Shown here piece after piece: positions 1 to 64,000 of a stretch of DNA of 64,000 nt. How positions within the stretch are numbered: the first letter of the stretch is position 1; each line of letters starts with the position of its first letter. Origin of the DNA: Methanobacteriota archaeon (GTDB lineage Archaea; Thermoplasmatota; Poseidoniia; Poseidoniales; Thalassarchaeaceae); the NCBI GenBank assembly GCA_002722595.1, contig PBMO01000003.1, forward strand, positions 11,588 through 75,587. Direction: 5' to 3'. The notes under the pieces were generated by a model. It saw only the letters and a program-made list of their open reading frames with translations. It was not told where the DNA came from and ran no database searches. A program made the translations under genes and the position numbers.

Positions 1-3000
1 ACACCTGGAACGTTGAATTCATACCTGACATTAACCTGCCAATCTCCTACAGTTACTGGGTCAAAAATAGCAGTAGTTCCCTGATCGGTTAACCAAGCAG
101 ATGCACTAGATTGATCCATTGACCATATGGCTGACACGCTCCACTCATTTCCATCTGCATCAGATGCATAGGCTGAGATTGTTGCGGTATCTTGGCCACT
201 GACAAGGGTCTGCACTGGCGTGCGTGCTTCAATTGATACCGCAATGCCATGGTTAATTGCCATTGGGACAATGACTTCAACACCCTCCAAGGTTGCTTTT
301 ACCCATGATGAACCTTGATTGGATGCCTCCCAAATTGCCGGTGAGCCTGCAACTAAATTACCATTCAACCAAGTCCACGATGTTATCGAAAGAGTCACCG
401 GTTCGCGGTTGCCTTGTACATCAATTCGTACGACACTTAGATTGACCGATTCATCCGCAGTCATGGTGATACTTTCCAACGTAGGGGAACTTGTAACAAT
501 GATAGTATTCCCTGGGCCAACTGCTGTGACCTCTAGGTCGGCAATATCTCCATATGTTACAGTCATAACATGTTCAGCATGTATCCCAAGGTCACTATCA
601 ACCCAGATATTCCAGACGCCGACATTATCGCCAGTATATTCTCCAGAGGAGTTATCGATGACACCATCTGAAGCACCCCAAGTGAGGACACCTGAGGTAC
701 TTCGATCCTTCAGATTACCGCGTTGATCATATACATCAACATCAAGCATTGTGTTGTTTCCAGCTTCGATAGTATTCGAGCCAGTTATGACAAAGTAATT
801 TGGAGCACCTGTTTCAACTGTGATTTCAATGTTCACTGCCGATATTGTTCCATCAGGGGCAACCCATGAAATGTTCATCCATTGGGTTCCTGCGGTCCAT
901 GGCTCCCAACTGACCTGATTAACAGGTGTTGATGTTGAGTATGCTTGGACCAAACCATCCCAAGTTGCACCTTGGAGGAAAGTGCCGTTGGTGATGTCAA
1001 TAGTAATCATCTCACCAGGGACTACATTTCCATTCACATCAATAACTTCTAGCACAGTTAAATCAAATATGTCATCTGCAGTCAGTGTAATGGATAATGG
1101 CACTACTACCAATTGTACAGGATTACCTGCTGTAACTGTGATGTTTACAGACTCTATGACTTGCCCATATGCTGCAGATACCGTAGTTATACCAGATTGA
1201 TCGGGGACAAAGTAACCATTAGAATCAATGGTTCCATCACTGCAAGACCAAATGACAGACCCCGGCAAATTATTGCCATTAGCATCTAGCAGGGAAGCGC
1301 TGAACTGCACCCCTGTGTCAGCATCTGTTGTCGAAGGTCCTGCCAAACTAATCGAATCAACTGATGTGTAATTAAAATCTAATACTGGACGATCAATTTG
1401 TGTTTCTTCCTCACTTGAATGAACTCCAATTTCCATGTGCCCAGTATTTGGCGAACCGATGATTACGATTGTAATCGTTCCATTCATAGAAGATAGGGCA
1501 CCGCTAACATCGAAATGCAACCAACCTCCCGTAAATGTCGAAGGGACACGTACTGTATCCAATGGACTTGTACTATAGTCTGTGCCAGCAAGGAGGCCGG
1601 GTGTTGACCAGTTGGCACTTGTTGATGCAGAATTCCAAGTTGCACCACTTTCAGCATAATTATTGTTCAAAACAGCATAAGCAGTCAAATCAAGGTGATT
1701 TGCCATCGAATATTCTGTAATTCCGCCACTGTAAAACGACAATTCTGCTGAATGTGGATTTACTGACAATTGGTCTAATGGCATCTGTCCCAAATCAATT
1801 TGGAAAAATGCAATTGACTGACCACTTGCAGATGTACCTAACTGCAATTCCTCATAGGAGCCATATGCAGAATTTGGATTTGAACTATCAATGAAAGTGT
1901 CCCAAATCGGCACATGTCCGAGGTCGTAAACATCAGAACCCTCTTGAATCTCTACTGTGTGAACGTGGTTTCCAAGAGGTGCTATGTCTGGATTACCTAT
2001 ACCAAATGTCCAAGGTACAGATCTCGCGCCTGGAACAGAACCATTCAGTGCTTGGACAGACCAAGTGTAAATTTCCCCTACTGCAAGATCAAAATTGGGT
2101 TGCCAACTGCAGTTGAATGCTGTTATTCCAGTAGAACACGGTATGAAACCGCTGCCAGTGTTCCAGTCTTGGAAAACCTGTGAACCACTACCATTACTCA
2201 ATGTGAGAACATATCCAGTTGCATCGCTTAGTCCATTCCAAGTTAAAATGGGTCTTGTTTCAGTTCCAAGAACATACTGCCCAACATCGTAAACAACCTC
2301 AAATTGTTCGGGTGATACAAGCGTTACTTGGGCTGGTGATGAAGCATTATTGGGATTATCAACATAATCAACTTCTAGTTCTGGCGCATAATCTGATGAA
2401 CCTTCAGCAGAATTGAAGTAAATAGTGCCAGACCAACCTGTTTTCAATGCCATATTGATGGCACCATTTGCGGCCCAAGAAGAGCGAGCTAAACTTGTGA
2501 CGTCCCACTCATACCAAACTCCTGCGTTTGTACTCGAAGATGTCATCGATGATATGGCTGTAGAATTGCACTGCGTACTTGGATTGAAGTTGTTCCAAGT
2601 TACAGCACTCTCACTAAATGAATTGCAATCATGGACAGAAATACTGTGTGCACCAGTCCCAGTAATACTTGCTACATACAAACGCAAAGTGACCGATGTT
2701 GGCAGCATAGTGCTTGGATAGGGGTACTCTGTTAAATCAATTGAAAGCAAGGAGACTGCTTCATGTGCAGATGAGTATGGATCTACCCCAACTGCAAGAG
2801 TTGTGTCTGTGCCGTGATTTTGATATTGCCCTATTACGTTAGAACCAATCCAAGTATCTGGCATTGTCGGAAGAAGGCCTGAATCTTCAAAGACGATTCC
2901 ACGTTGCATTGTTACTGAATAATTGCCAGCACCATCATCAGACCCTTGTTCTTCTGGAACACGGGAGCTGAATGGTTGAGACCAATTGCTGTAGATACCG

Positions 3001-6000
3001 TCTTGAACAGCCCTGACCCTCAAATTGTTCCAATGGTCACCCTGTCCAACACTTGCGGGTGTCCACAAAGTAAGATTGGCTAAATCAAATGTTGAGTTGC
3101 CCCAGGTTGATGAATTGCTTGATTCATAAATCCAAGTATCTGCTGTGAAGCGATCATTCAAGGAATGCTGAATCTGCCACGAATCAATCGAACCGGGACT
3201 CGGATGTGTCCATGTCGACCATAGCGGGTCAGTAGGCATTGGTCGCAATGAGTTCTCATCCCATGCAGTAAATGGGCCATTTGCCGTCAAATTACTGTCC
3301 CATATAGGTGCCACCGGCATGGTTTGAGAACCATTACGATATGTGATTTCAACATAGGGTCTGAATGCAGCATAGTTGCTTGATGCATGTTCCTGTATGA
3401 ATGAATGGCGCGCATACAAATTTGGATCCTCAGATGCAAACAGGAGTGAAAGTGTATCGTTGCCATAGATGTGGGCTTGTTGCATCAATTGAGTGACATT
3501 CCAAGTATACCATCCATTCCCACTAACATTAGTTGTTGCAAACGGTGTTTGTACATCATTGACACCATTAACACCAGATACTTGCCATGAATTGTTAGTT
3601 GCACAACTATTCCAAGTGACACTGGCTTCATCCCATCCACACAACACACCTGAGACGGAGATATCTGTATCGTAACTCGATGAACCACTGAGTCTATACA
3701 TCCACACTTGGGCATCAATTACTTGCCACTGTCCTCCATCCATTATAGGTACATTTGAAACATCAAATCGAACAAGTGAACGTGCTTCATGGCCGGCATT
3801 TGTGCATGCAGGGCCAGCAGCCGAAGACCCTACAGAAAGATAACTTGCTGAATTACCAAAAGCAGTATTTGCGTTACAAGAATCAATGTAGGCTCCTTCG
3901 GTAGTATCATATGCACCACTCGCAGTATGTGCATTACCATTTCGAAGATACACTGTGTTGTCAGTTGAATTGACTGGGACTGATATGTCATTGGGTATTC
4001 TGAAAATCTCATTCACAGAAGATGGGCCCACCATTAAGCCATTCATTGGAGCAACAAACCAACTCCAAGTAGTATCTTGGTCTGCTTGACCTCCTTCGAA
4101 TGTCAGATTCTGCAAATCCGTCTGGGACCATGACACCTCACTATTTGTGCATTCTACTCCATCCCAAATAACGCCATTTGCAATGGCACAAATAATCCAT
4201 CCATCGATATTGGTTATATCAGGGTGTGACCAATCAAATTCAATGACATCGTCAGATGTCATTGCAGGATATTCCCACACAATTTCATTGTTTACCGGAT
4301 AAACAAGTGTTGCAGGAGTAGAGGGGGTTGTTCTAGTTCCATTCATCCATGCCAAAGAAAGCACTGGTTCATTTGCTTCAAACTGTGTCTCAGTACTTGC
4401 TAGTACTATTCTATCTGAGGAATTTAGTTCGGCACTTAGAAGCAAATCTACCGAACTATTACCATTAGCGAGGGCATTCTGAGCAAGGCGAGTGAAGTCA
4501 AAAGAAATCCAATCACTAGCTGCTTGATCAAATTGGATATGTGTCCAATCACCTCTGTCCGTCGAACCTTGAGCTCCAATTGAGGACCAATTGTTTATCC
4601 CGTCGTAGGTCAATCCTGTTGCAGATTCATTCCAATCCTGAAGCGCATCAAAAGAGGCTACCGTGGGCGTACTCGAGTTGTTAGATAGAACATAAAACGA
4701 AATGGATGCTTCAACTAAACGCGCATTGGATGGCATTGGCAGTGCCCCAAGACCACTTATTGGAATCTCGACCAATGCACTGGATGTACCCGAAATGAAA
4801 AGTGTATCATCGGATTCATGCGAGTCATTTAAGTGGGCAGAATCCCATGAAATCCAGGTATCTGTAAACAGTGGCAGACTCCCATCAGACAACACATCTC
4901 CATGGCCCATTTCTACTACATAGGCCGTTGTGTTGTGGATGTTTTCTGAGGTCACATCTAGATCAGGAATCACAAATTCAGAGGACGTAGACCACAATCC
5001 AACTTGGCCAGTTTCTGAAATACCTCTTACCCGCCAATAGAAGGTTTCACCGCCAGTTAGATTATTTGAGAATGTGAAATTAGCATCACTAAATTCACTT
5101 GTATCAACCCAAGAAGAGTAGGTTGAAAGGGCACTGGACGAGAAACTCGGAGATTCATCAACCTGAACCTCCCAAGCATTAGCTACGGTAGAACCTGTTT
5201 CATTCCATGATAGAGTAGGGGTTTTGTCTACTGTGAAAGTGTAATCACCACTGAGAATCCAGTCTCCATTTGCTGGAGACATATCGATTGGAACGTCAGG
5301 TGCCGCATTTGAACCGTTGGTATATATCAGAACTAGTTCAGGCATTGAACCACTCCCTCGATCATAGAAAGTGACCGCATTCCAACTCTCAGACACCAAT
5401 ATGAAATCGAGACGCGAATCGGTGCGCATAGCACTCTGGGCTGCAGCCGTAACATTCCATTCATACCACGTATTGTCTGAACTGATGTCAATTGTGTCCA
5501 ACGTCTGCACTCTTTCTGAACCGCTAGCACCTACTGAATTCCAAGGAGTTACACCGTCTGTGGTATTCCAAGTAGCAGTACTTTCGACCCAATCATGCTC
5601 GCTACTTTCGTATGCAGTCATTGGAATATCAAAAGTCGATATGCCTGAGTTTTGCATAGTGCGTAGCCTCATCGTTGCAGAAACGATTGCGACGCCCTCG
5701 GGAAGTTGATGACTACGCAAATCACATCCAAAAAGTATGACCTGCGAATCAGATGCTGTCAAATCTTGACCATCCAGATTCATACCAGATGCGGGGCCAC
5801 CCTCAAGAGTTAAATCCGCACATTTCGGATATTCGAGATTGGAGTTCAGGTGTGTCCCATTACCATGACGGTAACGTAACTCATACTCATCATCCCCCAA
5901 ATCTGTTGAATTGATTTGGCTAATCAGCATAGTTTGCCCTATCCATGGACTCTGTTCATCATCCTCAACCATTAGCAACCGCCAATAGTACTCTTCAGCC

Positions 6001-7967
6001 CAGTCCAAATTCCACCCAGATGGAATCACAAACTCACCATTTGTGAGATCAAATCCATTGTTTGTCCGGCTATCTGCACTTAGTGGAAGGGATGCGCCTT
6101 GACCACTTGGCCACAGTTCAATGATAACATCACCAGGATTTCCGTTACTTTGAGTTGAAATGGATGGATCCCAAGACAATGTTGGAGTAGTGGTACCATC
6201 CAATTCCCAACCGTCTAAATCCCATGCAGCGCTGCCATCTGCGGGAGTGATATTTGTGGGACTAGGTGTAGCAGTAGAATCACCCCATGAATAAATCAAG
6301 TCTAGATGCGGACGATAACTCTCAGGCTCATCACTGGATGCGATTTCGACTTCTTCTCCTGCATCACCCATTCCTCTGATGATGAAATCCAAACTGCCAT
6401 TTTGTCCACTCCGCAAGTATTGTTGGACGAATGGAGTGGCATCGAATGTGAAAGTGGATGTCCCTGTTTGATCTCCTTCAACAACACCCAGTAATCCGTT
6501 TTCTGCAAGGTTGTCCAAGCCTCCGGAATTCCAAGAGCTACCATTACTGCGATTAGCATAATTCAACTCACTGAATACATGACCTGTGCCAGATTCCATA
6601 ACCCAGGCTGAAATCATAGGTGCACCTGTCCGACCGGTACGCCGGATATTTAGGGAAGCCTCGTGAATAGTTACGTTATCGTGGATTGGGACATTTTCCA
6701 TGTCAACTCGTATAAGTGAGTGCATGTCGCTCTCATTTGTCAAATTCGAATGCCCAACTCGCATGCGTAAGTCATCGTCACCAATGTAGGTGCTGTTTCC
6801 AGATAATACCCAAGTATCATGTATAATTTTGTAGAGACCAAGTGTACCTGTCCTTAGTTCAATCTCAGCCTGACTATTGAAGTTTAGAGACCCAGTTTCA
6901 GCAGGTAAACCAAAGTAACCCACTTCCCAAGGACCTGCGATTGAATTGTTCAAAGAACGCATCCTGAACCACACCCACATGCCTCCATCAATTGTCGAAT
7001 CGCAATTCGAAGAACACTGAAATTCATTTGTTGAAAATAAACTCGAATCATCCAAACTGTTCCAAGTCAAGTCATTATTGTGTAGTGAACGGAAATCATC
7101 GCTAGCAGAGAATTGAATTTCTAGGTCACCCGATGTCAGATTTGACCATGAGATTTTTGGACTCCGATCAGGAGCAATTACCAATTCAGTAGGGTCAGCG
7201 ATTATTGTACCATTTGTAGGGCCAGCAACAGCGATGCTGCCCTGGAGTGGGGCAGTCCCCAAAGTGTACTCAAACGAAATAGATGGCCGTTCCCCAGATG
7301 TAGGATGCTCACTAGAGGCACACCAAACAAGGGAACCGATACCTGAGATTACGATACTCAGATTAGAATCGCCATTTCGTAACGATTCCTGAACTAGAGA
7401 TGTTATATTCAAAGAAAATACACCTCTGCTAGCAGTGATATTATCCTGATAACCTGGCTGCCATAGGCCTCTGTCAGTATGGACGCCTTCTACACCACTT
7501 ACATTCCAAGGAGAGCCGGTATCGCTCAAATTATGTGTCGCATTGGCTTCATTGAAAGGTGTAAGTAGGCGGGCTGGATAGAGGGCGGTATCATTTCCTT
7601 CAAGCATCTGTGTAGAAAAACCACGACATGTCAAATCCAAAGTTGCTGCACTAACAACTGCAGTAGTTGGCAAAGAGCCACCTCCATTGAGGGTTAACGG
7701 TATTGTGGCAAGAATCCTCGCACTAGTCACAAGTGGATCATCTCCAACTAACAAATTCTGAGCACTGCCATAATTTGTTGATGGCTGGCTAGAATTAGTC
7801 TGTGTGTCCTGAGAAAGTGACGTACTTGCGGTTAGAAATCGCGGTTTCGGTTCCTCTTCAAGTGGGGTTTCATTACTCAATAATTGCCCCCATGTGCTGA
7901 ACAACATCAAGCAAACCATCAAAATGGCTGCAATTGTTGAACTCCTGTTTTTTACTCCGTACATCAT
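1..7967 (-). CDS. Giant secreted/surface glycoprotein. The 5' end is complete and the 3' end is cut by the window edge (at least 2655 codons in window). It has an N-terminal signal/anchor, seven DNRLRE-like modules alternating with FN3-like modules, then Ig-like (Big_2-like) repeats.
   Basis: I translated the minus strand by hand from ATG-ATG at 7967/7964 (MMYGVKNRSSTIAAILMVCLMLFSTWGQLL...). It reads to position 3 with no in-frame stop. The frame was spot-checked at about 6350, 4979, 2759 and 1259. The ORF track omits it because no stop lies inside the window. Every listed ORF in 1-8000 is at most 135 aa and in another frame. The protein has a hydrophobic N-terminus, dozens of N-x-S/T sequons and recurring motifs such as DTWI...SL(V/I)RFD...A-x-L...W-x-E-x-x-(V/A)TWN. 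Confidence 0.85.
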   Translation of the reverse strand, partial: MMYGVKNRSSTIAAILMVCLMLFSTWGQLLSNETPLEEEPKPRFLTASTSLSQDTQTNSSQPSTNYGSAQNLLVGDDPLVTSARILATIPLTLNGGGSLPTTAVVSAATLDLTCRGFSTQMLEGNDTALYPARLLTPFNEANATHNLSDTGSPWNVSGVEGVHTDRGLWQPGYQDNITASRGVFSLNITSLVQESLRNGDSNLSIVISGIGSLVWCASSEHPTSGERPSISFEYTLGTAPLQGSIAVAGPTNGTIIADPTELVIAPDRSPKISWSNLTSGDLEIQFSASDDFRSLHNNDLTWNSLDDSSLFSTNEFQCSSNCDSTIDGGMWVWFRMRSLNNSIAGPWEVGYFGLPAETGSLNFNSQAEIELRTGTLGLYKIIHDTWVLSGNSTYIGDDDLRMRVGHSNLTNESDMHSLIRVDMENVPIHDNVTIHEASLNIRRTGRTGAPMISAWVMESGTGHVFSELNYANRSNGSSWNSGGLDNLAENGLLGVVEGDQTGTSTFTFDATPFVQQYLRSGQNGSLDFIIRGMGDAGEEVEIASSDEPESYRPHLDLIYSWGDSTATPSPTNITPADGSAAWDLDGWELDGTTTPTLSWDPSISTQSNGNPGDVIIELWPSGQGASLPLSADSRTNNGFDLTNGEFVIPSGWNLDWAEEYYWRLLMVEDDEQSPWIGQTMLISQINSTDLGDDEYELRYRHGNGTHLNSNLEYPKCADLTLEGGPASGMNLDGQDLTASDSQVILFGCDLRSHQLPEGVAIVSATMRLRTMQNSGISTFDIPMTAYESSEHDWVESTATWNTTDGVTPWNSVGASGSERVQTLDTIDISSDNTWYEWNVTAAAQSAMRTDSRLDFILVSESWNAVTFYDRGSGSMPELVLIYTNGSNAAPDVPIDMSPANGDWILSGDYTFTVDKTPTLSWNETGSTVANAWEVQVDESPSFSSSALSTYSSWVDTSEFSDANFTFSNNLTGGETFYWRVRGISETGQVGLWSTSSEFVIPDLDVTSENIHNTTAYVVEMGHGDVLSDGSLPLFTDTWISWDSAHLNDSHESDDTLFISGTSSALVEIPISGLGALPMPSNARLVEASISFYVLSNNSSTPTVASFDALQDWNESATGLTYDGINNWSSIGAQGSTDRGDWTHIQFDQAASDWISFDFTRLAQNALANGNSSVDLLLSAELNSSDRIVLASTETQFEANEPVLSLAWMNGTRTTPSTPATLVYPVNNEIVWEYPAMTSDDVIEFDWSHPDITNIDGWIICAIANGVIWDGVECTNSEVSWSQTDLQNLTFEGGQADQDTTWSWFVAPMNGLMVGPSSVNEIFRIPNDISVPVNSTDNTVYLRNGNAHTASGAYDTTEGAYIDSCNANTAFGNSASYLSVGSSAAGPACTNAGHEARSLVRFDVSNVPIMDGGQWQVIDAQVWMYRLSGSSSYDTDISVSGVLCGWDEASVTWNSCATNNSWQVSGVNGVNDVQTPFATTNVSGNGWYTWNVTQLMQQAHIYGNDTLSLLFASEDPNLYARHSFIQEHASSNYAAFRPYVEITYRNGSQTMPVAPIWDSNLTANGPFTAWDENSLRPMPTDPLWSTWTHPSPGSIDSWQIQHSLNDRFTADTWIYESSNSSTWGNSTFDLANLTLWTPASVGQGDHWNNLRVRAVQDGIYSNWSQPFSSRVPEEQGSDDGAGNYSVTMQRGIVFEDSGLLPTMPDTWIGSNVIGQYQNHGTDTTLAVGVDPYSSAHEAVSLLSIDLTEYPYPSTMLPTSVTLRLYVASITGTGAHSISVHDCNSFSESAVTWNNFNPSTQCNSTAISSMTSSSTNAGVWYEWDVTSLARSSWAANGAINMALKTGWSGTIYFNSAEGSSDYAPELEVDYVDNPNNASSPAQVTLVSPEQFEVVYDVGQYVLGTETRPILTWNGLSDATGYVLTLSNGSGSQVFQDWNTGSGFIPCSTGITAFNCSWQPNFDLAVGEIYTWSVQALNGSVPGARSVPWTFGIGNPDIAPLGNHVHTVEIQEGSDVYDLGHVPIWDTFIDSSNPNSAYGSYEELQLGTSASGQSIAFFQIDLGQMPLDQLSVNPHSAELSFYSGGITEYSMANHLDLTAYAVLNNNYAESGATWNSASTSANWSTPGLLAGTDYSTSPLDTVRVPSTFTGGWLHFDVSGALSSMNGTITIVIIGSPNTGHMEIGVHSSEEETQIDRPVLDFNYTSVDSISLAGPSTTDADTGVQFSASLLDANGNNLPGSVIWSCSDGTIDSNGYFVPDQSGITTVSAAYGQVIESVNITVTAGNPVQLVVVPLSITLTADDIFDLTVLEVIDVNGNVVPGEMITIDITNGTFLQGATWDGLVQAYSTSTPVNQVSWEPWTAGTQWMNISWVAPDGTISAVNIEITVETGAPNYFVITGSNTIEAGNNTMLDVDVYDQRGNLKDRSTSGVLTWGASDGVIDNSSGEYTGDNVGVWNIWVDSDLGIHAEHVMTVTYGDIADLEVTAVGPGNTIIVTSSPTLESITMTADESVNLSVVRIDVQGNREPVTLSITSWTWLNGNLVAGSPAIWEASNQGSSWVKATLEGVEVIVPMAINHGIAVSIEARTPVQTLVSGQDTATISAYASDADGNEWSVSAIWSMDQSSASAWLTDQGTTAIFDPVTVGDWQVNVRYEFNVPG
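1400..7760 (-). repeat. Protein-level seven-fold super-repeat of about 0.94-1.02 kb per unit inside the giant ORF (DNRLRE-like beta-sandwich plus FN3-like module).
   Basis: The hallmark W-N codon pair of the (V/A)TWN-type motif recurs in frame. The W codons sit at 7506, 6531, 5568, 4632, 3612, 2595 and 1635, giving spacings of 975, 963, 936, 1020, 1017 and 960 nt. The units are diverged at DNA level, so this is not a recent tandem duplication. Confidence 0.7.
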
Positions 7968-8112
7968 GGCCCTCGGCTTCGCACAGAACAAACTACTGTT
8001 AATCACTTACGGTGCATGACCATACTACGTATGGTCTATGCAGGCCACTTTTTTCGCTGCATTGTCAGTGGATAGGTTCATTGACAACCGCTACAAACAG
8101 CAATTGGTTCCG

Positions 8113-9066
8113 ATGTCGAAAATGTGGGTTGAGAAGCATCGCCCAAGCACTGTACGCGATATTCGCGGGCAAGCTGCAACAGTCGAGCGGTTGGCTGCTT
8201 ATGCTGATTTAGGAACATTCCCACACCTGCTGTTTGCTGGACCACCGGGGACAGGGAAAACTACTGCAGCACTCGCATTATGTTTCGACATATTTGGTGA
8301 ACGTTCTAAGGATAATTTACTCGAGATGAATGCGAGTGATGAGAGAAAACTGGAAAATATTAGGACTAAAGTGAAACAATTCGCGAGAACTAGTCCGCTC
8401 GGTGTTGATTTCAAGGTGATTTTTCTTGATGAGGCCGATGCCTTGACTGCCGATGCACAGGGAGCATTAAGACGGATTATGGAGCAATATGCAGAAACCT
8501 GTCGCTTCATTCTATCTTGCAATTATTCATCGAAAATTATTGAGCCTATTCAATCGAGATGTGCTGTTTTTAGATTCCGCCCACTAGCAGATGATCAAGT
8601 CCGCATGCAAATTGAAACCGTTGCAAAGTCAGAAGGTATTGAATTAGATCAGGATGCTTGTGAAGCAATAATACATGTCAGTTTAGGCGACTTGCGTAGA
8701 GCCATAACTGCACTACAAGTTAGTGCAAGTCTGAGTAATCATGTAACGCGGTCTCTGATTTATGAAACGACTGCGACTGCGCCTCCAGAAGACTTGCATG
8801 GATACTTGCTTGCTTGTAAAGAGGATGGATTCCATCCTGCAAGAAGGCGTTTGCGGACAATATTGGATCAGTTTGGGTTAGCGGGGACTGATTTGGTGAA
8901 CCAACTACATAGGGCGCTATACGATGCAGATTTCTTCAGTGAAACACAGAAACTTGACATTACTGAAATGATGGCGACTATCGATTTTAGACTTGTTGAG
9001 GGAGGTGGGGAGTCCCTCCAACTAGATTCGATGACTGCAACAATATGCTCAATGTTTCGTGACTAA
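8113..9066 (+). CDS. rfcS: Replication factor C small subunit (clamp loader).
   Basis: It has MWVEKHRP at the N-terminus, Walker A GPPGTGKTT, Walker B FLDEADALT and the SRC motif IQSRCAVFRF. The listed ORF starts at 8038. The ATG at 8113 (MSKMWVEKHRP) matches the family N-terminus. Confidence 0.93.
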   Translation: MSKMWVEKHRPSTVRDIRGQAATVERLAAYADLGTFPHLLFAGPPGTGKTTAALALCFDIFGERSKDNLLEMNASDERKLENIRTKVKQFARTSPLGVDFKVIFLDEADALTADAQGALRRIMEQYAETCRFILSCNYSSKIIEPIQSRCAVFRFRPLADDQVRMQIETVAKSEGIELDQDACEAIIHVSLGDLRRAITALQVSASLSNHVTRSLIYETTATAPPEDLHGYLLACKEDGFHPARRRLRTILDQFGLAGTDLVNQLHRALYDADFFSETQKLDITEMMATIDFRLVEGGGESLQLDSMTATICSMFRD

Positions 9067-9314
9067 GACCAAGCCGGTGTCAGTAAGTCTGCATGATCGC
9101 GTATTGCTTCTTCACAGAGAATACTCGCTTTTTCCCTAAGCCGATTCGCGTGCATTTGATCTTCAATCCGAGTGCGACGCGATGCTCGGATTACTGGAGC
9201 AAGGGGGGTCCAGCAAAGCATATCTGCAGCTACACCCATATTTCCTCTAATCACCCTGTGTGCCAATTTTTCCATCATTTGTGTCAACTGTTCAATTGTA
9301 TCTTCGTTCAGCAT
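9063..9314 (-). CDS. Hypothetical small helical protein (83 aa).
   Basis: It has an ATG start preceded by GAGGT about 9 nt upstream. The charged, helical composition looks protein-like, while the two antisense plus-strand ORFs (9093..9380, 9172..9435) are Cys/His/Phe-rich and do not. I recognised no family. Confidence 0.5.
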   Translation of the reverse strand: MLNEDTIEQLTQMMEKLAHRVIRGNMGVAADMLCWTPLAPVIRASRRTRIEDQMHANRLREKASILCEEAIRDHADLLTPAWS

Positions 9315-9431
9315 TTTTCATACCTCGTCAAGATACACAGGCGGGGCATCCAGACTACCTTCGTTTTCATGGGAGAGTAATATGAAACAAAGCGAAAGTG
9401 ATTCAGTACCCCGAATATTCACGAAAGTGAA

Positions 9432-10298
9432 CTAAGGTTTAATTGTGAAATAGATTGTTTTCTTTTCTGTTAAATCCCATGGATTTCCATCTTGACTAAG
9501 AGTGATTTCAACAGTGTAGGTTACTCCAACAGAATAGTCAAAGTCATTTGGTAATTGGATGAGAATAGGCACATCTTCAGAATGAGGGGCAACCCCTGAT
9601 ACATTTTCCAGATTTCCCGAATGTGTCTGCCAATTTTCACTCAATGACTCTGCAGAACCACTCCACACCTCTGTACGGTTACTAGCTGCCATGAGTTTTA
9701 CCTCGACCATGACTGCCTCTGCATCGTCGTTGTCACGAACGCCGAAAACTAATGCAAGATTTCGATCCGACAGTGAATCGGAATCAGAAAAATCATCAAT
9801 TGGATAATGCCATTCAGGATTATCCATATCCACCAAGAGAGTTTTACTCGCGATTTCTGGAGGAGATATGTCGCCAAGTGGCGGGTTTACAACTATGAAA
9901 CAAACTGCGAGCCAAGTGAATGTGTACAAGAAACTGGCTCGAAACCAATTGCCAAATGTGTACCTATCTGAATAAATCTTAGGAATAATCATCCTATGTA
10001 GTGGTGGTAATGTGAATATCAAAAGTAGGGGTAAAGACCACAACACACTGGCTGGCGCCCCTAAAGCTGGCATAATCAGGTATCTCATTGTAAGTCCGAT
10101 TGCAATGGCATAGAGAATGACAAGCCACATAGAAAACGTATCTGCTTTTTCCTTAACCACGTGATCAACAGGGTCGAATGGTTCGACGCCTACTTTGCCA
10201 CCACCGCGCTTCTTTTCGCCATCCCGACCACTTCTTCGCTTATCGCTAGCCGCTGCTGCAGCCATTGCTGTGGACAAGTCAACCATCGTGCTCAGCAT
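9432..10298 (-). CDS. Hypothetical membrane protein with about 3 TM helices and a C-terminal extracellular beta-rich domain.
   Basis: It has hydrophobic segments (WLVILYAIAIGLTM, LWSLPLLLIFTLPPL, FLYTFTWLAVCFIVV) and a basic N-terminus. The listed ORF begins with TTG at 10313. The first ATG is at 10298, so the start is uncertain. Confidence 0.7.
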   Translation of the reverse strand: MLSTMVDLSTAMAAAAASDKRRSGRDGEKKRGGGKVGVEPFDPVDHVVKEKADTFSMWLVILYAIAIGLTMRYLIMPALGAPASVLWSLPLLLIFTLPPLHRMIIPKIYSDRYTFGNWFRASFLYTFTWLAVCFIVVNPPLGDISPPEIASKTLLVDMDNPEWHYPIDDFSDSDSLSDRNLALVFGVRDNDDAEAVMVEVKLMAASNRTEVWSGSAESLSENWQTHSGNLENVSGVAPHSEDVPILIQLPNDFDYSVGVTYTVEITLSQDGNPWDLTEKKTIYFTIKP

Positions 10299-10376
10299 GA
10301 GCGAAACCGACAACGTCTATGATGGGTTCGGAACAGCATGCTGATGAAACTGTAATGTTTCATGAACAATTGTTAG

Positions 10377-10502
10377 TGCCGGGAGCGGGGCTCGAACCCG
10401 CGACCTTCGGATGTCTCAGACATTTCTAGGGTTATCTCGCTCATTTCTCACCTTAATGGTAGTCCTATGAGTCCGACGCGCCACCAACTACGCCACCCCG
10501 GC
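10377..10502 (-). tRNA. tRNA with CAU anticodon (elongator Met, or Ile2 if C34 is modified) carrying a 53-nt intron at the canonical 37/38 position.
   Basis: The cloverleaf was folded by hand. The acceptor is GCCGGGG/TCCCGGC with discriminator A. The D arm is GCGT-AGTTGGTG-GCGC. The anticodon stem is TCGGA/TCCGA with loop CTCATAA once spliced. The T arm is GCGGG-TTCGAGC-CCCGC. The anticodon CAT lies at 10467-10469 on the minus strand. Confidence 0.88.
10413..10465 (-). other. tRNA intron with a canonical helix-bulge-helix-bulge-helix (BHB) splice motif.
   Basis: The central 4-bp helix pairs CUCA (nt 32-35) with UGAG near the intron 3' end. It is flanked by the 3-nt bulges UA^G and AC^A, which carry the two splice sites. 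The outer helix GAC/GUC lies within the intron. Confidence 0.8.
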
Positions 10503-10591
10503 AACGGAGTCTTCGACAAACCTCCCGAATATGAGCATATCCATTCGAGCCGACCGTACGATTGAAGGTATGTCGTCAATTTGACTCGGCC

Positions 10592-11920
10592 ATGGGTCAA
10601 CCCAATATGGGCGATAGAGTACGAATAACGGCATCTACCCCAGAGGGGGAAGTAACCCACGAGGGAATCTTATTGATGGCATCCAAGAGTGAGCATGTCA
10701 CCATTAAATTGGACAATGGTTACAATGTAACCTTCTCCAATAACAATGTTAGTCAACTAGAAATTATTGAGGGGAAAAGCAACTCAGTAGAAAAAAAGGA
10801 GACTATTCTGGAAGAGGATAGTGGGCTCCCATTAATCTGGATAATACATACAGGTGGTACAATAGCCTCGAAAGTTGACTACACAACTGGGGCAGTTGCG
10901 GCTAGCTTTGAACCAAAAGAACTACTCAATGCTGTGCCTGAATTAGCCCAACATGCAAGAATTCGAACCACTAAGATAGGGAATATGTGGTCAGATGATA
11001 TTCGTGCAAGGCATTGGAACTTGATGATATCTGCTACTAAGGATGCCTTCGAATCTGGTGCTACCGGGGTGGTCATTACACATGGAACTGATACCATGCA
11101 TTATTCTGCAGCTGCAGCGGCTTATTCATGGGCTGGATCAGGCCAAAGGCCACCTGGACGTATTGTATTCACAGGGTCCCAACGCAGCAGCGACAGAGGG
11201 TCAACAGATGGAACTGAAAATTTGATCGCAGCAGTATATTGGGCAGCATTTGGACCAGAAGTGACAGGGGAAAACGGGGATGCGAGTGTGATAGTAATGC
11301 ACGCAGGTAGTAATGACGGCGTATGCTCAGTTATACCTGGTTGTAACGCAAGAAAATTTCATTCAAGTCGGCGAGATACTTTCCAAGCGATTAATGCCCA
11401 ACCAATGGCGTCAATTGCAGTAGATCGAAGTGGAGGATGCGAAATTCTAGGCGACTTCCAGGTTCCCACGCGGGAAATTGGTAGATTACCTTGTCTCTTC
11501 GATGAAAATACCAAAATTATGCAATTAATTGCAGGGCCTCACTTGTTTGCCGACCAAATCAATCTAGCACAAAATTTCGATGCAATATTATTCCATGGAA
11601 CTGGCCTAGGTCACCTACCTATCGAAAATTCAAATGGTGATAGCCCCGAAAATGATGAGGTGAAAAAGGCGGTTTCAGAATATTGCAAGGAGGGGGGCAT
11701 TGCAGTTATGGCAACCCAGTGTATCAATGGCCCTGTCCACATGGACGTGTATAGTAAAGGGCGCATTCAGCAAGAGTTAGGCATAATAGGAAATCATTCC
11801 ACTACAGGCCCTGATTCAGCCTTGGTAAAATTGCACTTCTTACTCTCAAACAACATAGATGTTAGACAGGGTTGGGCTGCCAATTTGTGTGGCGAAAATC
11901 AATCGAAAATATCCAATTGA
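10592..11920 (+). CDS. gatD: Glutamyl-tRNA(Gln) amidotransferase subunit D (archaeal GatD, asparaginase-like).
   Basis: It has GDRVRI...KLDNGYNV at the N-terminus and the asparaginase motifs HTGGTIAS and GVVITHGTDTM. The listed ORF starts at TTG 10562. ATG candidates lie at 10592 and 10607. Confidence 0.88.
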   Translation: MGQPNMGDRVRITASTPEGEVTHEGILLMASKSEHVTIKLDNGYNVTFSNNNVSQLEIIEGKSNSVEKKETILEEDSGLPLIWIIHTGGTIASKVDYTTGAVAASFEPKELLNAVPELAQHARIRTTKIGNMWSDDIRARHWNLMISATKDAFESGATGVVITHGTDTMHYSAAAAAYSWAGSGQRPPGRIVFTGSQRSSDRGSTDGTENLIAAVYWAAFGPEVTGENGDASVIVMHAGSNDGVCSVIPGCNARKFHSSRRDTFQAINAQPMASIAVDRSGGCEILGDFQVPTREIGRLPCLFDENTKIMQLIAGPHLFADQINLAQNFDAILFHGTGLGHLPIENSNGDSPENDEVKKAVSEYCKEGGIAVMATQCINGPVHMDVYSKGRIQQELGIIGNHSTTGPDSALVKLHFLLSNNIDVRQGWAANLCGENQSKISN

Positions 11921-11987
11921 GAAAATAATTTTCCAATTGAAAAGTTTCGATAATTATTGAACACTCTTATTCAAAGACCGCTCTCCT

Positions 11988-13544
11988 ATGGAGAGCGATA
12001 TGGGCGGTAAAGGCGAAGAGTTGTCATGGCGCAGAAGTCAGGCATTATCAGGCGGCGGGATGAAACGCCTTGAGAACCTCCGTGAAACCGGTAGAGGCAC
12101 TGCTAGAGAACGACTGGATGCATTGTTAGATCCCGATAGTTTTGTCGAAACTGACGCATTAATCAACCACCGAAATCACCAAGGAAACATGCACGTGCAC
12201 CCACAATTTGGCGATGGAGTAGTTGCTGGCCACGGAAGTGTAGACGGGCGAAGAGTGTTCTGCTTCAGTCAGGACTTCACCGTTTTTGGTGGTTCAATGG
12301 GAGAAATGCATGCTAAGAAAATTACCAAAGTGATTGAAATGGCAGAAAGAGCACGTGTCCCACTAATCTGTATCTGGGATGGAGGCGGCCAACGGGCTCA
12401 CGATGGTGTCCACTCACTCGCAGCAACTGGGGAAATGCTAGACCGCTTGGTATCCTGCTCAGGGCGAATACCAATGGTCAGTTTGGTCCTCGGGCCAGTT
12501 GTAGGAGTATCTGCTCTTGCAGCTGCGATTGCTGATTTTGTAATCTTAGGTGAAGAACATGGGCAACTTTTTCTTTCAAGTCCGTTAGAAACTGCCGAAA
12601 CAGTCTCGGGTGAGATGAGTAATGAAGATTTAGGCGGTGCACAAATGCATGCATCCCGATCAGGAATTTGTTGCCTCACTGCAGATGATGAGAATGATGC
12701 CATGGACATTGCAATTGAATTGCTTTCCTTCTTTCCAGATTATTGTGGTGCGAGTCCTCCCCATCTAGATTCAGGAGATCCACATGACAGAGATTGCCCT
12801 ATACTCAAAGAGATTGTACCAAGTGATAGCAATCGTCCATATGACATTGTTAAAGTCATCCAAGGTACGGTTGACGACTCACATTTTGTTGAATTATTCC
12901 CCAATTATGCAGACAATATCGTTGTTGGTATGGCGCGATTAGCAGGCCACCCAATCGGCATAATTGCTAACCAACCAAAAGTCCTCGCCGGATGCTTAGA
13001 TATTGATGCTAGTATCAAAGCCGCACGTTTCATCCGTACATGTGACGCATTCAACATACCCCTCCTCTCTTTCGTCGATGTACCTGGTTTTTTACCAGGT
13101 ACTGTGCAAGAATGGGGTGGTATTATACGGCATGGTGCAAAAATGCTGTATGCATATGCTGAGGCAACTGTACCTATGCTTACTGTCGTCACACGCAAAG
13201 CGTATGGAGGTGCCTATTTGGCTATGGCATGTAAGCATCTGGAATCTGACTACAACGTGGCTTGGCCTACGGGAGAACTTGCAGTCATGGGAGCAGAGGG
13301 CGCCGTCAATATCATCCACAGGCGCGAATTGAAAGATGCCGAAAACTATCAAGAAAAACACGCAGAACTTGTTGAGGATTACCGAAATAAATTTGGAGAC
13401 CCTTATGTGGCAGCAAGAAATGGGTGGTTGGATGATGTTATTGAACCAAATGAAACACGGTTAAGGCTCATACGTGCACTGAAAAGCCTACTCTCAAAAA
13501 GAGTCTGGCAGCCCCCAAGAAAACACGGAAACATTCCACTCTAG
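11988..13544 (+). CDS. Acyl-CoA carboxylase carboxyltransferase (beta) subunit, propionyl-CoA carboxylase / methylmalonyl-CoA carboxyltransferase family.
   Basis: Its 518 aa include TARERLDALLDPDSFVE, two crotonase-like halves, FGGSMGE and GGAYLAM-type motifs. Confidence 0.88.
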   Translation: MESDMGGKGEELSWRRSQALSGGGMKRLENLRETGRGTARERLDALLDPDSFVETDALINHRNHQGNMHVHPQFGDGVVAGHGSVDGRRVFCFSQDFTVFGGSMGEMHAKKITKVIEMAERARVPLICIWDGGGQRAHDGVHSLAATGEMLDRLVSCSGRIPMVSLVLGPVVGVSALAAAIADFVILGEEHGQLFLSSPLETAETVSGEMSNEDLGGAQMHASRSGICCLTADDENDAMDIAIELLSFFPDYCGASPPHLDSGDPHDRDCPILKEIVPSDSNRPYDIVKVIQGTVDDSHFVELFPNYADNIVVGMARLAGHPIGIIANQPKVLAGCLDIDASIKAARFIRTCDAFNIPLLSFVDVPGFLPGTVQEWGGIIRHGAKMLYAYAEATVPMLTVVTRKAYGGAYLAMACKHLESDYNVAWPTGELAVMGAEGAVNIIHRRELKDAENYQEKHAELVEDYRNKFGDPYVAARNGWLDDVIEPNETRLRLIRALKSLLSKRVWQPPRKHGNIPL

Positions 13545-16285
13545 TCTAATTCGGCGAAATCTGCCTCCAAGGCATCTAGATCATATTCATCAGAATTCGA
13601 CTCCTTTTCATTGGCAAGTATTTTTTCCATATCTGAATTAGATATTGTTGCAATCATGTATAATCCAATTATGGCGATTACTGAAGCAACTACTATTGCA
13701 AGAACAACCCAAATTGAGAAGGGGCCATTTTGTGTATTGACTGGGATTTGCGGTAAATTTTGTTCGCCTAAATCGGCATCAGAAAGAGGGACTGTATGAT
13801 AATACACTTTCACAGAGGACCAATTCTGATTCTCCAATACTCGCACTTCAAGGCGATGGGCTCCAGCTAGAAGTTCACTTGTGCTAACCTTGACAGCGCA
13901 TTCCCACATATTCGTATTCGCTTCAATACAAACCGTTTCAGCATCATCCCATAGTTTCCCGTCCCATCGAGTTTCTATTGTCCAAGGAGAAGCATCATCT
14001 GGATCATAAATCACTACCGTGAATGAAACTTCTTCATCTCCACTAATGGAGCCCCATGTAAGTTGAGATGGATCGTTTACTTCTGATACTATCAATTCAA
14101 GATTTACAGTCGATTGCCCATCGATACTGGTTGCTGTGAGGTTCCACTCACTAGAAATTCCCGACCAGTCGGATGAAGGAACTATTCTCAATACACTGGT
14201 CAAAACATCCACCTGTATGTGTGGATGCCCTCCGGTTATTGAAAACGATAAGTCATCACCATCTTCATCCCACCCGATTTCAGATAGGGGAATTTCTATT
14301 GGGGTATCCTCAATTAATTCCACAGTGGTCAAATTTAGAAATGGAGGGTCAGCCACAGATGCAATATTGACTCGAATCAAAGATTGGATTGGTTGACTGG
14401 TTAAGTCTCCGACCCATAAGTCAACCGTCGCCACACCATTCCAATTTGTTGTGGGTGTGACTGTGAGATTAGATTCATCCCAAGAAACTGTCAATCCAGA
14501 ATCGCAGGTTGCATTAATGATGTGAACTGAATTACCTTCTGGATCCATGAAATATGGTCTAATGTCTATCGTATCCGAAGTTCCATCCTCTACCAACTGA
14601 AGTTCGGGAAGTGGATTCAATTGATTCACTGAGTCATCAACTGCGAAAACACTCGCATTGAGATTAAATTGTATTGAGAAATTGGTATCGTATCGATCGA
14701 ATGCTGTTAAATTCAGAATTTCAGTACCTGCCCATTCGGGCGACCCTGTATGTTCACACCTCAATGAGGTTTCTTTGAGGAAACAATGCATTTGATTAGT
14801 ACTTGGCAAATGGGCATCCATCTCAATGAACATTGAGGTGCCATCGGGGTCGGTGACTATTTCAGAAAATGGAATCTCAGCAAATCCGTGTTGTGGGACA
14901 CTCAAATTTGGAAGGGGGTTTGCCAGAACAGGTTCCTGATTTATCCGATAGAAATCAACGTCTATGAATGATGGCATCCCAAACCAATTCACATTCACAC
15001 GTACGGTTCTATTACCAGGAGGAACTCCCTCTGTAGGCACATCACAATCTGTTTTAGATAGTTCCCCTGGTACAGTTGATGATGTGAATACACCTGTGGA
15101 ATTGACCCCATAGGTTTCAAAATCTGCAGGATCCCACCAATCCCCGCCTTCCGTGATTGTACATGATACTGTGGTGCCAATTGGTGCACTACCATCACGA
15201 TGTAACAATTGGGTTGAGACAGAAACAACCCTTCCATTCATCCCATCCCATTCATTTGTGTCAGAAGAATTGTAGTCCATTGGCAAAAAACGAGCAGCGG
15301 TCAAGTCTTCATCAATATATGAATCCGAATCTGATGGACTTTCCCAATTTGTTTCTCGATTAGTAGCATTTAGCCACTGAGTATGATCTCCTTTCAGCAT
15401 CAAATCGAAATATGGTAGAATATGGTCTATGGCGTGTCCCTGCTGAACATCTCTAGTCATTGTTGCATCACCATCATTAAAGCCCTCAAAGAAGTCATTC
15501 TCATCTTGATATTGGATATGATTGGCACCTATTACTGACATATAGTGCCATGGAAATTCATGGTTTTCCAACCAGACCTCAACGTTCGACTCAGATGGTG
15601 CCATCTCGTCGAAACTTCCTGTTAGATAAAGCCCCATTCCGGGCCCTGGAGATGGGCCAAAACTAGAACTGGATACATCCGTATTTACATCTGAAAGGGC
15701 TAATCCCACTATTGCGTTGGGAAGTGATGTGTTTGCAAGATATTGCAACCAATCCCCTGACATTAGTAATTGACAAGTTGCTGCTTGTTTTGCACCAACT
15801 CCATGACCACCGAAGCCCCAATTTTTTGAATCCATAGTCACATTGCCAAAGTAACCTTGTAGTCCAAAATATAGGTTAATTGCCTCAACACATTGTACAG
15901 ACGTTTGTTCGGCAGTCCAATCGGGAGGCAGAACCACAACAAGATAACCCGCTGATGCTAAATTATTCCCAACCCAATCGTATTGATCAACCTCTTCTCC
16001 TTCATCACCAAACCACATTACAAGAGGGTATGGGCCCGAGGCATTGTCAACAGGAGTTGAGAAGCCATTCGATAATGCAGGATAATATGCTAAAGAATTG
16101 TGAGTTTCATTTTCACCATCCTCCCAAGACAAATATGACGTGCCAACAGGAAAAGTATCAACTTCAACTGAGGGCGAGAATGATTCACCACTAGCTTCCG
16201 CGACAGATATTAGTGAGAATAATATGAGAAGCGCCAATAGTGTAGCCACTCTATTTCCGGCCATCAAACCTCTGAGATTTAACAT
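13541..16285 (-). CDS. Large type-I surface protein: signal peptide, alpha/beta-hydrolase-like domain lacking the nucleophile Ser, cadherin/Ig-like repeats, C-terminal TM helix and an acidic tail.
   Basis: The signal peptide reads MLNLRGLMAGNRVATLLALLILFSLISVAEA. The PLVMWFGDEG...AGYLVVVLP...GFGGHGVGA layout resembles the dienelactone-hydrolase/cutinase fold. The C-terminal TM segment is FSIWVVLAIVVASVIAIIGLYMI. It has many N-x-S/T sequons. The ATG lies at 16285, with a GTG at 16288. Confidence 0.8.
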   Translation of the reverse strand: MLNLRGLMAGNRVATLLALLILFSLISVAEASGESFSPSVEVDTFPVGTSYLSWEDGENETHNSLAYYPALSNGFSTPVDNASGPYPLVMWFGDEGEEVDQYDWVGNNLASAGYLVVVLPPDWTAEQTSVQCVEAINLYFGLQGYFGNVTMDSKNWGFGGHGVGAKQAATCQLLMSGDWLQYLANTSLPNAIVGLALSDVNTDVSSSSFGPSPGPGMGLYLTGSFDEMAPSESNVEVWLENHEFPWHYMSVIGANHIQYQDENDFFEGFNDGDATMTRDVQQGHAIDHILPYFDLMLKGDHTQWLNATNRETNWESPSDSDSYIDEDLTAARFLPMDYNSSDTNEWDGMNGRVVSVSTQLLHRDGSAPIGTTVSCTITEGGDWWDPADFETYGVNSTGVFTSSTVPGELSKTDCDVPTEGVPPGNRTVRVNVNWFGMPSFIDVDFYRINQEPVLANPLPNLSVPQHGFAEIPFSEIVTDPDGTSMFIEMDAHLPSTNQMHCFLKETSLRCEHTGSPEWAGTEILNLTAFDRYDTNFSIQFNLNASVFAVDDSVNQLNPLPELQLVEDGTSDTIDIRPYFMDPEGNSVHIINATCDSGLTVSWDESNLTVTPTTNWNGVATVDLWVGDLTSQPIQSLIRVNIASVADPPFLNLTTVELIEDTPIEIPLSEIGWDEDGDDLSFSITGGHPHIQVDVLTSVLRIVPSSDWSGISSEWNLTATSIDGQSTVNLELIVSEVNDPSQLTWGSISGDEEVSFTVVIYDPDDASPWTIETRWDGKLWDDAETVCIEANTNMWECAVKVSTSELLAGAHRLEVRVLENQNWSSVKVYYHTVPLSDADLGEQNLPQIPVNTQNGPFSIWVVLAIVVASVIAIIGLYMIATISNSDMEKILANEKESNSDEYDLDALEADFAELD

Positions 16286-16311
16286 CACACTTCAAACCGA
16301 CGCAATTGAGT

Positions 16312-17340
16312 TTAACTGGAATTGATTAGTTTTTCAAGTGCAATTAAACGGGTCATAGTCAAACCTAGGCCAGGCAATAAATGTGCGAATTCAGGAGAAT
16401 ATATTCGCGACCAAGCCTGTAGATGCTGGGCAGCAAGAAGCCATCGCCCATCTAATTGGATACGAGCACCTTCATGTTCGACAACCCGCGCCACCTTTTC
16501 TGAACTGTAGGAGGCAGATATCTGAATATCGGCAATTGTATGCATGGATTTGGATGGTTTTCCAGCTTCTGTGTCGAAATCGACAAAAAGTCTCATGCCA
16601 AGATGTCCAACGACTTCTTCATCGGCAATAATTGCGTTTTTCCAAGAACCTCTTGTACCAAGATCTCTGCGGCCTTTGATTGGCCAGATTTTACCTCCTG
16701 ATTCTGCCCATGATGCTGCACATGAGCGTGCTGAACCACCGCCACCGACCATGCAAAGTAGTGGTGAATCGATACCATCTAAATCGAAATCAAAGCCAAA
16801 GTGTTGTGCTATTGAAACAAGGCCAAAACCATCAGTCCCTACAGCATACCAATTTATTCCATCCCAACGCAACTGATTAACAGCACCATTTTCTAGGCAC
16901 CCATCTAAAGCGTGTATACCTGACCTTGTATTCAGTAAATGTTTGAGGGGGCTAGTTATTGATATCCATGTTTCGATTTCGCCTCGACGCTTACGTAGAT
17001 GCTCACCTTCTTGGTTGAACAGTGTCTCAAGATGTGGGACATGATCTATATCGGCAGCCTCTACTTGCAAAATTGCTGAGCGTGCAAAGCCAATCAGTTT
17101 GGATATGGATTCACTTGAGAAGTCGCCATAGAGAGGATGCTCTTTTTTGTCACTAGGGATGCCTTTCTGCACCCAAGCCCAGGCCATTGGAGACATTACA
17201 TCTTTTGTGTCTATAAGATCTAACTCCTCAACCTTCATTTCCAATCCTGCTTTTTCTAAATGTGCCACGGTTAATGCAAACAATGCTGGGGAAAGGGAAT
17301 GCTCAACCGGTGAGCCCGCAACCGCATATCGGATTCGCAT
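16312..17340 (-). CDS. aroE: Shikimate dehydrogenase-like protein (AroE family), unusually long.
   Basis: It carries GSPVEHSLSPALF (G-x-P-I-x-H-S-x-SP), ITSPLKH (catalytic Lys), GTDGFG (NTD motif) and VGGGGSARS (NADP loop). It is 342 aa against about 270 aa typically, with an insertion of about 70 aa after the first motif. Confidence 0.7.
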   Translation of the reverse strand: MRIRYAVAGSPVEHSLSPALFALTVAHLEKAGLEMKVEELDLIDTKDVMSPMAWAWVQKGIPSDKKEHPLYGDFSSESISKLIGFARSAILQVEAADIDHVPHLETLFNQEGEHLRKRRGEIETWISITSPLKHLLNTRSGIHALDGCLENGAVNQLRWDGINWYAVGTDGFGLVSIAQHFGFDFDLDGIDSPLLCMVGGGGSARSCAASWAESGGKIWPIKGRRDLGTRGSWKNAIIADEEVVGHLGMRLFVDFDTEAGKPSKSMHTIADIQISASYSSEKVARVVEHEGARIQLDGRWLLAAQHLQAWSRIYSPEFAHLLPGLGLTMTRLIALEKLINSS

Positions 17341-17448
17341 CTTGCCTCGAGGGTCCGTGTGCCCGCTCCTTCACAAAGCAAACGGATACGCATCTTCGAG
17401 GTTCTAATTCCATGAATGCTTGAATACCGGAAGCGTTGCAGCAGCGTT

Positions 17449-19164
17449 ATGGCCACAGATCTTGAGATTGCCCGAGCTGCATCCCCAGCACCAATCGAGG
17501 AAATTGCTTGGAAACTTGGCATCGGTGTCGAAGAGCTGATACCAATGGGAAAGGGTATGGCGAAAATCACATGGGATGCCTTGAAAGAGCGATTTGACAA
17601 ACCCCGTGGTTCACTGATATTGGTAACTAGTGTAAATCCAACTCCATTTGGTGAAGGGAAGACTGTTACTACAATAGGTCTAACTCAAGCACTCAACCGA
17701 ATTGGCCAACAGGCTACTTGTACCATTCGTGAACCAAGCATGGGACCAGTATTTGGTATCAAAGGGGGGGCAGCAGGAGGAGGGCACAGCCAAGTGCTCC
17801 CAATGGAAGCCATCAACCTCCATTTCACAGGAGATTTACATGCTGTGACAAGTGCACACAACCTTTGTTCAGCAATGCTTGACAATCACATATTCTTTGG
17901 AAATGTTTCAGACATAGACACCAATCGAATCCTTTGGCCTCGTGTTATCGACATGAATGATCGTTCCCTAAGGAATGTTGCAGTGGGACTGGGGGGGCCG
18001 AAAAATGGTGTAGCCAGAGAAGAAAGATTCGATATAACTGCTGCATCGGAAGTCATGGCAATCTTAGCATTGGCTTCAGATTATGCTGATTTGCGACATA
18101 GATTAGGAGAAATTGTTGTGGCTGAAAGCCGTTCTGGTTCCCCTGTCAAGGCTGCCGACATTGGAGCTGCTGGACCTATGGCTCTTCTCCTTCGAGAAGC
18201 ATTCTTACCAAATCTCGTCCAAACTATCGAACAAGATCCTGCATTCATTCATGCAGGCCCATTTGCAAATATTGCACATGGAAATTCATCCATAATCGCT
18301 GATCGAATCGCCTTAGGACTGAATGCCTATGTCGTAACAGAGGCTGGCTTTGGTGCCGACATGGGTGCTGAGAAAATGATGCATATCAAGGCAGCATCAA
18401 GCGGTGTTGCACCTGATTGTGTGGTGATGAATGTGACTGTTCGTAGCATGAAAATGCACGGAGGTGGTTTTTCAACAGGTGGAGGGAAACGCCCGCAACC
18501 TGAAGAAATTGCTACTGAAAATGTAGAGGCTGTTCGTGCTGGAGCAAGTACCAATTTAGCAAGGCACATACGTAACATGTTGAGATTTGGAGTCCCAGTC
18601 ATTGCAAGTGTCAATGTGTTTCCAACCGATACCGAGAATGAAATCAACGCACTGATTGAAGAGGCAAAGGAGGCAGGTGCTGGTTATGCGGTCGTCACAA
18701 GGGTTCATTCAGGTGGTGGTGAAGGTGGTGCAGAACTTGCTCGAGCAGTTGTGTCGGCTTGCCAATCTCACATTGCAGATGGAAGACCGTTTCAACCACT
18801 ATTCGCACCCAACGCCCCAATTCAAGAAAAAATACTGAGAGTTGCAACTAATGTGTATGGAGCCGATAGTGTTGACTTTTCTCCAAAAGCCTTGAAGGAT
18901 CTAAAAACTTTGGAAAATTGGGGCTATGGCAACCTCGCTGTTTGTATGGCAAAGACACAATATTCATTCTCTCATGAAGCCAGTGAATTGGGTTCACCAA
19001 GTGGATTCACACTACCAATTCGAGAACTCAGATTAAACGCAGGGGCTGGATTTGTAGTGGCAGTGTGTGGTACTATGATGACGATGCCAGGATTACCAAG
19101 AGTACCCGCTGCAGAAAACATGGATATGGATGAAGATGGAAATCTACTAGGCATGTTTGGTTAG
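17449..19164 (+). CDS. fhs: Formate--tetrahydrofolate ligase.
   Basis: It has the DLEIARAA N-terminus, TPFGEGKTVTTIGL (P-loop) and family-wide collinearity. The listed ORF starts at 17416. The ATG at 17449 fits the family N-terminus. Confidence 0.93.
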   Translation: MATDLEIARAASPAPIEEIAWKLGIGVEELIPMGKGMAKITWDALKERFDKPRGSLILVTSVNPTPFGEGKTVTTIGLTQALNRIGQQATCTIREPSMGPVFGIKGGAAGGGHSQVLPMEAINLHFTGDLHAVTSAHNLCSAMLDNHIFFGNVSDIDTNRILWPRVIDMNDRSLRNVAVGLGGPKNGVAREERFDITAASEVMAILALASDYADLRHRLGEIVVAESRSGSPVKAADIGAAGPMALLLREAFLPNLVQTIEQDPAFIHAGPFANIAHGNSSIIADRIALGLNAYVVTEAGFGADMGAEKMMHIKAASSGVAPDCVVMNVTVRSMKMHGGGFSTGGGKRPQPEEIATENVEAVRAGASTNLARHIRNMLRFGVPVIASVNVFPTDTENEINALIEEAKEAGAGYAVVTRVHSGGGEGGAELARAVVSACQSHIADGRPFQPLFAPNAPIQEKILRVATNVYGADSVDFSPKALKDLKTLENWGYGNLAVCMAKTQYSFSHEASELGSPSGFTLPIRELRLNAGAGFVVAVCGTMMTMPGLPRVPAAENMDMDEDGNLLGMFG

Positions 19165-19172
19165 GTGAAAAT

Positions 19173-20690
19173 ATGAGAATCGCAATGGTACTTTCTCTTC
19201 TGATGCTTGGTGCAATGCTTTCTGGATGTTTAGGAGGTGAAGACCGTGAATATTCGGACTTTGAAGGGTGTACAACTGATGAAGAAATATCTTGTGAAAT
19301 TGTAGAACCTATTGAAAATCAGACTGCTAATGAATCAAACCCGCCGATGTATGACTTGATTTATGCACGACCAAATGGTGTTGCACTTAGATTGGCTGTG
19401 CATCTCCCCAATACCGATGGCCCACATCCAGTGATAATGTATATTCATGAAGGTGAATGGAAAAGTGGAACACGCGAATTGAGTGAAGACCATGCGGCAA
19501 GACAACTTGTCAAGAAGGAAGGTTGGGCTGTAATCAGTGTAGAATACAGATTATCCAATGAAGGTATTTGGCCTGCACAACTTGAGGATTTAGAAACCGC
19601 ATTATATTGGATAAATAATAACTCAGATACTTACAACTTAGACACAAACACAACTGTTGTCTGGGGTTCTGGTGCTGGTGGACATCTAGCCGCAATGTTG
19701 GCTGTAAATTCCAATCACAGTATATCTGCTGCAATTGACTGGTTTGGGCCAACAGATCTTGTCGAAATGGTAGAAATTTCCAACGCAACGGGGTCAGATT
19801 ATTCTTCAATCAGTGATTTAATTGGTTGTGACCCTATGAATGGGAGTGAGTGTACCAACCAAACAATGAGTGCATCTCCAGTCCACTTAACCACTGGTTC
19901 AACAGTACCAATGCTCATTATGCATGGTACTGATGACGAGAATGTACCACACAATCAGAGTTTGTCAATGAGCCAATCATTGTCTACCCCAAGATGGATG
20001 GTCACAATCGAGGGAGGGGGGCATGGTGCTATGAGTCACCCTTGGAAAGAGAATATGGTTGTGCAAATCGTTGCTGATTTCCTTGAAAACGTGACGTCAG
20101 AATCTGTTCAAAACCGACAAATTACTGTCGATGCTGGCCCTGAAACAGGGACTTGGGAAGGTCAGCGTGTCCACGATGTTCAGACCTTGGCAAGACCTCC
20201 AGGAGGATCTTGGCAGGATTGGAGATTATCCGATTACCTGGTTCCTAATTGGAATAATAACACAAACGACCCGTGGATCGTCATTCAATTTCTAAGTACA
20301 GATTGCAGCCATTGTTGGAATGCCGCAGATGATATTGAAGTTCTTCATAATCAATACAAAGATTCAATCATACTATTCTCATTCGCTGTTAATTTTAGCT
20401 CAAACAACAATTTCAACGCTAGTCTGAGTGAGATTGGAGCATTCCAAGATCGCACTCCATACCAAGGCTGCTATTATGCAACTCGTGATTGTGCAGACCG
20501 ACCCGGGCCAGCGCATAATTGGACTTATGTTGATGACAGGGATCAAACGCAGATGTATGCATTCCATTCGCAAGGGACACCCATGTATGTAATCATACAA
20601 CCCGATGGAATTATTTCTTGGCATCAATACCAAAATGATGGACAAAGTGTAGATGACGCCCTAGCTGAACTATTCCCAGGAGATGGCTAA
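19173..20690 (+). CDS. Predicted lipoprotein fusing an alpha/beta-hydrolase (esterase-like) domain to a C-terminal thioredoxin-like (TlpA/ResA-type, CxxC) domain.
   Basis: An AGGTGA Shine-Dalgarno-like box lies upstream. The lipobox is LSGC. It has ISVEYRL, GSGAGGHLAA, MHGTDDENVP and GGGHG hydrolase motifs. It then has VIQFLSTDCSHCWN and GTPMYVIIQPDG thioredoxin-fold motifs. Confidence 0.78.
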   Translation: MRIAMVLSLLMLGAMLSGCLGGEDREYSDFEGCTTDEEISCEIVEPIENQTANESNPPMYDLIYARPNGVALRLAVHLPNTDGPHPVIMYIHEGEWKSGTRELSEDHAARQLVKKEGWAVISVEYRLSNEGIWPAQLEDLETALYWINNNSDTYNLDTNTTVVWGSGAGGHLAAMLAVNSNHSISAAIDWFGPTDLVEMVEISNATGSDYSSISDLIGCDPMNGSECTNQTMSASPVHLTTGSTVPMLIMHGTDDENVPHNQSLSMSQSLSTPRWMVTIEGGGHGAMSHPWKENMVVQIVADFLENVTSESVQNRQITVDAGPETGTWEGQRVHDVQTLARPPGGSWQDWRLSDYLVPNWNNNTNDPWIVIQFLSTDCSHCWNAADDIEVLHNQYKDSIILFSFAVNFSSNNNFNASLSEIGAFQDRTPYQGCYYATRDCADRPGPAHNWTYVDDRDQTQMYAFHSQGTPMYVIIQPDGIISWHQYQNDGQSVDDALAELFPGDG

Positions 20691-21737
20691 TTGCAGAAAA
20701 TTAAGTCCATCGAAAATGGAGTGCGACTAAGAGTCCAGCACGAAGATGACCTCTGGACATTGGCACAAATTGTGACCTCAAAATGTCGAGTTGGAATGAT
20801 GGGTTATCGTCGAGATCAGAGTACTGGCACCCAAGAATCAGGAAGAGCAAAGTCTGCAGATCGGAAACCAATGTGGATTGTATTAGATGCTGAAAGTAAT
20901 GAATTCCAGCCATTCACAGATAACCTCAGAATTCATGGTATCATTTGGGAAGCACCTATCGACAAAGGAAGCCATCACACGCATTCAGTTCGCCCAAGAG
21001 ATGAAATAGAAATCTCATGGGAAGGAGGTATCGCTGATTCAGATCAACAATTGCTGGATGAATCGATTAACGATAGTGGGAAAGGCCGTGTTGCAATCGC
21101 TGTAGTCGAGAGTGATGAAATATTGCTCTTCGAAATTGCACAACATGGAATGAGACAAGTTGGAGATACATTCACGCTCAGAGGTGGAGGGAAAAGAGAG
21201 GCGAAATCATCAGAGGTTCGTAAGGCATTTCTCAATCAAGTGGCAGGACAAGTTTCGAAGGCAGTTAGTCATGAAATGCCAATTATCATTTGTGGCCCAG
21301 GGATGGCACGAGAACAATTTGAATCATTGCTAAAAAAGACCGGCTCCGAACATAAGGTATTGAATATTGCAACCAGCATAGGTGGTAGAGCCGCTGCCAA
21401 CGAAGTTATGCGTGAAGGAGGAGCAGACATGCTACTCGGTGAATTTGCTATGGCAAACCAAGTTCGACTGATTGAGGAAGCATTGGTTAGAATCTCGACC
21501 AATGGAGCAATTGCATATGGGAAAAGGAATCTTGAAGAGGCCCTCCAGCAAGGTGCAATCGAATCTCTTGTTATCGAGGCAGGGTTGCTTCGTAGTGACG
21601 CATTCTGGTCTGAAGCAGCAGCATTGGTTAGAGCCGCAGGTGGAGAGGTCATACAAGCCAGCGCAGACCACGATGCGGGTGAGCAACTCATGGGCCTAGG
21701 TGGCGCCATTGGCCTCCTTCGTTGGAACTTAGAGTAA
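20691..21737 (+). CDS. pelA: Pelota (Dom34 homologue), ribosome rescue / mRNA surveillance factor.
   Basis: HEDDLWTLAQIV and LRIHGII match the N-domain, and the central and C-terminal domains are eRF1-like. It has a TTG start immediately after the upstream stop, with no nearby ATG. Confidence 0.85.
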   Translation: MQKIKSIENGVRLRVQHEDDLWTLAQIVTSKCRVGMMGYRRDQSTGTQESGRAKSADRKPMWIVLDAESNEFQPFTDNLRIHGIIWEAPIDKGSHHTHSVRPRDEIEISWEGGIADSDQQLLDESINDSGKGRVAIAVVESDEILLFEIAQHGMRQVGDTFTLRGGGKREAKSSEVRKAFLNQVAGQVSKAVSHEMPIIICGPGMAREQFESLLKKTGSEHKVLNIATSIGGRAAANEVMREGGADMLLGEFAMANQVRLIEEALVRISTNGAIAYGKRNLEEALQQGAIESLVIEAGLLRSDAFWSEAAALVRAAGGEVIQASADHDAGEQLMGLGGAIGLLRWNLE

Positions 21738-21743
21738 TCCAAA

Positions 21744-22619
21744 TCAACCTTGGAAGCCAGGGTAATGCTGCGCAGTGTACTGTGAAGCACTTGCTGCATC
21801 ATAGCCCTGTGCAATTAGACCGTTGTAGTACTCTTGTGCTGGATCTGGTTGTGCAACGGGTGCGGCCACAACAGGTGCAGCTGCCATCGGTGCAGCTGCC
21901 ATAGGTGCAGCTGCAACTGGCGCGCCCATAACAGGCATTGCTGCACCAGGGGTTCCAACCATAGTAGCAGGAGCGCCGCCCTGTACAACTACAGTTTGTG
22001 ACTTGTCATTAATTGTCAAGCCAAGAATCAAACCAACTATGAGAAGGCAACCTCCTCCTGCAAAGAAGCAAGTGGAACCAAGGGCAGCAAGGAATCCTCC
22101 TGCAGCCTTACCAACATCGTCGAGTACATCGTCAAACGCCTTGTCATCGTACTGAACCCAACATGCGGATGCACAATTGACAGTTGCAGTGCCGTTTGTG
22201 TAGCCGCCTGCACTGTCTCCAATCTTAACGAGCATTTTGTCTCCCTCTTCACGAGTATCTTCCCAATTCCAATCAGTAGAGCACGCGTAGTAGAAGCTGT
22301 TGCTTTCATCACCTGTATGAGTGGTTGTAAAATCTTGTTGATCTTCACCTTGATTGAATCCTTCACAGAAATCCCATACTCCATCTTCATTGGCATCCTC
22401 ATATGTACCTTCGATGAAGATTGTAAAACCAATCTCACCTTCACCGTCATCATCTACGATTTCAACTGTACCTGTTGTTACTCCTTCCAATGCCCATTTG
22501 TTTTCTTCCAAAGAATCCCCAGCATCATCAATTGAATTTGCTCCCCAAGCGAACATACCGCCGCCAATCAATACTAAAACTAAGCCAATTCCCATGAATA
22601 TTTTACCACTTGCGTGCAT
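21744..22619 (-). CDS. Hypothetical bitopic membrane protein: N-terminal TM, acidic Cys-containing ectodomain, second TM, Ala/Pro-rich tail with an aromatic C-terminal motif.
   Basis: TM segments are IFMGIGLVLVLIGGGMFAW and GGCLLIVGLILGL. The tail reads AAPMAAAPMAAAPVVAAPVAQPDPAQEYYNGLIAQGYDAASASQYTAQHYPGF. Confidence 0.7.
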   Translation of the reverse strand: MHASGKIFMGIGLVLVLIGGGMFAWGANSIDDAGDSLEENKWALEGVTTGTVEIVDDDGEGEIGFTIFIEGTYEDANEDGVWDFCEGFNQGEDQQDFTTTHTGDESNSFYYACSTDWNWEDTREEGDKMLVKIGDSAGGYTNGTATVNCASACWVQYDDKAFDDVLDDVGKAAGGFLAALGSTCFFAGGGCLLIVGLILGLTINDKSQTVVVQGGAPATMVGTPGAAMPVMGAPVAAAPMAAAPMAAAPVVAAPVAQPDPAQEYYNGLIAQGYDAASASQYTAQHYPGFQG

Positions 22620-22686
22620 GTTGCTGGCTAGAAGCGATGCTTCTTAATGTAACCGCAACCACTTGTTGCCACGAAAATCGCGGTTT

Positions 22687-23181
22687 TCACTCAAGATTGC
22701 TTCCTGTAGCCATCAGAGGTATGGCAATCATTAGTGCGCAGAATGAGTTACAAATAACTGGACCAATTAGATACAGGCCACCAAGGAATTCACCAAGGGC
22801 ACCGCCTACTTCATCGCCTATTGCAAGAGCCACAATTACACCCATAGCGAGATTGAGGGCACACGCGCCAAGTCCGACCCATACGCCTATTTTTTTGCGC
22901 CGGAAAACCATAAATCCGGCACCACCAATGGCTAGTGTTGTTAATATTCCAACCAACTGATTAACTAAGTAAAGACCCTCGCCCATACCATCTTCAGCGA
23001 ATAATCCTGAGAGGCCAAGAAGTCCCATTCCAATACCCCAGAGAATCATAATTACCCCCATCCAAGTAGGTGCTGGGGACTGAACTGGTACTGTCAGTAC
23101 ATGCTGACCGCCCATCATTGTTGCTTGCATTGCTTGTGGTTCCGAAAAACCTTGTGCCATTTGTCCTTGTTGGGGCTGCAT
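22687..23181 (-). CDS. Hypothetical membrane protein (about 4 TM) with a Gln-rich N-terminus.
   Basis: It has an ATG start, four hydrophobic segments and a TATA-like element about 28 nt upstream. Confidence 0.65.
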   Translation of the reverse strand: MQPQQGQMAQGFSEPQAMQATMMGGQHVLTVPVQSPAPTWMGVIMILWGIGMGLLGLSGLFAEDGMGEGLYLVNQLVGILTTLAIGGAGFMVFRRKKIGVWVGLGACALNLAMGVIVALAIGDEVGGALGEFLGGLYLIGPVICNSFCALMIAIPLMATGSNLE

Positions 23182-23205
23182 GTGACTGTGTTGAAATTGA
23201 CCGTC

Positions 23206-23213
23206 TATAAATT
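23206..23213 (-). promoter_or_regulatory. Putative archaeal TATA box for the leaderless 22687..23181 gene.
   Basis: The minus strand reads AATTTATA(G), centred about 28 nt upstream of the ATG at 23181. Confidence 0.35.
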
Positions 23214-23260
23214 AGAAGCCCCTAAAGAAGTATTGACATTGTACAACTCTTCGGATTGAC

Positions 23261-24262
23261 ATGGTCGCACCAAGGGGACGTGTCGTTTGCTTTGGTGAAG
23301 CAATGTTTCGAACATGTCAGGAAAGAGTGACGCCCGGTGGTTCGGAATACAACGTAGCTTGTGCATTGGGCCAATTAGGTGTCACCACATCTTGGGTGAG
23401 CGCATTACCGATTATCGAATCAGACATCGATAACGTTGCTAGGAAATCCAATGTACACCTAGAGATTGTGCGTTCAGAAGGGGTAGTTGGTACGTACTTG
23501 GTCGACCAAAGTAAAGAAATTGTAGATTACGACCGAAAGAATTCTGTATTTGCAAATCTTGATCCTAAAGATTTTGACTGGAGGAAACTACTCACAGGAG
23601 CCAGATGGTTGGTTGTGAGTGGTATAACTCCTCTATTGGGTCATGGACCTAGGTCTTCTTGGGCTTCTGCACTCACCTTTGCCGAGCTAGATGGGACACT
23701 AATTGCATTAGATTTGAATCATCGTCCTGCTCTTGGAACTATTGATGAGCTGTGGAGTATAATTCGGCCTCGCATACGCATGTTCCACATCGTTGTATTG
23801 TCCTCCGAATCATTGTCAATTATTGCCGAAAGGGAGGGATTTGGGCGGCCTACAACATACGCAGAAAATATTCAGGCCCTTGCCGATTTACCAAGGAAAT
23901 TCCTGATTCCACATCTTTGCTGTACATTCAAACGCCCTGAGTCACAAGGGCGACAGATGCGTTGGTCAGTTGTAGCACATGCCTTTGGAATAGATACGAC
24001 AGAAAATGATGCTGTGAACCACTTACCGGTGGAGTATTTGGGTGGGGGTGATGCTTGGTTAGCCGGTTTTATTGATGCATTGAGTGAGCATGGACACGGG
24101 CCAGTCTCACCACTAATTGGGGCAATGAGGGGGGATTTACTTGCTGCATTGAGCCAAAATACGTTTGGAGATGTATCGATTGTAACTAGAGAAGAACTAG
24201 ATGAATATGAATCAAGAAGAGTGTGGGATTCGAATCAGAAACAGAGAAAATTATGCATTTGA
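23261..24262 (+). CDS. kdgK: PfkB-family sugar kinase, 2-keto-3-deoxygluconate kinase-like.
   Basis: It has VVCFGEAMFR at the N-terminus and GGGDAWLAGFIDAL (PfkB signature 2). It lies next to the KDPG aldolase gene. Confidence 0.8.
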   Translation: MVAPRGRVVCFGEAMFRTCQERVTPGGSEYNVACALGQLGVTTSWVSALPIIESDIDNVARKSNVHLEIVRSEGVVGTYLVDQSKEIVDYDRKNSVFANLDPKDFDWRKLLTGARWLVVSGITPLLGHGPRSSWASALTFAELDGTLIALDLNHRPALGTIDELWSIIRPRIRMFHIVVLSSESLSIIAEREGFGRPTTYAENIQALADLPRKFLIPHLCCTFKRPESQGRQMRWSVVAHAFGIDTTENDAVNHLPVEYLGGGDAWLAGFIDALSEHGHGPVSPLIGAMRGDLLAALSQNTFGDVSIVTREELDEYESRRVWDSNQKQRKLCI

Positions 24263-24272
24263 GGGACACTAT

Positions 24273-24914
24273 ATGCAGAAACTGATCAAAAGATTTCGTG
24301 AAGCAGGTGTTATTGCGATACTAAGAGGGAATAACCCAAAACGGTTGGAGGAGCGTGCATTTGAGCTGGTTGATTTAGGTTGCAAAGTAATCGAAGTGAC
24401 TCTTGACAGCCCATCTGCCTTAGACATCGTGCATAAACTGAGTACTCAATTGAATCCAGAGGAAGTTCTGGTAGGTGTTGGAACATTACTTGATGTCGAA
24501 ATGATTGATGATTGTATCGAAGCAGGTGCTAAATTTGCTCTTTCTCCTGTATCGCCACCACTTATGATTGAGAAATGCCATGAAAAAGGACTTCTTGCAA
24601 TACCGGGAGTATCTACACCTGATGAAATGAATGATGCAATAAACCGTGGAGCGAAATTAATCAAATTGTATCCAGCCTCTAGTTGGGAATCACAAATGTT
24701 AATTGGAGTTAAAACTCCATGGATTCCAGTTGGTGGTATTGACCAGAACACTATCACTGAATGGCTCGACAAGGGTGCATTTTGCGTAGGGATGGGAACG
24801 CATCTTTGTGGTTCGGACTTGAGCAGAGATGACGACAATGGTTGGGATGTAAAAGAAGCACAAGTAGCACGGGACATATTCAAGGAACTCCAACGAAGAG
24901 GAGGGGTTGCGTGA
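24273..24914 (+). CDS. eda: 2-dehydro-3-deoxy-phosphogluconate (KDPG/KHG) aldolase.
   Basis: AGVIAILRG, IEVTLDSP, VGVGTLL and KLYPA match the Eda family. The listed ORF starts at 24201, inside kdgK. The ATG at 24273 follows the kdgK stop at 24262. Confidence 0.85.
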   Translation: MQKLIKRFREAGVIAILRGNNPKRLEERAFELVDLGCKVIEVTLDSPSALDIVHKLSTQLNPEEVLVGVGTLLDVEMIDDCIEAGAKFALSPVSPPLMIEKCHEKGLLAIPGVSTPDEMNDAINRGAKLIKLYPASSWESQMLIGVKTPWIPVGGIDQNTITEWLDKGAFCVGMGTHLCGSDLSRDDDNGWDVKEAQVARDIFKELQRRGGVA

Positions 24915-26092
24915 CTAGTATTCGTTCGGCTGTTTGTGTGAGGTGCCCTCCAAGGTGGCTCCTCTTCCGCGTTGAAACGGCTGATGGAAGTGTTGGCTGG
25001 GGTGAAGCAATTGGCGATTTACATGAAGAACTAGAAAATGCCCTTAATGCACTCGGTGAAAGAGTACAGGGCGAGGATATACATGATATTTCTAGACTTA
25101 TTGAAACACATCGAAAATCACGATTCTGGAGAGATGGACCAATACTAGATTCAGCCTTATCTGCACTTGAGATTGCTCTCTGGGATCTCAAAGGCAAAGA
25201 GTTTGGTGCACCAATATACGAACTTCTTGGAGGAAAAGTGCGAGACAAAGTAAGAGTGTACAGAAACCTTTGGGGCCGTGACCCTGAGGAATTTGCGGCA
25301 TCAGCATCTGAAGCAATATCTCAATCGATGACAGCAGTCAAGGTAAGTCCAGCAGGACCCACTCCCAGTGTTGTATCCAGAGAAAGTCTCCGTGGGATGG
25401 TTGCTATTGTTGACAAGATTCGCGACTCCGTAGGCCCTGAAATCGATATCGCTGTCGACCTGCATGGTCGACTTACTCCTGCTGCCTCGAGACAAGCAGT
25501 GCACGCATTGTCGAAGTTTGATTTGTTCTTCATAGAAGAACCATGTTTACCTGATGGTGGTGCTGTACATATTGCTGACCTAAGGGCTCTACGTACTGCC
25601 CAACCAGTAGCCATTGCAACAGGTGAAAGACTGCGTAGTCCGTACGCTTTTTCGCAACACCTTTTTCCTAATCCAGTTGTAGACATTATTCAACCAGATC
25701 TGAGCATGGTGGGAGGAATACAAGCGGCGCTGAATATCGGAGCGATGGCAAGCGCAGCCCAAATCGCCTTGGCACCTCATTGTCCGTATGGCCCTGTTCA
25801 ATTAGCCGCTTCATTACAACTTGCCGCATCTTGTCCATCTCACTTGATTCAAGAGTTCCAGTCATTAGGAGGAGCCGGGTCAGGAGGCGGTATACCTGGG
25901 GGCGGGCAAAATTGGGCATTTGATCTTCTTGAGCAGTCGTTTGAAATCGAGAATGGACATGTCGATGTTCCCCCGAAACCAGGACTGGGAATTTCAGTAT
26001 TGGAGGAAGAAATTGGTGAGTATATGGCAATGTGGAATCCACATCCGCCAACTGTTTGGTCTCATCCTGATGGAAGCTACGCAGAGTGGTAA
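24911..26092 (+). CDS. Enolase-superfamily sugar-acid dehydratase (gluconate/galactonate/mannonate dehydratase-like).
   Basis: It has LLFRVETADGSVGWGEA, ALWDLKGKEFGAPIYELLGG, DLHGRL and FIEEP metal-ligand motifs. The GTG at 24911 overlaps the eda stop (GTGA), which suggests translational coupling. The listed ORF start at 24842 lies inside eda. Confidence 0.85.
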   Translation: MTSIRSAVCVRCPPRWLLFRVETADGSVGWGEAIGDLHEELENALNALGERVQGEDIHDISRLIETHRKSRFWRDGPILDSALSALEIALWDLKGKEFGAPIYELLGGKVRDKVRVYRNLWGRDPEEFAASASEAISQSMTAVKVSPAGPTPSVVSRESLRGMVAIVDKIRDSVGPEIDIAVDLHGRLTPAASRQAVHALSKFDLFFIEEPCLPDGGAVHIADLRALRTAQPVAIATGERLRSPYAFSQHLFPNPVVDIIQPDLSMVGGIQAALNIGAMASAAQIALAPHCPYGPVQLAASLQLAASCPSHLIQEFQSLGGAGSGGGIPGGGQNWAFDLLEQSFEIENGHVDVPPKPGLGISVLEEEIGEYMAMWNPHPPTVWSHPDGSYAEW

Positions 26093-28339
26093 TCAAACAA
26101 GAATCGAATCAGGATCCCGCCCACCAATCCATGCCAAAACCGGGGTTGCAACCAGTATTGGGAAACCTAGCAAGACACCAATTGCCCCCCCGAAATTGTA
26201 TGAAGATGTATCTGTGGTTGAAAGAACCGAAACCATGCCATCATCTGGATTTGTAGACGGGATAATCAGATGATATGCTGTTACATTAATTCTGAATGAT
26301 GCTTGATGTACAAGTTGAAATCCTGCATTACAATTAGTATCAGTCATCTCAACTTTCAATGTCCATGTTCCCCGGCCATGACCCCACCAAATTTCTCTTG
26401 TGATTTGATCTAACTGAACTAGAAGCGCTTCCTCTGATTCGAATCCAGTTAGATTTGCTGCTTTTGAATCAAAGGAGATATCCATACTCCCTTCCCAATC
26501 TTCTGCGATGAAACCCGATTCATTGGTTCCATCTGAAAAATTACCCCGGTCAGGCATTGAGAATGTGGTAGTCCAAACAGGCTCTCCAATTCCAAGGCAA
26601 TCATGATTTTCTAATTCAACACTAAAGAATCCAAGGAAAACTCCCCCTTCCGTAGTCGGAATATCAATTGTGGCGAGAACATTGCCACCGGTGGTGATGG
26701 TGTTGGCTGTTTCAAAGGTAATCGAGGTCTCATTCCAGCCGAGAAGGTCCCAACTCTCTTGAGTCTCTTCTGTCTCCCATTTCAACAAAACCATTGGACC
26801 CGCAAATAGCGCTGCTGAAAGCAAAATGCCTACGACACCTGTGCTGATTGCCAATCGCCGACGCGATGAATTGTCTACAGGGTCAACACCCCATGGAAGT
26901 CTAGACAACTTGTTCTGCAATTCTCGAATTTTATCAGCCAAATCAATTCGATCTTCGACTTCCTCGCCTGCTTCGAGTTTGAACTTTGAAAAATAGCGCA
27001 AACCGATTAGTGGACCAATTGCTGCAGCTGCGAACAACAATGCATAGGAATCATCCGTAACGAAAAGTAGAATCCCGCCTAAACCTACCATGATGAAAGT
27101 TGCAGAAACAGCATGGGTTGTTTGGTATAGCGACATGTGCGTGGGACCCAAACGCGGATCACTGACCTCTGCCCATACGGTGATGAATGTGTACATCATC
27201 CAGTCAGTTAGGAACAGCGTTGGCATCCAAAGAATCAGAATAGGAAGGGCTGGTGCACCTATTGCCATCAATACCGCTAGGCCAAGATAGCATACTATCG
27301 AACCAATCGCATACAAACGAAGCATCCTTGAACGCCCATAGATATCAGATAACCAAGGACCAAGGACACCAAGATACTTCGATATGATGAATACATTGGA
27401 CCAAAGTGTAATATCTGCTGCTGAGAAACCAAGAATTTCCTTCTGATAATTGATGAACCAAGTTTCAAATCCGTCTCCTAATGGTAATAAGAAACAGCAA
27501 AGGAGAACAAGCCAAGATGTTTGCGAACGCATCGCTGCAAGAATCTTTTGACTGATGGATGTGTTTTCCGGAAATTGGAGATTTACATCATCTATGGCTG
27601 ATTTCAAATCCTTTGCCACACGCATTTTCTTACCAGAATTTGGGCCCCTAAGACTTTGACCTTCTTTCATCAGAAATGTCATCGCAATACCGCTAATTGC
27701 AGCAATTAAGGCAATACATACCGCGATAATTTGTATCATGCCAAAATCAAGTTCACCATCTTTGTAGAAGGGACTCTTGGTTTCTGCAGCAACGAACCAA
27801 CCCATCAGCATAATCAGGATTGTTCCTCCTCCCCTCCACGCAAAATTGATCATAGAATTGAAGCGGCCAAGATCGGGTATACTTTCAGCCATCATACCGG
27901 CAACTGCCTGTTCTGCAAACAATCGAGGAATCATGCAAACAACAATTACACCAATGAATAACCAAGGTTGAGCTTCTAAATCGATGAATGCCAATGGAAC
28001 AAACAATATTGCATGCCCTATTGAACCGAATAACATCCAAGATCTCCTTCTGCCAAATGAAAAAGATTGCATTCTCTCCACTGGTTGTGCCCAAACAGGA
28101 CGAAGGAAAAACGGGATTTGTGCAACCATCCACATTGTGGCAACCAAATACTTGTCCATATTGTATTCGCCAATTGCTATTGTGTGAGTCCAATAGGACA
28201 TGAACCCAAAAGGAAGAATGAAACCCATGTAAAAAAACAGGCACCAGATGTATCGGAAACGGCTGTTTTCACCGACATCGATCCAACCAGACCTCAGGCT
28301 ACCCTGAGATGCCAATTCGGCCTCAAGAACGTCGGTCAT
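26093..28339 (-). CDS. AmpG/PAT-type MFS permease fused to a C-terminal extracytoplasmic domain of about 270 aa.
   Basis: About 12 TM segments are followed by one more TM and a beta-rich, sequon-containing domain. IPFFLRPVWAQPVERM...GRRRSWMLF parallels LPWTFKFLWGPVIDRF...GRRRPWILF in 40714..43323. The ATG lies at 28339, with a GTG at 28342. Confidence 0.8.
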   Translation of the reverse strand: MTDVLEAELASQGSLRSGWIDVGENSRFRYIWCLFFYMGFILPFGFMSYWTHTIAIGEYNMDKYLVATMWMVAQIPFFLRPVWAQPVERMQSFSFGRRRSWMLFGSIGHAILFVPLAFIDLEAQPWLFIGVIVVCMIPRLFAEQAVAGMMAESIPDLGRFNSMINFAWRGGGTILIMLMGWFVAAETKSPFYKDGELDFGMIQIIAVCIALIAAISGIAMTFLMKEGQSLRGPNSGKKMRVAKDLKSAIDDVNLQFPENTSISQKILAAMRSQTSWLVLLCCFLLPLGDGFETWFINYQKEILGFSAADITLWSNVFIISKYLGVLGPWLSDIYGRSRMLRLYAIGSIVCYLGLAVLMAIGAPALPILILWMPTLFLTDWMMYTFITVWAEVSDPRLGPTHMSLYQTTHAVSATFIMVGLGGILLFVTDDSYALLFAAAAIGPLIGLRYFSKFKLEAGEEVEDRIDLADKIRELQNKLSRLPWGVDPVDNSSRRRLAISTGVVGILLSAALFAGPMVLLKWETEETQESWDLLGWNETSITFETANTITTGGNVLATIDIPTTEGGVFLGFFSVELENHDCLGIGEPVWTTTFSMPDRGNFSDGTNESGFIAEDWEGSMDISFDSKAANLTGFESEEALLVQLDQITREIWWGHGRGTWTLKVEMTDTNCNAGFQLVHQASFRINVTAYHLIIPSTNPDDGMVSVLSTTDTSSYNFGGAIGVLLGFPILVATPVLAWIGGRDPDSILV

Positions 28340-28404
28340 CACGCAGCCTACGACAGCAACTCAGTCAAGAGTGTGACGGTTGAATGTGGAACAGGCTCTT
28401 GACC

Positions 28405-29214
28405 ATGAACCCTATCCCTAGTAACATGCGAGTTGTCATAACTGGCTCTGCTGGCCTCATAGGAGGCATTGTCTATGACCATCTATCTGCAATGGGTCAT
28501 CAAGTGATAGGGATTGATCGCCCACTACAGGAATGGTTAGCAGCAGGCAGAAATGTAGAGGATGAAATGGCGCGTAAGAGGGTGGACTGTGAAATCGATT
28601 TGTCAAAAATTTCCGACTCTGAATTGTGCGCAATCCTAGAGGGAGCTGATTGTTTAATTCATCTTGCAGCGGATGCAAATCCCTCTAATTCGGATTCGTC
28701 GATGATTCGAAACAATATCGAGTTGACTACAACGATATTCAGGTGTGCAAGAGACATACAAATTAGGAGGATTATTGTTGCTTCAAGTGGACTTTCGCAA
28801 GTAGGGCTTGAACCTTTGTTTGAGAAAGGAGGGCCAATGCATGGAAAATTAATCCAGATTGAGGATGGAATTGCACCAACTTCAACGTATGGTGCTTCGA
28901 AAATATATGCAGAGATAATGGCAGAAATGCATTCGAGAACTCATGGCATAGAAACTATTGCTGTTAGAATTGGAACTGTTATACCAGATGAAACAGAACA
29001 TTGGCGCAGAGGAGGTCGACTACAGGCCACCGCATTTTTGGCAGAAGATGTTCGCAGATTCTTTGAAGCAGCTTTACAAAATCCAATAGATGGATACTTG
29101 CTAACGTCTGCTCAATCAGACTCACCAGGTAGGTTTCTTGACCTTGAACCTGGGCTTTCGGTACTCAATTGGTCACCAATAACTTGGCCAATTGGCCCAG
29201 AGAATCTGAAATGA
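28405..29214 (+). CDS. NAD-dependent SDR of the epimerase/dehydratase family, uronate-dehydrogenase-like.
   Basis: It has VVITGSAGLIGG (Rossmann fold) and YGASKIYAE (YxxxK). The AVRIGT...FLAEDV tail resembles Udh. An alternative ATG lies at 28426. Confidence 0.72.
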   Translation: MNPIPSNMRVVITGSAGLIGGIVYDHLSAMGHQVIGIDRPLQEWLAAGRNVEDEMARKRVDCEIDLSKISDSELCAILEGADCLIHLAADANPSNSDSSMIRNNIELTTTIFRCARDIQIRRIIVASSGLSQVGLEPLFEKGGPMHGKLIQIEDGIAPTSTYGASKIYAEIMAEMHSRTHGIETIAVRIGTVIPDETEHWRRGGRLQATAFLAEDVRRFFEAALQNPIDGYLLTSAQSDSPGRFLDLEPGLSVLNWSPITWPIGPENLK

Positions 29215-31220
29215 ACCTGTTCGTACCCCCGCCGTCCATGAGTGGTAAAGTCACCCTGGGTATTGATGTAGGGACTACTGCCACAAAGGCACTATTACTT
29301 TCAGAAGATTCCAGTTGGGAATTGCATTCATGGCCATCAGATGAAAGCCTATGGGGAAATCTTCGAAATTGGTTGGCTGAGAAAAAATGCCAAATCGAAC
29401 GTGTAGGTATTACAACTCATGGCCCATCGGTAGTTGTGATTAACGAAAGAGGAATACAAGGTAAACCGATATATTGGTTTGATGAAATACCCGAGAGTTG
29501 TATTCGAGAAAATGAAGGTGAACATATACTCCCGCAAACTAGGGCTTGGGTTCCGTCCAGAATTGCACAATGGATAGTTGAAAATGGTCCATTAAATGAT
29601 GGCATTGCTGTTCAACTTAAGGACATGTACAACTGGGAACTTACCGGCAATATTGCAAGAGATTCTCGATCGATGCGAGGTTTTTCTAGTGAAGAATACA
29701 TGCATCTCCCAGAGAATGTGATCGGTAAAGTGACAAAGAAAGGATCTGAATTATCAGGAATTGATGAAGGTGCTGAAGTCATATGTGGTTGCGATGATTT
29801 AACTGCAGGAGTCCTTGGTATCGGCGCCCATGAAGGTGTATTATTCAATCTAGCAAATACCTCTGAACATGTTGGCCAAGTTGGGGGGAGATATATCGAT
29901 GGCATGAGTTGGTTACCACCACTAGGCCGCTTGCCATCAATAAGTTACAATGCCACTCCTGGAAGAAAACAAAATCAACCACTGGACCAAAACTCTGAAT
30001 CTGTTGACCTGATTCGTGAAAAATTTCCTGAACTTGAAATGTGGATGGGGGGTGGTCTTACTAATGTCCAGTCAATCGTTGATTCAAGACACGCAAAAGT
30101 CTGTGCAGGGGCAGAAGTTAGTGCATTGGGTGTAGCAAAGTTGGCAAGGAAACAAAAACAGGCAGTCATATTTGGTGCCGGAAAGGTAGGAAGAGGTTTT
30201 CTTGCACAATTGCTGGTAAGATCGGGTTGGAAGATCATCATCTCTGATACACATTTACCTACGATCCAAGAATTGAAAAAATCTGGGCAATGGACAATAT
30301 TCAATCTGTACACTGGAGAAGAGGATTTGATTACTGCAGATGGGATTTTCCTCAATGAAAATATTACTGAAAGTGTGTTGAGGGATACGTCACTAATTAT
30401 GACTTCAATGGGGGCGAACCATCTAGAAAAATGGGCACACGATATCCGTGAAATTTTGTGTGATAGGCTCGAACAAGGTTGCATCGATTTGATTCTTGCC
30501 GAAAATCATCCAAGACCTGCAGAGGCAGTACGTTTGGCTCTCCTAGAAAATGCAACCGAATATCAAGAAAAATTGATTGAACAAAATCTTGGAATATCTC
30601 AAGCACAGGTATTGCGTTCATGTATAGAACCTGATTTGTCTCAAAAACCGACGACTGTGCAAATCCAAAACCACTGGACTTTGCCAATGGATGGTGATGC
30701 TCTACTTACGAAACTAGATGTTTTGGGGTTCAATCCACTACCGAATTTTGAGAAGGAGTTGACGCGTAAACTTTTCACGTACAATTGTGTAAATGCAATG
30801 ATATGCTATATTGGATATCTGAAGGGGTATGAATGGCTATCAGAAGCAGCTAATGATGAATATATCTCTAATCTTGCTCTAAAGGCCGGAATGGAATCTT
30901 CAGCAGCACTGGTATCTGCATATAAATTCGAAAAACACGAACAAGAACATTGGTGCAATGAGGCATTGAAAAAATATCAAGACAGGAGTATTAGAGACCC
31001 AATCGAACGCAATGCAAGGGATCCTATCAGGAAATTAGGCCCCTATGAGCGTTTACTCGGACCAATTAATCTTTGCAAAAAAGAGGGTTTGCCCTTTGAT
31101 ACACTACTAATTGGTGTTGCAGCAGCACTCAGATACCCTGGAGCCAAAATACATCATGAACTCAATCTTGAGGGGGCATCAATACAACTTGATTCTCTAC
31201 TTGCCACAGAATCAATTTGA
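29211..31220 (+). CDS. Fusion protein: compact FGGY-family carbohydrate kinase (N-terminal about 325 aa) joined to a mannitol-dehydrogenase-family oxidoreductase (MtlD/UxuB-like, C-terminal about 345 aa).
   Basis: The kinase half has VTLGIDVGTTATKALLL and MGGGLTN...SALGVAKLA (FGGY N and C motifs). The dehydrogenase half has AVIFGAGKVGRGFLAQLL, KLFTYNCVNAMICYIGYLKGY and DPIRKLGPYERLLGP (MtlD family). The ATG at 29211 overlaps the upstream stop (ATGA). Confidence 0.75.
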   Translation: MNLFVPPPSMSGKVTLGIDVGTTATKALLLSEDSSWELHSWPSDESLWGNLRNWLAEKKCQIERVGITTHGPSVVVINERGIQGKPIYWFDEIPESCIRENEGEHILPQTRAWVPSRIAQWIVENGPLNDGIAVQLKDMYNWELTGNIARDSRSMRGFSSEEYMHLPENVIGKVTKKGSELSGIDEGAEVICGCDDLTAGVLGIGAHEGVLFNLANTSEHVGQVGGRYIDGMSWLPPLGRLPSISYNATPGRKQNQPLDQNSESVDLIREKFPELEMWMGGGLTNVQSIVDSRHAKVCAGAEVSALGVAKLARKQKQAVIFGAGKVGRGFLAQLLVRSGWKIIISDTHLPTIQELKKSGQWTIFNLYTGEEDLITADGIFLNENITESVLRDTSLIMTSMGANHLEKWAHDIREILCDRLEQGCIDLILAENHPRPAEAVRLALLENATEYQEKLIEQNLGISQAQVLRSCIEPDLSQKPTTVQIQNHWTLPMDGDALLTKLDVLGFNPLPNFEKELTRKLFTYNCVNAMICYIGYLKGYEWLSEAANDEYISNLALKAGMESSAALVSAYKFEKHEQEHWCNEALKKYQDRSIRDPIERNARDPIRKLGPYERLLGPINLCKKEGLPFDTLLIGVAAALRYPGAKIHHELNLEGASIQLDSLLATESI

Positions 31221-31246
31221 TAGGCATTAGTTGACCTTGAGGTGAC

Positions 31247-34200
31247 ATGGCACCACCTGACACCACCGATGAAGAAGATGAGGGTGTGGAGAATCAGCCA
31301 AGAGGACCACCATCCCGTGGCCCACCACCAAGAGGACCGCCCAATAGTGGGCCACCTGCCCGCAGCCCCCCATCCGGGCCGCCATCTGGGCCACCATCCG
31401 GGCCGCCATCTGGGCCACCATCCGGGCCGCCATCTCGGCCACCATCTCGGCCACCATCCGGGCCGCCGAGAAAAGCACCTCCAAGTGAAAAATTCCAACC
31501 ACCTGTTTCTGAACCTGAACCTGAACCACTGGAAACACCTGAACCAGAATCTGAAGGAATAGAAGAACCTGAAATCGAGAATACTCCAGATAAGCCTGTA
31601 AAGCGTGGTCCGCCCAACAGAGGACCGCCTGTACGGAGAGGACCACCATCAAGAGGTCCGCCTGTAAACAAGTCACCACCCTCGGATGTAGAATTAGAGC
31701 TCACCTCAGGAGCCCCGACCACATTTGATTCAGCATTAGCCAAAATGACTGGAGGTGAGCCCGAGGTTATTGTCGATGCTGAAGAATTGGCTGCACAAGA
31801 AATGGCTGAAGCCAAGACAATAGCTGAGGAAACTGCTGCTGCTGTTGAAGAAGAAAGTGGAAAATGGGAAGAAATTGAAGAGGAAGAGGAAGAACCACTT
31901 CCTGATATTGAGCCACTCCCAAGTGAACCCGCTGAAGGAAGTCGATATCCTAAATTGAAGAAAGCAGCAACTGGACGTCTCAAAGATGCGCCATTGACAG
32001 GACACATTGTCCCACACACTCATTGGGATCGGGCTTGGTATCTCCCATTTCAAAAATATCGCTACAAACTAGTTGAGTTGGTTGATGACCTATTGGATTT
32101 GCTTGAAAATAATCCAAAGGCTTACCCAACGTTTGAACTCGATGGGCAAACTGTAGTGTTAGAGGATTATCTTGAAGTTAAGCCGGAAAATGCTGCACGC
32201 ATTACTAAATTAGTGCAGAAAGGGCGATTGAATATTGGCCCATGGTATGTCCTTCCTGATGAATATATTGTGGGTGGAGAAGCTCTAGTACGTAACCTAC
32301 TGATGGGGCATAGAACTGCACAGCGCTGGGGAGGGAGATCTGAGGTTGGATATGTCCCGGACCCATTTGGGCATGTATCCCAATTACCGGCAATTCTGAA
32401 AGGAGCTGGTTTGGATTCGTTCATTTTTACTCGAGGAGCAGGTCCTTGGATTCAAGAAGCTGGCGGTATTTTCAACTGGTATGCCAGTGATGGGAAAACG
32501 AAGGTCCTAGCAGTACAACAAGTTCCTGATTACCCCTCGTTGATGGCTTGGGGCTTTGAAGAGCGGCCACTTGACCGTAAGGATTCTACAGATGTTAACG
32601 TTGATACTGCGATGGAAAGAATGCAGCGATTAATGGATAAGCATGAAGCAATGGGTTGGAAGCCCGATGTACTCTTGTTTGGCCAAGGAAGCGATCACAC
32701 CCACCCCCAACCAACACTCCCAATGTTAATTGGAAAAGCAAGTCAGAAGTTTAACGGGAAAATTCGATTTGAGCATTCATCATTCCCTGCCTATATCGAG
32801 GCACTGAAAAGTTGGTTAGGGAAAAAGAAGGTCTTCAAGTATCAAGGTGAACTGCATTCTGGATGGGATCGAAATATCCTTTCAGGAGTATTTAGTGCAC
32901 GGTTGTATCTCAAGAGAAGCAATGACCAAACAATGCGATTGCTAAGTGACCGAATTGAGCAATTGAGCGCGATTTCATGTGCACAAGGAGGACGATTCAG
33001 AGGTGGGCGGCTTGACTTGGCTTGGCGAGAGGTACTCCGAAACCATCCCCATGATGATATCTGTGGATGTAGTGTTGATGAGACCCATGATGACATGGAT
33101 GTTCGATTTAAACACGCGCAACAAATCTGTGCAATGCTCGAAGATGACCTCAGACTTGAGTTGCGTGAACAGATGGATTTGAGTCATGAGGACAGAGATG
33201 CCGTTCCCGTATTGCTGCACAACCCATTGGCTAAGGCTTGGTCAGGTACACTGACTATTGATCTCGCAGTACCTAAGTTCAGGTGTTGGTTGGATCATGG
33301 ACTTCCTGTGAAAATCGAATTAGCATCACCAGCTGGAGACTTCAAGGTACACACGTCTGGCCTACAAATAACTCCAAAATCATGGGACTTGCATGTACAT
33401 CATGATCGTGTTGCAAATGTAGAACTACCGCGTGTAATCGGTAGAATCCATGTCCATCGCTTACCTCCGGGCCTATCCGTTGCACATATTCTTCCAGGTC
33501 GAGGTTCATACAACATGCCTGCTGAACCTGTCAATTTAGGAGGTGAATTTGGCAGAACAGATTGGATGGATAATGGCCTTGTACGCGTGCTATTCAGAGC
33601 AGATGGGAGATTCGACGTACTAGATCATTCAACTGGACGGCATATTGTTGGCGCAGGTCGATTGGAGGATTCCGAGGATGCAGGAGATTCCTACGATTGG
33701 TCAGCTGGAGGGCATCCTGTACCACAAGCAGCGGGACGTGGAGATAAAATGAGCGAGAGAGTATCAGCATTGGATTCTAGATTTGCAGATGCTGAAGAAG
33801 GTAATCGGCAAGTTTACCTCACTATCGAAAATCATGATGATTGGACTGCTACTGTTAGACTTCACATTGCTTGGGCACTACCCGCAAGATTCGATGACAT
33901 CACTCAGAAACGAAGTGAAGAAATGGAATGGAATACCATTGACCACTACATCACAATGCGGAGTGGGCACTCAATGGTTGAAGTGGAAACATGGGTCAAC
34001 AATACCTGCGAAGACCACCGTTTGCGTTTACACGTACCAACTGGTGTAAATTGCAAGAGTGTTTTTGCAGGTGGAGCATTTGATGTGATAGAAAGACCTG
34101 CTAATTGGCCACACCATGCGGATTGGGAACAGCCACATGTACCTACTCAGCATTTCAGCGACATGGTAATGGCGCAAGACAAGGGTGGTGGAGTTGCAAT

Positions 34201-34804
34201 ATTCTGCCCTGGTTCTAATGAATACGAAGCCATAACTGGTGAAGATGGGACCACATTAGCAATCACATTGCTGCGATCAACTGGATATCTTAGCCGAGAT
34301 GGATTCGCGAGTCGGAGAAATAGGGCTGGACCTGTTTTTGCAGCACCAGGTGCACAGTGCAAAGGTGCATCTTGGACTAGATGGGGAATTATGGCGTATG
34401 AAGACAGTTGGGCTGATGCAAATGTACACCAAATTGCCGAGACATATGCATGCCAAGTGAGCATTCTTTCTGCACTTCCACGCCCACAACTAGATGGAGA
34501 ATTTGATGAAGTTTGTACTCCCGGTTCAAAGGGTAAACGTATGCAATCAATACGGTTGGTTGGAACTGGTCCAATGCCAATAATTTCCTGCATGAAACCC
34601 GCTGCTGATGGTAATGGGAGTGTTGTTCGCCTTTACAACCCGACTGATGAAACATGGGAAGGAAGAATTGAAACAGATCTACCCTTGTTCAATGTGCGAG
34701 GTTGTGATTTATTAGAAAATGAAACCACTAAACCTCGTATTTCGAAATCGGGATGGCCTGCAAAGTTAGGCCCAAAGTCGATTGGAACATGGCGATTCAA
34801 CTGA
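31247..34804 (+). CDS. GH38 alpha-mannosidase-family glycoside hydrolase with a disordered Pro-rich/acidic N-terminal extension of about 250 aa and no signal peptide.
   Basis: GHIVPHTHWDRAWYLPF is the GH38 N-terminal signature. The remaining 930 aa or so are collinear with cytosolic GH38 enzymes. A GAGGTGA box lies upstream of the ATG. Confidence 0.85.
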   Translation: MAPPDTTDEEDEGVENQPRGPPSRGPPPRGPPNSGPPARSPPSGPPSGPPSGPPSGPPSGPPSRPPSRPPSGPPRKAPPSEKFQPPVSEPEPEPLETPEPESEGIEEPEIENTPDKPVKRGPPNRGPPVRRGPPSRGPPVNKSPPSDVELELTSGAPTTFDSALAKMTGGEPEVIVDAEELAAQEMAEAKTIAEETAAAVEEESGKWEEIEEEEEEPLPDIEPLPSEPAEGSRYPKLKKAATGRLKDAPLTGHIVPHTHWDRAWYLPFQKYRYKLVELVDDLLDLLENNPKAYPTFELDGQTVVLEDYLEVKPENAARITKLVQKGRLNIGPWYVLPDEYIVGGEALVRNLLMGHRTAQRWGGRSEVGYVPDPFGHVSQLPAILKGAGLDSFIFTRGAGPWIQEAGGIFNWYASDGKTKVLAVQQVPDYPSLMAWGFEERPLDRKDSTDVNVDTAMERMQRLMDKHEAMGWKPDVLLFGQGSDHTHPQPTLPMLIGKASQKFNGKIRFEHSSFPAYIEALKSWLGKKKVFKYQGELHSGWDRNILSGVFSARLYLKRSNDQTMRLLSDRIEQLSAISCAQGGRFRGGRLDLAWREVLRNHPHDDICGCSVDETHDDMDVRFKHAQQICAMLEDDLRLELREQMDLSHEDRDAVPVLLHNPLAKAWSGTLTIDLAVPKFRCWLDHGLPVKIELASPAGDFKVHTSGLQITPKSWDLHVHHDRVANVELPRVIGRIHVHRLPPGLSVAHILPGRGSYNMPAEPVNLGGEFGRTDWMDNGLVRVLFRADGRFDVLDHSTGRHIVGAGRLEDSEDAGDSYDWSAGGHPVPQAAGRGDKMSERVSALDSRFADAEEGNRQVYLTIENHDDWTATVRLHIAWALPARFDDITQKRSEEMEWNTIDHYITMRSGHSMVEVETWVNNTCEDHRLRLHVPTGVNCKSVFAGGAFDVIERPANWPHHADWEQPHVPTQHFSDMVMAQDKGGGVAIFCPGSNEYEAITGEDGTTLAITLLRSTGYLSRDGFASRRNRAGPVFAAPGAQCKGASWTRWGIMAYEDSWADANVHQIAETYACQVSILSALPRPQLDGEFDEVCTPGSKGKRMQSIRLVGTGPMPIISCMKPAADGNGSVVRLYNPTDETWEGRIETDLPLFNVRGCDLLENETTKPRISKSGWPAKLGPKSIGTWRFN
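31371..31467 (+). repeat. In-frame tandem repeat, 12-bp period (24-bp perfect unit catccgggccgccatctgggccac x2, then variants), encoding (GPPS)n.
   Basis: This was read directly. The 24-mer at 31371-31394 equals that at 31395-31418, and 31419-31442 differs by one base. The peptide is PPSGPPSGPPSGPPSGPPSGPPSRPPSRPPSGPP. Confidence 0.9.
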
Positions 34805-35680
34805 ATGGAGGTTATACTGGTGAAACGCATAGATGCACATGCACCTGTGAGAATTGATTTGGCAGGAGGTTGGACGGATGTCCCACCCTATACACATGAT
34901 GTAGGTGGTGAAGTCGTAAATGTTGCAATTAACATATATGCACATGCTAACCTAGAAGTTGATAGTGATGGAATTCTAACGGTGAGTTACCGATGCGATG
35001 CACCTGTTGGGTCGGGGCTTGGAACAACGGGGGCAATAAATGTCGCATTAATGGCAGCAATTTCCAATTCGGAAGATGCTGAAGAGAAGGCGTATCAATT
35101 TGAGGCACTGCTAGGAAACACAGGTGGAAGACAAGATCAATGGGCAGCAAAATGTGGTGGCTTTAATCACCTCATGTTCATCGGTGATGCTGTAGAAGAA
35201 CTACCATTTGACCCACCTAGAAGTGCAAAATTCTGGCTGCACAAACATCTCATAGTTGCCAATACTGGAATCCCTCACGTAAGTGGAGATCTACACAAAA
35301 ATATATGGAAAAAATATGTCGAAAAAGACCCTGGAGTAATTGATGGTTTGATGAAAATACGTATGGCTGCAAGGAAAATGGCACAGGGTTTGGACCAAGA
35401 TCGTAGGGATTTAGTTGTCGAAGCATTCAGTGAAGTTTGTGAAGGTGTTGATGCCCTTGATCCTGCTTTACACGACCCCTTTAGGAGCGTAGTTGAACCG
35501 ATGCTCCAAAGCCGTGATATAATGGGTTGGAAAGCACTTGGAGCCGGTGGTGGCGGTTGTGTTGCGATGTTGTGTGCACCAAATCGGCAAGATTCTGTTA
35601 AAGCAATATGCGAAGATGCTGGCTGGTCAATTTTGGACTGGGACTATGACGAGATAGGATTAGTTGTCAATGCCAACTAA
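34805..35680 (+). CDS. GHMP-family sugar kinase, fucokinase-type.
   Basis: APVRIDLAGGWTDVPPY is the fucokinase-type N-terminal motif. PVGSGLGTTGA is GHMP motif II. GAGGGG lies near the C-terminus. The start abuts the GH38 stop. Confidence 0.8.
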   Translation: MEVILVKRIDAHAPVRIDLAGGWTDVPPYTHDVGGEVVNVAINIYAHANLEVDSDGILTVSYRCDAPVGSGLGTTGAINVALMAAISNSEDAEEKAYQFEALLGNTGGRQDQWAAKCGGFNHLMFIGDAVEELPFDPPRSAKFWLHKHLIVANTGIPHVSGDLHKNIWKKYVEKDPGVIDGLMKIRMAARKMAQGLDQDRRDLVVEAFSEVCEGVDALDPALHDPFRSVVEPMLQSRDIMGWKALGAGGGGCVAMLCAPNRQDSVKAICEDAGWSILDWDYDEIGLVVNAN

Positions 35681-36542
35681 TCCCATCGATTTTTGTTGAA
35701 AGTGTCGAAATTGCGGGGATTAATCTCTCAATGATATCCGCGTGCCAATCGGGAATCCCATCCATGGATTCTGAACGCGCAAAAAGAAGTGGCCATCGCC
35801 CCATAGAGGGTGGCCATAACTCAACTTTACCGGGTAAATTGAGTGAGAATGGTTTGGGATTATTCGCCCATTCCATATCTTCTGCTAGGTGTGAAAGTGC
35901 ACCTCTTGAAGAATTGCAAAGTGCCACTGTTCTCAAACCATCCAAACGATTTGCCTCTTTTTCATCTGGCCGATCTAATTCTCCAGGTGGGGCTCGCTCG
36001 AAAAGAAGGAAGCCACGCGGTGAGAAATGTTGATTCCAACCAACTCCCAGAAATAGGGTGAACAAAGAGCACCATTCAGCTGGAGCACGAACGTACCAAC
36101 CCCACCTATCGGCCTTGTTGTCAACCTCAAGATGCCACGTCCACTCCGGAAGTAAGGACTCAACCCGCCTGCGAATTTCAGACAATAATGCCCGATTTTC
36201 CACCACTGATTCCCCATAATTTTCAGAAGGTTGCCCGATTCTATTGGAAATCCATTCAGCCAAATCGGAATCCATGCAGGCAGGAGAAAGTGACCATCGA
36301 TGGACCCCCAATCTCTCAGGGCCCTCATTCATCTTTACACTCTGTTTAGTCCATCTATGAATCGAATCGGCATCATTTCCTGCACCGATAATAAATGAAA
36401 TTCTATCATCTTCTAAGTGTATTTGTTGAGGCGTTGCTTTGACTCGTAACTCGCCTTCAGGTTGTGGTTCATGACCCCCTTCAAGTGGATGGTCGTCGAA
36501 ATCAATCTCTTCCCATAACCTTGCGAAAAGTCGGCCCTCCAT
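35667..36542 (-). CDS. Hypothetical protein (291 aa), last gene of the minus-strand glycan operon.
   Basis: It has an ATG start 24 nt downstream of the preceding gene and is Trp-rich and soluble. I recognised no family. Its 3' end overlaps the convergent kinase gene by 14 nt. Confidence 0.6.
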   Translation of the reverse strand: MEGRLFARLWEEIDFDDHPLEGGHEPQPEGELRVKATPQQIHLEDDRISFIIGAGNDADSIHRWTKQSVKMNEGPERLGVHRWSLSPACMDSDLAEWISNRIGQPSENYGESVVENRALLSEIRRRVESLLPEWTWHLEVDNKADRWGWYVRAPAEWCSLFTLFLGVGWNQHFSPRGFLLFERAPPGELDRPDEKEANRLDGLRTVALCNSSRGALSHLAEDMEWANNPKPFSLNLPGKVELWPPSMGRWPLLFARSESMDGIPDWHADIIERLIPAISTLSTKIDGISWH

Positions 36543-36566
36543 GGTTGGCGGAAACAGTGATGAGAC

Positions 36567-38000
36567 TTAATCCATCACAGAAAGGGGTGGGATAGGATTA
36601 TCGGATAATCTCTGAAGCAGAATCTCCTTGCATGTTGATCGATTTAGAGGTGCATTTGATAGTAAAATCGACCAAATTTCCTCCGTCCACTCTGCAAAAT
36701 CAACTGCCCATTGATACGAACCGATGATGAATTCTGTGTGTTCACAAACAGGAAGGGATTCAGCCTCTGCTAAATGGCTACGAGCCATAGCAGAAGCCAA
36801 TGCGCGTTCTGATTTTAGCAAATCTTCCATACCATTCTCCGCCACTGTGTTTGCGATATGTGCACATGCTCCAGGTACAAAGTTGTCGTCTCGAAACCAA
36901 TTCTCAGCAGGCATCCAATATTGATTATTGAGTAATCGCCAAACATCAAGATATCTAAGACGTAGGATTAATTCAGGACTTTTCTCGAAAAGTCCCTGCG
37001 CTTCTTTTGGTATGCCGTTGTCTGATAGCCAATCACTGAGGACATCGGAAACATCACAATGTGGATCTTTAGTTAAGGCAATAGCTGCATGCAAATTCAT
37101 ATCTGCCCATAATTCACTCTTGGCATGACGTTTTGACCAACCACCCCCTAGTGGAAGAACCCAACTTCCAACCCAATCTAATGGCTGTTTATTTGCGAGA
37201 CCTGTTCTCCCTCTTTCACCACATTCTACTGGGCCCTGGCTCCATTCAATACCCTGCCAATTCGGCAATATACCGATAAATTCATACTCACGTTCGCATT
37301 GAAATTCAATCAGCCTAGGAGGTCCTTCGTTCTGTATGGTCGGATTCCAAGGTTGATGGCGCCAATAATCAGTCATTGTGTGCTTAACTGATACGAAAAA
37401 TCGAGGATCTCCTGCCCATTTTTTTAGAACCTTAGCTTGTAAATTACGATTTGCATGGATCCCATCCTCGCCTAAATCCCAAAGCCTTAGAATACAGCGT
37501 TTACCCATCTCACGACAAACAACTGTTTCAAGGAATTCTATCACTTTCCTCCTTCGCGTAATTTCATCGATTGATGAACAATCAATACACTGACACTTCA
37601 ATAAATCAATGCGTTTGTAATTAGAATCTGGACTGCTAAAAGTTTCACCATAACGGAAAACCATGCCGCGAATACTTGGAACTTTTTCGATAACATCTCT
37701 GATTGCCTTTGCAGTAGCCTCCCAACTACTCTCTTTCCCAGGGCAACCTGCTTCAGAATCCACAGGTAGTGTGAATAGGTCGTCCATTAGCCATACTCCT
37801 AAACCTGCATCACCGGCAGCATTTATTCGCGAAATCAGAGATTCATTCATTCCATACAAACATCCACTCATTTGGTCTGCAATGACCACGTCAGTGAATC
37901 CCAATCTCAACAAACGCTCAGGCGAACGATAATCGGTTTCCAGACTCTCATGTAAAGGTGAATCGTGGACGTATGAGATAATCATCCGCTTTTCGGACAT
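36567..38000 (-). CDS. Hypothetical cytosolic protein, possibly a divergent TIM-barrel glycoside hydrolase (GH67/GH115 alpha-glucuronidase-like).
   Basis: SVKHTMTDYWRHQPWNP and LIEFQCEREYEFIG resemble the GH67 K-x-G-P-x-DFQ-x-REP and EFQITQEYxG motifs. IRGMVFRYGETFSSPDS resembles FGGFLVKADSEGxPGP. The ATG at 38000 (MSEKRM) lies 2 nt after the upstream stop. The listed start at 38030 overlaps the upstream gene. Confidence 0.6.
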   Translation of the reverse strand: MSEKRMIISYVHDSPLHESLETDYRSPERLLRLGFTDVVIADQMSGCLYGMNESLISRINAAGDAGLGVWLMDDLFTLPVDSEAGCPGKESSWEATAKAIRDVIEKVPSIRGMVFRYGETFSSPDSNYKRIDLLKCQCIDCSSIDEITRRRKVIEFLETVVCREMGKRCILRLWDLGEDGIHANRNLQAKVLKKWAGDPRFFVSVKHTMTDYWRHQPWNPTIQNEGPPRLIEFQCEREYEFIGILPNWQGIEWSQGPVECGERGRTGLANKQPLDWVGSWVLPLGGGWSKRHAKSELWADMNLHAAIALTKDPHCDVSDVLSDWLSDNGIPKEAQGLFEKSPELILRLRYLDVWRLLNNQYWMPAENWFRDDNFVPGACAHIANTVAENGMEDLLKSERALASAMARSHLAEAESLPVCEHTEFIIGSYQWAVDFAEWTEEIWSILLSNAPLNRSTCKEILLQRLSDNPIPPLSVMD

Positions 38001-38002
38001 CC

Positions 38003-39031
38003 CTACAGCTCCAGAGCAACTAATTCCCAATCGTGCTCAGCAAATGCTGGAGTTGCTCGCTCCATGAACTCGTCGTCTGGAATAATGCCAATAATAGCAC
38101 CTCCAGACCCTGGTTGCTTCGCACAGGAGCCAAGGCTCCTAGCCAATTTGACCATTTCCAAGTTTTTACCGAGGGCTTCTTCCCCAAATAACTCAGTGCG
38201 GAGATCAAAATTACGATCTATTTCTCTGGATAAAGCTGCCATATCTCCTGCAACGAGGGCTTCTTTACCTCGATGAGCGCACCAAGCTAATTCGTTTACA
38301 ACACGTACCATGACCGGTTCCTGCTCCGCCCACCTTTGAGGAAGGTCTGCGTGTACCTTACCTGATTCGATTCCAGTACCCCCGTGTGCCATCCACATTG
38401 TAGGGAGTAATGACTCTTCCAAATGGGAATAAGCCCCCCAACCGCGTCCAATCATCAGTTCTTCACGGAAATCCATGTGCAACATTTTGTTGTAGGCTTG
38501 TGGCAATCGATCTTGGAGACCTGCATGAATACCCAACCTATCAGTTTCTACCTTTAGCACCATATCAGCAACGGCATGAGGTTGTAATGCAGTTCCCAAA
38601 CCGTGATGTGTGAGAAGGCAACGAATCACAGATGTTACAATCGCAGATGACCCGGCTAATCCAACCTGACGAGGGATATTTGTATCGAGTTTAAGTTTGA
38701 ATCCACTCGACTCCATAGCAAGTCCACTAGATACACATTCATCTTGGAAATGGATGATTGAGGCCAGCACCAAACGATAGAGGCCGTCCTCACTCAAATC
38801 AGGTGGATTTGCTGACAAATCCGACATGGATTTGTATTCCCGTTCATCACCTCCACAATCAAGTTGTAGTGAAAAATCCCAACGATTCTCATGAGGAGTA
38901 AGCACACATCGTGCGCGCCAATTATTTGCTAGGGCGGAGATGCATTGGCCATTGTATCCATCAGAGGGGTTCCCAAGAAGTCCAATCCTAGCTGGAATTG
39001 AGCAATAAACGGCCTCGGCGCCTCTGCGCAT
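38003..39031 (-). CDS. GHMP-family sugar-1-kinase, glucuronokinase-like.
   Basis: ARIGLLGNPSDGYNGQCISALANNW resembles the plant glucuronokinase N-terminus as I remember it. GLAGSSAIVTSV is GHMP motif II. PGSGGA is motif III. Confidence 0.75.
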   Translation of the reverse strand: MRRGAEAVYCSIPARIGLLGNPSDGYNGQCISALANNWRARCVLTPHENRWDFSLQLDCGGDEREYKSMSDLSANPPDLSEDGLYRLVLASIIHFQDECVSSGLAMESSGFKLKLDTNIPRQVGLAGSSAIVTSVIRCLLTHHGLGTALQPHAVADMVLKVETDRLGIHAGLQDRLPQAYNKMLHMDFREELMIGRGWGAYSHLEESLLPTMWMAHGGTGIESGKVHADLPQRWAEQEPVMVRVVNELAWCAHRGKEALVAGDMAALSREIDRNFDLRTELFGEEALGKNLEMVKLARSLGSCAKQPGSGGAIIGIIPDDEFMERATPAFAEHDWELVALEL

Positions 39032-39086
39032 AACCTCTCGACGAAGTTCACGGGTATCTTATTTCCTCTAACACCTCGCCACACAC

Positions 39087-39794
39087 ATGGCGGGGCCAAA
39101 TCAAGTCAATTGGGCTGTTATCCCAGCAGCAGGACTTGGAACAAGAATGTCTGAAAACGCAGTACTGGGGTGCAAAGAACTGATAGAGATCAAAGGAAAA
39201 ACGATGCTTGAGCACACCATTGAAGAACTGGAAATCGCTGGATTTGAACAAATTGTAGTTGTTTCTTCGCCCAACAAGCCAGCCATCGATGAAGTACTCT
39301 CAGAAAGAGGAGTAGAAATTGTTCATCAGGACGAACCAAATGGGTTAGTTGATGCCGTTAATTGTGCACGAAACATTACAGGTAGGGGGCCTTGTATGAT
39401 TGCTCTTCCTGATGTCATGTTCCCAGATACAAATCCTTCCGCTAGACTGCTCGCAGACTATTCTGGTGAAACGCTACTTGCAGTAGTTCGAGTGGAAAAA
39501 CCCTGGGGTTTACAACTCAAAGATACAGGAAGGATTACCAAGATGGAAGGTCGTAAAATTCTCGAGATTTCAGACAAGCACCCTGAGAAGGATTTTCCAA
39601 TCGGAGAATTACGAATTACTGGCCGTGCTATTTGGACTGAAGCATTCTGGGAATTCAATGATGATAACGAAATTTCGACATTACGCAAGTTGGCTTCGGA
39701 GCAAAAATTATTGTATTCTCATGTAGAAACAGAATACATAGATGTAGGTAACCCTAAAGGTTACCAGTATGCACAATCTATTTTCAATCGATGA
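39087..39794 (+). CDS. Sugar-1-phosphate nucleotidyltransferase (GalU/RmlA-like NDP-sugar pyrophosphorylase).
   Basis: It has the AVIPAAGLGTRM signature, KELIEIKGKTML and a 235-aa GT-A-like fold length. Confidence 0.8.
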   Translation: MAGPNQVNWAVIPAAGLGTRMSENAVLGCKELIEIKGKTMLEHTIEELEIAGFEQIVVVSSPNKPAIDEVLSERGVEIVHQDEPNGLVDAVNCARNITGRGPCMIALPDVMFPDTNPSARLLADYSGETLLAVVRVEKPWGLQLKDTGRITKMEGRKILEISDKHPEKDFPIGELRITGRAIWTEAFWEFNDDNEISTLRKLASEQKLLYSHVETEYIDVGNPKGYQYAQSIFNR

Positions 39795-40617
39795 GGATTC
39801 GGCCTCCAACCTCTGGAACGACAAAGGCTTGTTCTGGAGCTCTTTGAACTATTTCATCAACAAAAATTTGTGGGTTGACTGTGTTGCCTGGATCCATCCC
39901 ATAGTGCATAGGGACTATCAATTTCGGATTCAAAGCCAAAGCCAAATCTACAGCCTCATCGTGGCGTAGGTTGTCATTGCCATTTATGCATGCGAAGACT
40001 AGGTCGTAGTGCTTCGAAGCATTTTGCAATGCCTCATGCCAGCCGGGATACGGTCGACTATCGCCCATGTGTAGCACGGTAGAGTCTCCAAACTTTACCA
40101 CATAACCAAGGTACCAAGCCCCATCCTCATTGACGTCGAGTTCTTCATGTGCGGCTGGAATCGCATGGATTTGGATATCTCCAATCATCTTGGAATCCGA
40201 ACCAAGCATGGAAATAATACGGCTCTGTTCAATTCCCCATCCTGTAAGCAAATCGACGGAACGATTAGGCACGACGAAACGCAGGTTAGGGAAATGTGTG
40301 GCTAGTCGAGGAATCGATTCCGGGCAGATATGATCATCATGCCAGTGGGTACAGAGTACCAAATCAGGTTCTGGATGCTCTTCGGGTTTCAGTGGGAACT
40401 CACCAAGTAACTTCCCCCATCGATCACCTGCAAACAAATCTCTCCACCATGGATCAATAAGGATAAGGGGTCCGTTCTGGAAACGTACCATCCATGATGC
40501 TTGTGTTAACCACCACGCTGCAATGGGGGACTCTATGGAAGATTCCATCTGTGCTTTCAGTTCTGCTCCTCTGCATATCGGTTGAGTACGGTGTTCGGGA
40601 ACTGCCCATTCTGCCAT
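39784..40617 (-). CDS. Metallo-beta-lactamase-fold hydrolase (UlaG-like; possible lactonase).
   Basis: It has LILIDPW and CTHWHDDH (HxHxDH), with later His/Asp ligands (AAHE, HMGDS, PMHYG). The listed ORF begins at GTG 40635. The first ATG is at 40617. Confidence 0.8.
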   Translation of the reverse strand: MAEWAVPEHRTQPICRGAELKAQMESSIESPIAAWWLTQASWMVRFQNGPLILIDPWWRDLFAGDRWGKLLGEFPLKPEEHPEPDLVLCTHWHDDHICPESIPRLATHFPNLRFVVPNRSVDLLTGWGIEQSRIISMLGSDSKMIGDIQIHAIPAAHEELDVNEDGAWYLGYVVKFGDSTVLHMGDSRPYPGWHEALQNASKHYDLVFACINGNDNLRHDEAVDLALALNPKLIVPMHYGMDPGNTVNPQIFVDEIVQRAPEQAFVVPEVGGRILID

Positions 40618-40654
40618 GACGTTGCGAACCCTCACAGGACCTTCAGGTTACCCT

Positions 40655-40689
40655 CGCGTGAGCGCACGCGCTTGAGGCGAAGCCTCAAG
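40655..40689 (+). promoter_or_regulatory. Two adjacent perfect GC-rich hairpins in the divergent intergenic region, 25 nt upstream of the M28-MFS start codon.
   Basis: The first hairpin is cgcgtg-agcg-cacgcg (40655-40670). It is followed directly by cttgagg-cgaag-cctcaag (40671-40689). Confidence 0.4.
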
Positions 40690-40713
40690 ATGACTACCTG
40701 AGTCGGAAAAGCG

Positions 40714-43323
40714 ATGTCTCGCAGTAGGAAGCACTCCGTGCTACTCATACTCACCCTACTGCTGACCGCGTTATTGCCAGGAGAAATCGTGCCTGTTGAG
40801 TTGCAGCAAGAAACACCACCGGCTTGGCCAGAAGGAAGCAATGCATACGATAATATGGTCTCAATGGCGGATTTTGGTTATCGGCAAATCGACTCGACTG
40901 CAAACATCAATGCTCGAAATTGGATTGCGAGTGAACTTGAGTCCATGGGTTACGAAGTTGAACGGCAACCATTCACTTCAGAAGTCTGCAACAATTGCGA
41001 AAACATCGTCGTCACCATCAATGGGACATTAGAGGATGACTGGCGAGTTGTTGGAGCACATCACGATGCTATATGTTACACCACGATACCTGTTGGATTG
41101 ACTTATCCTGGTTGCACGAATACTGGTGCTTACGATGATGGAACGGGTTCAGGTGCCCTTCTAGAATTGGCAAGAACGTTTGCGGAATGGGATGGTACAC
41201 CATTGCATACCTGGAAATTAGGTTGGTGGGATTACGAAGAATGGCAGGGTGCCAATAGCCCCGAAGGAGGTGGTAAAGGTAGTCTTCACTTTGTTGAAAA
41301 CATTCCAGACGATGTCAATGTCACGTATCTCAATCTCGATATGTTTGCACTAAATTGGCCAGTCCCCACACCCTTGGCCAGTCAACTCTCAGGATGTGAT
41401 GAGGAATTCTGGACGCTGTACATGTTTACCTCGCCCGTCGATGATTGGTCCTATTACGAAAATGAAGGACTTGATGTCACTGATGAGATGATCACAAATG
41501 CAGAATGGTTCCAAGGCCATCTCAAAGAAATCAATGCCAACCTATCCCATCCAGAAGAATGGGTAAGGGTTATTGATGATACGAAGGGTAATTCGGATCA
41601 TTACAACTTCATCATGCACAACCATACCGCGACTTGGCTCCGTGGTCAACATCAGTATATCCATGAGGAAGGAGATACATGCGAACAAACTCCGAAGCAT
41701 TCTCAGACAGATTCTGTGACCACAGTCAACACATTGGCTGGTGGAAGAGCCAATGTCGAAGCTGGGCTTCAAACTGGACTTGACGTGGTTGCAACGATGG
41801 CTTGGTGGGACTGGAACTCGACGGCCTCAGAAACTGATGGAGAGGGTGGCGAAAAAGCGGTAGAAGGAATGGGTCAAATATCGATGTTTTTCTTCCTTCC
41901 TTGGCTCATTGGCCTGCTCTGCTTAGTAGGATTTATCACAGTACGCAGAGACCAATTCCAACTTGGATTTATCATCGAAGAGGAGGCGATTGATCATAAA
42001 CCTGAAACTGTGACTTTGACGTCTGGAAACTCATTGGTTGAGAGTTATCGCTCTAGAGTAATCACATTGTGTGTATTGTACATCGCTCAAGGAATTCCGT
42101 GGGGATTCATCACAGTGACCTTTGTCACATTCCTCGCTGTCGAAGGAGTCTCAGCAGGCATGATTGCAGACCTTCTTCTGGTGGGGACCTTACCTTGGAC
42201 ATTCAAGTTCTTGTGGGGGCCAGTAATTGATAGATTCCAATATCGACCCATGGGGAGACGTCGTCCTTGGATTTTGTTTGCCGAAGCGGGAATGATACTC
42301 ACTCTATCTCTAATCCTATTCATCCCTGATCCCAGTTCAAACTTCACTGCAGTAGTTGGTGTGTTTCTAGTGTACAATATTTTCACTTCTCTGCAAGATG
42401 TCAGCACCGATGCCTTGGCTGTTGATATCCTTCGTTCTGATGAATTTGAAAAAGTCAACAGTTACATGTTTAGTTCGAAACTGGTTGGTGGTATGATTGG
42501 CGGAGCAGGCCTTGGTACAATCATTGGTTTCGTTGGCATAAAAGGCGCGATTTTACTCCAAATTCCAATACTCTTGCTGATTATGATGGCGCCTTTATTG
42601 ATGACGGAGCGACCCGGAGATATTCGATTTCCTTGGAGTAAATCAAAGCGTGAAATATGGTCTGAAGAGAAGGAAGAAGAGCGCAACTTCTTCCAAATTC
42701 TCTCAAACATTCGCACCGCATTTTCACTACGCTCAGCTCAACTTGGAATTGTATTGAGTTTGTCGAAATCACTGTCGTTCTTTTTGATTCCCATTTTGCC
42801 GATTCTATTTGTACAAGAGTTAGGTTGGAGCGAGGAAGGTTTCAACGCCACAAAGGGTGGTTTGTTGGTGCTTATTTTGATGTCAGGTTACATTGTAGGT
42901 GGGCAATTGGGCAAGATCTTCGGAGGAAAAGCCATCATCATTTACTCCACTTTAGCAATGGCGATGATTAGCATTTTTTGGGCATCCACCGAATCACTAT
43001 GGGAAAATCGAATCTTCTTGGTTTCAATTTGGTCAATCCACACATTCTGTCAGGGCATGGCTTACATCAATATCTTCTCACTAATGATGAAAATCACTTG
43101 GCCCGAAGTGGGTGGGACACAGTTTACCGCCTATATGGCGATGATGAATCTTTCAGCCGTAATTGGTTACAGCCTAACTGAACCCTTTGCAAAACGATTC
43201 GATTATTCATCAATGATTCTACTCGGTGCAGTCCTTGAATCAATCATCATCCTCTGTGTAATGTTCATCGACCCCGATGAAACACGCCGGGTTCTTGGTA
43301 CAGGGACAACTGAAAAATCTTGA
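40714..43323 (+). CDS. Fusion protein: signal peptide plus extracytoplasmic M28-family metallo-aminopeptidase domain (about 380 aa), joined to an AmpG/PAT-type MFS permease (about 12 TM).
   Basis: The peptidase half has VVGAHHDA, GAYDDGTGSGALLELART and WWDYEEWQG (M28 metal ligands). The permease half has LYIAQGIPWGF, LPWTFKFLWGPVIDRF and GRRRPWILF (AmpG family). Confidence 0.8.
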   Translation: MSRSRKHSVLLILTLLLTALLPGEIVPVELQQETPPAWPEGSNAYDNMVSMADFGYRQIDSTANINARNWIASELESMGYEVERQPFTSEVCNNCENIVVTINGTLEDDWRVVGAHHDAICYTTIPVGLTYPGCTNTGAYDDGTGSGALLELARTFAEWDGTPLHTWKLGWWDYEEWQGANSPEGGGKGSLHFVENIPDDVNVTYLNLDMFALNWPVPTPLASQLSGCDEEFWTLYMFTSPVDDWSYYENEGLDVTDEMITNAEWFQGHLKEINANLSHPEEWVRVIDDTKGNSDHYNFIMHNHTATWLRGQHQYIHEEGDTCEQTPKHSQTDSVTTVNTLAGGRANVEAGLQTGLDVVATMAWWDWNSTASETDGEGGEKAVEGMGQISMFFFLPWLIGLLCLVGFITVRRDQFQLGFIIEEEAIDHKPETVTLTSGNSLVESYRSRVITLCVLYIAQGIPWGFITVTFVTFLAVEGVSAGMIADLLLVGTLPWTFKFLWGPVIDRFQYRPMGRRRPWILFAEAGMILTLSLILFIPDPSSNFTAVVGVFLVYNIFTSLQDVSTDALAVDILRSDEFEKVNSYMFSSKLVGGMIGGAGLGTIIGFVGIKGAILLQIPILLLIMMAPLLMTERPGDIRFPWSKSKREIWSEEKEEERNFFQILSNIRTAFSLRSAQLGIVLSLSKSLSFFLIPILPILFVQELGWSEEGFNATKGGLLVLILMSGYIVGGQLGKIFGGKAIIIYSTLAMAMISIFWASTESLWENRIFLVSIWSIHTFCQGMAYINIFSLMMKITWPEVGGTQFTAYMAMMNLSAVIGYSLTEPFAKRFDYSSMILLGAVLESIIILCVMFIDPDETRRVLGTGTTEKS

Positions 43324-43593
43324 TTACAGATATTCCTCAAGATGATCAGAACCACCGACAAAAATGGGTTTTTCGCCACGTATATCGAATACAACTGGGA
43401 CTGTGCGGTGGCCGGTCATCGCTACAAATTCCATCCTCAATTCTGCGTCGTGCTGTACATTGACCTCGGTCCAAGACAATTTGTGTCCGTCAAGAAAGCG
43501 CTTGGCCTTGAAACAGTAGGGGCAGACATTTGTGCTGACGATGAAGAAATCTGCATCCGCACGGTTCAGCATTGCCATTGCTCGCTCGGCCAT
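43324..43593 (-). CDS. grx: Glutaredoxin / NrdH-like redoxin.
   Basis: It is 89 aa with a CPYC active site, TVPVVF and GGSD motifs. Confidence 0.8.
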   Translation of the reverse strand: MAERAMAMLNRADADFFIVSTNVCPYCFKAKRFLDGHKLSWTEVNVQHDAELRMEFVAMTGHRTVPVVFDIRGEKPIFVGGSDHLEEYL

Positions 43594-43618
43594 GGACGTC
43601 GTAACACGTTGCCCTTCA

Positions 43619-44212
43619 TCAATCGTTGTTTGCGATTCCGGCAGTTATTCGTATCCAATCAATCAATGCTTGTTGTTGAGAAAGATTCACCATGTGACCC
43701 TTTTGATGGCGAAGAGTTGTAACATTCCATCCGGCATCTTGGAAAATACTGACTGTTTCATCAGCCTGCCACATAGGGACGATGTGATCGGATTCACCAT
43801 GCATCGATATCATTCGTTTTGGTTCGATTCCTTGAAGGGCTATGCGTAAATCCATTGGCCTAGCTGTTTTCCCGGCGATAACAATGATTCCAAGGATATT
43901 ATCCCGATTTGGTGTTAACAACAATTCTTGAGCCAAGGCACTTCCTTGACTAAAACCACCAACAATCAAAGGGCCCTCTGGGATTTGATTCTCCAATGAT
44001 GCCAGACTCAAATCCACTTGACTACAGGCATCTGAATCTAAGGGTGTGTCGGGGGGAGCATTGCGTATCCACCAACCAAAACCTCTTTCCGGATGTGAAA
44101 AAGGGCCTTGGGGTAGCAATATATCCCAACCCGGAGGGCATAGGGTTTCTGCTAATGGATGAATCATATCAGGAGTTCCAGTTAGGCCATGGAGCAGGAC
44201 CAGTGTGCCCAT
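43619..44212 (-). CDS. Phospholipase/carboxylesterase-family alpha/beta hydrolase.
   Basis: It has LVLLHGLTG, a GFSQGSALA nucleophile elbow, MHGESDHIVP and GH near the C-terminus. Confidence 0.8.
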   Translation of the reverse strand: MGTLVLLHGLTGTPDMIHPLAETLCPPGWDILLPQGPFSHPERGFGWWIRNAPPDTPLDSDACSQVDLSLASLENQIPEGPLIVGGFSQGSALAQELLLTPNRDNILGIIVIAGKTARPMDLRIALQGIEPKRMISMHGESDHIVPMWQADETVSIFQDAGWNVTTLRHQKGHMVNLSQQQALIDWIRITAGIANND

Positions 44213-44221
44213 ATCAAAACC

Positions 44222-45184
44222 TCACAAATCCCACGACTGTGTCAGGCCACCTGCTACAATTAGACGGATATATGAATTGCCTGTTTGAGTTACTGTTAGA
44301 GTATAATCTCCACTAGGATATGGGATAGTCCCCATATTCCCATTCTCTTTTGCATTCTGGCCCCATTGACGTCCTAGAACTGATGTAGATTGATGATCAC
44401 GCAGAGTTAGCGAACCACTACTTGGACCTCCGCCCATCTCTGCATCCAACCAGTAAATCATTTCATCATAAGGTCCCTGACTAGGATGGTCACTAACAAA
44501 GAAAGAATCTGTTATTTCTACATCGGGTGCGCCGGATTCGTGATTCCATACTTCTGAGAATATATCTCCAGCCCGTATGAACCATACTTGTCCTGAATGC
44601 TCGGAGCCTGTTCCTGAGAGGACCATTCGTAGTAATTGATTCCCTGTTGAATCATACCATGTCAATGAACCTATGAAACCAGACCAACCATCGTAGGTGT
44701 ATGACATCGTATGCCCATTTGTAGATGTGGCAGAAAATGTGGCTTTCCCATTACTCACGCCAATAATTTCAGTTGACCAGTCAATGCCGAATAGTGTGAA
44801 GGACCAGGATTTCCCAGAAACAAGTGGGAAATTCAAAACTGATTGTGGTTGCCCATTTTCATAGGCTGAAAGGTTGTCATGAGTTATCCTACCCAAGAAT
44901 GGATTATGATTGAGAACTGCGTGTCTACGAGCCTCTCTTTCGCTAGAAATCCCCAACATGTATGCTGTGTTCTCCTCTGCATCATCCTCAGCCACAACAA
45001 GTCTAGCAGAGTCATCTTCCCATTCAGGAGTTGAGAATGTGTAAAGCCACCATTGTCCAATCTCCCATTCGGCAGGTTCCGAGAGATCTGGAACATCTTG
45101 GCCTTGCTGAGTAGAATCACCGCTGTTAAGGCAACCGGCAAAACAGATGCTGAGCATCAGCAAAGCCATCAGAGGTGCACGCAT
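44222..45184 (-). CDS. Hypothetical secreted lipoprotein.
   Basis: MRAPLMALLMLSICFAGC carries a lipobox (FAGC), and the mature part is beta-rich. The listed ORF begins at TTG 45223. The ATG lies at 45184. Confidence 0.7.
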   Translation of the reverse strand: MRAPLMALLMLSICFAGCLNSGDSTQQGQDVPDLSEPAEWEIGQWWLYTFSTPEWEDDSARLVVAEDDAEENTAYMLGISSEREARRHAVLNHNPFLGRITHDNLSAYENGQPQSVLNFPLVSGKSWSFTLFGIDWSTEIIGVSNGKATFSATSTNGHTMSYTYDGWSGFIGSLTWYDSTGNQLLRMVLSGTGSEHSGQVWFIRAGDIFSEVWNHESGAPDVEITDSFFVSDHPSQGPYDEMIYWLDAEMGGGPSSGSLTLRDHQSTSVLGRQWGQNAKENGNMGTIPYPSGDYTLTVTQTGNSYIRLIVAGGLTQSWDL

Positions 45185-45219
45185 ATGGGCCCCTCGTAGT
45201 GATTCAAACTTGAAAGTTC

Positions 45220-47349
45220 TCAAAGTGAACCGAGTTTACCATTGACACTGAGCATACCAGCAATAACTACGCTCACAATGCTCATCAACTTGATCAGAAT
45301 ATTCAGTGATGGACCACTTGTATCCTTGAAAGGATCACCAATTGTATCTCCCACTACTGCGGCACCATGGGCTGAATCGCCCTTTTCAGCACCTTCAATC
45401 TCACCCTGCTCAATTGCTTTCTTTGCATTATCCCAAGCACCACCGGCATTTGCCATAAACAAAGCCATGAGTACGCCTGTTGCAGTTGCGCCGGCAAGCG
45501 TACCACCTAATGCTGCACTACCTAGAAGTATGCCAATAGCAACTGGTGCGCATACTGCGACTACTCCAGGCATTATCATTTCTCGTAGTGCTGCTTTGGT
45601 TGAAATATCTACACAGGTTGCACTGTCTGGTTCGACACCTTCGCGCCCTTCTAAAAGACCATCTATTTCTCGGAATTGGCGACGGATTTCGGTAATCATA
45701 TCTTCCGCTGCACGCCCGACTGATTTCATCGTCATTGCAGCAACTACGAATGGTAGTGCAGCACCAATGAATAGACCAATGACAACCATTGGTTCTGTTA
45801 GACTCAGATCTGCTGCCTCTAGGCCTGCACTGGTCTTGAAAGCCGCAAATAGTGCAAGAGCAGTCAATGCCGCACTACCAATTGCGAAACCCTTTCCGAT
45901 TGCAGCAGTTGTGTTCCCAATCGAATCTAGACCATCTGTGATATCCCGGACTTCCTTTCCAAGACCCGACATTTCTGCAATTCCACCAGCGTTATCTGCA
46001 ACGGGTCCATATGCATCAACTGTCATAGTGACTCCAACTGTACCTAGCATACCCATTGCAGCCATTGCAATTCCATAGAGGCCTGCGTCTCCACCACCCA
46101 TCACTTGATTGGCACCAAAGATACCCGCGGCCATTAGCAATACTGGGAGTAAAACAGACTGCATCCCTACTGCAAGTCCTGCAATTGCATTTGTTGCGCT
46201 ACCAGTTTTACTAGCTTCGCCAATATATGGAATTGCTTTGACTTTGATTCCGAATACGTCTTCAATACCTGTGTAATATTCGGTTACAAGACCAATTAGG
46301 ATACCAACGATTGAACCTATTGCGACGGCTTGAATCACTGTTGTATCAAGGCCGAGTTCTTGGAGAGCAAAATACCCACCTGCAATAAATAATCCAGCCC
46401 CAATGAATGTTGTATTACGTAATGCGGCTCCAGCATCCATATTCTTCATTGCTGAAATCGAGAATACACCAATTATTGAAGCAAGGTAACCAACGATTGC
46501 CAATACAATTGGTATCATTAGGTAATCATCACCCAAGGTATCAGTATTTGCTGCTGCAATAACCATAGCTGCAATTATGCTTCCAACAAATGATTCGAAT
46601 ATATCCGCACCCATTCCAGCAACATCACCAACATTGTCTCCTACATTGTCCGCAATAACTCCTGGGTTGCGTGGGTCGTCCTCAGGAATCCCCGCTTCGA
46701 CCTTGCCGACAAGATCAGCGCCGACATCCGCAGCCTTGGTGTATATCCCTCCACCCACACGTGCAAATAGTGCAATTGAAGATGCGCCCATTCCAAATCC
46801 AGCGATATTTGACACTGTCAAGAAATCTGTTTCAGTGAAATAGTACATCAATGATATACCTGCAAGACCCAATCCTCCAACTGCAAGACCCATGACAGCG
46901 CCCCCGTTGTAGGAAGTTTCGAGTGCCATTGCTTGGCCTCTCTTTTGGTGCTCCCCTTTGGGTTGAGAACCCTCGGATGGTAGAGCGAGGCCATCTGCGG
47001 CGGCCTGAGCAGTTCTACCATTTGCACTAGTTGCCGAACGCATGCCAGAATATCCAGCAGCAACACTACATAGCGCACCAATGATGAATGCAATCATTGT
47101 GTGCAAACCAAGACCATTATCCTCGCCACCAACGAACAAAACCGCTGCCACAGCGATGATAAACATGCTTAGCATTCTGTACTCAGCGTACAGGAATGCC
47201 ATTGCACCATCTTGAATTCGCTGAGTGATTTTAGCCACCGTTTCATCCTTTATTTCAATCGAGTCTACTTTTTTGTATAGAGTGAAGGCAATAATAAGTC
47301 CGAAAAGACCTGCCCCCATTCCAATCATTCCAATCTGTTCTCCGTCCAT
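45220..47349 (-). CDS. hppA: Membrane-bound ion-translocating pyrophosphatase (K+-dependent type; H+ or Na+ pump).
   Basis: It has [19 protein letters not shown] and [25 protein letters not shown] carries Ala rather than Lys in GNTT(A/K)A, which marks the K+-dependent clade. The ATG lies at 47349, with a GTG at 47355. Confidence 0.95.
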
Positions 47350-47410
47350 GGACACACCTCTGGTTGGCCGCCCGACCGACGCCTCCCATATAATCTCAAG
47401 GGAAGCGAAT

Positions 47411-47428
47411 ATGGCCCTATAGGGCCAT
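47411..47428. promoter_or_regulatory. Perfect 18-bp palindrome atggccctatagggccat between the GATase 3' end and the hppA 5' end.
   Basis: Read directly, and the reverse complement is identical. It lies 56-79 nt upstream of the hppA start and 31 nt downstream of the preceding stop. Confidence 0.4.
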
Positions 47429-47458
47429 TAGAAAGGCTATGATTGGCCGCCGCCAAGG

Positions 47459-48280
47459 TCAATTTTTGCCGGGGGGCACTTGATTGGCAAATGCGGCTAG
47501 TAGAGCGTCACCATCGTGATCTCGTTGAAACGCGAGTAATTCCTCCTCATTGATATGTCCTAGCCGGAATGAGCGCTCTATCCTGGCTCGTGAGGCTTCG
47601 GGATGAAATTGAACTCCCCAAACCTGCTTTCCTTCTAGTCTGAAAGCAGCATACCCGCAATGACCAGCACTAGAAATATGCATGGCTCCACTAGGCAACT
47701 CTGTGACATGATCTTGATGGGTAAATAACCCGACTTGACAAACGCCCACAACTGGATCAGTAGAATGGTGGAGTAAATCGGAGACTATGTCTGTGTAATT
47801 CTCAGCTCGAGTGACATCGCCCCCTAGTGCTTTAGCAAGTAGTTGGTGGCCGAAACAAATTCCTAGGGTCGGGATATTTTCAACTACAGCCCACCTAAGT
47901 AGCTCAGCGCATCCATCCATCCAAGGTTCCCACATGGATACATTTCTTCGACTCCCTGAGCAAACTATAGCATCTGGTCGTAATTCTTGAAACGTATCTT
48001 TCGATGGCATCTTAATTCTCCGCAGATGGATTTTACCTGCATCAAATATCTCAGTATGCTCGGTCCAAAACGGATATTCATCATCCCATCGCGGGACATC
48101 ACTTTCTTTTAGAGGAAAGCAGCCTTCTGCACGAGAATCTTCAGCCTCCATTTGTGGTGTTAAAAGAAGGCATTCGACTACGTCAGAATTGTTCAAAAAT
48201 GGCCTAAGCACCTCAATATTTCCACCATGGCCAAATTCGGCTCTTTCGACCAGCAAATCGAATAGAACAATTCGGACCAT
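47459..48280 (-). CDS. Class I glutamine amidotransferase-like protein.
   Basis: It has GICFGHQLLAKALGG (nucleophile Cys) and VWGVQFHPE (His/Glu). The ATG at 48280 gives MVRIVLFD. The listed start at 48319 adds an unlikely extension. Confidence 0.8.
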   Translation of the reverse strand: MVRIVLFDLLVERAEFGHGGNIEVLRPFLNNSDVVECLLLTPQMEAEDSRAEGCFPLKESDVPRWDDEYPFWTEHTEIFDAGKIHLRRIKMPSKDTFQELRPDAIVCSGSRRNVSMWEPWMDGCAELLRWAVVENIPTLGICFGHQLLAKALGGDVTRAENYTDIVSDLLHHSTDPVVGVCQVGLFTHQDHVTELPSGAMHISSAGHCGYAAFRLEGKQVWGVQFHPEASRARIERSFRLGHINEEELLAFQRDHDGDALLAAFANQVPPGKN

Positions 48281-48333
48281 GTGGCATGGAAATAGGCGTG
48301 GGTTCAAATCCCTTCGCATATACCGCTATTGCC

Positions 48334-48618
48334 ATGGGTGAGGTTGATCGCCAACTAATTCTTGAGAATGTTGGGCCTGTACAAGCCGTTCTTGACGCAC
48401 ATGACGGGGTCGTGAATGTAATCGATACAACTGATGGAATAATCATGATTGGATTGGAGGGAGGATGTACTGGCTGTAGCAGTACACCAATGACTGCGAT
48501 GCAAATATACTACGCATTGATGAAGTTAGATGATGTGAATGATGTGGTCTTTGTCAATGGTGAATTACCAGAATATATGCGGTCATTCATTGATGATAAA
48601 CTCAAATCTGAGGAGTGA
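48334..48618 (+). CDS. NifU C-terminal-domain (Nfu-type) Fe-S cluster scaffold/carrier.
   Basis: HDGVVNVIDTTDGIIMIGLEGGCTGCSSTPMT matches DGGDV...v.l.GaCxGC. The start could be 48286 or 48334. The later one leaves room for the divergent promoter. Confidence 0.7.
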   Translation: MGEVDRQLILENVGPVQAVLDAHDGVVNVIDTTDGIIMIGLEGGCTGCSSTPMTAMQIYYALMKLDDVNDVVFVNGELPEYMRSFIDDKLKSEE

Positions 48619-49436
48619 AGTTCTTGCGAAGTACAGCGTATGCTGTAATCTTGTTACTCCTGCTTTCACCAGTGGTGAATGCGGAAGATAGTGATGGAGA
48701 CGGCTTTGCTGATCCAACATCTGAATACTCCGTATGGGATGGTGCGGATGCTTTTCCAAACAATCCCGATATTCACGAACCCGTCTTTTCAAGTGGTTGT
48801 GACCCTCCTGTCGCAACATTAGATTTAGATGAACCAATTACTTTCACATGCACGGTTGGGAATGAGGGACCAGTTGGCCTTCGAGTGATGATTGATGTCC
48901 AGGACGATATTCATCTATCGAATGAATTTGATGCAGAATATTTTGATATCCCTCCATCGCAATCACTTGAATTAAGTGTGACAATGATTGGCCTATCAGA
49001 AGGAATTGCAACTGCACATCTTCGAGTTTTTGCACGTTCTAATGCCTCGGCGAGTCACATGGTTGATCTGCCTATTGAGGTCACTGGAGAACAATGGACG
49101 AGTGTAAATACAGAAGGCAATTCAAATTCTCCACCTGATGTGTCTTTCATCGGTAAATCCCTTGACTTGATGGCGAATTGGTTAACAGAAAAAACTGGAT
49201 TTACCATCGAAAGGACGCATGCTGGTGGGCTGATTCTATTGGCAACTATTGCAATAGTTGGGGTGGTTCGAATAACTAGGGCAAGGCGTATCTGGGCACA
49301 GAATATGTTGCTCAAATCCAAAAGTGACCAATTGTCTGAAGCGCGATTTGATGAACTAAGAAAAGTTAAGCAGCATGAACATCATGTGGACGATACTATT
49401 CCAGATAGCCCAAATTTCGTCATTCGAAAGAGGTGA
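48615..49436 (+). CDS. Hypothetical secreted protein with a C-terminal TM anchor and a thrombospondin-type-3-like DxDxDG calcium motif.
   Basis: The GTG start overlaps the upstream stop (GTGA). The signal peptide is MKFLRSTAYAVILLLLLSPVVNA. It has DSDGDGFAD and the TM segment GGLILLATIAIVGVV, followed by a basic tail. Confidence 0.7.
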   Translation: MKFLRSTAYAVILLLLLSPVVNAEDSDGDGFADPTSEYSVWDGADAFPNNPDIHEPVFSSGCDPPVATLDLDEPITFTCTVGNEGPVGLRVMIDVQDDIHLSNEFDAEYFDIPPSQSLELSVTMIGLSEGIATAHLRVFARSNASASHMVDLPIEVTGEQWTSVNTEGNSNSPPDVSFIGKSLDLMANWLTEKTGFTIERTHAGGLILLATIAIVGVVRITRARRIWAQNMLLKSKSDQLSEARFDELRKVKQHEHHVDDTIPDSPNFVIRKR

Positions 49437-49438
49437 AA

Positions 49439-49762
49439 CTAATCACCATCTTGACTTTTTTTTCTTACTTGATGAGGATTCATACCTTGTGATATATTTC
49501 GGCCTTTGATATTCAATCTAGCCAATAATGCGAAAGCTATACACAAAACTGCTAGAGGTTTTGGAAGATACGTGGAACCCCAGATACTACCACCACTCAA
49601 ATCTAGATAAATCAGGGACGCAGTTGCACAAATCGCTAGAATTGTCATCGCCCACTGGGCTCTATTTTCAGATTCGTCAGTTCGAGAGAAACTGGCTATT
49701 AGAATCCACACCATGAGCATTGAACCACAAAGAATCTGACTCAACGTTTCTGCGATTGGCAT
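49439..49762 (-). CDS. Hypothetical small membrane protein (about 3 TM).
   Basis: It has hydrophobic segments. The listed ORF starts at TTG 49801. The first ATG is at 49762. Confidence 0.5.
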   Translation of the reverse strand: MPIAETLSQILCGSMLMVWILIASFSRTDESENRAQWAMTILAICATASLIYLDLSGGSIWGSTYLPKPLAVLCIAFALLARLNIKGRNISQGMNPHQVRKKSQDGD

Positions 49763-49833
49763 GTATTGCCGAGTAGGCGGGGGCTCTTCAGCCTGTGCCA
49801 AGAGTCAAGAACGTCCGATTACTCAAGGTCAGT

Positions 49834-51771
49834 ATGGTGAAGGTCGCAGGCTGGAGTCTACCGAGGCCACGACGTAGTGGACCACCATATTACTCAAAGT
49901 CAAATGTTGTTTCAGTAATCGAACAAATTGCGGTCTTACTTGAGCTGAAAGGTGCCAACCCATTTCGATTCAGATCATATCAGAATGCTGCAAGGACTCT
50001 TGGCAGTCTAGAGGAAGACCTCTGGGCCGTAACTAGTGAAGGGCGATTAACTGATATCAAGGGCATCGGAAAAGGCATGGCCAGCCTGATTACTGAAGCA
50101 ATGGAAATGGGAACATGGGGCGACATGGGTGAACTGTATACGAGTGTCCCGCCAGGACTAATTGAGATGCTCGCAATCCCCGGGCTTGGTCCAAAAAGAA
50201 TCAAACAATTCTATGACGAACTCGGTATCGAATCAGTTCAACAATTGAAGGTTGCAGCGGAAAATGGCGAGTTGCAGGATTTGGATAGGATGGGTGAGAA
50301 GTCTGAGCGCAAAGTTCTCGACGGCATAGAATTGCTAAGTAGATTCGCTGGGCGAAGGCGATTGGATGTTGGAATCCTATACGGCCAAGCCCTTGAAACA
50401 AGAGTTTCCGAAATGGAGGGTGTACAAAGGGCTCAATTGGCAGGTTCTGCTCGCCGTAGGAAGGAAACAATCGGAGATTTGGATATTGTTGCAGCTGTAG
50501 AACCCGAAGATGTGAAAGCTGTTTCCGAGCAGATTCTGGGCCTACAGGGGATAGCAGATGTGAAAGGTGCTGGCTCTTCCAAAATAAGCATAATATTGGA
50601 TACTGAATTTTTCTCAGAGGAAATCATTGACCAGGGCATGGATGGTGGAGTTTTGGAAGCCCTCGGAGGCGAAGCATATGAGAAAATGGCATCAAGCACA
50701 ACCATTGATGCACAAATCCGTTTGGTACCACCACATGTATTCGCATTTACATTGGCCTATTTTACTGGTTCAAAAGAACACAATGTGAGAATGCGGCAAC
50801 GGGCACTTGATCGAGGCTTACGCCTCAATGAGTTTGGTCTATTTCCTGTTGATAAAGTGGGAGATTTGAAAGGACTAGAAGCAGCTAAATTTTCTTTACC
50901 GGCCCAGGATGAAAATGACATTTATTCACATCTTGGTTTGCAATGGGTACCACCGGAATTGCGCGAAGATTCTGGAGAAATGGAACAAGCCGATAACGGA
51001 AAATTGCCAGAACTAATTATTCCATCAATGCTCAAAGGAGCATTCCACAACCACACCACTTCTTCAGATGGAACGGCCAGTTTACGGCAGATGGCCGAAG
51101 CAGCACAAGAAATGGGATGGGAGTATCTTGGTATTTCAGACCACAGCCAAATTCTTCAGGTAGCAAATGGGTTAAGTCCAGAACAACTTTTTGCACAATC
51201 GCAGGATGTGAAAGCACTGAATGAAGAGTGGGCTGATGCAGGTATTGATTTCAGATTATTCCATGGTAATGAATGTGATATCCTACCAGATGGAAGTTTA
51301 GATTTCACAAGCGAGGTACGGAGTGTACTTGACCACGTAGTAGGAAGTGTCCACCAAATTTCAACGTGGATGAAGCGTGATGAAAATGAAAATACTGAAA
51401 TTTTAATCCGCGCAATTGAAGATCCTACATTCACTATTCTAGGACACCCGACCGGTAGAATACTTGGTGGCCGCGATGGGTTCGAAGTCGATATGCACGC
51501 CGTGCTAAGAAGAATGGGTGAACTGAATGCCGAGGGGGCACTCAAAGTTGTCGAGATTAATGCCAGTCCTTACCGCTTAGATCTGGACTGGAGGTTCTGC
51601 AAATATGCAAAGGAACAAGGGGTTCCTGTTGCAATTAATCCAGATGCACATAGTACACAAGGACTGAAAGATGTATGGTATGGGACCCAAATTGCGAGGA
51701 AGGGTTGGCTCGAGAAAGACGATGTTTTGAATTGTCGAAGTGGGGAAGAAATAGAAAATTTACTTTGGTGA
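49834..51771 (+). CDS. polX: Family X DNA polymerase with a C-terminal PHP domain.
   Basis: It has LLELKGANPFRFRSYQNAAR (8-kDa domain), HhH GIGKGMA / GLGPKR, GSARRRKETIGDLDIV (catalytic Asp pair) and HNHTTSSDG (PHP motif I). The ATG is at 49834. The listed GTG at 49795 overlaps the divergent gene. Confidence 0.9.
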   Translation: MVKVAGWSLPRPRRSGPPYYSKSNVVSVIEQIAVLLELKGANPFRFRSYQNAARTLGSLEEDLWAVTSEGRLTDIKGIGKGMASLITEAMEMGTWGDMGELYTSVPPGLIEMLAIPGLGPKRIKQFYDELGIESVQQLKVAAENGELQDLDRMGEKSERKVLDGIELLSRFAGRRRLDVGILYGQALETRVSEMEGVQRAQLAGSARRRKETIGDLDIVAAVEPEDVKAVSEQILGLQGIADVKGAGSSKISIILDTEFFSEEIIDQGMDGGVLEALGGEAYEKMASSTTIDAQIRLVPPHVFAFTLAYFTGSKEHNVRMRQRALDRGLRLNEFGLFPVDKVGDLKGLEAAKFSLPAQDENDIYSHLGLQWVPPELREDSGEMEQADNGKLPELIIPSMLKGAFHNHTTSSDGTASLRQMAEAAQEMGWEYLGISDHSQILQVANGLSPEQLFAQSQDVKALNEEWADAGIDFRLFHGNECDILPDGSLDFTSEVRSVLDHVVGSVHQISTWMKRDENENTEILIRAIEDPTFTILGHPTGRILGGRDGFEVDMHAVLRRMGELNAEGALKVVEINASPYRLDLDWRFCKYAKEQGVPVAINPDAHSTQGLKDVWYGTQIARKGWLEKDDVLNCRSGEEIENLLW

Positions 51772-51775
51772 TTTT

Positions 51776-51979
51776 ATGCGCGCACTAGTTATAGCCATGG
51801 CTCTGAGAATATTCTTACTCTTCATAGCATCATTCTTGCTCTTGATTCTATGGTTTGGAACCGGCGCAGAACGCTCTCCAATCGGATTACTAATCGGGAT
51901 GACCATCGCAGGTCTTGCTGGTCTTTGGTGGTTTGAATTACAAATCCAGAAAGCACTCAAATTGGCAGCAGGTGAATGA
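51776..51979 (+). CDS. Small membrane protein (67 aa, 2 TM).
   Basis: The ATG lies 4 nt after the polX stop. It has two hydrophobic helices and sits tightly packed in the operon. Confidence 0.5.
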   Translation: MRALVIAMALRIFLLFIASFLLLILWFGTGAERSPIGLLIGMTIAGLAGLWWFELQIQKALKLAAGE

Positions 51980-51980
51980 C

Positions 51981-52184
51981 ATGGGATTGGGTAGAGCGTT
52001 ATTCTTTGGTTTTGTTGCAATGTTTCCAGGTGCAATACTTGCGCTATTTGGATGGCTCATAATTGGCAGCCCAGATACTTGGGAAAGTAGTCAATACCTG
52101 GTTTGTTATGGCCCCTTTTTCGGCTCTATATTTGTTGGTTTTTGGTTAGGGAATAAGAACCAAACCGATGTGGAGTTGGAATAA
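51981..52184 (+). CDS. Small membrane protein (67 aa, 2 TM).
   Basis: The ATG at 51981 lies 1 nt after the preceding stop. Its stop overlaps the nth ATG (TAATG). It has two hydrophobic helices. Confidence 0.5.
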   Translation: MGLGRALFFGFVAMFPGAILALFGWLIIGSPDTWESSQYLVCYGPFFGSIFVGFWLGNKNQTDVELE

Positions 52185-52828
52185 TGAAACGTGCTGAAAA
52201 AGCAGAAAAAATTGGACAAATTCTTGACCAATTGTATCCCACTACACCAATTCCTTTGGATCATTCGGATGCATATACACTGCTAGTTGCGGTAATGCTC
52301 TCTGCCCAAACCACAGACAAGAAAGTCAACCAAGTAACGCCATTCCTTTTTGAGCAAGCAAGTACGCCTGAAGAAATGGCTAACCTGGAAGTTGCACAAA
52401 TTCAGAACCTGATTCGAGAAATTGGACTCGCACCAACCAAGGCGAAGAATTTGAAAAAGATGGCACTGCAATTGATAGAAGGGGGAGGCGTAAAACCGGA
52501 TTGGGATTACTTGGAAAGTTTAGCTGGTGTAGGTCACAAAACGGCAAGTGTTGTAATGGCACAATGGTATGGGATCCCTGCTTTTCCTGTAGACACTCAC
52601 ATACATCGGCTTGCTGCAAGGTGGGGCTTGTCAAAAGCGCGTAATGTTGAGATGACGGAACGTGATTTGAAGTCATTGTGGCCAGAGGATACATGGAACA
52701 AAAGACATCTGCAGATTATATTCTTTGGACGTGAATACTGCCCTGCACGTAATCATGACCTTGAACAATGCTTAATCTGCTCGTGGGCTGCATCAAAGAA
52801 AAGAATCCATGAGGAGATGAGGGGCTAA
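52184..52828 (+). CDS. nth: Endonuclease III (HhH-GPD DNA glycosylase / AP lyase with a 4Fe-4S cluster).
   Basis: It has LLVAVMLSAQTTD, LAGVGHKTASVV (HhH), VDTHIHR and a C-terminal Cys cluster CPARNHDLEQCLIC. Confidence 0.9.
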   Translation: MKRAEKAEKIGQILDQLYPTTPIPLDHSDAYTLLVAVMLSAQTTDKKVNQVTPFLFEQASTPEEMANLEVAQIQNLIREIGLAPTKAKNLKKMALQLIEGGGVKPDWDYLESLAGVGHKTASVVMAQWYGIPAFPVDTHIHRLAARWGLSKARNVEMTERDLKSLWPEDTWNKRHLQIIFFGREYCPARNHDLEQCLICSWAASKKRIHEEMRG

Positions 52829-52829
52829 A

Positions 52830-53414
52830 ATGGATGTTTTCGTTGGCCGTATATCCTCATCTGGATTCGATAGTGGAGATCGAATTGTTATTGGTGACTG
52901 GACGAAATCTCCTATGGGGTCATTTACAAACATCATGTGGGCAAAACCAAATGGGGCAAGGGTACTTCTGAGCCCATCGGAAAAGCATGCTGAATATGTG
53001 TCTTCATTATATGAATTTGAAGAAGTACATGTGGTCCCAATCCAAGTAAAAAGAGGGAAGCGAACTATCCTTGTTGAAGCTGGTGACCTGATTGTTGAAA
53101 TGAAATGGAAAAGGGGTTTCTATTTGCCTATACGAAGACCATTGTGGTTTATTTCAACAGTAGAACAATCGTTTGCGAAATTGTTTTTCGGAACGAAGAC
53201 TCATGGCAAAACAAAGAATGGTCTGAAAGAATGGTATTGTATCCAAAGTTTAGCTAAAATCAGTTATTCTTCTGCAGAAAAGAGTGGCATGAATTTTGGA
53301 GACTCTGCACGCTTTGAAACAACAGCATGTTTTGGATTCAGTGAACCACCAAAACGGCCCTCTTCGGTACAAGTTCGTTCAATTATAGAGAACCCTGACC
53401 AACGGGGGGTTTGA
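52830..53414 (+). CDS. Hypothetical protein (194 aa).
   Basis: It sits between nth and bcp with gaps of 1 nt and 0 nt. I recognised no family. Confidence 0.65.
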   Translation: MDVFVGRISSSGFDSGDRIVIGDWTKSPMGSFTNIMWAKPNGARVLLSPSEKHAEYVSSLYEFEEVHVVPIQVKRGKRTILVEAGDLIVEMKWKRGFYLPIRRPLWFISTVEQSFAKLFFGTKTHGKTKNGLKEWYCIQSLAKISYSSAEKSGMNFGDSARFETTACFGFSEPPKRPSSVQVRSIIENPDQRGV

Positions 53415-53921
53415 ATGCAGGAGACCCCTCCTAGTGTCATGGACGAAACTGTCACACTGATTGTTGGAGATGAGGCGCCGCATTTTTCGGCAGAAGATGG
53501 AAGTGGGAAAATCTGGGATCTTAACTCACTTTTGAGCGATGGCAAACGCGTAGTCTTGTACTTCTATCCAAAAGATTCAACGCCAGGTTGCACAACACAG
53601 GCATGTGATTTCAGAGACAATATGGGCCAGCTAAATTCTGAAGACGTTGTGGTATTGGGTGTTTCGAAAGACAGCGCGAAATCCCATGAAAAATTTTCTT
53701 CAAAAAACGATTTGAATTTCCCTCTTCTTGTCGATACCGAGGGTGAAATATTAGAGAAATATGGAGTTTGGAGGGAGAAGAAGAATTACGGAAAAGTGTA
53801 CATGGGAATTGCTCGATCAACTTTTGTTATCGAATCTAATGGGACTCTTTCACTTGCGAAGTACGGTGTGAAAGCCAAAGGTCATGTTGGCCGAATCATG
53901 CTTCATCTCGGTTTGGAGTGA
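53415..53921 (+). CDS. bcp: Peroxiredoxin, Bcp type (thiol peroxidase).
   Basis: VVLYFYPKDSTPGCTTQACDFRD carries the peroxidatic and resolving Cys in PxxxTxxC...C. Confidence 0.9.
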   Translation: MQETPPSVMDETVTLIVGDEAPHFSAEDGSGKIWDLNSLLSDGKRVVLYFYPKDSTPGCTTQACDFRDNMGQLNSEDVVVLGVSKDSAKSHEKFSSKNDLNFPLLVDTEGEILEKYGVWREKKNYGKVYMGIARSTFVIESNGTLSLAKYGVKAKGHVGRIMLHLGLE

Positions 53922-53925
53922 TGAA

Positions 53926-54384
53926 ATGAAAAGCCAGCGAATGGAACTCTCCGGGGATTCTGTCGCTTGGGATCCATGCTATATCGGCGAAGGAGCGAAT
54001 ATAGGATTGCGGGTGAGCATCGGTTGCTTGGCCCATATAGGCAGAGATGTGACGATTGGAACAGGTACTAGGGTACAGGGTGGCGCATATGTTGCCGATA
54101 ATACTCAAATTGGGGAGAGATGTTTCATTGGCCCTAATGCCACCATACTCAATGATAGATACCCTCCCTCTGGTGATTCAACCAAATGGGAGAAGGTGAG
54201 TATTGAAGACGGTGCAGTGATTGGTGGAGGTGCAACGATTCTACCAGGTATCAACGTTGGTCAGAATGCAGTGGTTGCAGCAGGTGCAGTCCTCACAAAG
54301 GACATACCTGCTGATGAAGTGTGGGTTGGTAACCCTGCAAGGTACCATATGACACGAAATGCATACGAGGAGGCAAGAAAATGA
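53926..54384 (+). CDS. Left-handed beta-helix (hexapeptide-repeat) acyl/acetyltransferase.
   Basis: It has repeated [LIV]-G-x-x-x-x hexapeptides (IGEGANIGLRVSIGCLAHIGRDVTIGTGTRV...). The ATG at 53926 follows the bcp stop. Confidence 0.8.
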   Translation: MKSQRMELSGDSVAWDPCYIGEGANIGLRVSIGCLAHIGRDVTIGTGTRVQGGAYVADNTQIGERCFIGPNATILNDRYPPSGDSTKWEKVSIEDGAVIGGGATILPGINVGQNAVVAAGAVLTKDIPADEVWVGNPARYHMTRNAYEEARK

Positions 54385-55250
54385 GCAAAGATGCCATCTG
54401 TGATTTTCTCCGCCGTTGTGTTCTTTATGCAGATTCTAGCATCAATCGAAAAAAGGATCGCGGAGTCGATAATTCTGAAATCAAACGTTGGGAAGCTTAC
54501 CGTGATTTTACTGCCTATGCTCTATCTGAAGTAGAGAGAGGAGAATTGGATGACTGGTTCGAGGTTGATGGGGAAGCCGAACGTATGCGTACAACATTCA
54601 TTGGGAAGCCGATGAATGAGCAAAGGAAGAATATTGATATCGATTCACTCGAGCATGCTGAAAGAGCGGCCTGGCTATCTACACTAATTGCACCGAGGCC
54701 TGTTCTGCTATTGTCCACGACAAATTCCGAGGGGGTAGCAAACCTTTGTCCTGTATCAAGTGTTTCGGTTTTGGCGAATACACCGCCTTTGCTTGGAATA
54801 TCACTAAGCCAAGATCGCAATGGTCGGCCAAGGGACACACTGAACAATATTCAACAGGGTTCCAAAGTAAGTGCAATGGTTCTACCTGGAACTTGGGATT
54901 CAGCATCACTGGTTAATGAAACAGCAACGCCGCTGCCGCCTGAGAGAAGTGAATGGAAGGGGTTAGAAGATCCTGTTGATTCTCCAAATGATTATCCACC
55001 ACATCATCCAATATCTGCTGCAGTCTTAGAGTGTGAATCCGTTGAGTTGCATCCATTGCCGGAATCAGTAGCAACTCTGGTCATTCTGAGAGTTAAGAAC
55101 ATTCTTCGCCCAGATATTGGAGATACATGGGCTATGCCACCTGATGCAGAAACATGGAGGCCGTTGTTGACACAATTTGGATGGGATAGATTGACCAGTG
55201 GACCAGATGGAGCCGCTTGGGCATTTGAAGTTCGTAGTCACAAGGACTAA
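54381..55250 (+). CDS. Flavin-reductase-like (FMN-binding split-barrel) domain protein with an N-terminal extension of about 100 aa.
   Basis: PRPVLLLSTTNSEGVANLCPVSSVSVLANTPPLLGISL matches the flavin_reduct domain core. An ATGA overlap links it to the upstream gene. Confidence 0.65.
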   Translation: MSKDAICDFLRRCVLYADSSINRKKDRGVDNSEIKRWEAYRDFTAYALSEVERGELDDWFEVDGEAERMRTTFIGKPMNEQRKNIDIDSLEHAERAAWLSTLIAPRPVLLLSTTNSEGVANLCPVSSVSVLANTPPLLGISLSQDRNGRPRDTLNNIQQGSKVSAMVLPGTWDSASLVNETATPLPPERSEWKGLEDPVDSPNDYPPHHPISAAVLECESVELHPLPESVATLVILRVKNILRPDIGDTWAMPPDAETWRPLLTQFGWDRLTSGPDGAAWAFEVRSHKD

Positions 55251-55759
55251 TCAAGAATCGAATTCCCACCTAAATCATGAGTTTCAGTATCCACGCGTGA
55301 GCCTCTACCTGGAACCAACAATAATCGGTTATTGTCCTCCAAGGAAAAAACAGGTAAACCATTGTAATTAGCCATCTCTTGAACTTGCCGGGACAGAGCG
55401 CTACGTTGGCTATCCATATGTGCCAAACTACTCAAATCAATAATACAGATGTCTCCCTGCAAAAGGCGCATGGACATTGGTTCTAATGGTAACCGATGCA
55501 TTTCATCTGGCCGGATATAGCGAAGGCCACGGTTGGGTAAACCGTGCATTCTTGCAGACCATTCAAGCCAACGTTTTGAACCAAGGTCGTGGAATGTTAA
55601 GTCTCGAACAGGCTTGCGATTAACCTTGCGTATTGGAGGAGGTATGTGGATAGGTTCTCCTTCAATAATTTCAGCATCTGGTGTATCTTCAGGCAATTCT
55701 GATTGCTTTGCACCGGGTAATTTGGGCAGGCCGAACAGATCGTATATTCGCCGCCGCAT
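55247..55759 (-). CDS. Hypothetical protein, possibly a SepF-like cell-division protein with a long N-terminal linker.
   Basis: The C-terminal 80 aa or so (LLQGDICIIDLSSL...LSRQVQEMANYNGLPVFSLEDNNRLLLVPGRG) follow the SepF pattern. The N-terminal IYDLFGLPKLPG could be an amphipathic membrane-targeting helix. Confidence 0.6.
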   Translation of the reverse strand: MRRRIYDLFGLPKLPGAKQSELPEDTPDAEIIEGEPIHIPPPIRKVNRKPVRDLTFHDLGSKRWLEWSARMHGLPNRGLRYIRPDEMHRLPLEPMSMRLLQGDICIIDLSSLAHMDSQRSALSRQVQEMANYNGLPVFSLEDNNRLLLVPGRGSRVDTETHDLGGNSILD

Positions 55760-55768
55760 GTGATGTGC

Positions 55769-58700
55769 TCAGAAGTCAAGGTCCAAGTCATCTTCGGCTG
55801 GATTTATCGGTAAAGTGTCATTAGTGATATTTGGTAATGAAGCGGTTTCCTGCACAGTAGTTGGCTGGGGCTGTTGACTGGCTTGCTGTTCCAGCCATTG
55901 TGCACCATAGTGATTCCACTGTTCCATTGTCCAGCCAGGAGGTAGGCCCTCTACAGGTACAGGTGGTGCACCGGGGGCAACCGTCTGTACTGGAGCCGCT
56001 GCTGGAGCTTCGAACATATTTGACGCAGGAGCAGCCATCGGCAATTCAGGTTCTGTAGCCATCTCCATTGAAGGCAACTGATCCCAACTATCTCCATCAT
56101 CATCCCTTCCACGAATTGACGTCAGAGCAAGTACGCCCAGTAAACCAGCTAGTACAAGTCCCAGAATTATTACAACTGTCGAAACAAGTCCACCTCCGCC
56201 AATGAATCCAAAGAAACCACCCTCTTCTTCCATGACTACAATTGTATAATCCTTAGTGGAAGTTTCAGATTCATCCGAGACCATTAGGCGAATTCCTCTT
56301 TCACCCGGTTCATCGAATACTACCCAGATTTCCATTCCCACCTCATCGATGTCATTCATAGGGTCGGTGTCGCCGTCAGAATCAACACTGGTATCTAGGT
56401 CCCATCGATACACTAGATTCGGTTTGTCTGTTGCATCATCTGTCGAGAGATTTCCTGAAAGGCCAACATTTTCTCCGGCACTTGGCCCAACTTTGCTAAC
56501 CCAAATCTCTGCATTCGGTGCTTGATTGCGTACCGTGAATTCAACTACTTGTGAAGCGCGTTCTCCATCATCATCAGTTACATGGAAAATGGTCTGGTAA
56601 TTTCCTGCCTCTGACCACCTATGGTTGATAGTTGGTCCAGTAACATCACAGTCATCGTCTGAACTTCCATCTTGATCAAGATTGATGAATGGATCTAAAT
56701 CCCAACAAGCGACCAATGTATCCATATCACTAGATGTGTCGCTGTATTCTGCTGTGAACAAAGTTCGTTGATCTTCCCGTAGAGGCAATGGGTCTTCAGA
56801 GATTTCAATAATTGGAGCCACATTGTGAACCCATACCCAACCACTAACTGTCCCACTGCTTTCGCCATCATCATCGAATGCTTGCATTGCTATGACATGG
56901 GGTCCATTAGTATCCCAACTAACTGGTACAACTGATTCAGGTCCATCGGTGGTTTCAAACCAAGTTGGGTCGACATCCAAATCTGGTTGCCATTCATAAC
57001 GGAGTGTGGGCATATCATTGGGTGAATCATCTACAAAACCAAGTAACTCAAGTTCTTGATCTTCATCTACATGCCATACTTGCATGTTGTTTGGTGGAAG
57101 TATTTCTCCAGTCTGTACATCACGTAATGACATTGACCCATTGTATGGTGCGATATTTGTAACTGTAATACTGAGTGTTTCTGTTGTAACCTCAAAATCG
57201 TCATCTACTGCTCTGAAAGACATTGTAAAAATTCCTTCAACCTCAGGGACCACAGTACATGCTTGTGTAATCAGACCTTGGGAACAAGTGTATGGTTGCC
57301 CATTGGGTGCGTCAGGAGGCATCCATAACATATCGATAGGAGCCTCGGGAGTCATCGTGTCAATATCACTACTATCTTGAGCATTGAAAGTTACTGCTTC
57401 TCCAACTTCTACACTAGTTTCACTGACTGCTAGATTAACTGAAGGAGCCCTGTTATTGATTACAACAAGAATTGAATTTCTTGAAACATCTCCTTCGTCA
57501 TCTAGCACAGTTAAATCAACTACGTATTCACCATCATTGTGCCATTCTGTTTCAATCATACAGGTATTCGTCGGGTATGTTTGAGTGCTTCCATTAGAGA
57601 GTTCTACTTCGAATATACAAGTTATCGAACCTCCATCTTCATCTTCTGATTCAGAAGCGTCAATAACAACATTGTCGAACGTCATCTTTGGAATAATATT
57701 GGCAATTTCTGCACTGGGCAATCTTCCAACGAACATTGAGAAGGAACCTTGGTTATTACTTCGATTCAAATCTGCTGTTACTGTTTGAGATGGGTCTACC
57801 ATGAACTGAATAGCAACATTTCCAATTGCCTGTGTTGTAGGAACTGTCCAAGATACGTCTACAGCAAATACACCGAGTGCTGACAAGGATGGGACGTTGA
57901 CTTGGCTGGTAGAACCGTCTGGAGCTTGTATCTCAAGAGTGGTTGCTGGTGCTGTAAGGATGCCCTTATTCTGTACAGGCACACTGAACAATAGTTCATC
58001 ACCAGGGATCGCATTGTAACCCGTCAGAGAATTCAGAATCATGGTATCGTCACCACGTGTTCTTGAAACAGATACTGCATTGGAAAGAGCAGCCAAATCC
58101 ACTTCTACGAGGTTCTCATCTAGAGTTATGGTCGATACTCCTATTTCTTCAGTGGAGGGGATCCAAGCGATAACCCCGTGGCTTGCATATTCGAAATTGG
58201 TTGGAGATGCGTCCAATTCATGACCTGTGTCGAACATGACATAGGCACTCCCATTTGCTGCAGTTGTAACTGTGCGTATATCCTCTTCAATTTCATATCT
58301 AAATTCGATGGGTTGATTGGCCACTGGTTGTCCATTGGCAGTTGAGGCGTTCAGCCAAACCCCTAAACTTGCATCCAAAGGCCATGCTGGGAAGGATAAA
58401 TCAACATCAATAACATGTACTCGCGAAACCGGATTATATTGTCTAAGACGGAAATCGATATCTGCTCCAAGGTCAATGGTCTGATGCCACCATGCATCGT
58501 TATTTCCATTTGGACACCACCATCGATATCCTGAAATTTCTCCTGAAGATGCATTGTAAGAAGTGACATTGTATGCACTTGAGCATCCCGAATAGGCAAC
58601 ACTAGGATTGCCTACACTAACCACTTCAAATCTTTCAGTTGCTTGCTCTTGTGTGTCATCAGGAATTGGGAATAGATCTTGGAATACTTCGCCGCTCCAA

Positions 58701-59338
58701 GTTGTTGTTGTGGTCGTTTCAGTATCCCATACCTCACCCACACCAAGTGGGAAGTCATAGATTTCCTTGGGTGGAGAATAAGCAGTTAGGATTGTTAGGG
58801 TGGCCAAATCAATTCGTGGATAAATTAAGCCTGCTAATCCACCAATATTCTCCATATCTACATCCAATGTCATTTCGAGTGATATGGTTCCTAAATCTGA
58901 GGCTCTAATTATTTCATTCAATTCAAAATCTACTTCTAAATCCCCGGCGATATTGAACCCCTCGTAAGGAATTGAGGCGCCACCTGTAAATTGGCCTGAA
59001 GACTCTCTTTCATAGACCAAAGTAGACACATTATCTATTGTTTCAAGGTCTATATCTGTCACTTCCATCTGTAATTGCCCAGTGAGGATATCTACGCTCG
59101 CACCAGTGATTCCACCGCTTGCCAGTAAACCAGCAACGTCGAATTCTGAGTCGTAAATCCATTCATCTCCGACCCTCCAATCGACTACGTCGACTAAATT
59201 TGTACTACGTGATGAAAGTAATTCAATACTTGAATCTTGTAACTCCTCGGTATTGTTTACATGAAAAATCGGCAATAAAATCGAACCGATTAGAATCAAA
59301 ATCAGGCTGGTCGGAAGAAGGCGCTTATGGTCACCCAT
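55769..59338 (-). CDS. Large type-I surface protein: N-terminal signal/anchor, beta-rich region, CARDB-like domain, at least 4 PKD-like domains, TM helix, and an Ala/Pro-rich cytoplasmic tail with an aromatic motif and acidic C-terminus.
   Basis: MGDHKRLLPTSLILILIGSILLP starts at ATG 59338. The listed start at 59458 would overlap the upstream gene by 94 nt. ADLNRSNNQG is a CARDB-type ending. Repeats have the N-x-AP-x...FxA..S.D form. The TM segment is LVSTVVIILGLVLAGLLGVLAL. Confidence 0.8.
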   Translation of the reverse strand: MGDHKRLLPTSLILILIGSILLPIFHVNNTEELQDSSIELLSSRSTNLVDVVDWRVGDEWIYDSEFDVAGLLASGGITGASVDILTGQLQMEVTDIDLETIDNVSTLVYERESSGQFTGGASIPYEGFNIAGDLEVDFELNEIIRASDLGTISLEMTLDVDMENIGGLAGLIYPRIDLATLTILTAYSPPKEIYDFPLGVGEVWDTETTTTTTWSGEVFQDLFPIPDDTQEQATERFEVVSVGNPSVAYSGCSSAYNVTSYNASSGEISGYRWWCPNGNNDAWWHQTIDLGADIDFRLRQYNPVSRVHVIDVDLSFPAWPLDASLGVWLNASTANGQPVANQPIEFRYEIEEDIRTVTTAANGSAYVMFDTGHELDASPTNFEYASHGVIAWIPSTEEIGVSTITLDENLVEVDLAALSNAVSVSRTRGDDTMILNSLTGYNAIPGDELLFSVPVQNKGILTAPATTLEIQAPDGSTSQVNVPSLSALGVFAVDVSWTVPTTQAIGNVAIQFMVDPSQTVTADLNRSNNQGSFSMFVGRLPSAEIANIIPKMTFDNVVIDASESEDEDGGSITCIFEVELSNGSTQTYPTNTCMIETEWHNDGEYVVDLTVLDDEGDVSRNSILVVINNRAPSVNLAVSETSVEVGEAVTFNAQDSSDIDTMTPEAPIDMLWMPPDAPNGQPYTCSQGLITQACTVVPEVEGIFTMSFRAVDDDFEVTTETLSITVTNIAPYNGSMSLRDVQTGEILPPNNMQVWHVDEDQELELLGFVDDSPNDMPTLRYEWQPDLDVDPTWFETTDGPESVVPVSWDTNGPHVIAMQAFDDDGESSGTVSGWVWVHNVAPIIEISEDPLPLREDQRTLFTAEYSDTSSDMDTLVACWDLDPFINLDQDGSSDDDCDVTGPTINHRWSEAGNYQTIFHVTDDDGERASQVVEFTVRNQAPNAEIWVSKVGPSAGENVGLSGNLSTDDATDKPNLVYRWDLDTSVDSDGDTDPMNDIDEVGMEIWVVFDEPGERGIRLMVSDESETSTKDYTIVVMEEEGGFFGFIGGGGLVSTVVIILGLVLAGLLGVLALTSIRGRDDDGDSWDQLPSMEMATEPELPMAAPASNMFEAPAAAPVQTVAPGAPPVPVEGLPPGWTMEQWNHYGAQWLEQQASQQPQPTTVQETASLPNITNDTLPINPAEDDLDLDF

Positions 59339-59364
59339 AGGGTGACCAGAAAGAACACCCCTAT

Positions 59365-59718
59365 TCAATTGAGCGCTATACGGGATATGGAAATTAGTGT
59401 TGTTATCCACATCCAATAGAACATCACTTGTCTTGTCAAATGGGTCGATGGCCTCCAACCAATTAGAGCCTCAGTCATTTCTTTGACAAACCACCCTTCT
59501 TCATGTTCCTCAATATGTTCGTTTCCTAAAATCAGGTGCTCCCAAGTGGTGAAAATACATGTTCGATTATTGAGGCGCCAGTGCAAACGAGTCAATGGAG
59601 TTAATATCGCATGAGTAACCCATGCAGTCAACCAAGGAAGTGACCATCCAAACATCAGAAAAAGCATCACTAGTAAATGGGAAAAACGTACCAATTTCGC
59701 ACAGAAGAAACGCCACAT
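59365..59718 (-). CDS. Small membrane protein, DUF2784-like; paralogue of 59723..60103.
   Basis: Both share the pattern G(W)xLPW...W...H...(T/R)xC(I)(F/L)TT(W/I)E...L with the neighbouring gene, followed by GWF/GGF and ALIGW. It has 2-3 TM segments. Confidence 0.6.
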   Translation of the reverse strand: MWRFFCAKLVRFSHLLVMLFLMFGWSLPWLTAWVTHAILTPLTRLHWRLNNRTCIFTTWEHLILGNEHIEEHEEGWFVKEMTEALIGWRPSTHLTRQVMFYWMWITTLISISRIALN

Positions 59719-59722
59719 TTTT

Positions 59723-60103
59723 TCACCAAGGTAGATGATCGCCTAGGTATAGTCGAAGGAAACACAGAGCCAAACCCATGTAGGATAGACCCCACCCCAT
59801 ATTGGCAGCTGTTCGATCACTCATGTGCCAGCCAATAAGGGCACCCATTCGCTGAATGAAACCACCTTGCTCCCTCGTGCCGGCTTGGGGGTGACCTCGT
59901 AGTTTCATTTCGATTGTCGTAAGTATACAAACATCTGCAGTCATCCAGTGCACAAGCATTGTTGGAATAAAGAATAATCCAAACCACCATGCCTCTGGCC
60001 AAGGAAGCAACCAACCCCAAGGAACGAAGAAAGTCACTCCTACGTGTACAAAGTACACCACTTTGGCTAACGCCAGTCTGATTTGACCGACGTCGTCGGT
60101 CAC
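59723..60103 (-). CDS. Small membrane protein, DUF2784-like; paralogue of 59365..59718.
   Basis: It has WGWLLPWPEAWW, DVCILTTIEMKLRG, GGFIQRMGALIGW and a GTG start. Confidence 0.6.
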   Translation of the reverse strand: MTDDVGQIRLALAKVVYFVHVGVTFFVPWGWLLPWPEAWWFGLFFIPTMLVHWMTADVCILTTIEMKLRGHPQAGTREQGGFIQRMGALIGWHMSDRTAANMGWGLSYMGLALCFLRLYLGDHLPW

Positions 60104-60112
60104 ATCACCACC

Positions 60113-60730
60113 TCAGAGTAAGTCAGCGAGTTCGTCTTGGATAATCTCAACAGCTTCTAGAATCTCATCCTTGTGTCTCGCACCTGTGATAACCATCTTT
60201 CCACTACCGAATATCAGACAAACAACCTTTGGATAATCAAGGCGGTAAATCAATCCAGGGAACTGCTCTGGCTCGTATTCTACCTTATCGAATGGCAGAT
60301 GGAAAGTAAGGTGATTGAGATTCAATTTCCTTGGTTCTCCAGCTTGAGGCTCTCCTGTCCACTTGTCTTTCCCATCATAGTCTTCAGGATAGTGCAAAGC
60401 ATATGTTGCAACCATATTCTGAACTTCAATTTGAACGTCACTTAATTCCCAAGTTTCGATGCCTGCTGCACGGAGATCTGCAATCATTCTCTCGATACCT
60501 GTGTGGATGTTATCTTCGTTCTTTCCACCAGTACAAACTGCACGGCCAGAGCGGAACATGAGGATTGCCAATTTAGGATCTACTACCCGGTAAACTACAC
60601 CCGGGAATTGTTCGGGCTCATACTCGCAATTCAACTGGATTGCGATATCTGGAAGATTCAACTCTTCTGCCACTCGGGTCGATGCTACTACATTCACTAC
60701 TGTAAGGCGGTCTTCGTCACTTGTTGCCAT
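60113..60730 (-). CDS. tbp: TATA-box binding protein, with an insertion of about 23 aa in the second repeat.
   Basis: It has two repeats: VVNVVAS...EYEPEQFPGVVYR...MFRSGRAVCTGGK and VQNMVAT...EYEPEQFPGLIYR...IFGSGKMVITGAR. Confidence 0.93.
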   Translation of the reverse strand: MATSDEDRLTVVNVVASTRVAEELNLPDIAIQLNCEYEPEQFPGVVYRVVDPKLAILMFRSGRAVCTGGKNEDNIHTGIERMIADLRAAGIETWELSDVQIEVQNMVATYALHYPEDYDGKDKWTGEPQAGEPRKLNLNHLTFHLPFDKVEYEPEQFPGLIYRLDYPKVVCLIFGSGKMVITGARHKDEILEAVEIIQDELADLL

Positions 60731-60752
60731 AGTGCGCCGTCCTTAAACCCCT

Positions 60753-60760
60753 ATATAAAC
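60753..60760 (-). promoter_or_regulatory. TATA box of the tbp promoter (leaderless transcript predicted).
   Basis: The minus strand reads TTTATATA, centred about 26 nt upstream of the tbp ATG (60730). Confidence 0.55.
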
Positions 60761-60804
60761 CAGTAGTCGGGACCATTTATAATTGGAATTTCCTTTGAAG
60801 GGCC

Positions 60805-61794
60805 TCAGTCGCTCGTTTTTACATCAACGCCAGGGGCACCTAATCTAGAGGTCATAGTATGCCCTCCTACCATTTCGATGGCCTCTGCAGTTCTTCGTGG
60901 TTCTTGGGTTAATGCAATCATGCAACCTCCCCCTCCTGCACCAGTCATTTTAGCACCCAAACTGGTTGGTAATGCGGCCTCCACCATCCTGTCTAAATCT
61001 GAATCAGATACACCGATTCCCTGCAATAGTCGGTGACATTCATTCATTGCGATTCCAACTGCCTGCAGATTGCCAAGAGATAGTGCTGTTGCTCCGGCTC
61101 GAGTTACATTTCCAATACGTTCGATGTCCTCCATCTTCTCAGGCTGTCTCTTTAGAAGATCTGCTACCTTTGCAACCATTTGAGAAGTGGGACCGGGGCG
61201 TCCTGTAAAACCAATCACTAGACTGGCTTCTTGGAGCGATTGAGGCAAAGAAACACTGTGAATTTCCCATGTTCTTTGAACACCATCTATTCGTAAATCA
61301 CGAGTGTATTTCCATTCTGCCAAACTTTCCCTCTTATCTGAAACAAATACAGCACCACCAAGTGTAGATGTACTGGTATCGATTGGACTTGCCCTCCCTC
61401 CTTGAGCCTCCGCTTCAGCCAAATGGGCAGTCGTTGCAATACCTCTAAGTGGCAATTCATCTACCGGGGTGCCTCGAATATGCAGGATACCTGCTGCAGT
61501 TGCCGCACAAATTGCTGCGCTGGAACCAAGACCTGCGGCGCCAAACAAATCACTCTCAATTTGAACCGAAAGAGGAGCACCGCCATCTCCTGTCCACATA
61601 CGCTTGAGAATTGCATCCAAGTGAGGATGGCGGGATTTGTCAAATTTCATGCCATCAATCTGCCAACCAGATTCTGATTTCTCAATTTTAACCCGGATTC
61701 TGGCATCAATTGCCACAGCTACAGCCGGTTGGCCATAAACAACTGCATGCTCGCCAAAAAGGATGCATTTCCCCGGGGCGCTGGCAAGGACCAT
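60805..61794 (-). CDS. mvk: Mevalonate kinase (GHMP family).
   Basis: It has APGKCILFGEHAVVYGQPAVAVAI, GLGSSAA and KMTGAGGGG. The ATG is at 61794 (MVLASAPGK). The listed start at 61851 adds 19 aa. Confidence 0.88.
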   Translation of the reverse strand: MVLASAPGKCILFGEHAVVYGQPAVAVAIDARIRVKIEKSESGWQIDGMKFDKSRHPHLDAILKRMWTGDGGAPLSVQIESDLFGAAGLGSSAAICAATAAGILHIRGTPVDELPLRGIATTAHLAEAEAQGGRASPIDTSTSTLGGAVFVSDKRESLAEWKYTRDLRIDGVQRTWEIHSVSLPQSLQEASLVIGFTGRPGPTSQMVAKVADLLKRQPEKMEDIERIGNVTRAGATALSLGNLQAVGIAMNECHRLLQGIGVSDSDLDRMVEAALPTSLGAKMTGAGGGGCMIALTQEPRRTAEAIEMVGGHTMTSRLGAPGVDVKTSD

Positions 61795-61897
61795 GTTGGG
61801 GCGTATGGTATACACCTCATATCGGTTCTGCCTATCAAGCGAGTGAACCAAAGTTCAAGGGAGGGGCGCCTGTAGGGATAGTTAGTGAGGCTACACT

Positions 61898-63463
61898 ATG
61901 GATGACGAAACAGACTTTGACGTGATTGTCATCGGTGCTGGATTCGCAGGTGCAGCCACTGCATTTCAACTTCTAAAGGAAGGCATTGAAGGCGATAGAA
62001 TACTTGTTGTCGATCGTGGAGAACCTATTGGCAGTAAGAATCTGACCGGAGGTATACTATGGGGCCGGGAGTTAGATGACTTTGAGGAATTTCTAGGCAA
62101 TTGGGAGATGGATTGCCCTGGAATTGAGAGGGCTATTAATCACAAGAAAGTTGGATTCCTTAGTAGTGAAGATGCACTCTTCGTTGAAGGTAGATTTGCT
62201 TCTTGGGATGGCACTGGGGGCACCGATGAGCCCAGCCAACGATCATCGTGGTCTGTTCTTCGCGCCAAAGCCGACGCTTGGATGGCAGAGAAGATGGAGG
62301 AAGCTGGAATCTTTGTCATGCCTGGAATGAAAATCGACCAACTGCACATCGATGGTTTAGATCACGAATCATATACTGCTAGAGATTTAACTGATCCAGC
62401 AGAAGATAGTGGAAAGGGTGCTGCTCAAAAATGGAAAATTGATAATTTCCCAAAAGAACTTGTTGACAAAATTCGAAATGGCAAGATACGAGGAATCGTT
62501 CAAGATGGGGAAGTCATGACCAGTAATGTTGTGGTCATCGCAGAAGGAAGCAACTCTATCCTAACCAGAACTTATCATTTTGATTCAATGCTGAATGCTC
62601 AATCTAAAGAAGACTTATTGCTCGGTGTGAAAGAAGTTATCCATTTGGGTAAAGAACGAATTGATGAGAGATTCAATTGCTTCCCAGGTGATGATGAGAG
62701 GCCACCAAGTGGAATGGCCATGGAATTGGCACTCTCATTGTATCGAGACATGGCACATGAAGCATGGAAAGAATATCCCGTCACAGATGGACTTTATCCA
62801 CGATGTGGAGGGTTCTTCTACACGAACCGCGAAACTGTTTCCTGCGGAATTATTGTCCAGTTGAGTTCATTGCCATCAGGAATACATACTTATGATCTAT
62901 ATCAGGCATTCAAGGAACAGCCAGCAATTGCTGCGCTAATTGAGGGCGGAGAGGCCATAGAATATGGGGCACACCTTTGCCCAGAATACGGCCTACACCG
63001 TATGCCACACCGGTTTACTCGGGATGGTGCGCTAGTTGTGGGTGATGCAGCTGGCTTGGTCTTCGCCAACGGGATGCAAATCCAAGGGATGAACAATGCT
63101 CTCCATTCTGGAAAGTTGGCTGGAAAAGCAATTGCGACTTGTATTTCCAATGGCGATGTCAGTGCCAAGGCTCTCGATGCGACCTATACGAAATCACTCA
63201 AAGCCAGTTACATTTATCGAGACTTGAAACGGTTTGAACCTGCAACAAAATTCCTCAACAATCCTGCTAACTTTACTTGGGTTCCTGAACTAGTGGGCAA
63301 AACGGCAAATCGTGTTTTCCGTGAGATTGGCGAAGAAAAGGTCCCGGCAGAGAAGGTTTTGCGACAAGTTCGCAAGGAAATGCGTGCAAAGAGCAAAGCA
63401 AACAAGAAGGGGATGGGGCTCATCAGTATGCTGAAGTTGGCGTTGACTGGAAGAAAACTCTGA
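61898..63463 (+). CDS. fixC: FixC-like FAD-dependent oxidoreductase (ETF-quinone oxidoreductase / geranylgeranyl reductase superfamily).
   Basis: It has DVIVIGAGFAGAATA (the FAD dinucleotide-binding fold) and GDAAG, and is followed by a FixX-type ferredoxin. It is 521 aa, with insertions relative to typical FixC of about 430 aa. Confidence 0.78.
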   Translation: MDDETDFDVIVIGAGFAGAATAFQLLKEGIEGDRILVVDRGEPIGSKNLTGGILWGRELDDFEEFLGNWEMDCPGIERAINHKKVGFLSSEDALFVEGRFASWDGTGGTDEPSQRSSWSVLRAKADAWMAEKMEEAGIFVMPGMKIDQLHIDGLDHESYTARDLTDPAEDSGKGAAQKWKIDNFPKELVDKIRNGKIRGIVQDGEVMTSNVVVIAEGSNSILTRTYHFDSMLNAQSKEDLLLGVKEVIHLGKERIDERFNCFPGDDERPPSGMAMELALSLYRDMAHEAWKEYPVTDGLYPRCGGFFYTNRETVSCGIIVQLSSLPSGIHTYDLYQAFKEQPAIAALIEGGEAIEYGAHLCPEYGLHRMPHRFTRDGALVVGDAAGLVFANGMQIQGMNNALHSGKLAGKAIATCISNGDVSAKALDATYTKSLKASYIYRDLKRFEPATKFLNNPANFTWVPELVGKTANRVFREIGEEKVPAEKVLRQVRKEMRAKSKANKKGMGLISMLKLALTGRKL

Positions 63464-63472
63464 GGTGAAAAC

Positions 63473-63790
63473 ATGACTGAAACAACAAAACTTGGATTGT
63501 TTACATATGATGTGAAAAATGGGCTTGGACTAATTGGATACAATGTGGATGAACATGAGCATGCCCACATAATTGTAGATACCAAAAAATGTGGAGACTG
63601 TGATTCGATGATGTGTGTTTGGGGTTGCCCTGCACAATGTTACATGTTCCGAGATGTGGGTCTCGAAGAAATGAAATTTCAGTACGAAGACTGTGTTGAA
63701 TGTGGAACCTGCTTTCTCATGTGCACAGATGGGGCATTAAGTTGGAATCACCCCCGCGGGGGCTTCGGAATCACATACAGTCAAGGTTGA
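63473..63790 (+). CDS. fixX: FixX-type ferredoxin-like protein.
   Basis: CGDCDSMMCVWGCPAQCY...YEDCVECGTC...WNHPRGGFGITYSQG matches the FixX family. An AGGTGA box lies upstream. Confidence 0.8.
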   Translation: MTETTKLGLFTYDVKNGLGLIGYNVDEHEHAHIIVDTKKCGDCDSMMCVWGCPAQCYMFRDVGLEEMKFQYEDCVECGTCFLMCTDGALSWNHPRGGFGITYSQG

Positions 63791-64000
63791 ATGGGCATGG
63801 CTCTACACGTCTATGATACACGTACTCGTGAGAAACGTCTGTTTGAAACCGCTCGAACTGGCGAAGTCGACATGTATGTCTGTGGGATCACGCCCTATTC
63901 CCCATCACATTTAGGACACGCTCGATGTTACATCGCCTTTGACCTAATCCACCGCTGGTTGGAAGCTAGTGGTTGGACTGTAAATTATGTCCAAAACTTT
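63791..64000 (+). CDS. cysS: Cysteinyl-tRNA synthetase, N-terminal 70 codons (3' end cut by the window edge).
   Basis: I translated it by hand as MGMALHVYDTRTREKRLFETARTGEVDMYVCGITPYSPSHLGHARCYIAFDLIHRWLEASGWTVNYVQNF. MYVCGITPY plus HLGH (the HIGH motif) match the CysRS N-terminus. It is not in the ORF track because it has no in-window stop. Confidence 0.85.
   Translation, partial: MGMALHVYDTRTREKRLFETARTGEVDMYVCGITPYSPSHLGHARCYIAFDLIHRWLEASGWTVNYVQNF

Follow-up and report, generated by a model that had tools for sequence, protein, structure and literature searches.

The region described here, part of a window of 64,000 nucleotides from a Thalassarchaeaceae (Marine Group II) archaeon, is best explained, with modest confidence in the explanation as a whole, as an island for cytosolic sugar processing that is conserved in Marine Group II archaea and consists of two units with different histories. 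One unit (unit B) would free a uronic acid and activate it to an NDP-sugar, and the other (unit A) carries K1, a probable kinase for a small neutral sugar. Unit A comprises a GH38 alpha-mannosidase gene, a DUF2817 gene, K1, the orphan gene U291, the hydrolase gene MBL and an M28-MFS permease, and it is older and more widespread than unit B, formed by U487, K2 and NTPT. The gene order K1, U291-U487-K2, (NTPT), MBL was seen again in eight retrieved loci that represent five genera of the Thalassarchaeaceae; because the same order recurs, the arrangement of kinase and glycosidase-like genes is not due to chance. A preliminary description had placed two eukaryote-type anomeric sugar kinases and a nucleotidyltransferase in a single salvage module. 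The three open reading frames and their motifs are present where it placed them, both kinases carry GHMP motif II, and that description is partly supported as a whole. Its term 'eukaryote-type' is misleading, since both kinase families are abundant in prokaryotes.

The U487-K2-NTPT sub-module

The genes U487, K2 and NTPT constitute a discrete sub-module inside the mannosidase gene island. K2 (38003..39031, minus strand, 342 aa) and U487 (36567..38000, minus strand) occur in one identical set of 20 genomes out of 151 from Poseidoniales, and NTPT (39087..39794, plus strand, 235 aa) occurs in 18 of the 151, all of them among the 20 with K2; it was not found in genus g2, although K2 is there. In an MGIIa genus the island is made of GH38-DUF2817-K1, U291-MBL and M28-MFS, without U487, K2 or NTPT, and because this mannosidase island lacks all three, they behave as one unit. 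The sub-module is confined to larger-genome genera.

K2, U487 and U291 form a string on the minus strand, and a 55-nt spacer separates K2 from the divergent NTPT. The U487 frame extends from a TTG at 38030 (487 aa), but the start is probably the ATG at 38000, 2 nt past the K2 stop, which gives 477 aa.

K2 contains ARIGLLGNPSDGYNGQCISALANNW at residues 14-38, a GHMP motif II of sequence PRQVGLAGSSA and a Pfam GHMP_kinases_N domain (42.2 bits). The assayed zebrafish enzyme DrGKUP, which is specific for GlcA (PMC3938481), is 38% identical to it over 96% of the K2 length, and in the homology search fish GKUP proteins matched K2 with E-values of about 1e-61 to 1e-63, 38-41% identity and 89-97% coverage. 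Close K2 homologues are labelled 'glucuronokinase' by JGI, and the trees group K2 with DrGKUP and bacterial homologues with 99-100 support. ARxGxxGNPSD, PRQVGLAGSSA, GLQDR and GSGGA are invariant in the K2 alignment. By these sequence criteria K2 is a true member of the glucuronokinase family, in agreement with the glucuronokinase-like character first proposed for it, within a divergent archaeal clade. The stem of the MGII K2 clade is long (1.23 substitutions per site) and the motif GY(Y/L)GGxRL, conserved in the canonical members aligned, is missing from it; the substrate of this clade may therefore have shifted.

NTPT belongs to the sugar-1-phosphate nucleotidyltransferase superfamily, with an AAGLGTR motif and matches to Pfam NTP_transf_3 (56.7 bits) and NTP_transferase (39.4 bits), both exceeding their cut-offs. 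The best NCBIfam match was GalU, at 65 bits far under the 326.8 cut-off, MurU models were matched weakly and far below cut-off, and the best PDB match was the UTP-glucose-1-P uridylyltransferase YngB. The protein is cluster-specific and not a housekeeping GalU or GlmU, and its adjacency and phyletic pattern tie it to K2; on this point the preliminary description is supported.

No Pfam match and no PDB match by sequence were obtained for U487, and no sequence similarity to GH67 was found. The AF2 model (pLDDT 90.8, pTM 0.89) consists of a TIM barrel followed by a C-terminal helical domain, and in a Foldseek comparison with the PDB its top six matches were all alpha-glucuronidases of family GH67 (E from 4e-12 to 4e-11, TMq 0.57-0.62), with GH84 and GH20 enzymes next. 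The predicted barrel strands bear invariant acidic and basic residues at their C-terminal ends. The modelled fold is thus best matched by alpha-glucuronidases and U487 is probably a glucuronidase-like enzyme, a pointer to glucuronate that is independent of the K2 homology. Distant bacterial homologues adjoin genes for a lactonase, a GDSL esterase, GH5 or DUF3826.

Proposed substrate and fate of the activated sugar

U487 would most likely cleave a uronic acid, glucuronate being the best guess, off imported oligosaccharides. K2 would phosphorylate the freed acid at C1, and from the resulting sugar-1-phosphate NTPT would make an NDP-sugar, probably with UTP; the product might be used for the own glycans of the cell or enter central metabolism.

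A catabolic purpose of the same enzymes, in which a Leloir-like sugar-1-phosphate or NDP-sugar intermediate would be passed to a mutase, epimerase or decarboxylase and burned instead of salvaged, is a possibility to be kept in mind, although not the expected one. Around the island lie catabolic genes for an enolase-superfamily dehydratase (328 bits, above the galactonate-dehydratase cut-off of 311), a KDPG/KDPGal aldolase, a PfkB kinase of the KDG type and an SDR resembling sugar 1-dehydrogenases. Feeding on imported glycans is indicated by glycosidases and two AmpG-like MFS permeases in the surroundings, and the restriction of the module to larger-genome genera also agrees with catabolism. 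However, K2 and NTPT have no demonstrable link to a mutase, NDP-sugar epimerase or decarboxylase, and the standard route of uronate catabolism is not evident because the canonical uronate isomerase UxaC was not found in 11 genomes of the genus. An Armatimonadetes homologue of K2 is located inside an exopolysaccharide-biosynthesis cluster, and the characterised glucuronokinases serve the supply of UDP-GlcA (PMC3938481).

It is rather doubtful that K2 and U487 act on some other sugar, such as a different uronic acid, a hexosamine or a sugar bearing sulfate or methyl groups, in which case the MGII branch of the kinase family would have changed specificity and U487 would be GH84- or GH20-like rather than GH67-like. 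The long stem of the MGII K2 clade and the loss of GYxGGxRL would fit such a change, and the U487 model does match GH84 O-GlcNAcases and GH20 hexosaminidases (E 1e-8 to 1e-5, TMq 0.45). Strand 3 of U487 also ends in a [DE]-D pair, which resembles the GH84 DD motif; in distant homologues, however, Ala or Gly stands at the first position of the pair. The GH67 matches are better by four orders of magnitude in E-value, with greater coverage of the model and a TMq of about 0.6, and the kinase family and the hydrolase fold are two independent lines that both point to glucuronate.

K1 and the mannosidase unit

The GH38 alpha-mannosidase (31247..34804, plus strand, 1185 aa) contains all four GH38 Pfam domains and reaches 388 bits, under the cut-off, with the mannosylglycerate-hydrolase model. 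Genes with family matches to an extended SDR (28384-29214) and to an FGGY-like/mannitol-dehydrogenase-family fusion (29169-31220) are in the same plus-strand string and are syntenic with the island in relatives. The TGA stop of GH38 (34802-34804) abuts the ATG at 34805 of the K1 frame (34805..35680, plus strand, 291 aa), and the start of K1 is probably the GTG at 34820, giving 286 aa as in most homologues. K1 terminates the GH38 string in the island genomes. The DUF2817 gene, located between GH38 and K1 in relatives, is missing from the window and has been lost in the source genome.

U291 (35667..36542, minus strand, 291 aa) is convergent with K1, with a 14-nt overlap. It is found in the 20 K2 genomes and in the MGIIa genus, in which it comes after MBL and is directed towards K1, and about 100 alignment columns are invariant over 13 orthologues. 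It had no Pfam match, and its AF2 model (pLDDT 85.5) had no PDB fold match better than E 0.57. U291 and U487 had both been put forward as glycosidase candidates; U487 does have a glycosidase fold, closest to that of alpha-glucuronidases, but judged from its model U291 is an orphan fold and not a recognisable glycosidase. MBL (39784..40635, minus strand, 283 aa), convergent with NTPT, is a metallo-beta-lactamase-fold hydrolase (Pfam Lactamase_B_3, 70 bits) with weak NCBIfam similarity to the L-ascorbate-6-P lactonase UlaG. It is syntenic in every island locus and, where U487-K2-NTPT is missing, directly precedes U291.

K1 is present as a single copy in 102 of 151 Poseidoniales genomes, mostly without K2 or NTPT, so the grouping of both kinases in one module does not hold. 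It contains RIDLAGGWTDVPPY at residues 16-29 and a GHMP motif II of sequence PVGSGLGTTGA; the Pfam GHMP_kinases_N match is marginal (21.9 bits, gathering cut-off 22.3). With the NCBIfam models for FKP and HddA it gives 74.5 bits (cut-off 721) and 57.5 bits (cut-off 600), and its PDB matches were 3k85 (the best, 86 bits), WcbL and FKP. In the tree a separate clade with 100/100 support holds K1, and a 96/89 split puts this clade on the side of FKP and not of HddA; from sequence K1 is a short GHMP kinase belonging to the HddA/fucokinase (COG2605) superfamily. In metagenomes, members of the K1 clade are fused to, or neighbours of, a cytidylyltransferase or an SDR. K1 most likely acts on a small neutral sugar, with phosphorylation at C1, and the context makes mannose the obvious candidate.

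The Bacteroides fragilis FKP is an L-fucokinase/GDP-fucose pyrophosphorylase (PDB 5yys, 9iip; PMC11982464). K1 shares with it the RIDxAGGWTD motif, with the equivalents of R592, W599 and D601, the QDQ segment with Q761 and the catalytic Asp (D762), and GHMP motifs II and III; these positions include the fucose contacts, and the equivalent Trp of FKP stacks on fucose C4-C6. In K1, however, Val takes the place of T602 and Arg that of W760, the protein is shorter by roughly 70 residues, a segment that by alignment-coordinate mapping carries the adenine-contacting residues of FKP, and there is no fused or adjacent fucose-pyrophosphorylase domain. The fucokinase-type assignment is supported for the sugar-contact motif and, in the tree, for the position outside the heptose clade, but K1 is not an FKP orthologue: it stands in a separate clade, scores far below the FKP cut-off and has no fucose-pyrophosphorylase partner.

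A biosynthetic role for K1 as a heptose-7-phosphate kinase of the HddA type, or some other housekeeping function, with its place in the island due to chance and no relation to glycan recycling, is unlikely. HddA phosphorylates C1 and is hence an anomeric kinase, as are the other D-glycero-D-manno-heptose 7-phosphate kinases of COG2605 (HddA/WcbL: 4n3o, 4usk, 3k85), so the preliminary description erred in counting heptose kinases as non-anomeric. These are the best-scoring solved structures for K1, JGI names its homologues heptose-7-phosphate kinase, and in small genomes the gene occurs without glycosidases beside riboflavin genes and an MFS gene. The AU test did not reject a grouping of K1 with HddA (p 0.092), which qualifies its phylogenetic placement outside the HddA clade. 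Against a heptose kinase, the sugar loop is GGWTD in K1 and GGG[TS]D in every HddA-clade row inspected (three PDB structures, the own K3 and three representatives), about 45 residues of the HddA structures are missing, the HddA score is far from its cut-off, and a distinct paralogue in the same genome, K3 on contig C22, is the one that falls in the HddA clade. The 96/89 branch and the position of K1 at the end of the GH38 string argue in the same direction.

Related systems and significance

The closest known counterparts of unit B are the zebrafish DrGKUP, a glucuronokinase fused to a putative uridylyl pyrophosphorylase, and the plant pair of GlcAK1 and UDP-sugar pyrophosphorylase (PMC2823444, PMC3938481). 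K2 is homologous over its full length to the kinase domain of DrGKUP, with all GHMP motifs kept, and in both cases a short nucleotidyltransferase of bacterial type accompanies the kinase, as a neighbouring gene here and as a fused domain in fish. However, K2 belongs to a clade without GYxGGxRL, BLASTP detected no similarity of NTPT to the fish pyrophosphorylase domain, and the sugar would come from the glycosidase U487 instead of myo-inositol oxygenase.

The structures most similar to the U487 model are Geobacillus AguA (1k9d/1mqq) and Cellvibrio GlcA67A (1gql), matched along the catalytic (beta/alpha)8 barrel and then the helical domain. This is a comparison at the fold level, in which the catalytic residues could not be superposed; U487 also lacks the N-terminal beta-sandwich domain and is shorter (477 aa compared with about 670-700 aa). 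It is very improbable that U487 is an isomerase or lyase with a TIM barrel, such as a non-orthologous substitute for uronate isomerase. Such a role would fit the genomes without detected UxaC but with mannitol-dehydrogenase-family, dehydratase, KDG-kinase and aldolase genes nearby, and a xylose-isomerase structure among the weaker matches (E 2e-5). GH67, GH84 and GH20 glycosidases, however, dominate the first 40 matches and cover both barrel and helical domain, and U487 co-occurs strictly with K2 and not with the dehydratase or aldolase genes.

In the Pseudomonas AmgK/MurU recycling route, an AmpG-type permease, a cytosolic anomeric MurNAc kinase and a small MurNAc-1-P uridylyltransferase bypass de novo synthesis. 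The island would follow the same logic and NTPT weakly matches MurU models, but AmgK is not a GHMP kinase, NTPT scores far under the MurU cut-off and different sugars are involved.

No report of a direct route from uronate to nucleotide sugar in archaea was found in the literature. If U487 is a glycosidase it would represent a new family, and if the proposed route is true, uronic acid from imported sugar chains would be converted directly into an activated nucleotide sugar in these archaea.

Organization and distribution of the two gene units

The names carried by close homologues assign the window to Candidatus Thalassarchaeaceae, within the Marine Group II (MGIIb-type) archaea of the order Poseidoniales. 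The GHMP kinase genes K1 (34805-35680, + strand) and K2 (38003-39031, - strand) flank two orphan ORFs transcribed from the minus strand, U291 (35667-36542, 291 amino acids) and U487 (36567-38030), the latter with a GH67-like predicted fold. They are followed by NTPT (39087-39794, + strand), which belongs to the sugar-1-phosphate nucleotidyltransferase superfamily, and by MBL (39784-40635, - strand), which encodes a metallo-beta-lactamase-fold hydrolase. Each ORF named in the preliminary description of this region was present as given, and so were the motifs quoted there, with GHMP motif II in both kinases (PVGSGLGTTGA in K1 and PRQVGLAGSSA in K2). The TGA stop codon of the GH38 gene (34802-34804) directly abuts the K1 ORF, and the more likely start of K1 is a GTG at 34820 that yields 286 amino acids, the typical length of its homologues. 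The U487 ORF is longer than the 477-amino acid form found in databases, which begins at an ATG at 38000, 2 nt past the K2 stop codon. U487 and U291 are separated by 24 nt, the 3' ends of U291 and K1 overlap by 14 nt, K2 and NTPT are divergent with a 55-nt spacer, and NTPT and MBL are convergent.

The phyletic survey covered 151 Poseidoniales genomes, the genome of the window being 76% complete. K2 was found in 20 of them, belonging to five genera of one family, and U487 in an identical set. NTPT was present in 18 genomes, all within these 20; its orthologue was not found in genus g2 (two genomes, 98% and 93% complete), where K2, U487 and U291 are present and where, in the locus retrieved, MBL lies immediately before K2. 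U291 was found in 22 genomes, the 20 with K2 plus two of the MGIIa genus g20, and K1 was much more widespread (102/151 genomes, 17 out of 22 genera).

Eight loci from five genera share the gene order SDR, FGGY/MDH fusion, GH38, DUF2817, K1, then U291, U487, K2, NTPT (not in all cases) and MBL, and finally an M28-MFS gene. The DUF2817 gene (about 366 amino acids) is located between GH38 and K1 in the relatives (a copy at L031:7588-8688 scores 267 bits in Pfam, with equivalents in L025-L027, L030, L032, L075 and L076) and is missing from the window, at 34802-34820. The g20 island consists of GH38, DUF2817 and K1, then U291 and MBL, which overlap by 4 nt, and M28-MFS. As this island is devoid of U487, K2 and NTPT, these three genes behave as one discrete unit (unit B) between MBL and U291, and K1, U291 and MBL belong to an older mannosidase unit (unit A) together with GH38, DUF2817 and M28-MFS. 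In small-genome Thalassarchaeaceae without the island (L021, L023, L028 and L029), K1 is located by an MFS permease with a different large N-terminal domain, and the window shares its flanking genes P711, U333 and U197 with these genomes; in L021, riboflavin genes (ribB-like and FAD-synthetase-like) lie on the other side of K1. The two kinases had been proposed to form a single module of eukaryote-type enzymes; this distribution places them in separate units, and thousands of prokaryotic homologues were found for both families. Against the possibility that NTPT is a general housekeeping gene with no link to the cluster, both distribution and synteny tie it to U487 and K2.

The predicted glucuronokinase K2 and its partners

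K2 scored 42.2 bits with the Pfam model GHMP_kinases_N. A database search retrieved close MGII homologues, which carry the JGI name 'glucuronokinase', many bacterial proteins and fish proteins named 'glucuronokinase with putative uridyl pyrophosphorylase' (identity 38-41%, query coverage 89-97%), among them the zebrafish fusion protein DrGKUP (zgc:172049; E 1.2e-61, 38% identity, 96% coverage). The kinase domain of DrGKUP has been assayed and is specific for D-glucuronate, and its fused pyrophosphorylase domain is barely active (PMC3938481). In the phylogenetic trees, K2, DrGKUP and the bacterial homologues formed one clade with support 99-100 against HddA (heptose-7-phosphate kinase), FKP (the Bacteroides fragilis L-fucokinase/GDP-fucose pyrophosphorylase) and mevalonate kinases; the MGII K2 sequences were monophyletic within the family (support 100) and were set apart by a long stem (1.23 substitutions per site). 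The catalytic motifs ARxGxxGNPSD, IPRQVGLxGSSA, GLQDR, NFDLR and GSGGA were invariant in an alignment of 11 sequences including K2. The GY(Y/L)GGxRL segment, present in the canonical members compared (bacterial rows of the alignment, fish and one fungal sequence), is reduced in K2 to EDGLYRLVLA, in which the Arg alone is kept, and shorter MGII homologues are devoid of most of this region. A search of PDB sequences revealed no solved glucuronokinase structure. As judged by its sequence, K2 is a member of the glucuronokinase family (EC 2.7.1.43; AtGlcAK1, DrGKUP), and its substrate would be D-glucuronate, with GlcA-1-phosphate as the product. Two contexts of bacterial K2 homologues were inspected, an exopolysaccharide-synthesis cluster in Armatimonadetes and an uninformative one, and a transferase gene was adjacent in neither of them.

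NTPT exceeded the Pfam cut-offs for PF12804 (56.7 bits) and PF00483 (39.4 bits), its AAGLGTR sequence (the GxGTR nucleotide-binding motif) aligns with YngB and GalU, and its best matches were GalU/YngB-type uridylyltransferases. When equivalence to GalU, RmlA, GlmU or MurU was considered, GalU was the best model, with 65 bits versus a cut-off of 326.8, and all others scored lower. These comparisons place NTPT as a short member of the sugar-1-phosphate nucleotidyltransferase superfamily (GalU/RmlA/GlmU-N) that corresponds to no named equivalog. BLASTP revealed no similarity between NTPT and the pyrophosphorylase domain of fish GKUP, a result that gives no support to treating them as orthologues.

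Neither U487 nor U291 matched any Pfam or NCBIfam model. The U487 family comprises only 62 clusters, and its named matches belong to MGII/Poseidoniales except for two or three distant ones (24-36% identity). No Pfam domain, GH67 included, was detected in 21 family members, even at E values up to 10, and a profile built from the U487 alignment retrieved nothing from the PDB sequences, so that the link with GH67 is one of predicted fold. A lenient Pfam scan of U291 family members likewise gave no match. In the AlphaFold model of U487, computed from 21 family members (pLDDT 90.8, pTM 0.89), a helical domain follows eight beta/alpha repeats. When this model was compared with the PDB by Foldseek, the first six matches were all GH67 alpha-D-glucuronidases, including 1k9d, 1mqq, 1l8n, 1gql and 1h41 (E 4e-12 to 4e-11, TMq 0.57-0.62), and GH84 O-GlcNAcases and GH20 hexosaminidases came next, with E values of 1e-8 or weaker. 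The catalytic barrel and the C-terminal helical domain are common to GH67 enzymes and the U487 model, whereas the N-terminal beta-sandwich of GH67 proteins (670-700 amino acids) is evidently missing from the shorter U487. The residues H12, D42, D74, R116, E119, R172, K206, D211, E232, Q234, E236, R237, E238 and E240 and a GGGW motif are invariant, and the model locates them where its predicted strands end C-terminally, the expected place of a barrel active site. A glycosidase binding an acidic sugar could have such a mixture of carboxylate and basic side chains. On the two contigs with distant bacterial homologues, one gene is located by a lactonase, a GDSL esterase and a GH5 gene and the other by DUF3826, neighbors that fit carbohydrate-active enzymes.

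Both orphans had been considered glycosidase candidates, a proposal that the predicted fold favors for U487; U291 is highly conserved and gave a model with pLDDT 85.5, but its best structural match had an E value of 0.57, with no recognizable glycosidase fold. A role of U291 as uronate mutarotase was also considered and set aside, since U291 accompanies K1 and MBL in loci devoid of K2 and U487.

K1, a short-form kinase distinct from FKP and probably from HddA

K1 was marginal with GHMP_kinases_N (21.9 bits, cut-off 22.3). FKP was its best NCBIfam model (74.5 bits versus a cut-off of 721) and HddA the second (57.5 bits versus 600), and among solved structures the HddA-type kinases (3k85, WcbL and 4n3o) were retrieved first and then FKP. 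In the trees, whose reference rows for PDB proteins are partial, having been rebuilt from HMMER alignments, K1 grouped with its closest relatives in a clade of their own (100/100), apart from the FKP clade, and a branch with 96/89 support united the K1 clade, FKP and many uncharacterized clades and excluded HddA. Constraining K1 to group with HddA cost 25 lnL units with an AU p value of 0.092, and consequently this placement is disfavored rather than rejected. The sugar loop also differs, being GGWTD in K1 and GGG[TS]D, with Gly in place of Trp, in all the HddA-clade rows inspected (three PDB structures, the K3 kinase from the same genome and three representatives).

In the FKP crystal structure R592, D601, T602, Q761 and D762 touch the sugar, W599 stacks on fucose C4-C6, and D762 is the general base (PMC11982464). 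The equivalents kept in K1 are R16, W23 and D25, within RIDLAGGWTD, and the QD of GGRQDQ, whereas Val occupies the position of T602 and Arg that of W760. K1 does not match an FKP-type L-fucokinase on equivalog score, on clade or on a guanylyltransferase partner: it is a stand-alone protein of 286-291 amino acids, and no match to fucose-1-P guanylyltransferase (PF07959) was obtained among the window proteins scanned. About 45 residues of the HddA structures, located after the first hairpin and ahead of the strand that precedes motif II, are missing from K1, and this deletion is common to all the MGII K1 homologues and to a further large clade of 280-305-amino acid proteins. When alignment coordinates were set against the residue numbers reported for FKP (PMC11982464), the deleted segment mapped to the adenine-contacting part of FKP, which would define K1 as the type of a short form without it.

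The genome also encodes a third COG2605 kinase, K3 (324 amino acids, contig C22, L041:8203-9177, - strand), which the tree places with the HddA heptose kinases (145 bits with the HddA model, GGGTD loop) and which adjoins pyrB and pyrI without obvious heptose-pathway neighbors, and a mevalonate kinase (60805-61851, - strand; TIGR00549 205 bits, over the cut-off). K1 and K2 are thus genes other than these two.

Two K1-clade proteins from marine metagenome contigs, P0307 (572 amino acids) and P0308 (527 amino acids), are either fused to or read through from an N-terminal partner, which is an NAD-dependent epimerase/dehydratase (SDR) or a CTP_transf_3 cytidylyltransferase domain. They would lend weak support to a link of K1 with nucleotide-sugar chemistry, given that the contigs are short, gene-calling read-through is possible and the P0307 cluster includes unfused members too. 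Orthology of these partners with the SDR or the NTPT of the window was ruled out on comparison.

Homologues of K1 with 40% identity and degenerate catalytic motifs (motif II DLGLKTTDG, GGRQDQ lost, motif III GLDGGK) form the P0309 cluster of 33 members from Poseidoniales MAGs, whose sequences suggest an inactive or repurposed paralogue.

Salvage and catabolic readings of the island

The chemical steps of both units are all inferred. In unit B, oligosaccharides would be imported, AmpG-like MFS permeases flanking the island; U487 would free a uronic acid, K2 would convert it into the sugar-1-phosphate, and NTPT, with UTP as the probable nucleotide, would then form the NDP-sugar. The family of K2 and the closest fold match predicted for the adjacent hydrolase are two independent pointers to glucuronate as the sugar. 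In unit A, GH38 would free mannose and K1 would phosphorylate a small neutral sugar at C1; mannose as the K1 substrate is a guess based on gene context.

The product of unit B may serve the glycans of the cell itself or enter catabolism, and the surroundings of the island look catabolic. Three adjacent genes at 23261-26092 encode a PfkB kinase of the KDG/KDGal type, a KDPG/KDPGal aldolase and an enolase-superfamily dehydratase (328 bits with the NCBIfam galactonate-dehydratase model, cut-off 311), and by sequence they look like a DeLey-Doudoroff or Entner-Doudoroff-type branch for sugar acids. A search for UxaC, the canonical uronate isomerase, gave no match in 11 congeneric genomes, which are 63-86% complete and support its absence only weakly. 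Nucleotide-sugar dehydrogenases are present in 7 out of 10 congeners. The extended SDR that opens the GH38 gene string (28384-29214) was closest, with a weak match of 65 bits, to Azf, the haloarchaeal NAD-dependent glucose-6-phosphate dehydrogenase, and less close to nucleotide-sugar epimerases.

The nearest known system is the glucuronokinase plus pyrophosphorylase pathway of plants or zebrafish, and the nearest characterized relatives of K1 and U487 are FKP and GH67, respectively. To our knowledge, only plants and some lower animals have an established glucuronokinase route to NDP-glucuronate, and literature text searches retrieved no description of it in archaea. The new elements are the archaeal occurrence, the strict coupling of the kinase to a GH67-like protein that is an orphan by sequence, and the short-form class of K1.

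Taken jointly, U487 may represent an unrecognized MGII glycoside hydrolase family with a GH67-like fold and no similarity to CAZy families by Pfam or PDB sequences, which would feed an archaeal glucuronokinase/nucleotidyltransferase pair and thus constitute the first prokaryotic uronate route from hydrolase to sugar-1-kinase to NDP-sugar, by which these abundant ocean archaea would recycle algal uronates directly into activated donors, with K1 standing for widespread short-form anomeric kinases without the adenine segment. We put this whole picture forward tentatively, as a possibility somewhat unlikely to hold in all its parts. Should unit B be only a catabolic entry, it would still amount to a non-canonical pathway for uronates in genomes that yielded no UxaC.

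Marine Group II archaea are uncultured and rank with the most abundant heterotrophs in surface ocean waters, and as far as we know their use of algal glycans has been deduced almost wholly from genomes. If unit B works in the way proposed, its compact enzymes could be of use in the chemo-enzymatic synthesis of NDP-uronates, a function would be assigned to the U487 fold family and to the prokaryotic glucuronokinase-like kinases, which are orphan or unassayed, and U487 would probably identify a new family of glycosidases.

What the first reader, a model, noticed from the sequence alone, without database searches (positions are those of the whole stretch)
40714..43323. M28 aminopeptidase fused to an AmpG-type MFS permease: possible coupled extracellular peptide trimming and uptake
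One 869-aa ORF encodes three parts:
- A signal peptide.
- A complete-looking M28 zinc-aminopeptidase domain (HHDA, GAYDDGTGSG, YEEWQG ligand motifs; PA-less).
- After a first TM at about residue 395, a 12-TM AmpG/PAT-family transporter (LPWTFKFLWGPVIDRF, GRRRPWILF).

A hydrolase physically joined to the permease that could take up its products is an elegant arrangement for a dilute-ocean heterotroph. I do not recognise it as a described architecture. Bacterial AmpG imports muropeptides, so peptide or glycopeptide substrates are plausible.

Together with 26093..28339 it defines a small family of MFS permeases decorated with ectodomains.
Basis: partly seen in the sequence, partly recalled or inferred. 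Interest (0 to 1): 0.62.

Follow-up and report, generated by a model that had tools for sequence, protein, structure and literature searches.

The report
Surface aminopeptidase fused to membrane permease
Abundant ocean archaea (Marine Group II) make one conserved protein that joins an outward-facing zinc aminopeptidase to an AmpG-like membrane transporter, apparently undescribed, which may let the cell take up digestion products where they are made, though this has not been tested.

Summary
ORF 40714..43323 (+) encodes 869 aa: a signal-like N-terminus, an M28 ectodomain, an acidic tether, one extra helix (TM0), a cytoplasmic linker and a 12-TM MFS core.

- **Assembly:** contigs from three independent metagenomes cross the junction without indels.
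- **M28 domain:** all five zinc ligands and the catalytic Glu are invariant in 33 fused homologues. The fold is closest to the secreted leucyl aminopeptidases SGAP and AAP.
- **MFS half:** it is closest to AmpG but is not an AmpG orthologue. It scores far below the curated cut-offs and lacks the anhydroMurNAc-binding and C-lobe proton-site residues.
- **Distribution:** every relative found lies in Poseidoniales.
- **Modularity (new):** of 80 species-representative loci, 23 carry M28 on this permease ("MFS-A"). 14 carry M28 on a second paralogue ("MFS-B", the orthologue of window ORF 26093..28342). 37 carry a solo M28 with its own anchor helix.
- **Other partners:** MFS-A also occurs with cupredoxin and several unknown ectodomains. 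More distant relatives (34-46% identity) carry S8 subtilases or glycoside hydrolases.

Best reading (about 0.5): a tethered cut-and-import device. Activity, substrate and coupling are all untested. No paper found describes it.

The parts
40714..40791 (+). N-terminal signal peptide or signal anchor (residues 1-26: MSRSRKH + hydrophobic SVLLILTLLLTALL + PGEIV)
   Evidence: Hydropathy peak at 8-26 with three K/R before it. The same pattern is seen in fused and solo homologues. Cleavage was not predicted here.
40792..41814 (+). Extracellular M28 di-zinc aminopeptidase domain (residues 27-367). Ligands: H116 (41059-41061), D141 (41134-41136), E176 with catalytic E175 (41236-41241), D209 (41338-41340) and H296 (41599-41601). 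A clade-specific 8-aa insertion, W177-E184, follows the EE pair.
   Evidence: Pfam PF04389, 1.4e-16. H116 aligns to AAP His97 and D141 to Asp117, residue by residue. All ligands are invariant in 33 fused homologues and kept in 34-36% relatives. AF2 model pLDDT 81.9, pTM 0.86. Foldseek top hits are SGAP 1qq9 (1.2e-15) and AAP 1amp (TM 0.76). dN/dS is 0.02-0.07.
41815..41886 (+). Acidic low-complexity tether (residues 368-391)
   Evidence: pLDDT below 50 in both models. dN/dS is 0.2-1.0, far above the flanking domains. Length and sequence vary between homologues.
41887..41943 (+). TM0, the extra 13th transmembrane helix (residues 392-410), oriented out-to-in and followed by RRDQFQLG
   Evidence: Hydropathy 2.43. 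Helix 391-410 in the AF2 model. The motif IS..F.PW(F/L)I..LVGF(I/V)S.RRD.(F/Y)QLG is shared with cupredoxin-, X- and Y-fused MFS-A proteins.
41944..42045 (+). Cytoplasmic linker (residues 411-444), ending in the conserved TLVESYR.RV segment before TM1
   Evidence: Low pLDDT at 420-437. The conserved end motif appears in all MFS-A proteins.
42046..43293 (+). 12-TM MFS core of the PAT/AmpG/BT1 neighbourhood ("MFS-A", residues 445-860). It carries K498, motif A (D506, R516), D562 and D566.
   Evidence: Pfam MFS_1 1.1e-24 and Acatn. NCBIfam RhtX/FptX 3e-32 and AmpG family 9e-31, both below cut-off. PDB profile hits to AmpG 9j9z, 8zbb, 9c3f and 8zgz, best 4e-18. Foldseek AmpG 7e-11. pLDDT is 80-90. 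dN/dS is 0.07-0.09.
26093..28342 (-). Second decorated permease of the window ("MFS-B", 749 aa): 12-TM AmpG-like core, TM13, an acidic 200-aa C-terminal ectodomain of unknown family and a C-terminal anchor helix. Its orthologues in 14 other species carry the M28 ectodomain at the N-terminus instead.
   Evidence: NCBIfam TIGR00901 1.9e-10. Topology. 54-55% identical to the MFS half of P0060, P0092 and P0114, whose M28 half is 71-85% identical to this finding's. Shared neighbours MR_MLE, KDPG aldolase and KDG kinase.
39784..40635 (-). Divergently transcribed metallo-beta-lactamase-fold gene, the most constant neighbour of the M28 gene in Thalassarchaeaceae-like genomes whatever its architecture
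   Evidence: Upstream of 11 MFS-A-fused loci, all 14 MFS-B-fused loci and 11 solo loci. Pfam Lactamase_B_3 in L003 and L008.

Best explanation
The gene encodes a cell-surface "cut-and-import" protein of Marine Group II archaea.

Shown:
- The N-terminal signal-like sequence and a single extra helix (TM0) place a complete AAP/SGAP-type di-zinc M28 aminopeptidase on the outer face of the membrane.
- The peptidase hangs on a tether of about 24 residues, directly beside a 12-TM MFS carrier of the AmpG/PAT neighbourhood in the same chain.
- The architecture, the topology logic, the retention of catalytic and N-lobe carrier residues, purifying selection on both halves and the recurrence of the fusion are all observed.

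Inferred:
- The peptidase removes N-terminal residues from dissolved peptides.
- The products, free amino acids or shortened peptides, are released within nanometres of the carrier's outward-facing cavity.
- They are taken up by proton symport before they diffuse away.

The protein is one member of a modular system. MFS-A is a 13-helix scaffold whose N-terminal ectodomain has been exchanged repeatedly (M28, cupredoxin, at least two unknown domains). More distant relatives carry S8 subtilase. The same M28 module also sits on a second permease paralogue, or stands alone.
For: - **Architecture and assembly:**
- **Catalytic competence:** H116, D141, E175/E176, D209 and H296 are invariant in 33 fused homologues. 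H116 and D141 map residue by residue to AAP His97 and Asp117. The confident ectodomain model (pTM 0.86) matches SGAP and AAP best.
- **Outside location:** one helix lies before a cytoplasmic MFS N-terminus, and basic residues follow TM0. There are six invariant Cys. Sequons N103 and N202 are each kept in 31 of 33 homologues.
- **Carrier competence:** K498, D506, R516, D562 and D566 correspond to AmpG K62, D70, R79, D125 and D129 and are invariant.
- **Selection:** dN/dS is 0.02-0.07 for M28 and 0.07-0.09 for the MFS.
- **Non-random pairing:**
  - The same M28 orthologue (71-85% identical) is fused to two permeases that share only about 28% identity over 100 residues. Both are AmpG-like. The counts are 23 and 14 of 80 species.
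  - Relatives of MFS-A at 34-46% identity carry other extracytoplasmic hydrolases: S8 subtilase in Marine Group III/Poseidoniia, a GH domain, and a 3-keto-disaccharide hydrolase.
- **Precedents for peptidase or hydrolase plus carrier complexes:** B0AT1 with aminopeptidase N and ACE2 (PMC3408045), and Acinetobacter AmpG1 with Slt (PMC13507758).
Against: - No activity, substrate or transcript was observed. RNA runs gave nothing.
- 37 of 80 species keep the M28 solo, with its own anchor and no MFS gene within 6 kb. The peptidase therefore does not need the permease.
- The tether is disordered and evolves almost neutrally. Proximity is supported; a fixed channel is not. The full-length model has pTM 0.56 and says nothing reliable about docking.
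- The same scaffold carries a cupredoxin with an intact type-1 copper motif. That domain is not a hydrolase.
- The substrate-defining residues of AmpG are not conserved, so the cargo cannot be read from homology.
- An 8-residue insertion directly after the EE pair breaks the canonical EE.G..GS spacing. It might alter catalysis.
Confidence: 0.5

Rival explanations
1. Glycopeptide or glycan salvage. The protein is the uptake end of the adjacent sugar island (about 23.2-40.6 kb). The M28 trims the peptide part of glycopeptides. The AmpG-like carrier imports the glycan-bearing remnant, much as AmpG imports disaccharide-peptides. Cytoplasmic GH38, sugar kinases and Entner-Doudoroff enzymes finish the job.
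For: - In Thalassarchaeaceae-like genomes the M28 gene, whatever its form, sits in one slot after sugar kinase, two unknown genes, GHMP kinase, NTP-transferase and MBL. The counts are 11 MFS-A, 14 MFS-B and 11 solo loci.
- At least 8 MFS-B-fused genes are flanked on the other side by MR_MLE, KDPG aldolase and KDG kinase.
- In the window the unfused MFS-B gene lies at the other end of the same island.
- AmpG K62 and D125, which bind GlcNAc O3 (PMC12214514), are kept as K498 and D562.
- An earlier scan note, e1-3589819, reads the island as glycan salvage.
Against: - Twelve of the 23 MFS-A-fused genes share no neighbour with the window. Four of them follow the suf operon instead.
- Solo M28 in Poseidonia is also elsewhere.
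- The slot may reflect plain synteny.
- The other AmpG sugar-binding residues are lost.
- The K-D pair is also a general proton-coupling element.
Confidence: 0.2
2. Independent functions. The fusion only supplies a membrane anchor and co-expression. The peptidase and the carrier work on unrelated substrates, and the fusions are products of frequent recombination in streamlined genomes.
For: - The solo form is the commonest (37 of 80) and has its own anchor.
- The tether is flexible and fast-evolving.
- MFS-A carries unrelated ectodomains, including a cupredoxin.
- The architecture switched at least 6 times on the M28 tree. Ectodomain labels need 11 changes on the MFS-A tree.
- Nucleotide identity is mosaic across the junction.
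Against: - The partner is never a random membrane protein. In every case found it is an AmpG-like MFS, of two paralogous kinds.
- No solo M28 has an MFS neighbour that simple read-through could have joined.
- Relatives of the carrier recurrently carry other hydrolases.
- Both halves and TM0 are under strong constraint across 54-100% identity.
Confidence: 0.2
3. Metal or metallophore acquisition. The carrier is an RhtX/FptX-like importer, and the ectodomain processes or captures a peptide-like metal chelate.
For: - The best NCBIfam hit is the RhtX/FptX siderophore transporter family (3.2e-32).
- In one Poseidoniaceae-like subclade the gene follows sufCBDSE plus FeS_assembly_P by about 10 bp on the same strand.
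- A paralogue carries a copper protein.
Against: - The score is far below the family cut-off (112 against 356).
- The AmpG family scores almost the same.
- The suf adjacency holds for 4 of 23 loci only.
- No siderophore synthesis or receptor genes were seen nearby.
Confidence: 0.05
4. The ectodomain is a glutaminyl cyclase or a non-catalytic binding domain of the M28 fold, not an aminopeptidase.
For: Bacterial and animal glutaminyl cyclases rank among the top structural matches (7d1e at 7.7e-15, 6qql, 4fbe). The 8-aa insertion after EE is unusual.
Against: All five ligands of the two-zinc site are invariant. By established knowledge, glutaminyl cyclases keep a single zinc site and pseudo-peptidases lose ligands. 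SGAP and AAP score best.
Confidence: 0.04

Closest known systems
Aeromonas/Vibrio proteolyticus leucyl aminopeptidase (AAP, PDB 1amp) and Streptomyces griseus aminopeptidase (SGAP, PDB 1qq9): secreted single-domain M28 enzymes
   Same: Same fold (Foldseek 1e-15 to 3e-14, TM 0.73-0.76). Same H-D-E(E)-D-H co-catalytic zinc ligand set. No PA domain.
   Different: Only 17-19% identical. About 70 extra residues in insertions, including 8 aa directly after the EE pair. Six conserved Cys. It is membrane-tethered and covalently joined to a carrier rather than secreted.
AmpG anhydromuropeptide permease (E. coli and Yokenella; PDB 9c3f, 9j9z, 8zbb, 8zgz; TIGR00901; TCDB PAT family 2.A.1.25 by my own knowledge)
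   Same: Best sequence and structure match of the carrier half. Shared FKFLW.P..DR and GRRR.W motifs. AmpG K62, D70, R79, D125 and D129 are kept.
   Different: - It scores 107 bits against a cut-off of 350.
- AmpG Y152, R153, D238, E326 and R365 are replaced.
- It has an extra N-terminal helix and ectodomain.
- By established knowledge the host is an archaeon without murein to recycle.
Acinetobacter baumannii AmpG1 with its periplasmic domain that binds the lytic transglycosylase Slt (PMC13507758)
   Same: An AmpG-family carrier with an extracytoplasmic domain that brings a hydrolase next to the importer, so that cleavage is coupled to uptake.
   Different: There the hydrolase is a separate protein recruited non-covalently and the cargo is muropeptide. 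Here the hydrolase is a peptidase in the same polypeptide, and coupling is unproven.
Mammalian brush-border complexes of the amino acid carrier B0AT1 (SLC6A19) with aminopeptidase N and ACE2 (PMC3408045)
   Same: A membrane-anchored exopeptidase is held beside a secondary amino acid carrier. This is thought to raise the local substrate concentration.
   Different: Unrelated protein families (M1/M2 peptidases, a LeuT-fold carrier), non-covalent association, and a eukaryotic setting.
Subtilase-MFS fusions of Marine Group II/III archaea (P0247 and P0251 here; JGI label "subtilisin family serine protease/MFS family permease")
   Same: Same design: signal sequence, protease ectodomain, one helix, then an AmpG-like MFS 41-44% identical to this one.
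   Different: An endoprotease (S8) rather than an exopeptidase (M28). It is a different branch of the carrier family and is likewise uncharacterised.

Membership tests
Peptidase family M28 (co-catalytic zinc aminopeptidases) | Match to the family profile above the curated threshold | tested here: met
   PF04389: 61.2 bits against a cut-off of 21.3, covering residues 97-330 and profile positions 1-181 of 193.
Peptidase family M28 (co-catalytic zinc aminopeptidases) | Five metal ligands His, Asp (bridging), Glu, Asp, His, plus the catalytic Glu next to the ligand Glu | tested here: met
   H116 aligns to AAP His97 and D141 to Asp117, residue by residue. E175/E176, D209 and H296 lie in the canonical motifs. 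All are invariant in 33 fused homologues and across solo and MFS-B forms. Caveat: an 8-aa insertion follows the EE pair.
Peptidase family M28 (co-catalytic zinc aminopeptidases) | Alpha/beta aminopeptidase fold | tested here: met
   The model has pLDDT 81.9 and pTM 0.86. SGAP, AAP and LapA are top hits, at 1e-15 to 1e-12.
Peptidase family M28 (co-catalytic zinc aminopeptidases) | Metal-dependent exopeptidase activity | not testable with these tools
   Needs an enzyme assay.
Major facilitator superfamily | Profile match above threshold and 12 helices in two six-helix lobes, with motif A between TM2 and TM3 | tested here: met
   PF07690: 87.5 bits against a cut-off of 33.4. Twelve helices at 445-860 in the model. 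Motif A is GPVIDRF...GRRRPW.
AmpG muropeptide permease (TIGR00901, NF008238, NF008867) | Score above NCBI's curated cut-off | tested here: not met
   106.9 against 350, 55.7 against 756 and 62.7 against 656.
AmpG muropeptide permease (TIGR00901, NF008238, NF008867) | N-lobe K62-D125 pair, D129, and motif A residues D70 and R79 | tested here: met
   K498, D562, D566, D506 and R516. All are invariant. Residue roles are taken from PMC12214514.
AmpG muropeptide permease (TIGR00901, NF008238, NF008867) | AnhydroMurNAc contacts Y152, R153 and R365, and proton-relay residues D238 and E326 | tested here: not met
   They align to K589, L590, A815, a Ser near 683, and H775. H775 is Arg in P0057 and P0074. 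The C-lobe alignment is of low confidence.
RhtX/FptX siderophore transporters (TIGR02718) | Score above the curated cut-off | tested here: not met
   112 against 356.15.
Glutaminyl cyclase (M28 fold, single zinc) | Only one zinc site retained, with second-site ligands lost (established knowledge of the family) | tested here: not met
   All five ligands of the two-metal site are invariant.
Modular ectodomain-TM0-MFS-A family of Poseidoniales (defined here) | Conserved junction IS..F.PW(F/L)I..LVGF(I/V)S.RRD.(F/Y)QLG ... TLVESYR.RV.TLC before TM1, with a variable ectodomain N-terminal of it | tested here: met
   Present in the query and in the cupredoxin-, X-, Y-, P0240- and P0242-type proteins. 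Carrier halves are 65-68% identical.

The most novel reading that the evidence does not exclude
Planktonic Poseidoniia archaea run a modular "ectodomain-TM0-permease" system. A family of AmpG-like carriers carries interchangeable surface modules: M28 aminopeptidase, S8 subtilase, glycoside hydrolases, cupredoxin and unknown domains. These modules are swapped by recombination at a conserved junction. Each enzyme hands its product directly to its own carrier. This would be a general, previously unrecognised way for dilute-ocean heterotrophs to process and capture dissolved organic matter with little diffusive loss.
Probability: 0.3. Interest if true: 0.8.

Novelty: new variant of a known kind. 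Interest (0 to 1): 0.64.

Why it matters
Marine Group II archaea are among the most abundant heterotrophs of the surface ocean, have no cultured representative and are thought to live largely on proteins and peptides. How a free-living cell in very dilute water avoids losing the products of its own surface enzymes is a long-standing question.

A covalent peptidase-permease would be a direct molecular answer, and it is testable with ordinary expression and transport assays. The modular pattern found here has three parts:
- one peptidase on two different carriers, or alone;
- one carrier scaffold with at least five different ectodomains;
- sister fusions with subtilases and glycosidases.

Together these give natural controls for such tests. 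They also suggest that domain exchange at one junction is an evolutionary route to new uptake specificities. The fusion also matters for annotation: these genes are currently labelled only "MFS transporter" or "M28 peptidase", so peptidase and transporter inventories of MGII genomes count them wrongly.

Tried and rejected
- **Folate idea.** I considered an M28B folate hydrolase (GCPII) paired with a BT1 folate-biopterin carrier, because homologues carry PF03092 hits. I dropped it as unsupported. The ectodomain is AAP/SGAP-like, without the PA and dimerisation domains of GCPII. The query itself has no BT1 hit at E up to 0.01. BT1, Acatn and AmpG profiles all hit the same N-lobe motif.
- **Split-gene test.** I looked for MFS-A or MFS-B ORFs within 6 kb of every solo M28 and found none. 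Solo genes are not split versions.
- **Transcripts.** No RNA run holds the gene. Nothing laid from four metatranscriptomes of the same samples. This is uninformative, not negative.
- **Whole-genome searches.** Co-occurrence of the different forms within one genome could not be checked.
- **M28 domain search.** A word-based search with the M28 domain alone returned only relatives of 70% identity or more, so it did not reach other M28 subfamilies. The exhaustive search supplied two relatives at 34-36%.
- **Docking.** Docking of the ectodomain on the carrier could not be judged. The full-length model has pTM 0.56, and coordinates and PAE are not exposed.
- **Misassembly** was rejected on the evidence.
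Full report
**1. The observation**

- A single ORF of 869 aa runs from ATG 40714 to the stop ending at 43323 on the + strand.
- Pfam places Peptidase_M28 at residues 97-330 and MFS_1 at 452-818. Both are well above their gathering scores.
- A hydropathy scan gives this layout:
  - an N-terminal hydrophobic segment (8-26) preceded by three basic residues;
  - a strongly acidic 365-residue stretch (14 K/R, 59 D/E);
  - a very hydrophobic helix at 392-410 followed by RRDQ;
  - a linker of about 35 residues;
  - the MFS helices.
- An AlphaFold2 model of the whole chain (33-sequence alignment, pLDDT 70.6, pTM 0.56) shows helix 391-410 and twelve further helices between 445 and 860, with pLDDT 80-90.
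- The junction is not an assembly artefact. Contigs assembled independently from three marine metagenomes cover 41610-42457, 41610-42469 and 41610-42056, with 0-5 substitutions and no indel or joint.

**2. The peptidase half**

- HMMER aligns H116 to His97 and D141 to Asp117 of the Aeromonas/Vibrio leucyl aminopeptidase, residue by residue.
- E175/E176 (YEEW), D209 (NLDM) and H296 (NSDH) sit in the remaining canonical motifs.
- All of these are invariant in an alignment of 33 fused homologues at 54-100% identity. They are also kept in solo forms, MFS-B-fused forms and two relatives at 34-36% identity.
- That alignment reveals a clade-specific 8-residue insertion (W177-E184) immediately after the EE pair. 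It breaks the usual EE.G..GS spacing. E184 is also invariant, so which glutamates act is not settled.
- A model of the ectodomain alone is confident (pLDDT 81.9, pTM 0.86).
  - Its best PDB matches are Streptomyces griseus aminopeptidase (1.2e-15) and AAP (TM 0.76).
  - Bacterial glutaminyl cyclases of the same fold come close behind.
  - The complete two-metal ligand set argues for an aminopeptidase, not a cyclase.
- There is no PA domain.
- Four lines of evidence fit an extracellular, functional domain under strong purifying selection:
  - six invariant cysteines;
  - sequons at N103 and N202, each kept in 31 of 33 homologues;
  - the acidic composition;
  - dN/dS of 0.02-0.07.

**3. The carrier half**

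- NCBIfam's best hits are the RhtX/FptX (3e-32) and AmpG (9e-31) subfamily models. Both score about a third of their curated cut-offs.
- Against solved structures, the AmpG entries 9j9z, 8zbb, 9c3f and 8zgz lead by sequence profile (4e-18) and by fold (7e-11). SLC33A1 and MFSD2A follow.
- I used the residue roles reported for AmpG (PMC12214514) and the HMMER alignments.
  - **Conserved and invariant:** the N-lobe pair K62-D125, D129, and motif A residues D70 and R79. They correspond to K498, D562, D566, D506 and R516.
  - **Replaced:** the anhydroMurNAc contacts Y152, R153 and R365, and the C-lobe proton residues D238 and E326. They align to K589, L590, A815, a Ser and H775.
  - The C-lobe alignment is weak.
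- The carrier is therefore a proton-coupled MFS of the AmpG/PAT/BT1 neighbourhood with a different, unknown cargo. It is not an AmpG orthologue.

**4. Distribution and modularity (the main new result)**

*Taxonomic range.*
- A scan of one genome per prokaryotic species found 113 relatives of the protein. The 80 best are all Poseidoniales, from both Poseidoniaceae and Thalassarchaeaceae, and there is one per genome.
- The window's nearest relatives are MGIIb-type MAGs, including MED-G33.

*Classification of the ORFs.*

| Form | Loci (of 80) | Note |
|---|---|---|
| M28 on this carrier (MFS-A) | 23 | one frameshifted, in a nanopore/pilon assembly |
| M28 on a different carrier (MFS-B) | 14 | three cut by a contig end |
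| Solo M28 | 37 | 412-489 aa |
| Undetermined | 6 | cut by contig ends |

*The three forms.*
- MFS-B is only about 28% identical to MFS-A over 100 residues. It is 54-55% identical to the window's other decorated permease, ORF 26093..28342. The M28 halves of the MFS-A and MFS-B proteins are 71-85% identical.
- Solo forms end in their own single anchor helix and a short basic tail. They have no MFS-A or MFS-B ORF within 6 kb, so they are not split genes.

*Architecture switching.*
- On a tree of the M28 domain, architecture is clustered but needs at least 6 changes. Well-supported branches force 3-4 of them.
- For example, two MFS-A forms are sister to two MFS-B forms (support 96), and a solo clade is nested among MFS-A forms.

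*Other ectodomains on MFS-A.*
- MFS-A also occurs with a cupredoxin that has an intact C-x-P-H-x4-M copper motif. It occurs too with at least two unannotated ectodomains, about 240 aa each.
- Those carriers are 65-68% identical to the query's. That is closer than the carriers of some M28 fusions, at 43-54%.
- On a quick MFS-A tree the ectodomain labels need 11 changes, where 5 is the minimum.
- All these proteins share a conserved TM0 and linker motif. The swap point lies just N-terminal of TM0.
- Nucleotide identity between the window and its close relatives is mosaic. Some relatives are closest in the M28 half, others in the MFS half. This fits recombination near the junction.

*Beyond Poseidoniales.*
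- An exhaustive HMMER search of 1.8 billion cluster representatives found only one 50%-identity cluster that matches both halves.
- It also found relatives of the carrier, at 34-46% identity, joined to other domains:
  - an N-terminal S8 subtilase (Marine Group III/Poseidoniia, a 43-member cluster);
  - a C-terminal MGH1-like/GH65 glycoside hydrolase with a galactose-binding domain;
  - a 3-keto-disaccharide hydrolase;
  - FG-GAP repeats.

**5. Genomic context**

- In Thalassarchaeaceae-like genomes the M28 gene, in all three architectures, occupies one slot. It is divergent from an MBL-fold gene and downstream of NTP-transferase, GHMP kinase, two unknown genes and a sugar kinase.
- MFS-B fusions are mostly followed by MR_MLE, KDPG aldolase and KDG kinase. 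These are the neighbours of the unfused MFS-B gene in the window.
- Twelve of the 23 MFS-A fusions share no neighbour with the window. Four of them directly follow the suf operon.
- Context therefore hints at a glycopeptide role in one family but is not general.

**6. Mechanism**

*Shown.* An intact-looking, outward-facing di-zinc aminopeptidase is covalently tethered beside an intact-looking proton-coupled MFS. Both halves are under purifying selection. The pairing with AmpG-like carriers recurs independently.

*Inferred.* Exopeptidase activity on dissolved peptides, and uptake of the products by the attached carrier. The benefit would be capture before diffusive loss.

*Limits.* The tether (368-391) is disordered and nearly neutral (dN/dS 0.2-1.0). 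The evidence therefore favours proximity over a rigid channel.

*Rivals.*
- A glycopeptide-specific version tied to the sugar island.
- Mere anchoring and co-expression without shared substrate. The common solo form and the cupredoxin partner support this.
- A metal or metallophore role, resting on the RhtX/FptX similarity and the suf adjacency.
- A non-peptidase M28 fold.

**7. What is known**

- MGII genome papers list extracellular M28D/E/F peptidases but do not mention a carrier fusion (PMC6864105, PMC6336850).
- Searches combining MGII, AmpG, MFS, M28 and fusion found nothing relevant.
- An MGII metatranscriptome study reports high peptidase transcription in general, without this gene (PMC9723583).
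- The closest functional precedents are non-covalent:
  - Acinetobacter AmpG1, whose periplasmic domain recruits the lytic transglycosylase Slt (PMC13507758);
  - the mammalian B0AT1-aminopeptidase N/ACE2 complexes (PMC3408045).
- Earlier notes of this scan describe sister subtilase-MFS fusions in MGII/III. I found these independently.

**8. Verdict**

This is a real, conserved and apparently undescribed architecture. It is a new variant built from two known families, and part of a wider modular system. Function is plausible but untested.

Noticed in passing
window 26093-28342 (-): The C-terminal ectodomain of the second decorated permease (residues about 521-720; acidic, between TM13 and a C-terminal anchor helix) has no Pfam or NCBIfam match. 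Orthologous carriers in other species lack it and carry M28 at the N-terminus instead.
   Followed up: partly
window 41242-41265 (residues 177-184): A clade-specific 8-residue insertion, WQG(A/S)xSPE, lies directly after the catalytic EE pair of the M28 domain. It is absent from relatives at 34-36% identity. E184 at its end is invariant, so the identity of the acting glutamates is open.
   Followed up: partly
window 40700-43300 compared with L009-L014 and L043: Nucleotide identity is mosaic. L009, L013 and L043 are closest in the M28 half (86-88%) but lower in the MFS half (76-82%). L010, L011 and L012 show the reverse. Synonymous divergence also differs about four-fold between the halves against L010 and L011. 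This suggests recombination near the domain junction.
   Followed up: partly
L002 4918-12670; also L016, L023, L024, L030: In one Poseidoniaceae-like subclade the M28-MFS-A gene follows sufC, sufB, sufD, sufS, sufE and FeS_assembly_P on the same strand, with a gap of about 10 bp. It may be co-transcribed with iron-sulfur cluster assembly.
   Followed up: partly
L030 5809-8590: The M28-MFS-A gene is split into two overlapping frames inside the M28 domain. The contig is 1.5 Mb and nanopore/pilon-polished, so this is either a sequencing error or a pseudogene.
   Followed up: no
L004/L005 8001-9935 (P0074): A cupredoxin-MFS-A protein with an intact type-1 copper motif (C-E-P-H-x4-M) lies next to a UbiE-type methyltransferase and the A/V-type ATPase operon. 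What a blue copper domain does on a carrier is unexplained.
   Followed up: no
L006 4350-6512 and L007 8001-10163 (P0070): An MFS-A protein with an unannotated 240-aa ectodomain lies between a lamin-tail-domain protein and a PhoX alkaline phosphatase gene.
   Followed up: no
P0301 (1367 aa; 117-member cluster, marine metagenomes): An AmpG-like MFS carries a C-terminal MGH1-like/GH65 glycoside hydrolase plus an F5/8 type C galactose-binding domain. P0277 carries a C-terminal 3-keto-disaccharide hydrolase. These are hydrolase-carrier fusions on the opposite end of the carrier.
   Followed up: partly
window 43321-43326: The stop codon of the M28-MFS gene abuts the stop codon of the convergent glutaredoxin gene (43324..43593, - strand), with no spacer.
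   Followed up: no
P0121 (420 aa, ENA contig of 3.5 kb): This M28 protein is 85% identical to the query. It ends just after an MFS-A-type TM0 (…LVGFISVRRDEFQLG). It is either a truncated MFS-A fusion or an assembly break.
   Followed up: no
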